A program made the position numbers and the translations under genes. Positions 1-36,975 of a DNA stretch of 36,975 nucleotides are shown one piece after another. How positions within the stretch are numbered: the stretch's first letter is position 1; each line of letters opens with the position of its first letter. Location: NCBI GenBank assembly GCA_049999805.1, contig JBNGIO010005721.1, forward strand, positions 43,654-80,628. The letters are read 5' to 3'. The notes under the pieces are model-generated. The model was not told the origin of the DNA. It did no database searches and saw only the letters and a list, made by a program, of their open reading frames with translations. This DNA comes from Folioceros fuciformis. Taxonomy: Eukaryota.

Positions 1-420
1 GTCGGGTAGGGACGACTCGGAGAGAGAGAAAATCCTAGAGAGAGAAAGAGAGAGAGAGAGTGGGGCCCACGAGTGGTAGCCCGAAAGACGACGGTAGTAG
101 TCCATTGGGGAACGGAGGGTAGTCCGGTGGCCCACCAAGAGTAGTCCAGGGGAAGGTAGTCCCTAGTGCGACTGGGTGGTACGAGAGTCGTCTGGTGGGA
201 GAAGTAAGGGGGTTGGGTGAGGACCGAGCACTGGACGTGTGTGCGTGGGTCAGTTGAGTTTAGGTGCTAATTGACTTTAGAAGCTAACCTGTGTAGTTTA
301 ACACGTATCATTCCCTTGGGATCGAATCCCAGAGCTACAACAACATAGAGGGCTTGTGTGGACCTCGCGGTACCCCCGGGTACCATATTTTAACCCCACA
401 CCATAGGAGAAAACGTATCA
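1..420. mobile_element. Possible LTR-retrotransposon LTR terminus or other TE remnant
   Basis: Non-coding, with an (AG)n-rich tract at 23-60, repeated TAGTCC words, a hairpin TGGGAT-CGA-ATCCCA at 317-331 and an inverted repeat GGTACCC-CC-GGGTACC at 369-384. It ends in ...ACGTATCA (also at 303-310), compatible with an LTR ...CA end. No PBS, second LTR or TE ORF is visible. Confidence 0.25.
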
Positions 421-726
421 CCATAATCGATCCCTGGTATTTGGCTCGAGACGATTCTTTAAAGACCAGCGTAGCTTGCCGCGGGACCCCATCTATGGAG
501 TAGATTCCGATGGTGGGTGTGCCTTCGTTGCATGGATTGTGCTCTCCTCCCTTGCTTTTCCGCCCTGCCGCCTAGAACCCGAAATGCAGCGCAGGGTTGC
601 TTCTAGGACCTCAGTTTTGCTTTGCTATGCTTGGTTTGGCAGTAAGCAACCGTGGCGTTCAGAAGTTTCGGGTTGCCAATGTGCGGAATTTGATGTCCGA
701 GTGCTTGGAAACAAGCTAACACTAAA

Positions 727-1032
727 GCGTGGTTCTACAATCCCGAGGGGAGCGAGGACTAGACCACCCGGCATCAATTCCGCCCCAATCGGCCGGTTTC
801 TCCCGAGCACTTGCAAGGTGATGATTTTCCCCTCCCGGGCAGGCTTGGATCTTAGGGATGAGATTTGTAGCGGGAATGCTAGGGATTATGCCCAAGCTTT
901 CGTCCTTGACGTGGTTTCGTGGCAACCATTCATGCAGGGCTAGCAATTCTCATCTGGAAGCTGGATGCAGACACTTATTTGGACAACCCGGTGCTAGAGA
1001 GGATAAAAAAGGAGCGCGGGTACAATCACTGG
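727..1032 (+). pseudogene. ARD: Acireductone dioxygenase (ARD) pseudogene fragment, two exons (about 727-817 and 938-1032)
   Basis: Exon A reads AWFYNPEGSED*TTRHQFRPNRPVSPEHLQ with TAG at 760-762 where ARD has Q. A phase-1 GT-AG intron spans 818-937. Exon B reads GLAILIWKLDADTYLDNPVLERIKKERGYNHW and ends at donor GT 1033. Both match the ARD N-terminus (AWYMD..EDQRLPH / W.LDAD.Y....L.KI..ERGY). No in-frame ATG and no downstream HLHxDEEIR exon were found. Confidence 0.75.
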
Positions 1033-1596
1033 GTATGTTGGAAGTGTCAGATTCGTGCTGTGCAGCATCGGAACTTCCGGGTGTCTCCTTCCAGCGACAT
1101 GCAGGCCTTGAGGCTCTTCATCGAGGTGCCAAGACTAGGGATAAAACAAAGTAGGTGTCCTGATCAGGACTCCTACTTTGTGCCCTGTGACTGAAGCGGG
1201 CACAAACGTTATGTCCAAACTGTTTGGACTGCATACAGCTGCCCTAAAATTTATGTGAAAGAACCCATGTTCGTATCAGTATTCCATAGACACACATCTA
1301 GACATAATGAAACATTTTCTGATTGTAGAGTAAAAGATTCAAAACCTAGCCATGATGGAACTTATATACATAACTACAATTCAAAACATCATTACTAGAG
1401 AATTCCAAGCACTTGGTTACTCTTAGCGTTTAAGGTCAATTTGTGACATTCGTAAGCCGGTCTGACCAACGAGAATATCTTACTTTCGTTTGCTCATGGT
1501 GGACTTAGTACTTCACAAGAGGCTAATGAGATTTGATTTCTCACCCCATGCGTAGTCGCCTGCCACCGTCCTGGCTGTGGGCTCCAGGTCAAGGCG

Positions 1597-4296
1597 ATGC
1601 GTCGGGGCATGCTGGTGTCAACCTTACAGATTGGTGAGTGTGCCGGGATTCGACGAGAAGCTCCCGCCAAGTCCGCCTCACGCTCAGGGAGTCAATCCAC
1701 GGCAACCAACCAGGCCTCCAGGTGTAGCAGTCATAGGAGCCCAAAATTTACGCTTCCGACAAAATGTGTGGATGGGGAGGAGGTATGGGTCGATGGTCGT
1801 CGCCAGGAGCAGGAGCACTTGTGGCGACAATGGTTTCTGGATCCTTCCATGTGGTGGGACAGGAGATCAGACAAGAAGAGCTCCCGGTCGCCTGACTTCC
1901 GGCGGAAGGGGTCCGGGGAGGTTCTGTGGTTAGACAGCTTGTTTAAGCCAGCTTGGGTCGATGGGCAGCTCGTTTCCTTGGATACGCAGATCGGTCATGG
2001 TGCCTGTCCTTCCAAGTGGAGCTCTGCTTTGCTGGATAAGACTGAACCTGGAAGGCTTGCAGAATTGGATGTGGGAGTCGTTACTGCCGCGACCGTGAGC
2101 ACACTATGTCAGCAGGGGAAGCATTTTGAGGCTGTGGGAGCTTTGGAAACTTTGGGGCTGACGGACTCTGATGCAGCGATTTCTCGGGCTCTGTTTTACA
2201 CTTTGAAACTGTGTACAGTGAAGAAGGATCTGGCTGTGGGGCAGCGAGTTCATGAACTCGTTGTCGAACTCGGGTACGAGGCGGATGCCTACTTGGGGAA
2301 CCATATCTTGCGCATGTATGCATCTGGGGGTAGGTTGCAGGAGGCTATGGATGTGTTCACCAGGGTTGCCAAACCGGATGGTTTCCTGTGGGTTTCCATC
2401 ATCTCTGCGTATGCCAAGCATGGGAAGCCTAGGGAGGCCATACGTCTGTACCGTGAGATGTGCAGTTCAGGAGTGAAAGCGGATGCCCACGTATTCGTAG
2501 CTGCCCTCAAAGCTTGCACGTTGGCGGCGGACTTGGAGTCTGGCAGAAAAGTGCATTGTGATTTCTTGTACAGTGGGATTCCCCTTAACGTGTTTGTTGG
2601 CAGCTCCCTGGTGGACATGTATGCAAAGTGTGGTGATCTGAAAGCCGCACGCCAGGTTTTTGATGGCATGGCCACGAAGAATGTGATTACGTGGAATGCT
2701 CTGATATCTGGGTATGCAAAATTTGGTGAACTGGAATATGCGCACCAGGTTTTTGACAGTATGACCACTAAGAATGTGGTGACATGGAATGCTCTGATAG
2801 CTGGGTATGTTGAGCACGGGCTCGAACATGATGCACTTCTCCTGCATGGGCAAATGGAGCAAGTGGGCCTTGTTTTAGGTGATAATGTTACTTTTTCTTG
2901 CCTTCTGAAGGCCTGTGCAAGCACTAGTTCCTTACAGAAGGGCAGGCAGCTGCACTCACAGATAGTGGAAAGGGGACTGCTGGATGACATAGTGGTGAGC
3001 AACTGCCTTGTGGACATGTATGCAAAGTGTGGAGAAATGGAGGATGCACGCTGGGTTTTTGACAGCATGGCCACGAGGGATGTGGTGATATGGACTGTGC
3101 TGATTTCGGGGTACGCCGAGCAAGGGCTCGGGCACGAGTCACTTGCTCTGTATAGACAAATGGAGGAGGAGGGCCTCGTGTTGGCTGACACTGTTACTTT
3201 TGCGTGCCTTCTGAAGGCCTGTTCAAGCACTGGTGCCTTGCAGACGGGCAAGCAGCTGCACGCACAGATCGTGCAAAGGGGACTGTTGGATAGCGTAGTG
3301 TTGGGCAGCTGCCTGGTGGACATGTATGCAAAATCTGGTGAACTGCGAAATGCACGCCAGGTATTTGACAGCATGGCCATAAAGGACGTGGTTACATGGA
3401 CAGCGCTGATATCTGGATACGGTATTTGTGATGATGGTCGCAGAGCACTAGCCTGTTTCGAGGAGATGTTAGCTGCCGGTATTCGGCCTAGTGGTGCTAC
3501 TTTTAGTTGCCTTCTTGTTGCATGCAATCATGAGGGGCTGGTTCACGAGGGTCGCAAACACTTTGATTCCATGACTGAACTGCATGGCATCAAACCTAAT
3601 ATCGAGCATTACACCTGTATGATTGATCTTCTTGGGCGCGCAGGCCACTTGGATGAGGCACAGAAGATGCTGGTGTCATGTGAGGGCAGAAGGGATGTTG
3701 TGGGGCTGATGTCTTTGCTGAATGCCTGTCAAATTCACGGGGATATAGAGAGGGCGACCTGGTGCTTTGAATGCATTGTTGAGCTAGACCCCCAGGACGC
3801 AGCCGCATATGTGCTTATGGCCAATGCCTACGCAAAGGCAGGGAGGTGGACCGATGTAGACAGGGTTGAAAGACAGAGAACGGCATCAGAAGCCAACAAG
3901 AAACCTGCAGTGGCGAGCATTGAAGTGAATAAGGAGGTACATAGGTTTTTGGTAGGAGAAGCTAGAGAAGATGTTGCACTTAAAGTAGAGAGAACAACTG
4001 CTCGTCTGAAGCAGGAAGGTGGCCACGTACCTCACACGAAGTTGGTGTTGAAGCCCCTGTGCGAGAAGGAAAAGGACGACTTGCTTTGTGGGCATGCTGA
4101 GAAGCTTGCTCTGGCCTTCGGTCTCCTGAACACCCCTGGTGGTACACCTCTTGTGGTAACGAAGAATCTACGCATGTGCAGCGACTGCCACAGCTCCACC
4201 AAGATCATGTCAAGGCTTGAACAGAGAGACATCGTTGTAAGGGATGGCTACCGTGTACATCGATTCGCAGCAGGTTGTTGCAGTTGTAAGGATTGA
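1597..4296 (+). CDS. PLS-class PPR protein with E1-E2 and DYW:KP-type deaminase domain, plus N-terminal OSB-type PDF motif (candidate U-to-C RNA-editing factor)
   Basis: 899-aa single ORF with about 16 P/L/S/SS motifs, E1/E2, KKPAVASIEV (from 3898), HAEKLALA (from 4093), CSDCH (from 4177) and terminal CSCKD*. The N-terminal region contains LWRQWFLDPSMWWDRRSDKKSSRSPDFRRKGSGEVLWLD...PAWV. Confidence 0.95.
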   Translation: MRRGMLVSTLQIGECAGIRREAPAKSASRSGSQSTATNQASRCSSHRSPKFTLPTKCVDGEEVWVDGRRQEQEHLWRQWFLDPSMWWDRRSDKKSSRSPDFRRKGSGEVLWLDSLFKPAWVDGQLVSLDTQIGHGACPSKWSSALLDKTEPGRLAELDVGVVTAATVSTLCQQGKHFEAVGALETLGLTDSDAAISRALFYTLKLCTVKKDLAVGQRVHELVVELGYEADAYLGNHILRMYASGGRLQEAMDVFTRVAKPDGFLWVSIISAYAKHGKPREAIRLYREMCSSGVKADAHVFVAALKACTLAADLESGRKVHCDFLYSGIPLNVFVGSSLVDMYAKCGDLKAARQVFDGMATKNVITWNALISGYAKFGELEYAHQVFDSMTTKNVVTWNALIAGYVEHGLEHDALLLHGQMEQVGLVLGDNVTFSCLLKACASTSSLQKGRQLHSQIVERGLLDDIVVSNCLVDMYAKCGEMEDARWVFDSMATRDVVIWTVLISGYAEQGLGHESLALYRQMEEEGLVLADTVTFACLLKACSSTGALQTGKQLHAQIVQRGLLDSVVLGSCLVDMYAKSGELRNARQVFDSMAIKDVVTWTALISGYGICDDGRRALACFEEMLAAGIRPSGATFSCLLVACNHEGLVHEGRKHFDSMTELHGIKPNIEHYTCMIDLLGRAGHLDEAQKMLVSCEGRRDVVGLMSLLNACQIHGDIERATWCFECIVELDPQDAAAYVLMANAYAKAGRWTDVDRVERQRTASEANKKPAVASIEVNKEVHRFLVGEAREDVALKVERTTARLKQEGGHVPHTKLVLKPLCEKEKDDLLCGHAEKLALAFGLLNTPGGTPLVVTKNLRMCSDCHSSTKIMSRLEQRDIVVRDGYRVHRFAAGCCSCKD
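1819..1983 (+). other. PDF motif (OSB-family ssDNA-binding motif) within the PPR N-terminus
   Basis: Matches the OSB PDF consensus LW..FF.NP..WWDNR..K.NPK.PDFKHK.TGEALWL....P.WV..QL at nearly all invariant positions. Confidence 0.85.
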
Positions 4297-4608
4297 TCCC
4301 GCAAAGACGGAAAAGAAGAGTTCTAGTACAGTCGATTAAGGATGGCACAGAGCGGCTACTGTTCATCGAGTTCGTCAGGTGAAAAACCTTTACGTTTTGG
4401 AGACATGTGTTCACTGAGACCACGCTCTCTCCACGTAACGCGCCCTACGTAGCGAGTACTCCAAGTAGTCATTTGGGTCCCACCCAGTCCTGTTTGGATC
4501 CACTGCGAGGAAGTTTCCAGGTATGACGTGGACCCATTACCACGAACTTTCGAGGGCATCTTCTGTTTTGGCGGGCACAAAGTATTAAAGTGGGGCTGCT
4601 CGATCAAC

Positions 4609-4889
4609 ATGGCGTTGAGTGGGATGGCGCCACCTCGTCTCGTCTCCATTGGTACGTTGAAATGCGGCAGACCTATCGTGGAATGTCGGCGTCTGGCAAC
4701 AATGAGGTTTCATAGTGTCTGTTTTTCGACTTCTTTCTCGTTGCATCTCTCGTTTCTGATCGCACTTGTTATTACTGAATGCAGCCCCGTCTCATTACTG
4801 CGAAAAGGTGCGTGCATTTTGCTGCCGATGTGGGATGTGCTTCACTATCTGGCCCGTGAGGGGATGCATTGAGGACCTGCTGGATGCTG

Positions 4890-4922
<33 letters not shown>

Positions 4923-6099
4923 CAGGCAAGATGGGCTCTCGAACGAGCTGGTGTGGAGTTCACTGAGGCTAAGCATGTGCCAGGTCTTCATCTCCTCGCT
5001 ACAAAGTGAGTGAGATGTATGTGTGGGTCGTGGATCGAGGTTGGGTGAAGGATTGTGATGAAAGATTGTGGGACTCATGGGAGGGTGGTGGAGGTTTAGG
5101 AATTTGGGGGAAGGGACGAGTTGCCCGAAGCTGGTGATCAAGGGCAGGGATGGGGAGGCGAGCAAAGTGCTGAACCAGTCGACCGAGATACTGCATTTTT
5201 CAGATTCCTATGTCGCCGAGGAGGGAGGTCGGTTGTACCCCGCGGATGAGGAGGCCAGGAAGGTGGTTGAGGAGTGGGGTGAGTTGGGAGTATGGGTTTC
5301 TGTTATTGGTTTTGCAATGATGGTATACTGAGGCTCGTGGGTGGTGTGATGTTTTGGTCGTGGGTTTCAGAGAAGAAGTTTGATGACGTCTTAGGTCCTC
5401 ATCTGCGGAGATGGGCGTACTCTTCTCTGCTCTTTCACAAATGGAGCCACCGGCTTCTCACGGCTGGTGAGTGTGGCGGAGGTTGGACATGGCCTTCGGG
5501 TCTAGGGTGCCAGCCGGAGTGTTGATGTTTGTGTGGGCTTTGCAGGAGCTTCTGCCACGGAGAGGAGAGTAGCATGGGTGATGGGACCGGTTCTGAGACG
5601 TGGGATAGCGAAAGGTGTGGGTCTGGACCAGCCCAACGCAAAGCAGAGATCCCTGGACCGGTTGCGCGAGATTTTCAAGGAGGTGGATGATGCGCTGGCC
5701 GATGGGAGGCCTTTCATCTGCGGGCAGAGCTTCACTGCTGCGGACCTGACGTTTGCTGCCCTCGGCTGTGCATGCGTTGCTGGTGCAGGGTATGATGTGA
5801 GGAAGAATTCGGCATCTCCATGCTGCCTACGAAACACATCTCTTGGCTCATGTTGATGGGTGTGGCATGGCAGGTTTCCTGACATCAACGATCCCGACTG
5901 CCCCAAAGATCTGGCTGATGAAGTGCGAGCCTTCCAGCAGACAGCAGCTGGCAAGGTAAACGATAGGGAAGCAGCGCGGGGCCCCAGTCTTGGAAATCAA
6001 TCCTTTTGCAGCTGACACTTTTGCCTTGTCTTGCTGTAGCACATAATCCATCTTTACAAGTCCGAGCGGCAAAAGGTTGTTGGGTCGAAGAGCAAGTAG
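4609..6099 (+). CDS. Glutathione S-transferase-like protein (SHYCEKARWAL type), 8 exons
   Basis: Exons joined with consistent GT-AG phases: 4609-4651, 4785-4807, 4926-5005, 5100-5278, 5371-5466, 5546-5789, 5874-5955, 6040-6099. The protein has APSHYCEKARWALERAGVEFTE, TSCPKL, QSTEIL, GQSFTAADLTFAAL and AGKHIIHLYKSER. The exon 6 donor is the least certain. Confidence 0.85.
4891..4920. repeat. (TG)15 microsatellite in intron 2 of the GST-like gene
   Basis: Perfect TG dinucleotide run directly before the TTCAG acceptor. Confidence 0.95.
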
Positions 6100-6486
6100 A
6101 ATATGGGGAGCGTCGAAGGCAAGGACGAGAGCTAAAGGAAATTGTGTTATGTGGTGATTTGTGATATTCGCTAGACCGATTTGTGAGTGTCAATTTTAGC
6201 TGAAATGCAAACGATGCGGCCATGCGTATGCACTTTATGATGCAGTAAGAAGAAACGGGAGTGTTGTTTTTAGCTATGGCAATTTGAATGATCAACTTTC
6301 TCCAAGTATTATACAGTAGCAGAAATAGCCGATTGTTGAAACAAAGTTGTGGGTTATCAGACTAGCTGGGCTTACAGTGCACTGAAGGTAGCTTTCACCC
6401 ACGTAAAGAATTTGTCTTGGTGTATGGTATAAAACTATCGTGAACCTTTGGGTACAACAAAACCTCGAAACCGTTATCTAAAGAAG

Positions 6487-7176
6487 TCACATATTCGAGA
6501 CTCGACCGTACCCAGACCTCACAAGCAGATACGACTCCACTCGATCCCCGAACAGTTGTCTGGACACATGCATGAGGAGTAATCTCGAAACGTGACATGT
6601 ACCGGTGACGAAGGTGAAAAACACACCCATACCCAACCCTCCTAGAGAAAACCAGCAGAACACGATGCCTCCGAGGATGGCTGTCCACCACCAGAGGAAC
6701 ATGTGCATGAATGAGAGGGGGAGGAAGCAGAGGAACAGTATCAAAGTCTTTATCAGCCTCGCAACTTGCCATACCTTCTCATCCAGCATGCCGGAAAGCC
6801 ATGCCTTCATGGTCTCCGAATCACTGCCACTGCAATGAGATGGAGCAGCTCTCACCGGGTCCTTCTGTGCAGAGCCAAGTGAAGGATGCTCAGCCTCCGC
6901 TGGCACAGCACAGCTGAGAGTACGAAGAAGCATAAAGTTCTTGGGTAATTTGCCAGACCATAAGCACCATAGCCGGCATTCAGGGCACTGCAAGGCCTTC
7001 TTCCCGGGCTCGGAGCCTGTCATAACCAGCTGCTCCACGCAGCCTCTGCATAATGTGTGGCCGCAATGCAGCACCAGTGGAACGTTCTGTTCTTCTGACA
7101 GCAAGACCCAGCATACAGGACACTCGGGAAGGTGCAATATTCTAACCCCCGGTTGCCGTGACCCCTTGTGATCCAT
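6487..7176 (-). CDS. RING-HC (C3HC4) zinc-finger protein with C-terminal hydrophobic/TM segments, putative membrane E3 ligase
   Basis: ECPVC...LHCGHTLCRGC...QCPECR...LPKNFMLL, followed by hydrophobic helices (LILFLCFLPLSFMHMFLWWWTAILGGIVFCWFSLGGLGMGVFFTF). Single ORF. Confidence 0.85.
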   Translation of the reverse strand: MDHKGSRQPGVRILHLPECPVCWVLLSEEQNVPLVLHCGHTLCRGCVEQLVMTGSEPGKKALQCPECRLWCLWSGKLPKNFMLLRTLSCAVPAEAEHPSLGSAQKDPVRAAPSHCSGSDSETMKAWLSGMLDEKVWQVARLIKTLILFLCFLPLSFMHMFLWWWTAILGGIVFCWFSLGGLGMGVFFTFVTGTCHVSRLLLMHVSRQLFGDRVESYLLVRSGYGRVSNM

Positions 7177-8477
7177 AGCCCGTACATGTTATCTCCTTAC
7201 TGATCCCATCATTCAGCAAACCGCTGTCCAGCTGCTCTCATCGCTGCGTGAGGAACATCACGCAAACAGTCCTCCACATCTATCCTGCCAGCCAGAAATC
7301 AACCTCTTGTGAGCCTCCTCAACCTCAAGAGAAAACCCATCATCACCAACCTGCCAAACACCAAAAACCCACAAAAACCCACTCACCTCCTGTCACCAAG
7401 ACGGACTTCAACCACTCAAGACTCCGATTCCCCCAAACCCAACAACGTATTGCCAACCCTACTGACCTCCGAAATTCCCCATCCCTACACCCATCTACCT
7501 AAAATTTCCAATTGCCCAACATCCCAAGAAGTCTCACCACACAGAGTCGCCCATCACGTGAAGCAGGTCACAAATTCTCGTCCTTTCACGGCCCATTCAA
7601 CCGCCCACCTTCTTCTAAGCGATGCCGGACCCAGGACCACAAATGCTTCACCCCAGCGGAATGCCGGGCTGGGAGTGAAGGGTGCCCATCCTGAGCCACC
7701 TAGCCTCCGCCTCCGCAGATGAAACCAAGTCCTCCTGAAACCTGAGCGCGGGGCAAGGCAGTGAAGCCTGCCCGTCCCACGGTTAAGGAATGAGCTGGCG
7801 TCTAGAAGAAAAAGAGCAGTGCATCGCACCGCTAACTCGACTCCATTCGATCGATACGATTCCAAACTCCCGCGTGCGTGCGTCTCGCCGCTTCGTGAAC
7901 TGGCAGCCCAACCTACCTCGGACGTGCGCTCCCGGCCGTGGCGCCAAACAAGCGCGCCACGTGCTTGCCAAGTCGGAACGCCTCGTGTGGATAGACTGAT
8001 GACGTCACGCCAACCTCGTGGAGCCCGGCCCGGCTCGGGCTTCTCCCGCTTTATGCAACGGAACGCGGCTTGCTTCTCACACACCCCGGCCACTGTCTCT
8101 CCCGTTCCGTTAACTTTGTGCTGGCCGGGACTAGGACTAGGGCCGCACATAAAAAATCCACGCCAACGGCGTGAGGTGCCGGGGAGTGTGTGACTAGATT
8201 CCCGTGAGTCGTGAATCTCTCGCAGGGAGTCGATGCGAGCGTGACTGTGCCTGAGGATGAATCTGCCTTAGACGTGAATTTGTCCGGAGCATGCAGGAAT
8301 TCGAGGCCTGGCAAAATGGGCAGCTCCAATTTCGATGAGAAAGAATGAAGGCTGGAATGTGAGTGAGGTGAGGAATGGCTGCAGAATGCCCGGCAGGATG
8401 CATGGCGAGCTGATGGTGTTGCTCTGCTGCTGACGGGTGCCGGCTGTGGAGCTAGCTGGCGGAAGGGAAGGGCGTAG

Positions 8478-9302
<825 letters not shown>

Positions 9303-9659
9303 GGTTGGCTTGAACTGATAAAGGAAGGCGTCATGATCTTCTTGCTAAGGAAGTGGGCATTCAACTGGACTGAGAATGAGGGAGTGGCAATTGCCTGCCG
9401 GATAGCAGAAATATCTGCACCTCCTCTGATGCTCCTCAGCCCGGAGCATGCAAGCTGTAATTTATTGTGAAGGCCGGATACATGCATCTATCAGATGCGT
9501 GGGGGTGGACGCAGGTCCTAGACTGTTGGAATGGGTACTTCGATGCAGACGTTTCCAACAATCTGTTAGGCTGTTCGCATCTATAGATTGTGGCATCTAT
9601 AGATGGTATTTAAAGTGCTCTTGTAAATGACCCAAAATCAGAGCACCGGTAACCTTTGG

Positions 9660-11739
9660 CTACCAGCGCCAGAAACTCGACGGTTTATTTGTAATGGGAA
9701 AGTTGGTCAGCACTTTGGGTAAGCTATTTGGGTTGAACTTGCGAGCAAAAAGATGACAAGGTGTCGCAACGCCGCGTATCTTGCAGTGGACATACCTCTT
9801 CCTACCCTGCCAAGCACAAAGCAGACATCTGTGTCACTCAAGTACAACTGCGCCGCGCCTGGAGACGGCAGTGAAATGGGAGAAGAAGTGATGAATATGT
9901 AATTCACACTCACATCATTACTGTCTTTGCGCTCCACCACCTTCACATTCTGCACGGGGATATAAAGTCGGATGTCAGTGCTCAAATCCTGTTAAGATAG
10001 TAACCCTACATAGACCACTGCATTTCCGGAGAGAAAATGCACTACCTGAAGCCGTCGAGCCAAATGTCTTGTGACTTCACTGTGTTGGAATTCATGAGGG
10101 TGCCACAACCCCTCTGACCAGTCCACATACGTCGTACTCCACTTCGCTATACCAGCCGGGTCCATCATCTGAGACACGAGGTCGACATTAAACATGAAGC
10201 GTGATGCTAGGTAGGTATGAATCCACAGGGGATCGACCACTTACATGCAAGAGTGTCTGTGGGTAATGCTCGTCAGGATAGCAATTTTTGTATTCGTCCC
10301 CTTTCTGTTTTCCACCAAGATGTGTCCCACGGTCAACCGAGCAGGCAAGGATTGAGGCTCCTGTGCAATGAAAACGTCTGTACTGTGCACTTGGCCTTCC
10401 TTGCAATCAGTTCATGATAAACCCACCTTGCAGAATTGCCTGAACTTCTCATAGTACAGAGTGTCACTGGCCAGGATTAAAGCATGTCGCCTTTGAATTG
10501 CAAACCACTGCAAAATAGCTCGATTGGCTTGAATCGGGATCAGCGCGAGACCCCGGAAGCCGCAAATGAAGCCAAATGAAACGAAACCAGACAAACCTGA
10601 GATCCTTTTCGCCAGTCAGTGATGAGAACTTCAGGTCCCATGCCCTCCAGATATCGCCCTCTTCCATGTGGACCGGGGTCATCAAAGCTGCAACACGAAC
10701 GCTTGCAGCTCGTCATACACGACTAATCTAACCAGCTGACAAGCAGCAGCAAAACTCAGTGTAAGACTTCTCACCATTCCAAAAAGCTGACGGGGGACCC
10801 CATCAGATAATCGTAGACGAAGTCAAAGTGCCTCAGAGGGACACACCTGTTAAAACCACAACAGGTCTCGGGAGTGTTCAGTAGCGACAGACAGTGCTTA
10901 ATACCTACAACACAACCGGATTTCCTTCACATACTTGTCTGAAAGAAGTACAAAAACTTCATTCGTCTTATCCGCAAGGGCGTGCGACAGCAACCGCCTC
11001 TCACCATCGATCATGTCTATACCGCCCCATGAGATCTGAACAAACACACATCAGAAAGGATTGACTGTCGGGACCACCATCATCGCTCTCCCGACTGCAA
11101 ACCTCCAAACAAATGTCCTGATCAATAAGGCAAACTACAAGGGGTCCACCATACAGCTTCGCTGCGGATATCTCTGCCGAAGAATGGGTCGGTCTTGTAA
11201 TGATTTTCAATGTCGGAGCCATCGTGTCGCGAGCCGTGGACATAAACACTATACCTGCCTTCGTGACCCTGCCCATATCACACCACCAAATCTCAGAGAT
11301 GACCCCGTGCAGATCCCCAAGCAACCTCTGCGACAGCCAGTTCGTCAGCTCCCACAAACTGCCCTTCACAACCCACAAATCCCACCTTGAAAAACTCAGC
11401 CCACGCTTCCTCGAAGGGCAATTCCCCAGGCGTCAGAAACATGAAGGCGACCCGGCCATCAAGATTTCGAGGCAGGCTCAGAACTTCCCTGGCACTCTCT
11501 TGCGCCCTCAGCTCCTCATCCGAATATCCCCGTGACGGACCAGGCAGTTGCTCGTCAAACTGTTCCTGCTCCTGATCCTGACCCTGCCATCGACTACAAA
11601 ACTCTGGGCCAATCCAGTCACAGGGTTGGAACGTCAAGAGGACAGGGGAAAGCGCCCATAACGCTAATGCCCCGACCACCAACACGATCACCAACCCCGA
11701 ACGCCAAACCTTCCGACCCCCCCATTTCTGGATTCTCAT
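9660..11739 (-). CDS. Core-2/I-branching (GT14-like, DUF266/BC10-like) glycosyltransferase, 10 exons
   Basis: Exons on the minus strand: 11739-11386, 11268-11155, 11035-10935, 10846-10775, 10687-10597, 10507-10427, 10304-10245, 10168-10046, 9988-9914, 9806-9660. Motifs include an N-terminal TM anchor, VAFMFLTPGELPFE, ISWGGIDMIDGERRLL, CVPL..FDFVYDYL, WRKGSQWF, NCYPDEHY, VDWSEGLWHP and PCHLFARKF. Confidence 0.92.
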
Positions 11740-12098
11740 CTTCTCTCCCTCCACAAAAACAAATCATGCAACAACTACGTGACTGTAGTGGACTGTCATC
11801 GCCACCAAATGCTTCGAAGTAGAGTGTGAAAGTCGCAACACCAGGTTATTCCTTCCCCACATGTCGCCCGTTCAAAATCCCACTAATCTACAATTTGCAA
11901 TCACCCGAGTGTATAATTTTGACACTCGGCACGCATCCCATCAAAGGAACCACAATCACCTGCCAAGCTCCGGCGTGTTATCCCCGTACTTTCCACCCCC
12001 CAGCAACCTGCAAAGCGGCGGCGTACACAAACCTCCAGGCTTCGCCAATTTCATACGACGAATTACTGACAAAAATGAGCGGACAATCTGAGCCCTTC

Positions 12099-12905
12099 CT
12101 AATCGGAAAACGGAGCTTCCACGGCGTTTATAGACGGAGAAAGCGAGACCAAGTTATTCCTAGGTTGCTGCTCAGAGAAGAGCGTCTTCTTGAGCAAATG
12201 GCGACGGCGCTGCATCCTGAGCAGGATGTGGAACACATTGTCTGTGGCCACGATATGGTAATCAGCCTGACGGTACATGCTGAGCGGCGCGCCGTCCACG
12301 AGCCGGCAGTGGAGGTAGAGATGGTGCCATCCCAGGGTTGCCGTGAGGTGCTCGGCGGCGCGGAGAAGCTGGCGCCCCAGGCCTCGCCGCCGGAACTCCT
12401 TGCGCACAGCCATGTTGCAGAGGTAGGGGACGGGATTTGACGCCACGTCCAGGAGGCAGACCTCCACTGTGCCGACCAGGATCCACTCCTGGCACTGGTA
12501 AAACAGGGCCACCAGGGTGATGGTGTCAGGGAATGTCCGGAGGCGGTCCCGGAGGTACTGCCGGACAGTCAGAGCCAGCAGGGGGCGGTACGTGAGCAAG
12601 CTCCCTCCCATGAGCTCCGCAAACGAGTCCACCAGTACGTCTTCCGTCGCCCTGGCCTGGCCTTCCCGCATGGTCTGGATCACCACGTCGTGCCCGTGCC
12701 AGTACTGAAAGTCCCGCAGCCTGTGTTTTTGCGGTTGCTGCCTCTCCGAAGAATCGCCAGTGGCTGTGGCAAACCCCGGTCGGCGTGACTGCCCGGCCTG
12801 CTTCCTGAGCAATCCCTCTTCCTTCCTGAGCCGGATACGCGCCGGCCGTACCTCCAGGCAGAAGATTGCGCTGTGACCTAGCATCGGCGCTGCTATCGCC
12901 TCCAT
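12099..12905 (-). CDS. Plastid GNAT acetyltransferase, GNAT5-like
   Basis: First ATG at 12905 (the ORF track opens at a GTG at 12938). Motifs VGTVEV, PYLCNMAVRKEFRRRGLGRQLL (acetyl-CoA motif), LYLHCR..D.AP..MY and QRRRHL. Single ORF. Confidence 0.85.
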   Translation of the reverse strand: MEAIAAPMLGHSAIFCLEVRPARIRLRKEEGLLRKQAGQSRRPGFATATGDSSERQQPQKHRLRDFQYWHGHDVVIQTMREGQARATEDVLVDSFAELMGGSLLTYRPLLALTVRQYLRDRLRTFPDTITLVALFYQCQEWILVGTVEVCLLDVASNPVPYLCNMAVRKEFRRRGLGRQLLRAAEHLTATLGWHHLYLHCRLVDGAPLSMYRQADYHIVATDNVFHILLRMQRRRHLLKKTLFSEQQPRNNLVSLSPSINAVEAPFSD

Positions 12906-14072
12906 CTGTGCGGCCAGATCTGGGAATCTCCCGCACACGCCTGTCCTAGTGCTTGCAAAGGCGCAGCGCTGCAGCTTCAGGCGTTCATCAGACAGCCAAT
13001 TCTCCTATCCTCCGCTGCTGCGCCGTCAGGCATCCATCCCTCAGGTGCGTAGAAGACCCCTCCTTTGTGCTTCCCCATCCAGCGCCATAGCTCGGGCAGC
13101 TCCAGAAAGTTACCCGTGCCTGACAATCCACTTCACCGTCCCAAGCTTTTCATGCCGATCACGCGAGTTTTGGCCTTGCATTCATTCCAAGGGCCGTAAT
13201 GGATTCCTGGTTACGGAACCAACTGCCTATCATGCCGTCACATATACACATGTACCTATCTGCCCGGATCCAACCCATTTCATCCGGCGCTATCCATTTC
13301 ACGTCCACATCCTGTCGTTTATGCTCGATGACTTCCAAAGGAGTGTTACCGCGCGGGATATTCTTCAAATGTGGTGAAAGAGACTTCATTATAAAATATG
13401 TTTCTAACGAGGTCAGACAGATTTTATTACATAAACCATGTGAGAAATCATCTACCCGGACGGAATGAACAATTTTGATGAGGTTATCGTCTACACCATG
13501 GTGGCCAATGTTTGCTGGAGGGATATGAAAGTAGGAGTTTAAATTCAATAATATTTCATGGTACGAGCCTTAAGAAACTTAGACAATGTTGTGCCCATAT
13601 CCCTATTGATCTTAATAGTGAGGGGAATGAAGACATGTTTTTGTTGAAGAAGAGAGTATTTACCAACTTTGCCCTCAATGCAACCCTCTTCGGTCCATCC
13701 CAAAAGATTGAGTATGACATATTCACATAGTGACAACCCCTTGGCAAAGAAAGATTGCTCATAGGGAAACACTGTGGAAAAAGTGTAAGAAACGTCATGT
13801 AAGGAAACAAGTCTCTTTCTCTGGGCAATGAGTATATGACCTCGCAACCAACATTACATGTAGCAATGCATTGCACTCTCGTAGGCGACGTGCAAGGAGC
13901 TCTCTCCAGTAGGAGTTTCCAGACTCCCACCTCAATATAGAGGATCCTTGGCTTACTCTTGATAATAAACTTCTAAGAAATTCTTCACATTGAATATGGA
14001 GCTACTCAAGAGGGACGGAGTGTATGAAAAAGTTGGTGACCTTGTTATGTAGGCATCTCACTTCCTAGGGCT

Positions 14073-14424
14073 GTACTCATAAGAACATCTTGTGAAGAGA
14101 CTTCATAGTCCTTGTGTCAAGTTGTGCCACTAAATATTGTACTCATGCTCATAAGACTTCATAGTCTTTGTGTACTCATAGAAACACCTTGTGAAGAGAC
14201 TTCATAGTCTTTGTGTCATATTGTGCCGCTAGTCTTTGTGTCATGCTGTGCCGCTAGTCTTTGTGTCATGTTGTGCTGTTAAACATTGTATTCATGCTCA
14301 CAAGACTTCATAGTCTTTATGTACTCATGGAAACACCTTGTGAAGAGACTTCATAGTCTTTGTGTTATATTGTGCAGCTAGTCTTTGTGTCATGTTGTTG
14401 TGCGGCTAAACATTGTACTCATGC
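14073..14424. repeat. Nested tandem repeat: three units of about 99 bp with variable copies of an internal 25-bp subunit
   Basis: Units start at 14073, 14172 and 14321 (GTACTCAT..AAACACCTTGTGAAGAGACTTCATAGTCTTTGTGTCA...). Periods of 99 and 149 bp are explained by extra AGTCTTTGTGTCATGTTGTGCCGCT copies. Confidence 0.9.
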
Positions 14425-15259
14425 ATTGGTTCATTAGTTAATCATACCATAACATGCCGTGTATATACATATGTTGTGTACTATCTATATTCTTTCAATG
14501 AGCAGCATGTGTACAGTTCGTATTCTTTCAATGAGCTTGTTGCAGCTGTAAGCTTATAAAAGTGAAGAAATGCTTTTCTTAAACACCATAAAAATCTCTA
14601 TGACTTGCATCCACACTTTTCAATGCTATAACTTAGTTTCTCAAAATCCGCACTCAGGTCATGTGATCTTGCACACCTCCTATATGCACACCTTAATTGG
14701 ATTTCCAACAAGAGAATACACCACATAGAGAATTCACCACATGCATCCATATTTCTTTAAGCTGTAGCTTGGCTTCTCTGATCCACAATTTGGTCACTTG
14801 GTCTTGCATACCTCACACTCATACCTTAATTGGATTCCCAATTGTTGACCTGTTAAAAGAATTGGGTCGTGGTCAATATGCCCAATAGGAAAAGCCCACG
14901 ACTACAAGGCATTCCCAAAGAGTTTTTTTTTGCCCGAGGGTGAGAATTCCTATGTCATCCTCTCATACTGGCAATCATAGATGTTGTACAAAGGGTACTA
15001 TGCGAGACACTATGGACGGAAGTCCCATCACTCTTCTTCCGAAATCAAATGCTTCTGAGTCCATACTTAAGTGGCATCCATAAGCCTATGGAATATAGTG
15101 CATATCTTGATTACCACGACTTTGGCTAATTGCATTTAGCCCAAGCTACATGGTTGGCTTAGAGTTGGCAAGAGGGACTTTCTCAAGCGTAGCTGTATTT
15201 TAGTAAGCCTGCTTTTAGTTAGAGAGGCTAAGTGATGGATTTCTTAGTAATACATCCTA

Positions 15260-15357
15260 GCAATCCTCCTCTAACTTAACTTTGAAAAAGGGTATGATAG
15301 AATTGAGTGCAATCCTCCTCTCACTTGATTTTGAAAAAGGGCATGATAGAATTGAGC
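15260..15357. repeat. Direct tandem duplication, 2 x 49 bp
   Basis: GCAATCCTCCTCT.ACTT.A.TTTGAAAAAGGG.ATGATAGAATTGAG at 15260 and 15309. Confidence 0.9.
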
Positions 15358-16497
15358 GGCCATTCTTGTTGATTTGTAAGTGTTTACAATAATTCAGCTT
15401 CGCCCCTTCGTTTTACCTATGAATCTTCATCACTACGCAAGACGTAGGAGCTAGGGTGGCTTTTCATAGTGATATCACAAACAACGTTCCCGATTGAGAG
15501 ATCGGTCTCCCAAGGCTGTCCCCTTGTCTACGCCCTATTCACCATAATCATGATTTGCTTTCTCTTGGCCCAATGTGGCCCGAACTTAAGCTTGAGTTAA
15601 GCCTGTCCTGGGTTGCAACTTGATTCAGGCTAACTTCGAGCAAAAGAGGGAAGAAAAGATACGAGCAGCACCCAAGCAAATCGAAGCCGGGAAGGAGACA
15701 ACTGCACGCTAAGAGACACTAGATTGAAGCGAGAAAGGCCCCGCAAACCTCGTTGCGATAGAGAGAGAGAGAGGCTAGTGTAATTCAAAATCCCTAACTG
15801 TAAGGCCGAGTAAGAAATCATGAATGGGCTTGCTCTTCTACTGGAGTAAGAGTAGAGACTTGGGATAGACGAGCCTGGAAGGAGCGCTAGTCGCGTTACA
15901 AACCTCCTCCTTGACCTGAAAAAAATGCATATATTCTTTATCTGAACAAAATGGAGATACGCATGAGGCATCGTACGAACTTGCTCAAGAGTGGAGACGC
16001 GCAGGAGCCACCCTTGGAGTGGAAGACTTTGGACGAAGATACTGCAAGTGTGCATGTTTTGGCACACATTTATGCAGTACAGCACTGTGAAACAAGGAAA
16101 CATGTGCAAAGAAGGAAATAAAAGCTTTTTGCATGACAGTCCCATGGTGCAAAGCAGCTGAACCTTTCGAACTGCAGACTTTTATGTACTTCAGTGCATA
16201 CCACGACATCCTGCTCATCAGCATCGTGGTTGTCTGTAATTGAGGTTTAGCCGAGTCTGCAGCGTTGGAGGCAATCAGTATCAGAGGTTCTTCTGGAGGT
16301 GTATCAACTTTGATCAAAGCCAAGGCAGGCAAAGATGCTTGGATGAAGAGTTCTATGGAGTGCCTATTGGGATCTATGGTGGCCGTACCTCGTGTCCCCG
16401 TCCAGTGTCGATACCTCTCTCTTCGAGATCAGGACCAGCTCCGGGACAAACTTTGTAATCCAAACAGTTCCAAAAAGTACCTGCCCCTCCTGTTGGG

Positions 16498-19149
16498 TCA
16501 ACGAGGCCGTGGGTGGTAGCCGGCAAAGGGTGAAGCAGTCTTCCCCTGTACATATGGAGGCTCCTCCTCATCATCCAGTATGTTGTTGTGTCTGGAGTCA
16601 AGGTTGGATGAATAGCCCGCTGTCGTAATTTGGACCATAAGATCTCCCAACTTCGCAAAAATACCCTCACATTCGGGATGTTTTCCATCCCCCGCAACAA
16701 ATGCATGTGCATTCCCGCTCATGTCCACCCACCAGCTCTGTCCTGGTTCCTTCCATGCTTGTGATTCTACTCTCCTTGCTTGAATCTTCTTTGCCTCGTC
16801 TGGCATTTGGGCAGCGGCATATATGTTGGACATTAGTGCATATGGAGCAGCGTCACATACATCCGACCTGATTGCAGCTTCAAATGCAATTTGCCCCAGC
16901 TCAACGTGTCCCCACTTTTGACAAGCACCCAGTACACATTTCCAGACTGCACTCTGAGGTTGGAAAGGCATCATCTTCACTATCTCCATGGCTTTCTGGA
17001 CTTGCCCTGCACGTCCCAGGAGATCAACCATGCAATTATAGTGCTGAATTGTCGGGAAGATGCCATACTCTCTGCTCATTGTTTCGAAGTACTTTTCACC
17101 CACGTCCACAAGACCCACATGACTGCACACGCTGAGAATCCCAAGAAATGTAATTCCATCTGGCTTCACACCTTCTTGACCCATCCTGTTGAACAACTGG
17201 AAGACGACTTCACTCTCCCCTTGACGGGCATACCCCACAATCAATGCATTCCATGCGGCAACCTCTCTGGTGGGCATTGCATCAAACACCTGCTGTGCAT
17301 CCAACATGCTGGAACATTTGCCATACATATCAATCAAACTGCTACTCAAAAACGAACCACACTCGAGACCAGCTTGCAGAATTTGGCCATGAATTTGCTT
17401 TCCTTTGCCCAGTCCCGCCATACTACCACAGGCATTCAATACAGCAACGAAGGTTAGACTGTTTGGCACCACACCTTTTTGTTCCATCTGCGCATACAAC
17501 TTCAAAGCCTCTTCACCCTTCTCCATCTCAGCGTACCCTAGGATCAGGGCAGTCCAGGAAACTACATCCCTTTGAGGCATCGCTTCAAACACTCGCCTTG
17601 CATTTTCCAGGCTCCAACACTTTGCATACGCGTCCACCAGCATGGTGCCTACAAATACGTCTGACTCAAACTTTCCAGCCTTCAAATCTGTGTGGATGGT
17701 TGTCACAGTTTCCAGGCATAGTTTCCTGGCATGTATCCAACTATCACCTTCTCTCCTTCCTGATTCTGCAACTATGCTGCAAGCCTTTAGTACACCAACG
17801 TATGTTCGATCATTTGGTACCACACCTTCATGTTGCATTTTTACATACAGTTGTAACGCTTCTTGACCTCTTCCCATCTGGGCATACCCACCGATCAAGG
17901 CATTCCAGGAAACAACATCACGATGAGGCATCACTTCAAAAACCCTTCTAGCATTCTCCAAGCTCCCACATTTTGCATACACGTCCACGAGCATGTTCCC
18001 CACAAATATATTAGAACCAAACTGACCCTTTGCAATATCTGCATGGATCGCTGTGACCGTCTCCAAGCATTCCCGTTTCACAAGTATTCCAGCACCTCCC
18101 TCCCGCTCCCCAAGCTCTGCGATTCTGCTGCAGGCTTTGAGTACAGAAACGTAAGTCCGATCATTCGGATCCACACCCTTTTGTCGCATCTTCCTGTACA
18201 GTTGCAAAGCATCTTCACCTTTGTCCATCAAAGCGTAACCCAATATCATGGCAGTCCAAGATACCACACTGTGTTCAGGCATGTTCTCAAATACTCTTCT
18301 TGCACTCTCCACGCTTCCACATTTAGCATACGCATCGACTAGCATCGTCCCCACAAACGAATTTGACTCAAACCCACTATTCCGAACATCTGCATGGATG
18401 GCTGTTACAGTTTCTAGGCATTGTTCCCTCACAAGAAAACTATCACAGCCACTCTTTTGCCCCGACTCTGCAATAATACTGCAGGCCTTCAGTGCCCCAA
18501 CATATGTTCTTTCGTCCGCCAAGACAGCACCCTCCTGCTGCATCCTCGTAAACACTTGCAAAGCCTCCTTCCCCTTCTCCATCTTGGCGTAACTTGTGAT
18601 CATGGCGTTCCAGGAGACAACATCTCGATGCGGCATTTCCTCAAAAACCCTCCTCGCATTCTCCAAGCTCCCACTTTTGGCATAGGCATCCACAAGCATA
18701 GTGCCTACATACACATCAGTGTCAAACCCACACCTAACCACCTCAGAGTGGATCTCTCTGACACTTTTCAAGTCCTGCAAACTACTGCATGCTTTCAACA
18801 GAGCCACGAAGGTGTGTGACCTTGGTTCCACTCCATCTTTTCGCATTTCTTCATACAGATTTAAAGCTTGTCTCAGTTGTCCCGACTTGGTATGTTGCGA
18901 AATGAGCTCTGTCCAGGAAAATTCCCCCCTCCGAGGTCTGCAACCAGTCACAGAGCTTCTGCTAAGTTCTGTGAAAAGCATAGTCCCACTTACAGCCTGT
19001 ATCTCCCATCGTGAAGTGTTCGTGTCATCCATCCGGAATGGACACTGGACTTTGCCACGTGACAGAGCTCGATGGAGCTGGTCCGAAGGCAATCCATTAT
19101 GGTTAGTCCACCAACTTTCACACCAATTACAAGCACATGAGATAGACAT
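16498..19149 (-). CDS. PLS-class PPR (3 LL-like motifs), E1-E2, truncated WW-type E+ end
   Basis: Long ORF (first ATG at 19149; the track opens at a TTG at 19179) with P-L-S repeats. It ends WKEPGQSWWVD...HAFVAGD..HP...GYSSNLD, with no in-frame HxE/CxxC. Confidence 0.92.
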   Translation of the reverse strand: MSISCACNWCESWWTNHNGLPSDQLHRALSRGKVQCPFRMDDTNTSRWEIQAVSGTMLFTELSRSSVTGCRPRRGEFSWTELISQHTKSGQLRQALNLYEEMRKDGVEPRSHTFVALLKACSSLQDLKSVREIHSEVVRCGFDTDVYVGTMLVDAYAKSGSLENARRVFEEMPHRDVVSWNAMITSYAKMEKGKEALQVFTRMQQEGAVLADERTYVGALKACSIIAESGQKSGCDSFLVREQCLETVTAIHADVRNSGFESNSFVGTMLVDAYAKCGSVESARRVFENMPEHSVVSWTAMILGYALMDKGEDALQLYRKMRQKGVDPNDRTYVSVLKACSRIAELGEREGGAGILVKRECLETVTAIHADIAKGQFGSNIFVGNMLVDVYAKCGSLENARRVFEVMPHRDVVSWNALIGGYAQMGRGQEALQLYVKMQHEGVVPNDRTYVGVLKACSIVAESGRREGDSWIHARKLCLETVTTIHTDLKAGKFESDVFVGTMLVDAYAKCWSLENARRVFEAMPQRDVVSWTALILGYAEMEKGEEALKLYAQMEQKGVVPNSLTFVAVLNACGSMAGLGKGKQIHGQILQAGLECGSFLSSSLIDMYGKCSSMLDAQQVFDAMPTREVAAWNALIVGYARQGESEVVFQLFNRMGQEGVKPDGITFLGILSVCSHVGLVDVGEKYFETMSREYGIFPTIQHYNCMVDLLGRAGQVQKAMEIVKMMPFQPQSAVWKCVLGACQKWGHVELGQIAFEAAIRSDVCDAAPYALMSNIYAAAQMPDEAKKIQARRVESQAWKEPGQSWWVDMSGNAHAFVAGDGKHPECEGIFAKLGDLMVQITTAGYSSNLDSRHNNILDDEEEPPYVQGKTASPFAGYHPRPR

Positions 19150-19576
19150 GTTTTTCAACTGCACGACGGACAGGTGCAATCTTGTTCAGGGGAGTGCTCA
19201 GATCAACGCTTCAACAAGGTGAGCCACGACTATCAAGCTCAAGCTGTTCGCTTCTAGGTGGGCAGTCTCTGTGGCGCTGAGGAGTGCCTTAGCATAGGCG
19301 AGAAGGACCACAAATTGGTCGAGTTCAAACTGGTAGCTGATTGAATCTAGACTTTGATGAAGCAACAGCAATTCCAGCTGTCTACCGAGTGCCCACCAGA
19401 GAAGTATACCAGCAACCGCCTAGCTGGCAGTAGAGCACCACCGATGGTGTTGCCTCCCCGCCATGCCAAATCTGATTCCACATCCCCGGTATTGTGTTGT
19501 TTGTGTACTGGATTCAGTGAGTACATGTCCATCCCCACGTGCGCACTTAGAACGGGTCAACCTGCTCTTGGAATGA

Positions 19577-21790
19577 ATGCGAGAATGTACGCAGCTATCT
19601 GATAAAAGCCTCATGGGCTGGTCCCAGGTCCTGAGCTTTGGTTGTGTGTCTTCCAGTTGGCACAGGACCAAGGTTAATGCGTTGCAGAAGTCTGTGGAGG
19701 ATGTGAACTACAGCGAAGGTCTACTTCGGGAACAAGACAGGTGTAGACTTGATATTACTGTGCAATTGAAGCGGTCTCAATGGGAAGAGTACCACTGGAC
19801 GTCGCTAATAGCGCAGCAGATAAGTTGTGGGCAAGGTAGGCAGGCTCTGAAGGAGTATGAGGAAATGCGGGGTAGTGGAGTGGAGCCAGGGCCACGCACC
19901 TTCGTTTCCCTGTTGAAGGCTTGCAGTTCCTTGCAAGACCTGGAAAGTGCGAGGAAAATTCACGCAGAGGTGGTAAGAAGTGGTTTCGAGAAAGATTTGT
20001 ATGTAGGAACCATGCTTGTGGATGCCTATGCCAAATGTGGGAGCATAGAAAATGCTAAACGTGTGTTTGAAGAAATGTCTCATCGGGATGTAGTGTCCTG
20101 GACCGCAATGATCCTGGGGTATGCGCAGGTGAACAAGGGGGAAGAGGCTTTGCAGCTGTATACACAGATGCACCAGGAAGGCGTGGTCCCCAACAACAGA
20201 ACGTACGTCGGTGCACTGAAGGCTTGTAGTGCCATCGCAGAATCAGGAAAATGCACTGAACTTGCAAGAAGACAATGCCTCGAGACTGTGAGGGTCATTC
20301 ATGCAGACCTTGCAAAGATGAAGTTTGAATCAAATGTGTATGTGGGCACAATGCTAGTGGATGCGTATGCGAAATGTGGCAGCCTAGAAAGTGCTCGACA
20401 GGTTTTTGACAAAATGCCTTTTCACAACGTGGTTTCATGGACTGCCCTGATACTAGCGTATGCCCAGATGGATGTGGGTGAAGAAGCTTTAGAGCTGTTT
20501 GTGCGAATGCGACAGGAAAGTATTGTTCCGAACCACCGGACATACGTTTGTGTTCTGAAGGCTTGCAGTGCCATTGCAGAATCGGGGGACAAAAGAATCA
20601 GTGGTGCAGGAATTTTGAAAAAGAAGTGCCTGCAAGCTGTCGAAAGTATCCATGCTGATGTGAGGAAGGACAATTTTGAGAGGGATGTATTTGTAGCGAC
20701 GATGCTAGTGGATGTGTATGCGAAATGTGGGAGCCTGGAGAATGCAAGGCGGGTGTTTGAGAGCCTGCCTCATCGTGATGTGGCTTGCTGGAATTCGATG
20801 ATAGCCGGATATTCCCAGATGGAAAAGGGTGGAGAGGCTTTGCAACTGTTCCGAAGGATGCAGAAAGATGGCCTTGTACCAGATGATCGAACATATGTAG
20901 CTGTACTCAACGCTTGTGGATCTCTGGCAGGACTAGAGATGGGGAAGGTGGTCCATGCGCAGATTTTGGGAGCGGGCCTGGAGGCTGGCCTTTTCATGGC
21001 AAGTAGTTTAATTGACATGTATGCTAAATGTTCGAGCATGGCGGACGCACGACAGGTGTTTGATGCAATGCGCGCAAGAGATATCGTGGCATGGAATGCT
21101 TTGATTGCAGGATATGCTCGACAGGGAGAGAGTGGAGCCGTCTTTGACTTGTTTGAGAGGATGAAGGAAGAAAGTGTAAAGCCAAACGATATCACATTTC
21201 TGGGTATTCTTATTGTATGCAGTCATGTGGGTCTTTTGGACAGTGGACAGAAGTACTTCGAGGCTATGAGCAGTGAGTACGGCATCACTCCTACTATCCA
21301 ACACTACAGCTGCATGGTTGATCTACTTGGCCGATCTGGCCAAGTTCACAAAGCCATGGTGATGGTGAGGATGATGCCATTCGAACCTGACAGTGCTGTT
21401 TGGAAATGTGTTTTGGGAGCTTGTCAGAAATGGGGTAACATTATGCTTGCAAGACAGGCGTTTGATTGTGCAGTGGGTTTGGATCCAGGCGATGCCGCTG
21501 TATATGTTCTTATGGCAAATATATATTCGGCTGCAAACATGCCAGAAGAGGCAACGAAGATTCAGGCAATGAGAGTGGAGGCAGGAGCATGGAAGGAACC
21601 AGGACGAAGCTTTTGGATTGATATGAACGGGGAATCTCACGTATTTGTGGTAGGTGATATGGACCATCCTGACAGTCTACTCATATATGCCATGTTGCAA
21701 GAACTTCGGATCAAGACGTGCAGAGAAGAAGGATACGCACCCCTTCCTGATTGCATGGCAGATGAAGGGGCTATTGCTGACAAGAGTTGA
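19577..21790 (+). CDS. PLS-class PPR (2 LL-like motifs), E1-E2, truncated WW-type E+ end
   Basis: 737-aa ORF ending WKEPGRSFWID...HVFVVGD.DHP...GYAP, with no deaminase signature. The N-terminus is uncertain. Confidence 0.92.
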   Translation: MRECTQLSDKSLMGWSQVLSFGCVSSSWHRTKVNALQKSVEDVNYSEGLLREQDRCRLDITVQLKRSQWEEYHWTSLIAQQISCGQGRQALKEYEEMRGSGVEPGPRTFVSLLKACSSLQDLESARKIHAEVVRSGFEKDLYVGTMLVDAYAKCGSIENAKRVFEEMSHRDVVSWTAMILGYAQVNKGEEALQLYTQMHQEGVVPNNRTYVGALKACSAIAESGKCTELARRQCLETVRVIHADLAKMKFESNVYVGTMLVDAYAKCGSLESARQVFDKMPFHNVVSWTALILAYAQMDVGEEALELFVRMRQESIVPNHRTYVCVLKACSAIAESGDKRISGAGILKKKCLQAVESIHADVRKDNFERDVFVATMLVDVYAKCGSLENARRVFESLPHRDVACWNSMIAGYSQMEKGGEALQLFRRMQKDGLVPDDRTYVAVLNACGSLAGLEMGKVVHAQILGAGLEAGLFMASSLIDMYAKCSSMADARQVFDAMRARDIVAWNALIAGYARQGESGAVFDLFERMKEESVKPNDITFLGILIVCSHVGLLDSGQKYFEAMSSEYGITPTIQHYSCMVDLLGRSGQVHKAMVMVRMMPFEPDSAVWKCVLGACQKWGNIMLARQAFDCAVGLDPGDAAVYVLMANIYSAANMPEEATKIQAMRVEAGAWKEPGRSFWIDMNGESHVFVVGDMDHPDSLLIYAMLQELRIKTCREEGYAPLPDCMADEGAIADKS

Positions 21791-22821
21791 TCACTGAGCT
21801 TAATGATGAATCTGTCGGACACCAGGTTAGTGCAGAAATGCAAACCAGGCATCTATGACACACCTCTATCCAGAGAGCTACGTCTGGAAGACGCTGAGGA
21901 CAATGATGCCATCGAGGCCAGTAACTGCGGCTCCTCCATGCTCTTTGATTGCTGCTATCGAAACCGGTAAGTGAGGCCCCGCCGTGCCCTTTGATTGCTG
22001 CTCGTTACAATGCTAGCTGCCAGGTGACAAGCAGGCATAGGCGTGCGATGGAAGTGGTCAGGCCAGTGAGGTGATGACGAGAGTGTAGCCGCTGTGTTGC
22101 TTTAGATGTCGCGTTGGAAACAACATGCCGGATGATGGCAGGAAGAAGTTCCATCTCTGAGCTTGGAATACTTCTGATTCTCCGGTCAGATGGGTGTACA
22201 AACAGAGCGGGCCTCTGTGGGTGAGTTACCAATGTCCACTTCAGAGCTGACAGTCCAGAGGGTTAGAGCATGCGGTTGTCATTCACGCTCTATGGGTTCA
22301 ATCCTTCTTTCTGCACCAGAAGCCTTGGCCATCTCTGTCTTCGATCGCTGAAAGTCTTATCTTCCCCGCATGTTCGATTCTTGCGTCTCTAGAAATTGCA
22401 AGGATCCCCAGAAAGCGAGAGGTTCAGCTGTTGTAGATGTCAAGATCTGTAGTACAAGGTGGCCCACAGGTCTGTTTCAAGCGAAGGTGGTCGACATCTT
22501 CATAAAGGTTTCCGCATCTTAGAGGCGGTGTGCTCACAGCAAAGCCGTCCTTGCTTCAACGTTACTAAATACGCATGCAGCCACTCCGCTACCGTTGAAG
22601 TACAACTCTTGCGGACGCTGCAATCTCTTGCAATAGTCATCTCCCTTCCCGCAATGCTGCCAAGAGGCTCATCGACATGCTCATCGCCCATCAGACATTC
22701 GGGCATCAATTTCAGGTGCGATGATGTTGCAGGTCCACCAGCCGCCGAGCCAGCGGAAGAGTGCAAGGCAAGCAAAAGTTTTCTGGTTTGGGAAGCAACT
22801 CATCTGGTGCAGGAATTGTGA

Positions 22822-25800
22822 TTGCAGGTTTTACCTCCAACACCAGCCAAGGGGAAGGGGAGTTCACATGGCGAACGAGATCAGAGGATGCGACGGCTTG
22901 GACGGACCAACTTGGATGGTGAATGCGGACCTGATGATGTTCTTGACCTGCAAAGGCCTCATTCCTGGGCAGCACAAATATGGCGATGTAGTAAGTATGG
23001 GCACGGTAGAAAGGCTCTCAAATTGTATGAGGAAATGCGCAAGAGTGAAGTGGAACCAGGACAACAGACTTTTGTTGCTTTGTTGAAGGCTTGCAGTAGC
23101 TTGCAGGACCTGGAAAGTGCAAGGCAGATTCATGCAGAAGTTGTCAGGTCAGGTTTCGAGACTGACTTACATGTGGGAACCATGCTTGTAGACGCATATG
23201 CAAACTGTGGGAGCGTGAAAAATGCTAAGCGGGTGTTCGAGGAAATGCCCCATCGTGATGTGGTGTGTTGGAATGCCATGATCTTGGGCTATGGGAAGAG
23301 GCAGAAGGGCGAGGAGGCTTTGCAGCTATACAGTCGAATGCGACTGGAAGGTGTCGTTCCAAATGACCGAACTATTGTCGGTGCCCTTAAAGCTTGCAGC
23401 TGTATTGCAGAATCGGAGCAGAGAAATGGCCATCTGGGATCACCTGGTGGCAAGCAATGTCTGGATAGTGTGCGAGCCATCCATGCAGATGCCAGGAAGG
23501 TTAAAGTGGAGTCCAGCGTGTTTGTGGAGAGCATGCTGGTGGATGCGTATGCTAAATGCGGGAGCTTGGATGACGCGAAGTGGGTGTTTGAGAGCATGTC
23601 GACTCACGATGTGGTCTCTTGGACTGCCATCATTTTGGGGCATGCTCGTAGGGAGAAAGGCGAAGAAGCTTTGAAGCTCTACCAACGGATGCGAGTGGAC
23701 GGTGTGCAACCTAACGATCGGACGTATGTTGCCGTACTTAAGGCTTGCAGTGCCTTGGCGGAAACAGGGGGAATCAGTGGTGCTGATATCATTCTTGTTA
23801 GAGAGCAATGCCTTAAAGTTGTGAGAGCAATTCACGCTGATGCTGGGGAGAAGAACTCCGTTCTGAACGTGTTTGTGGCGAACATGTTATTGGATGCATA
23901 TGGGAAATGTGGGAGCCTCGAAAATGCAAGACGTGTATTTGACACGATGCCTGTTCGGACAATGGCCTCGTGGAACTCCATGATCTTGGGGTACGCCCAG
24001 ATGGGCATGGGAGACGTGGCTTTGAAATTATATATGTTGATTCAAGTTGAAGGGGTGGTCCCGGATAACCGAACGTACGTCGGAGCTCTGAAGGCCTGCT
24101 GTGCCATTGCAGAATCTACAGGCGGGAGCTGTGGAGTTGGGATGCAAGAGTGCTTGAAAACAGTGAAAGCAATCCACGCAGATGTTAGGAAGCGGAAGTT
24201 TGAGCTGGATGTATTTGTAAGAACAATGCTAATTGATGCATATGCAAAGTGTGGAAGCCTGGAAAATGCTAGGAAGGTCTTTGACGAAATGCCTGTTCAC
24301 AATGTTGTTTCCTGGACGGTCATGATCTCCGGGTATGTGCACATGGAGCAGGGCGCAGAGGCTTTGATACTGTACGCACACATGCAAGAGAAAGGTCTGG
24401 TCCCTAATGAAAGAACATATTTATCAGCACTGAAGGCTTGCAGTAGTGTTGCAGAGACGGAAAGAAATGGCACCGAAGGAGTATCTGGCACAGGAACCTG
24501 CTTGGAAATTGTGACAACCATCCACTCAGATCTTAGGAGGGGGAAGTTTGAGTTGAATGCATTTGTAGGAGCAATGCTCGTTGATGCGTATGCGAAATGT
24601 GGGAGCGTAGAGAGTGCCAGGCACGTGTTTGAGAACTTGGCTAGTCGTGATTTGGTTGTGTGGAATTCCATGATCTTGGGATACACCCAGACTGCAAAGG
24701 GTGAAGAGGCTTTGGAATTATACAAACGAATGATACAGGAAGGGGTAGTACCAAATGATCGAACGTATGTTGGTGCACTCAAGGCCTGCATTACCATTGT
24801 AGAAGTGGGGGACGAAAATGGATCCGACCAAAGGAAACATTGTCTAGGAACTGTGAGGGCCATCCAGCGAGATGTTGGAAAGGGCCTACTGCAGTCTAAT
24901 GTGTTTGTGGGGAACATGCTAGTGGATGCACTTGCAAAATGTGGGAGCCTGGGCGATGCTCGGCAGGTGTTTGAAGAAATGTCTCATCGTGATGTAATTT
25001 CATGGTCTTGTATGATACTGGGATACTCTCAGATGGAGAAGGGCCACGAGGCTTTGCACCTATATGCACGGATGCAACAGGAAGGGGTGGTACCCAACGA
25101 ACGAACATATGTCGGCGTGCTAACTGCCTGTGGTAGTGTGGCAGGTCTGAACTTTGGGAAGGAAATCCACGCCCACATCATGGAAGCGGGTCTGCAGTCG
25201 TGCTCCTTCATATCCATTAGTCTGATTGATATGTATGGCAAATGTTCGAGCATGGTGGATGCACAGCGGGTGTTTGATGCAATGCCCACCAAGGAGATTG
25301 TGGCATGGAACGCATTGATTGCGGGATATGCCCATCAAGGGGACAGTGAAGTTGTCTTCAGCTTGCTTGAGACAATGCAGCAGTATGGTGTACAGCCCGA
25401 CGGGATTACATTCGTTGCTGTTCTCCTTGTATGTAGTCATTTGGGTCTTGTGGAAAGTGCCCAGGAGAACTTTGAAGCTATGTCTCGAGATTATGACGTC
25501 ACTCCAACAATGCAACACTATAGTTGCATGATCGATCTCCTTGCCCGTGCAGGCCACATCAACGAGGCGATGCAGATAGTCCAGACAATGCCTTTCCATC
25601 CTGACAGCGCTACATGGAAATGCATTTTGGGTGCATGTCGAAAGTGGGGAAATGTTGAGATAGGAAGGCTTGCATTTAATTTGGCTGTGATGCTGGACAG
25701 GCGTGACGCTGCAGCTTATGTTTTGATGGCGACAATTTATGCAGCTGCTCACATGCTAGAGAAGGCAAAGCAGATTGACAAAATGCGAAGTGATTCAAAT

Positions 25801-26016
25801 GCATGGAAGGAACCAGGTCGGAGTTGGTGGATGGATAATAAGGGAAGGTCACATGTTTTCATGGTGGGGGATCAAGGGCATTCTGAAAGCCGAGATATCT
25901 ATGCAATGGTTGAAAATCTTTGGGTAAAAATTAAGGATGAAGGTCGTCTACCTCACAGGCCAGATGTTGCAAAGGAGGAACCTGTGTCAGTCAGTGGAAG
26001 AACTGTGGGGGTTTAA
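22822..26016 (+). CDS. PLS-class PPR (5 LL-like motifs), E1-E2, truncated WW-type E+ end
   Basis: ORF of about 1060 aa ending WKEPGRSWWMD...HVFMVGD..H. The frame opens at TTGCAG|G, which looks like a splice acceptor, and the first ATG is at 22888, so the true start may lie in an upstream exon. Confidence 0.9.
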   Translation: MQVLPPTPAKGKGSSHGERDQRMRRLGRTNLDGECGPDDVLDLQRPHSWAAQIWRCSKYGHGRKALKLYEEMRKSEVEPGQQTFVALLKACSSLQDLESARQIHAEVVRSGFETDLHVGTMLVDAYANCGSVKNAKRVFEEMPHRDVVCWNAMILGYGKRQKGEEALQLYSRMRLEGVVPNDRTIVGALKACSCIAESEQRNGHLGSPGGKQCLDSVRAIHADARKVKVESSVFVESMLVDAYAKCGSLDDAKWVFESMSTHDVVSWTAIILGHARREKGEEALKLYQRMRVDGVQPNDRTYVAVLKACSALAETGGISGADIILVREQCLKVVRAIHADAGEKNSVLNVFVANMLLDAYGKCGSLENARRVFDTMPVRTMASWNSMILGYAQMGMGDVALKLYMLIQVEGVVPDNRTYVGALKACCAIAESTGGSCGVGMQECLKTVKAIHADVRKRKFELDVFVRTMLIDAYAKCGSLENARKVFDEMPVHNVVSWTVMISGYVHMEQGAEALILYAHMQEKGLVPNERTYLSALKACSSVAETERNGTEGVSGTGTCLEIVTTIHSDLRRGKFELNAFVGAMLVDAYAKCGSVESARHVFENLASRDLVVWNSMILGYTQTAKGEEALELYKRMIQEGVVPNDRTYVGALKACITIVEVGDENGSDQRKHCLGTVRAIQRDVGKGLLQSNVFVGNMLVDALAKCGSLGDARQVFEEMSHRDVISWSCMILGYSQMEKGHEALHLYARMQQEGVVPNERTYVGVLTACGSVAGLNFGKEIHAHIMEAGLQSCSFISISLIDMYGKCSSMVDAQRVFDAMPTKEIVAWNALIAGYAHQGDSEVVFSLLETMQQYGVQPDGITFVAVLLVCSHLGLVESAQENFEAMSRDYDVTPTMQHYSCMIDLLARAGHINEAMQIVQTMPFHPDSATWKCILGACRKWGNVEIGRLAFNLAVMLDRRDAAAYVLMATIYAAAHMLEKAKQIDKMRSDSNAWKEPGRSWWMDNKGRSHVFMVGDQGHSESRDIYAMVENLWVKIKDEGRLPHRPDVAKEEPVSVSGRTVGV

Positions 26017-27142
26017 CTTGGCTAGCTGCAAGGAGGCGAGCACGAATGTCCACGAGGTCCACGCCTACAATGATGCCCGGTGAACTTAGTGGAGCAATTG
26101 TGATTTTCAGTTCAGATCATGGCATGTAGCTTGGAGCCTCGCCCTTTTGGTGGAGGAGTTGCAAGTAGATCTTGAATGGTTTGGACCGCACACATTACTG
26201 TCAGGTGTCCTGGAAGGTGGGGCCAATAGCAGTAATTGTTGGTGGAAGGATTCTTGAATGCCCAGTCATTCTGCAGGCGCTATTTTTGGACTCACGACCC
26301 TCACCCTTTAGCAGGTCCGTTGGTTCTTGCTGCATTTTCACCCATTGCTACTGTGGCAAAGTCGGCGTCAGATTTGGGACAGCACCTGCAGTGGTGCATT
26401 GTAGCTCAAGTTGGGTTGGGACGTGTTTGAAAGTTTGCTTCCCTGGGCAGGAGCAAGAGCTAATACATCTAGGCTATCCCCCATTGTCAAAATTTCAGGC
26501 ATCAAGCCTTTGACCATCGAGGATAAGTAGCAAGTGACACTCGCTTTCCGACCCACGTTTGCAGCCCGGACAGGACAAATCTCTCTCCTACTAGGCTAAG
26601 GCTGCGAGTTGTAGGAGCCGACGTTCATTCATGATCCCTTGGGCAACAAGCCTCACATTTTTCTCTCGCCTGCTGCAATTTGCTGCTCTAAAGACTTGTT
26701 CACGCATACTGGGGTTCAGGAGCCTGTATACGCCCCCATCCTTCCGCTCTAGACGCCGTCAGATTTGGGTACCTAAACGTTATTTGAGTACTTCCACCCT
26801 TCTACGATGTTCTATATATATGTCCTTGTGAACGTAGAGCACGTAGCTCTTCCAGCCTGAGATCTTTCAGCAAGCCGCAGCGAATCTTTCAACCTGCGAA
26901 ATCAGGCACCAGGTACAGACAAGCATGATTGTGATCTACTGCCCCACAAGTGCAAAATCTCTCTGCTCCAACACCAGACTTCTCTATTGGATTGGGCCAT
27001 GGCCTTGGTTTACAACAGCGAACAGAAATCCAAGGTCCCTTGATCACCTGAGCAGGACTACATTCAGCAAGAGAAGACGTGGAGTCCTAGTGCGACTCAT
27101 TCGCCCGAGACCTCTCCCATGCAAATAAGTGTGATGGTGTAG

Positions 27143-29653
27143 ATGTGCGCTCGTGATGCACTTATGGTCGATGTTGGTGAAGCCTTGGTGAGCTCTGTGT
27201 TTGGATGGTCCTATGGCGAGTCCCATGTCAAGCTCGGAGATCGGAATCTGCGGGCTCACGGGAGAGGTAATCCGGGGATGCTACAGGTTCTGAGAGGGCC
27301 TTCCTTATCCACGAAAGCTGGAGGCACAGACGGCAGCAGCTTTGATGGTGCATGGGCACCTGGTCATGCTGCTGGCCTGAAGTGGCCTGAACGAGGGGAG
27401 TATGCCTGGGCACAGCTGATGTCCCAGTATGTCAAGTCCGGGCAGAACAGACAGGCACTCATACTGTACGAGGAGATGCGAGACGAGGGAGTGGAACCAA
27501 AGCCACACACCTTTGTCCCTCTGCTGAAGGCATGCTGTCATTTGCAGGATCTGGAGAGTGTTAAGCGAATTCAGGGAGAGGTGGTCAGACATGGGTGTGA
27601 GAGAGATCCATACGTGGGTACCATGCTTGTAACTGCTTACACCAAATGTGGGAGCCTGGAGGGAGCTAGGATGGTGTTGGAGGGAATGCCTCATCGTGAT
27701 GTGGCTTCCTGGACTGCCATAATCCTGGGCTACGCACAATTGGAGAACGGGGAAGAAGCTCTCCATCTGTATGAACAGATGAAAACGGACGGTGCGGTCC
27801 CGAATGCCCGAACGTTTGTTGCTGCACTGAAGGCTTGCAGTAGCATTGTAGAAATCGGGGAGAGGGATGGTGTGGATGGGCTGCTTGTGCGAAGAAGAAG
27901 CCTGGAGAGAGTGAGGATCATACACAGAGATGTCGGGACCAGGATGCTGGAGTCGAATGTGTTCGTGGCGAACATGCTAGTGGACGCCTACTCAAAGTGT
28001 GGCAGTGTGGACGATGCAAGGCTGGTGTTCGAGAGGATGTCTGTGCGTACTGTGGTTTCCTGGACTGCCATGATCTTCGGGTACGCCCGGAATGAGAAGG
28101 GTGAAGAGGCCTTGCAATTATTCGCACGGATGAGACAGGAAGGTGTGGTGCCGAATGAGCAGACGTATGTTGGAGCTCTGAAGGCTTGTAGTACCCTTGC
28201 AGAAGCAGAGGACAAGAAAGGTGGAGGCGAAAGAGTGCTGAAACGAACTATTCTGGAAGTTGTGACCAGGATCCATGCAGATGCGGAGAGGGGGAAGTCT
28301 GAGCTGGATATATTTGTGGGGACCATGCTGGTTGATGCATATGCAAAGTGTGGGAGCCTGGAAAATGCCAGGCGTGTGTTTGAGGATCTGCCTCGTCGTG
28401 ATGCAGCTTCCTGGACTGCCATGATCCTGGGGTACTCTCAGATGGGTGAGGGTGAAGAGGCTTTGCAACTGTATTCTAGGATGCGACAAGAAGGCATTAT
28501 CCCCGACCAGATAAGTTACATAGGTGCCCTTCAGGCTTGCAGAGACATTGCCGAGTCGTGTGAGCGGCTTCACAGTGGTGGTGACAGGACCCGTGCAAAG
28601 AGAGAGTGCCTGGAAGTGGTTAGAGGTATCCACACTGAGGCTATTAAGAGAAATGCTGGCTCGGATCTTTTCTTAGGGAACATGCTCGTGGATACATACT
28701 CAAAATGTGGAAGCTTGATGGATGCTCGACAAGTGTTCGAGAGCATGCATGATCGTGATGTGGTATCATGGAATTCCATGATCATGAGCTACTCGCAAAT
28801 GGAGGAGAGTGACGAGGCTTTGCAATTATACGGTCGGATGCAACAGGAGGGAGGGGTGGTGCCTAACGAGAGGACTTACGTTGCCGCCCTCAACGCTTGT
28901 GGTAGTTTAGCAGGATTGGAGGCTGGAAGGAAAATTCATGCCCAGATCGTGAAATCTGGTCTGGATACCGGCCCCTTCATCACAAGCAGTCTGATCGACA
29001 TGTATGCTAAATGTTCGAGCATGATGGATGCAAGGCAGGTGTTCGAGGCTGAATGCACCAGGGATGTTGTGGCATGGAATGCCTTGATTGGGGGATACGC
29101 CCACCAAGGGCAGAGTGATGTTGTATTTCACTTATTTGAGAGGATGAAGCAGGAGGGAGTGCAGCCAGACGAAATCACATTTCTTGGTATGTTGAATGCA
29201 TGCTGCCATGCGGGTCTGGTGCAAAGAGGCCAGACGTACTTCGACGCTATGAGCAGAGAGTTTGGCATCCCCCCAACAGTCGAGCATCATAACTGCATGG
29301 TAGATCTACTTGGCCGGGCAGGCCAGGTCGAGAAGGCACTGGAGACAGCCAACATGATGCCTCTCCAACCTGACCTTGCAGTGTGGAAATGTATTTTGAG
29401 TGCCTGCCAAATGTGGGGGAATGTTGTGGTTGCACGACAGGCTTTCGAAAGTGCCATGGAGTTGGATAGGAGTGACCCTGCAGTGTATATCTTGATGTCA
29501 AACATCTATGCTGCTGGACGCTTGCCACAGGATGCAAACGAGATCCAGGCAAAGCGTGTGGCCTCCGGCGCGTGGAAGGAGCCTGGACGCAGCTGTTGGA
29601 TGGACATGGCAGGGAAGGTACATGTGTTCGTGGCTCGAGACCCGTGGCATTGA
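27143..29653 (+). CDS. PLS-class PPR (3 LL-like motifs), E1-E2, ends right after the PG box
   Basis: 836-aa ORF ending WKEPGRSCWMDMAGKVHVFVARDPWH*. Confidence 0.92.
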   Translation: MCARDALMVDVGEALVSSVFGWSYGESHVKLGDRNLRAHGRGNPGMLQVLRGPSLSTKAGGTDGSSFDGAWAPGHAAGLKWPERGEYAWAQLMSQYVKSGQNRQALILYEEMRDEGVEPKPHTFVPLLKACCHLQDLESVKRIQGEVVRHGCERDPYVGTMLVTAYTKCGSLEGARMVLEGMPHRDVASWTAIILGYAQLENGEEALHLYEQMKTDGAVPNARTFVAALKACSSIVEIGERDGVDGLLVRRRSLERVRIIHRDVGTRMLESNVFVANMLVDAYSKCGSVDDARLVFERMSVRTVVSWTAMIFGYARNEKGEEALQLFARMRQEGVVPNEQTYVGALKACSTLAEAEDKKGGGERVLKRTILEVVTRIHADAERGKSELDIFVGTMLVDAYAKCGSLENARRVFEDLPRRDAASWTAMILGYSQMGEGEEALQLYSRMRQEGIIPDQISYIGALQACRDIAESCERLHSGGDRTRAKRECLEVVRGIHTEAIKRNAGSDLFLGNMLVDTYSKCGSLMDARQVFESMHDRDVVSWNSMIMSYSQMEESDEALQLYGRMQQEGGVVPNERTYVAALNACGSLAGLEAGRKIHAQIVKSGLDTGPFITSSLIDMYAKCSSMMDARQVFEAECTRDVVAWNALIGGYAHQGQSDVVFHLFERMKQEGVQPDEITFLGMLNACCHAGLVQRGQTYFDAMSREFGIPPTVEHHNCMVDLLGRAGQVEKALETANMMPLQPDLAVWKCILSACQMWGNVVVARQAFESAMELDRSDPAVYILMSNIYAAGRLPQDANEIQAKRVASGAWKEPGRSCWMDMAGKVHVFVARDPWH

Positions 29654-29704
29654 TTTCACACAAGAAAGCCCCACCACCACCCTTCCATCTTCCAAAAGCC
29701 CTTT

Positions 29705-32587
29705 TCATGGCTTGTGTTGCAACATCGGCTCGCCGCAAGGTACATATCTTTCTGCCTTCAGTTGTGACGAAATTTCGTCAAGCTTGGCATATATGCTGTC
29801 GACTTCAGGATGTCCTTCATCCTCCGCAGTAAACACATGAGCCTTCCCTTGCTTATCCACCCACCAGCTCCTTCCTGGTTCCTTCCATGCTTCTAATTTC
29901 ATTCTCATTGCTTGAATTCTCTTGGCTTCGTCTGGCATGTTAGCACCTCCATAGACGTTGGACATGAGAACATACGGTGCACCGTCACTTTCATCCAAGG
30001 CCACTGCACACGCAAATGCCTTCCTTGCAAGCTCCACGTTCCCCCATTTTTGACAAGCACTCAACACGCATTTCCACAACACGTTGTCAGGCTGGAAGGG
30101 CATCATATTCACCAATTCCATGGCTTGGTGAAGTTGGCCAGCACGTCCAAATAAATCAACCATGCAGTTGTAGTGTTGAATGGTGGGGGAGACGCCGTAG
30201 TCTTCGCTCATTGCCTCGAAGTACTTGAGTCCCCTGTCCACAAGACCCACCTGACTGCATGCAGTGAGTACACCAAGGAATGTGATGGTGTCCGGCTGTA
30301 CACCCTCCTCATTCATTCTGCTGAAGAGGTTGAACACCTCCTCGCTCTCTCCCTGACGGGCATATCCCATGAGCAACGCATTCCAGGCTACGATGTCTGT
30401 GGTGGCTGTGGCATCGAACACCTGCTGTGCATCTACCATGCTGGAGCATTTTCCATACATATCAATCAGACTGTTTGTCAAGAAAGAGACGGTCTCAAGG
30501 CCAGCTTTCCGAATCTGGGCATGGATTTCTTTCCCCTTCGCCAGACCTGCTACAGCACCGCAAGCATTGAGTGCACCCACATAGGTCCGATCGTCCGGGG
30601 CAACACCTTCCTGTTGCATGCGTGTGTACAATTGCAGGGCCTCGTCACCCTTTTCCATCAATACGTACCCCGAGATCATGGCAGTCCATGAAACCACATC
30701 ACGATGGGACAGATTCTCAAAGACAAGTCTAGCATTCTCCAAGCTCCCACAATTGACATATGCATCCACAAGCATATTCCCCACGTGCCCATCCAACTCA
30801 CGCGTCCCGTTAACGACCTGGTCATGGATTCTTCTCACAGCTTCCAAGCATTGTTTTCTTGCAAACTTTCCTTCTTTGAGGTCACTATTCCCTAATTTTG
30901 CGATGCTCCTGCAAGCCTTGAGTGCACCGACATATGCTCTGTCGTCGGGGACAACACCTTCTTCAAGCATGCGTGTGTACAGTTGCCAAGCCTCATGGCC
31001 TTTACCCATCTGGGCATACCCTAAGATCATGGCAGTCCAGGAAACCACATCGCGATGAGGCATTTTGTCGAATACCTGACTGGCTTTCTCCAAGCTCCCA
31101 CATTTTGCATATGCATTCACCAGCATTGTGGCTAAGAAAGCGTCTAACTTCAGCTTCCTCTGCCCCACATCTGCGTGGATGGATGCCACCGTTTCCAAGC
31201 ACTGTTTTTGGACTAATACTTTCCCACCTCCTTCCTTGTTCCCCACTTCTGCCATGCTACTACAAGCCTTAAGTGCAGCGATATACGTGCGGTCATTAGG
31301 TTCCACACCATTCTGTCGCATCCGTGTATACAATTGCAGAGCCTCTTCACCCTTTCCCAACTGGGAGCACGCCAAGATGATGCAATTCCACGAAACAACA
31401 TCCCGATGAGGCATTTTCTCAAACACATGCCTAGCATCCTCCAAGCTCCCACATTTGGCGTATGCATCTGCCAGCATGTTCCCCAAAAATACATTTGACT
31501 CAAACATATCTTTACCAATGTCCTTGTGGATGGCTCTCACAGCTTTCAGCCACTTTCTTCCCAAAGCTACTCTATCATCTCCCTTCCCCTCCTCCACAAC
31601 TGCGAAGGAAAGGCAAGCCTTAAGGGCGCCAATATATGTTCGGTCGTTTCGTGCCACACCTTCTTGCTGCATCCGTGAGTACAACCGCAAAGCTTCTTCT
31701 CCCTCCTGCACCTGGGCATACCCCAGAATCATAGCCGTCCAGGAGACCACATCACGACGAGGCATTCCCTCGAATACTCTTCTAGCCTCCTCCAAGCTCC
31801 CACATTTCGCATACGCATCCACTAGCATGTTTCCCACAAACATATCGCATTCGAAGTTCCCCTTCTGAACAGCAAAGTGAATGTCTCTCACGGTCGCCAG
31901 GCACACTGTTCTCGCAAGTGCTCCATCCTCTGACTCTGCTATGCTACAGCAAGCCTTCAGTGCACCAACATATGTTCGGTCATTGGGAGCCAGACCTTCC
32001 TGTTGCATCCGCGCAAACAATTGCAAAGCCTCTTGGCCCTTCCCCTGCTGGGCATACCCCATTATCATGGCCGTCCAGCAAACCACATCATGCTTACTCA
32101 TTTCCTCAAACACCCTCCTGGCATTCTGCAGGCTCCCACACTTTGTGTAAGCATTCACAAGCACGGTGCCCACGTATAAATCCGTCTCCAGCCCATGTTT
32201 CACCAGCTCTGCATGAATCATCTGGACTCTCCTCAGGTCCTGGGTTCTTTTGCATGTCTTCAAGAGAGCAACAAAAATGTTAGACCCTGGCTCCACTCCA
32301 TCTCTGAGCATTTGCTGGCACATTCTAAGAGCCTCTTCACATTGCCCATATTCAGCGCGTTGCAGTACCACCCGTGCCCACGACTGGCCCATTCCAGGCC
32401 CATTCACGGCTCCGGCATATGCAGGTCTGTTTCCATAGACAACGCTGTAAACCTTCCCTCTGCGAGCTTGGGTGGGTGCAGCAGCAGGAGTATGTGCACA
32501 GTTTCCCCAAATCCCCAACATTCCACACTTGACGTGGGCAGCCACATTTGGGAAATGTGGGCAGCGAGGGCGAACTGAACTCTTCAT
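29705..32587 (-). CDS. PLS-class PPR (4 LL-like motifs), E1-E2, truncated WW-type E+ end
   Basis: 960-aa ORF with a transit-peptide-like N-terminus, ending WKEPGRSWWVD...HVFTAED.GHP...RYVP, with no HxE/CxxC. Confidence 0.92.
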   Translation of the reverse strand: MKSSVRPRCPHFPNVAAHVKCGMLGIWGNCAHTPAAAPTQARRGKVYSVVYGNRPAYAGAVNGPGMGQSWARVVLQRAEYGQCEEALRMCQQMLRDGVEPGSNIFVALLKTCKRTQDLRRVQMIHAELVKHGLETDLYVGTVLVNAYTKCGSLQNARRVFEEMSKHDVVCWTAMIMGYAQQGKGQEALQLFARMQQEGLAPNDRTYVGALKACCSIAESEDGALARTVCLATVRDIHFAVQKGNFECDMFVGNMLVDAYAKCGSLEEARRVFEGMPRRDVVSWTAMILGYAQVQEGEEALRLYSRMQQEGVARNDRTYIGALKACLSFAVVEEGKGDDRVALGRKWLKAVRAIHKDIGKDMFESNVFLGNMLADAYAKCGSLEDARHVFEKMPHRDVVSWNCIILACSQLGKGEEALQLYTRMRQNGVEPNDRTYIAALKACSSMAEVGNKEGGGKVLVQKQCLETVASIHADVGQRKLKLDAFLATMLVNAYAKCGSLEKASQVFDKMPHRDVVSWTAMILGYAQMGKGHEAWQLYTRMLEEGVVPDDRAYVGALKACRSIAKLGNSDLKEGKFARKQCLEAVRRIHDQVVNGTRELDGHVGNMLVDAYVNCGSLENARLVFENLSHRDVVSWTAMISGYVLMEKGDEALQLYTRMQQEGVAPDDRTYVGALNACGAVAGLAKGKEIHAQIRKAGLETVSFLTNSLIDMYGKCSSMVDAQQVFDATATTDIVAWNALLMGYARQGESEEVFNLFSRMNEEGVQPDTITFLGVLTACSQVGLVDRGLKYFEAMSEDYGVSPTIQHYNCMVDLFGRAGQLHQAMELVNMMPFQPDNVLWKCVLSACQKWGNVELARKAFACAVALDESDGAPYVLMSNVYGGANMPDEAKRIQAMRMKLEAWKEPGRSWWVDKQGKAHVFTAEDEGHPEVDSIYAKLDEISSQLKAERYVPCGEPMLQHKP

Positions 32588-32896
32588 GAAGCCAACGAGA
32601 TCGTGAATCCACCATCGCTTACAGCAAGGCTATAAGAACAAACAACATGGAAGCGGCACCGGAGTAACCTCTTGTTGCACAGAGCTGGACCTCTGCATAC
32701 AACAAGAATAGACTTGGCCCGACTCCCACAGAATGACGAAATAATTATATATTATAATAAATGTTGAGTAGTGCAACAAAACTTGGTATTTTACCATCAG
32801 TGCTTCCTCTTGCGAGGAGACTCTCTGGCTGCTCTCGCTAAATCTAGGCGGTGAACCCTACGAAGAGGACAGTCATGGACGGCAGCGTCGTCCATG

Positions 32897-35800
32897 TCAC
32901 TGAGTACGTTGCAGCACCGCAGGTAGGCGTGCCGGTAATGTGGAGAGGGACATATATTCCATAGACTCTTCGAAGGAGAACCCACACTCGTCATCCTGGT
33001 AGTACATTTGGTGGTGATCAGGTTCCAAACTTTTCGCACCATCCATGTCAAGGGAAGTTCCAGTAGCGTCGACTGATTCAAGTTCTTCGGCATCGTCGAC
33101 ATCCGACACGTCCTCATCACAGCGGGGACGCACCATGGACCAAAATAAGAAATTCGGCCTGATGTGTCTGCAGCGGAAACAAGCAGTCAGAGGAACAGAC
33201 ACTGACCATGCTAAAAATTTGCTCTCAACGGACTATCAACGACTCATGCTGACCTTTCGGAATGCCGCAGCAAGTAGGGATCGAATGGGAAGAACATGTC
33301 CATGGGATGCTTGCCATCAAACCAGCACAGCTGTTGCTCGTTTTCCTTCTTGTTCTGCTCCATCAAGTCTCGACAATCCAGCAGGTGAGCAGATTCTGCT
33401 TGCCTGAAGAACTCCTCCACCACAGAGGGCAAGCACATCTGCCAGGCGAGACAGCGTGAGTCATTCACATCTAACCCGCACAGCGAGCGTGACCAACATT
33501 GGGTGGCATGAACCCTACCTTCAAAGGATTGAGTCTTTTGTGCTCGAAGAGTTCCTTAAGGTGCATACTTCGAAGCACACGCTCATGCTCGCTGTCATCT
33601 AATAGGTCGCTGAGCTTGAAACAAAGCACGTACATGATAGCCTACAAGACCAGAACACCCATAGCTAACAGTCAGGCTTCTCTCATATTGTGTACTAAAA
33701 AAGGCCTGAAGGTCTCCAAACATCTGAGACACAGACCTGACAAGCAGAGTAGAAAACGCCACGATCAATCGGTTCATCACTCTGGACCCGGGAAAAAATC
33801 ACACACCAGTCCGATAACCTGAAATTGTCAGCTGTAAGTACCACATGGGCTCCAAAATAAAACTGCAGAAAACCCCAGTCCACAAGCCTCACAGCTCCAA
33901 CTTAGAAACACTAGTCAAACTTCAACTTGGCCAAAGCACCACAGTCCATCATGTCATGCACCTTCTCAGGCAGCTGACGACGACTCCAAGAGGCAAGTAT
34001 TTTGCACGGGCCAAGTAGCTGGCAAGATACGCTGCTGCTGACATTCTGCAGAAATGAATCACATGACCTCAGACCAAGACTCCACAAACGTGTTTTCAAT
34101 GGAAACACCAAATTCAACAGGGATCTTATTATCTGTACCTTGTGGCTGGAGGATCGTGACTGCTAATTACGATGTCACAAAGCTTTGATGCGAAATCTCC
34201 ACCACATGTTGATGGTGCAAGCGAGCAAAAATAGAAAAGAAGAAACTGAGCACAAACCCCAAATGACACGATGAGTCGGACAGCTGAGGAGCAATAAACC
34301 TCGTTCTTTCACAGACATAATTGAACATAAATCATGCGGAAGCTCACCTGAGTAAATTTTGGTTTAAAAGTACCCAAAATCGTAGAATAAAAGGAGCGCA
34401 TCAAAGTCTCGAAGACCTGCTAAAGTTCCCAGAGTGCCAACGACGGTAAGAAGTTCCGTCTTCCATAACGCTAAAAACTAGGCTGGACTAGAAGCCTTCA
34501 AATCAGCAGGACCTTTCACTGATAAAAACTACCTGACGAGCACTGGTCTCATCCGGCAAGCTCTGTAGATACTGAAGGACCAAATCCATCATCATATCCA
34601 TTTTGTCTGCCATCTCATCTAGCGTTGGTGGCGTTGTCTTGGCCCCCCTTGACAATAATCCATGCTGTAGACGGAAGGACCCAGTTAAACTAAACTACCA
34701 AGTATGCTAAACCATAAGTCAGAAACACGACAGTCAGAGACTAGAAGCAGCATACACGTCGAGAATGCTACCTCAATTCCAGGTCCCGACGGCTCTGAAG
34801 TCCCCAAGTTCTCTTCATCCCGGTCATTAGCCTCCTCTAATTCCATGTGGAATAAGAACACCTTGCTACTATCTTCTCCTCTCAAGATATCCTCCCATCT
34901 GATCTCTACCTGAAAACCAGATTGGCATCCATTTTTAACATTTGGAAGAAGTAATCCCAAGCTAGAGGTAACACAACCCAGCTGATGAAAATTGGCTCCC
35001 TCCTTAGAGGGAATGCTCCGATATCAGGAATATTCACACAAACTCAGATTGAGATGTTACAGTTCAAAAGTATGCTCACATCAATCTCCATAAGTTTATC
35101 CACAACTGCTGGAAGCATAAGTCCGCGGTTGACATCGCCCGTAGTATTCCTGTCCAGGTGCAACATACTTTCCAGATAAAGAACAATCCACTGCAGAGCG
35201 ACAAACAGGAGTTATTCTCTGAAACAATATCCTCTTCCCTCAACAAGATTGCAAGATCACTTCTGGACGTTCCAAGCACCTCTTTTGGACTAGATTTATG
35301 AGGGAACATTTTGAACACCCTTGACTGCAGGATCAGGCGAGACGTTGGAACCAGCTCCAACAGGCTTGCTATTGCTGTATGAAGGATTTGCACACAATCG
35401 TCCTTCCTTGCCAGGTGCTCAGCCTTTGATCCGCGCGCCTTTTCCATTGCAGCCAATGAGCTCTTCCATCGGTGCCTGTGGTGAGAATCCAAAAAGGCCG
35501 GCATCCCGCAAGAGGGAGGCAAAAAATTCCGAACGAGCATGTCTACACACAGATCTCTGCATCCGCCTTTTGCAGTGGCCTGTCAACAACGACCACAAAA
35601 CCCATGTAACCATACCTCCATGGGACCTAGTACACACATCCTTGCACCAACGAAAGAAAATTGATGCAGCATACCAGATTCACCACGAAATCCAGCAGAG
35701 CTTCTCCTACTCTTCGTTCGTACAGCCAAATGCTCATACCCAAAACCTGCGTACACAGAGGTACCAAATTCTTGAACAAAACAACTCCAAACGCCTGGGC

Positions 35801-36261
35801 CAGCAACTTCAACAACACAATTCGCCACTCTTACGTGAGTAAGAAGACCCTCATGTGCTCTCTGATCTATCCATGACACTGTGTAAGTCAGCATCTTGAG
35901 CCGGACCTGCGAAATTTGAAACATCAGAGACGCACAATAGAGACCCAACAAATAGGGCATCAGTGCTGGCAGCTTCAGAAACCAACCATAAGACATGCAG
36001 TGCTGACAGGATCATCCAGCTGGACATCCTTCAGCAGTCCCAGCAGCTCGTTGTATTTAGTCACATTACCCTGCAATCCAGCACAAAGGGAGTGAGACCA
36101 GCCAAAGATCTTCCACCAAGAGGCCCCCCCGGAACAAAAAGCACGGAGATGGAAGAGAAATTCACCTCCCGAGCCGCACTCAAGGCATTGAGGATGCATC
36201 CTTCAGTGATCAAATCCGATCTCGATACCGTGGCATCAGCATTTGCCTGATGCACAACCAT
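32897..36261 (-). CDS. RRN3: RNA polymerase I-specific transcription initiation factor RRN3, multi-exon
   Basis: Spliced segments read MLVRNFLPP, LVPTS...FPHK, VEIRWEDIL, MADKMD..MDL, FKPKFTQ|FLLFYFCSL, RMSAAAYLASYLARAKYL, FYSACQ|AIMYVLCF, LNPLK and FFPFDPYLLR..|.HIRPNF..W. First in-frame ATG at 36261; stop at 32897. Confidence 0.9.
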
Positions 36262-36856
36262 CGTAGCGGCACCTACGATGCCCACATGCAGTCTCGGCGT
36301 GCAAGCTGGCCAACATGAATAGGTCTACGCGATTCTCTTGCCGATCAACCCCAGTCCTCGCTCGTAGGCCGTGATGCATGCATCACCTGACCGGATCCTA
36401 ACGTAACACGGTCGTCGGGGTTTAAGGATCGGTCGAAACCTAGCGCTTCTGCCCCTCGCGACGGAGGAAACGTGCGAAACGTCTCAATATCGATCCCGCG
36501 GCGGCGCCCCTTCGAGCGCACGTAACTTGTGGAAAGCTTCCGAAGTACGTCTTCTTACATAGGTATGTAGATGTATACACAGGGCCATCTCATCCGCTAT
36601 TTCATGCCGATACAGATGTTTCCTTTTCTGTTCCTCCTAACGTAGTTGACCCTCACCTGCTTACTAACCTTGGTCAGGGTTGAAGGGTGGGGCAAGCCCT
36701 AGACTTCTTTCGACCGCGCAGCCGCCGGATGCGAATGGAAATGCGAATTTCTGGATGGCAACACGAATTTTGGTTGCGAACGCGAATTCTGGACGCTGCG
36801 GCGAATCGGAAATTGTGAGTGCCAACGCTGAAAGCGAATGCGAACGTGACGACAGA

Positions 36857-36975
36857 ATGTCAACGGAGATGGGAATTGTGAAGGAGGCGGAAATCGAAGG
36901 CAGAGGTCGGGGCCTGGTTGCGGCTCGCAGAGTGACGGGAGGAGAGGTATTGCTGAAGGAGGCACCAATCTTGGT
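36857..36975 (+). CDS. 5' end of a SET/SMYD-type lysine methyltransferase (ASHR2-like), truncated by the window edge
   Basis: MSTEMGIVKEAEIEGRGRGLVAARRVTGGEVLLKEAPIL matches the SET N-terminal GRGRGLVA..G.V.L.E.P motif. Confidence 0.7.
   Translation, partial: MSTEMGIVKEAEIEGRGRGLVAARRVTGGEVLLKEAPIL

Follow-up and report, generated by a model that had tools for sequence, protein, structure and literature searches.

The window (the whole stretch of 36,975 nucleotides from Folioceros fuciformis analyzed here) contains, at positions 1597-4296 of the forward strand, a single open reading frame (ORF) of 899 codons followed by TGA. The frame is free of internal stops, and no intron has to be invoked to read through it. 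The encoded protein (P0001) begins with a leader, continues with one PDF motif, a linker and a PLS-type PPR array, and closes with an E motif and a KP-type DYW domain. The leader (residues 1-70; 1597-1806) is a presumed organelle transit peptide; it contains 9 Arg and 10 Ser, compared with only 6 acidic residues. It is followed by the PDF motif (residues 71-130; 1807-1986) and by a linker that is poorly conserved among the relatives (residues 131-195; 1987-2181). The PPR array (approximately residues 196-713; 2182-3735) is recognized by the Pfam models PPR, PPR_1, PPR_2 and PPR_3, with the PPR family matching 9 stretches (E = 3.5e-76). The E motif region (approximately residues 714-767; 3736-3897) corresponds to a Pfam E_motif match at residues 714-776 (E = 3.7e-15), and the DYW domain (residues 768-899; 3898-4293) to a DYW_deaminase match at residues 809-899 that spans profile positions 1-91 of 93 (E = 6e-33). 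Pfam identifies no family in the first 168 residues, where only a chance-level match was obtained; there is no Pfam model for the PDF motif. The features of PLS-class PPR editing factors, namely tandem PPR repeats with an E motif behind them and a DYW-type domain with HxE and CxxC, are all present. The gene product is probably a nuclear-coded, presumably organelle-directed PLS-class PPR RNA-editing factor.

The DYW domain belongs to the KP type, which is associated with U-to-C editing, and is DRH-like. KP variants have been described as having an altered PG box (K-P), H-A-E, Met replacing Val before CxxC and no xHP; in hornworts, according to the same paper, they end in a D-R-H or G-R-P triplet (PMC9478123). 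All KP marks, namely the K-P-A-x-A box, H-A-E, the Met before CxxC (here C-S-D-C) and the absence of the xHP insert, are found in the window protein, which bears out the assignment made in the sequence-only reading. A Lys is present at position 88 in our numbering, counted from Met92; Lys88 is reported to be essential in KP U-to-C editing (PMC11845758). The last residue of the domain is the conserved Asp; the two that would follow are missing, which leaves the D-R-H/G-R-P triplet incomplete. The TGA (4294-4296) stands where the relatives have an Arg codon, two codons before their ends (D-R-H or G-R-P). Behind position 4291, the loose-end consensus of paralogous contigs continues in frame, by our reading, as Gly-Arg-Pro-stop. 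Given the loss of the last two residues of the DYW domain, this particular copy may be impaired. The hornwort DYW:KP factors of the DRH and GRP types (PMC9478123) share the PPR array, the E motif, the HxE...CxxC signature and the KP marks with the window protein; the latter differs in the additional N-terminal PDF motif and in ending after the Asp.

According to reviews of OSB proteins, the PDF motif comprises some 50 residues and is marked by a conserved Pro-Asp-Phe signature. A profile of this motif was derived from 186 instances in 73 proteins that contain an OSB-type SSB-like domain, including proteins named in the source as OSB1 and 'organellar single-stranded DNA binding protein 3'; PPR proteins and window sequences were excluded. 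Against this OSB-only profile, residues 71-130 score 63.4 bits (E = 6.4e-22), and the match covers positions 2-60 of the 61 in the profile. The profile search proposed in the sequence-only reading thus yields a significant match, and the span originally assigned to the motif (1819-1983) lies entirely inside it. OSB motifs have 17 columns with a conservation of 80% or more. The window motif retains 15 of them and deviates in the other two by K>R and H>R replacements immediately after P-D-F (R-R versus the K-H of OSB). The OSB motifs themselves score a median of 80.6 bits, with 9.7% of them below 63.4, so that the window motif falls in the lowest tenth of this range. AlphaFold2 predicts for residues 62-140 (pLDDT 88.7, pTM 0.72) a compact fold with a short strand region between two flanking helices; the Trp residues of the motif are invariant. 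Structure-based searches yielded no counterpart of this fold: Foldseek produced no match in the PDB at E<=0.001 (best 6.4), the best VIA-align hit among 48,161 chains (Z 5.0) lies inside the noise stated for the tool, a PDB sequence search matched, for some alignment rows, the PPR part only (9kfx), and ESM Atlas gave no usable match.

In a six-frame scan of the window, residues 71-130 are the only PDF motif. The stretch upstream of it that had been singled out as a possible degenerate half copy (residues 44-66; 1726-1794), and that is possibly a decayed tandem PDF copy, comes out as marginal because residues 1-70 score only 0.9 bits against the OSB profile, a value matched or surpassed by 30 of 2000 shuffles, the Smith-Waterman alignment of the half copy with the PDF core (score 35) is equaled or exceeded by 36 of 5000 shuffles, and the stretch aligns with unconserved leader in the three closest relatives. 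The complete motif is a different matter. Among four KP relatives, mean pairwise identity is 48% in the PDF motif and 47% in the PPR array, compared with 20% in the linker and 13% in the leader, that is, the motif is conserved as strongly as the array. Two of the three KP relatives of the window protein, P0101 and P0238, contain degenerate positions in the motif, one of them lacking the Pro of P-D-F and the other the second Trp of W-W-D.

The window protein and the OSB proteins, both presumably organellar, have in common the motif of about 60 residues, including the P-D-F signature itself and the Trp, Asp, Arg and Lys positions on its flanks. The OSB proteins combine an SSB-like OB fold with one to three PDF motifs located C-terminal of it, whereas the window protein has a single, N-terminal PDF motif with PPR repeats after it. 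No SSB-like domain was detected in the window protein, either by Pfam SSB at E<=1 or by an iterated profile of the OSB SSB-like domain. On the motif tree (58 columns, few supported branches), the distribution of PPR and OSB labels requires 5 label changes versus 82.7 in shuffles. The PPR-borne motifs form a lineage of their own, and the fern OSB motifs group with OSB rather than with the fern PPR motifs. These fern OSB controls weaken a purely taxonomic explanation for the grouping of PPR-borne motifs, although other lineages could still be grouped taxonomically. The missing OB fold, the N-terminal position of the motif and its separate group on the tree indicate that the PDF motif is a module held in common with OSB and that the window protein is not a member of the OSB family. 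The separate lineage is in keeping with a single old fusion, or a few of them, that would have spread with the expansion of PPR proteins.

An exhaustive motif search of 1.84 billion representatives yielded 562 proteins at E<=1e-3. In view of this number, the failure of a word-indexed search with residues 40-135 to return any match at near lengths reflects a limit of the word index. Among the best 150 representative matches, 10 proteins (11 by Pfam) combine PDF with PPR, and the PDF motif comes first in 10 of 10. The best 120 PDF-bearing proteins of 301-2000 residues include 60 PPR proteins and 59 OSB-like ones; in all but one of the 60 PPR proteins (59), the motif lies on the N-terminal side of the repeats. 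The motif is also present in 34 of the 120 whole-protein homologues listed; because the search words included the motif, 34/120 and 60/120 demonstrate recurrence and not frequency. An SSB-like domain was found in none of the PDF-PPR proteins of either set (0/10 in the best 150 and 0/60 in the best 120). The named sources are Sphagnum species, Calypogeia fissa, Diphasiastrum complanatum, Adiantum capillus-veneris and Pteridium aquilinum transcripts. The motif is present in 0 of 17 seed-plant PPR proteins, and all seed-plant names among the best 120 belong to OSB-like proteins. The typical database protein contains a leader, 1-3 PDF motifs and a PLS-type PPR array, often with E and DYW; the same domain order as in the window is seen in Diphasiastrum KAJ7570437.1, Adiantum KAI5076972.1, Sphagnum compactum CAM6033764.1 and the Calypogeia fissa entries. 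These proteins are annotated as hypothetical or plain PPR. They differ from the window protein in that most have a DYW domain with H-S-E and D-Y-W (C-to-U) or none at all. Overall, the layout occurs with DYW:PG, with DYW:KP or without a DYW domain. As far as these sequences tell, many PLS-type PPR proteins of land plants other than seed plants have PDF followed by PPR as their family layout, and the notion of a singular, domain-shuffled editase has to be abandoned.

The association with the KP type that the sequence-only reading proposed to examine did not materialize either. Within one comparison set, the PDF motif is present in 4 of 14 H-A-E proteins and in 15 of 33 H-S-E proteins, and a further 26 PDF-PPR proteins of that set lack a DYW domain. 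In the best-120 PDF-bearing set, 34 of 35 DYW domains are H-S-E and 0 are H-A-E. Enrichment of the motif in the KP clade is rejected on these two comparisons (4/14 versus 15/33, and 0/35), and the DYW domain found most commonly beside PDF is the ordinary C-to-U (H-S-E) form. The combination of PDF with the KP type is limited, among the proteins seen, to the window protein and P0101, P0178 and P0238.

The arrangement, which the sequence-only reading did not know as a standard class, is absent from the PPR literature searched. No paper that joins the PDF/OSB motif with PPR was found there, although the primary OSB papers and papers from 2020 may mention it, and the terms 'OSB' and 'PDF' are absent from the main text of a 2026 survey of editing factors (PMC13386178). 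The accessory domains of PPR proteins listed in a review are RRM, LAGLIDADG, SMR, NYN, CBS and SAP, with PDF missing from that list (PMC9459714). Parallels described in this review are PPR4 (N-terminal RRM), PPR-SMR and PRORP (NYN), in which a helical-repeat RNA reader is likewise combined with a small nucleic-acid-related domain. These are P-class proteins with unrelated domains, whereas the window protein is a PLS-class editing factor with a motif of the ssDNA-binding type.

The ORF, the Pfam matches and the profile agree in placing an OSB-type PDF motif between the leader and the repeats of a PLS-E-DYW:KP protein, as the sequence-only reading had it, and we consider this architecture practically certain. 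The fusion could be an artefact of reading if the motif were part of another gene located upstream, or of a leader that is not translated, and the protein started after it, yet the chance of this is minimal. The motif and the repeats share one stop-free frame, and the sole in-frame Met between the start codon and approximately residue 250 sits inside the motif. An exact contig of 516 bases from run X1 covers positions 1796-2311 and so connects the motif with the start of the PPR region; a second exact contig covers 3600-3924. None of the sequencing runs that contain the sequence is on record as RNA; run X1 (labelled 'RNA?') is taken to contain spliced RNA because one of its contigs has six GT..AG joints on the neighboring gene. 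The artefact explanation draws on the fact that the longer contig begins at 1796, short of the start codon, which leaves the 5' end and the start codon undocumented; X1 has no contig on 1201-1600 either, a gap that carries no evidence about the 5' end. A true fusion is supported by independent proteins, transcript-derived ORFs of Pteridium among them, which show the same domain order in 59 of 60 cases in one set and in 10 of 10 in the other. It is also quite improbable, if less so, that the motif in the window is an inherited, functionless relic in a copy drifting towards a pseudogene. Such a relic would be compatible with the score in the lowest tenth of OSB motifs, the two replacements beside P-D-F, the DYW domain cut two residues short by a TGA at an Arg codon of the relatives, the degenerate positions in P0101 and P0238, and the absence of the motif from 10 of 14 H-A-E proteins, which implies that PDF is dispensable for the KP type. 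Decay of this kind is difficult to reconcile with the intact 899-codon ORF, with the 15 of 17 conserved columns, with the array-like conservation of the motif in four relatives and with the exact contigs from the spliced-RNA-containing run that cover it.

If the motif is functional, its role may be sought in what is reported for OSB proteins. According to reviews, the PDF motif of AtOSB1 alone suffices for ssDNA binding, OSB1 and OSB2 favor ssDNA over dsDNA or RNA, and ssDNA binding is the only function that one review reports for the motif. PPR repeats bind RNA with a polarity that places the N-terminal end of the protein towards the 5' side. By analogy with OSB, on which the tether to ssDNA, R-loops or the nucleoid suggested in the sequence-only reading likewise depends, the PDF motif could act as a sequence-unspecific single-stranded nucleic-acid grip at the N-terminal end of the protein, on the 5' side of the bound RNA, a mechanism to which we give slightly less than an even chance. 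Such a grip might add affinity for the target RNA or, alternatively, hold the factor on nucleoid ssDNA, so that editing would take place close to transcription. The preference of OSB for ssDNA over RNA is an argument against a mere additional hold on RNA, while tethering an RNA editor to DNA is a conjecture. Another possibility, which we regard as unlikely, is that PDF on PPR proteins is a protein-protein module that mediates self-association or docking to OSB or other nucleoid proteins or, in plants without MORF, serves as a built-in helper that stabilizes the PPR array. The predicted compact fold, in which the invariant Trp residues could form a core or an interface, is compatible with such a module, as is the tetramer reported for AtOSB2 in a review. 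MORF proteins are reported from seed plants only (PMC13386178), where the motif is found in none of the 17 PPR proteins; this complementarity comes from biased samples and is a correlation only. The binding of ssDNA as the sole reported activity of the motif points away from a protein-protein module.

Taken as a whole, the explanation that we consider probable is that the window encodes a PDF-PPR factor of the KP type with an old, recurrent layout, in which PDF would provide a grip on single-stranded nucleic acids. A broader scenario, which is similarly unlikely to the protein-protein module, is that PDF serves editing factors as a built-in helper wherever land plants are without MORF, with one origin before the split of bryophytes and vascular plants and a loss in the seed-plant line, where MORF arose. 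As such a helper, PDF would couple the editor to single strands of the nucleoid or the nascent transcript, or would raise RNA affinity in cis. Were this the case, the PDF-PPR proteins would amount to a major subclass of editing factors that has so far gone undescribed, and would hint at how editing proceeds without MORF.

On its own, the locus is of modest interest: it adds one PDF-PPR member, one of four seen with the KP type, whose DYW domain ends slightly early. The customary picture of a PPR editing factor comprises a transit peptide, a PLS array and the E and DYW domains. The present comparison shows PDF, a second and independently folding motif with reported ssDNA-binding activity, to be a regular N-terminal part of many editing factors from mosses, liverworts, lycophytes and ferns and among hornwort-type sequences. 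This offers a testable handle on how the editing factors of non-seed plants work without MORF helpers and on a physical link of editing to the nucleoid or to transcription. Synthetic PPR-DYW editors, which are built from consensus C-terminal and PLS parts, may discard a functional N-terminal module.

The 899-codon single ORF at 1597-4296 on the plus strand encodes a PPR editing factor in which Pfam recognizes PPR repeats (PF01535, E 3.5e-76, 9 stretches; PPR_1, PPR_2 and PPR_3 also match), an E motif (residues 714-776, E 3.7e-15) and a DYW deaminase-like domain (residues 809-899, E 6e-33, profile positions 1-91 of 93). Residues 1-168 match no Pfam family beyond one chance-level match, so Pfam has no model for the PDF motif, a module of the organellar ssDNA-binding (OSB) proteins, that the sequence-only reading placed there. 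Within the PPR gene, the minus strand has an antisense ORF of 412 codons (2289-3527) with repeats that follow the PPR periodicity; it is interpreted as a consequence of the repeat structure and not as a gene. Five long PLS-type PPR ORFs are found elsewhere in the window on both strands (16498-19179, minus; 19577-21790, plus; 22822-26016, plus; 27143-29653, plus; 29705-32587, minus), each ending in an E-type region with no DYW domain in the same ORF, and the PDF motif is present in 0/5 of them; the region 16498-32587 is a local cluster of PPR genes of a different subtype.

When residues 40-135 were searched exhaustively with phmmer against 1.84 billion representatives, 562 proteins matched at E<=1e-3 (133 at E<=1e-10, 15 at E<=1e-30), many with several matched stretches per protein, up to 13. 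Among the best 150 of these 562, the Pfam SSB domain is present in 41 (2/9 plus 39/141) and, with an iterated profile, an OSB-type SSB-like domain in 74; the source names include 'protein OSB1, mitochondrial-like' (Populus) and 'organellar single-stranded DNA binding protein 3' (Euphorbia). A profile derived from OSB motifs only (186 motif instances from 73 OSB-type proteins; a kinesin fusion, PPR proteins and the window sequence were left out) matches residues 71-130 (1807-1986) end to end with 63.4 bits (E 6.4e-22). Of the 17 columns with at least 80% conservation among OSB motifs, the window motif retains 15, the two misses being K>R and H>R immediately after P-D-F. This significant match, obtained with the kind of HMM that had been proposed as a check, together with the conserved columns confirms the main observation of the sequence-only reading, a PDF motif within a PPR editing ORF. 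The motif is on the weak side for its family (OSB motifs reach 80.6 bits at the median, with 9.7% of them below 63.4), and a scan of all six frames of the window detects no other.

The combination of this motif with PPR repeats recurs in other plants. Among the best 150 of the 562 phmmer matches, it is seen in 10 proteins (11 by the Pfam count), the motif being N-terminal of the repeats in 10/10 of those scored with phmmer, and several short matches look like further N-terminal fragments of such proteins because a PPR-like repeat directly follows the motif. Whole-protein homologues (4959 at E<=1e-20) contain the motif in 34 of the best 120, a sample that, like the others used here, was drawn with a motif-containing query and thus shows recurrence and breadth, not frequency. 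Within these 120, the motif is present in 20/29 entries from Diphasiastrum, 3/3 from Calypogeia, 2/2 from Sphagnum and 4/17 from Adiantum (weak or partial in three cases), and in 0/9 from Ceratopteris, 0/3 from Cryptomeria and 0/14 with the prefix Gb_, which we take to denote Ginkgo. A profile of 16 short motif sequences, run against 5.8 billion proteins with lengths of 301-2000 residues, gave 225 matches at E<=1e-5 among 3818 candidates; the best 120 of these 225 comprise 60 PPR proteins, 59 proteins with an OSB-type SSB-like domain and one with neither, and none of the 120 combines PPR repeats with the SSB-like domain. The 60 PPR proteins come from Sphagnum species (35), Diphasiastrum (12), Calypogeia (3), Adiantum (1) and other sources (9), and all entries among the 120 with seed plant names are OSB-like. 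The motif precedes the repeats in 59/60, the exception being P0325, which has a second motif mid-protein. In PLS-type PPR proteins across the non-seed land plants, the PDF motif is a regular N-terminal component.

A degenerate half copy of the motif had also been suggested at 1726-1794. With the OSB profile, residues 1-70 reach 0.9 bits, which is equalled by 30/2000 shuffles, a local alignment of residues 40-70 with the motif scores 35, which is equalled by 36/5000 shuffles, and the stretch sits in a leader that is unconserved in the three closest relatives. Because tandem motifs occur in relatives (9 of the 60 PDF-PPR proteins among the best 120 of 225; one copy in 51, two in 7 and three in 2), a decayed upstream copy is plausible, if marginal.

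Some motif-bearing database entries are of another kind. P0005, a 730-aa protein with 8 PDF-like stretches, and its cluster mates come from the dinoflagellate Effrenium voratum, so that either the motif appears to extend outside the green plants or the genes are contaminants or were transferred. OSB-type motifs also occur in odd long gene models (P0042, P0050 and P0003), namely a kinesin of Coptis chinensis (1526 aa), a Striga hermonthica protein of 1063 aa called 'Interactor of constitutive active ROPs 2' and a Kingdonia uniflora protein of 1160 aa with 13 motif stretches; the probable explanations are gene models that were fused or wrongly joined, or genuine proteins with many motif copies.

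According to the available part of PMC9478123, KP-type editing domains differ from PG-type ones in the PG box, in H-A-E versus H-S-E and in the last triplet, have Met before CxxC where PG has Val, frequently lack xHP and, in hornwort variants, end in D-R-H or G-R-P. The DYW domain encoded in the window has a K-P-A-x-A box, H-A-E and Met-Cys-Ser-Asp-Cys, and lacks xHP. The position pairing with the terminal Asp is Lys, as in the D-R-H relatives; in the aligned G-R-P relatives it is Glu or Gln in 3/4 and Thr in P0178. At 4291-4296 the protein ends with the Asp and a TGA, the latter where relatives have an Arg codon and run two residues further. Four of five sequence criteria place it in the KP subgroup, and the KP box, H-A-E, Met, missing xHP, Lys and early TGA identify it as a predicted DRH-like KP factor whose C-terminus is slightly shortened. 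After 4291, paralogous contigs of the sequencing run X1 depart from this sequence; their consensus, by our own reading, continues in frame as Gly-Arg-Pro-stop.

A link of the motif to the KP clade is not borne out. Among the 19 proteins with the motif and an alignable DYW domain, 15 are H-S-E and four H-A-E, namely the window protein, P0101 and P0178 (both ending G-R-P) and P0238 (ending D-R-H); by type, 4/14 H-A-E proteins carry the motif versus 15/33 H-S-E proteins, and a DYW domain is absent from another 26 PPR proteins with the motif. Of the 60 PDF-PPR proteins among the best 120 of 225, 35 have a DYW domain, 34 with H-S-E and 0 with H-A-E. The earlier interpretation is supported in part: the domain combination is real, and it is neither a KP specialty nor singular. 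The same layout is found in 60 of the best 120 PDF-bearing proteins.

In a FastTree phylogeny of 230 near-full-length motifs (178 OSB, 52 PPR), the two labels change 7 times versus 47 in shuffles (0/500 as low), and in a tree of 378 distinct motifs (286 OSB, 92 PPR) 5 times versus 82.7; the motif tree spans 58 columns and is weakly resolved, and its supported branches are compatible with a single change. The nearest rows of fern OSB motifs (Adiantum P0333; P0345) are OSB motifs only, with no fern PPR motifs, so taxonomy alone does not explain the grouping. The motif in the window is nearest to those of other PPR proteins (P0004, P0101). The PPR-borne motifs can be read as having few origins, possibly one.

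Run X1, labelled only 'RNA?', contains 70% of the sampled words of 1400-4500, a stretch that includes the PPR ORF. One 2604-base contig (4218-7758) starts within the final 80 bases of this ORF, crosses the downstream plus-strand gene with six GT..AG introns (4650-6038) and then shows a CT..AC joint at 7283-7537, i.e., a minus-strand intron; neighbouring transcripts overlap or were merged by the assembler. Six GT..AG joints in one contig, aligned to 1-12000, indicate that X1 contains spliced RNA. Exact contigs correspond to 1796-2311 (516 bases, from just upstream of the motif into the PPR start, the 5' end of the message lying outside the coverage) and to 3600-3924. Over the motif-coding stretch (1860-1925), up to 9 contigs align at 90-99% likeness with differences of their own, e.g., at 1917, which hints at several expressed paralogues with near-identical motifs in the same organism. 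Independent support for a contiguous motif-PPR message comes from the transcript-derived Pteridium aquilinum ORFs P0087 and P0131, each with motif and repeats; that the fusion is a reading artefact is hardly credible.

Mean pairwise identity between the window protein and the three motif-bearing KP relatives is 48% in the PDF motif and 47% in the PPR array versus 13% in the leader and 20% in the linker (53% in the E region, 67% in the DYW domain), so the motif is kept like the RNA-reading repeats while its flanks drift. It is improbable that the motif is a relic in this gene's own, slightly truncated copy. An AlphaFold2 model of residues 62-140 (34-row alignment; pLDDT 88.7, pTM 0.72) has two helices, with short strands between them around the W-W-D segment and the P-D-F segment; no solved structure is convincingly similar to it (best Foldseek E 6.4, best VIA Z 5.0). 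PPR proteins bind RNA with the N-terminal end facing the 5' side, and the motif sits at this end, where it might increase the affinity for single strands unspecifically or keep the factor at nucleoid ssDNA near transcription. Reviews, as far as available, attribute one to three PDF motifs to each OSB protein, ssDNA binding to the AtOSB1 motif alone, and a preference for ssDNA over dsDNA or RNA to OSB1 and OSB2. By analogy, an unspecific single-strand grip or a nucleoid ssDNA tether close to transcription is our tentative preference. A protein-protein or MORF-like helper module would accord with the report, in the available part of PMC13386178, of MORF proteins in seed plants only, and no PDF-PPR protein was seen among the seed plant entries sampled here; we consider this role unlikely.

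The window protein belongs to the PLS-E-DYW editing factors. Although the PDF module is common to it and the OSB family, it is not a member of that family because it has no OB fold and differs in domain order. The accessory domains of PPR proteins named in the available part of a review are RRM, LAGLIDADG, SMR, NYN, CBS and SAP (PMC9459714). Full-text literature searches retrieved no paper linking the PDF/OSB motif with PPR proteins, the three relevant ones of five papers with the term 'PDF motif' being all on OSB, and neither 'OSB' nor 'PDF' occurs in the main text of the 2026 kingdom-wide editing-factor survey (PMC13386178). The PDF-PPR architecture thus seems undescribed; the proteins themselves are already deposited publicly, annotated as hypothetical or simply as PPR proteins. 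More than this one gene, what deserves attention is the PDF motif as a regular N-terminal component of PLS-type PPR proteins in non-seed land plants.
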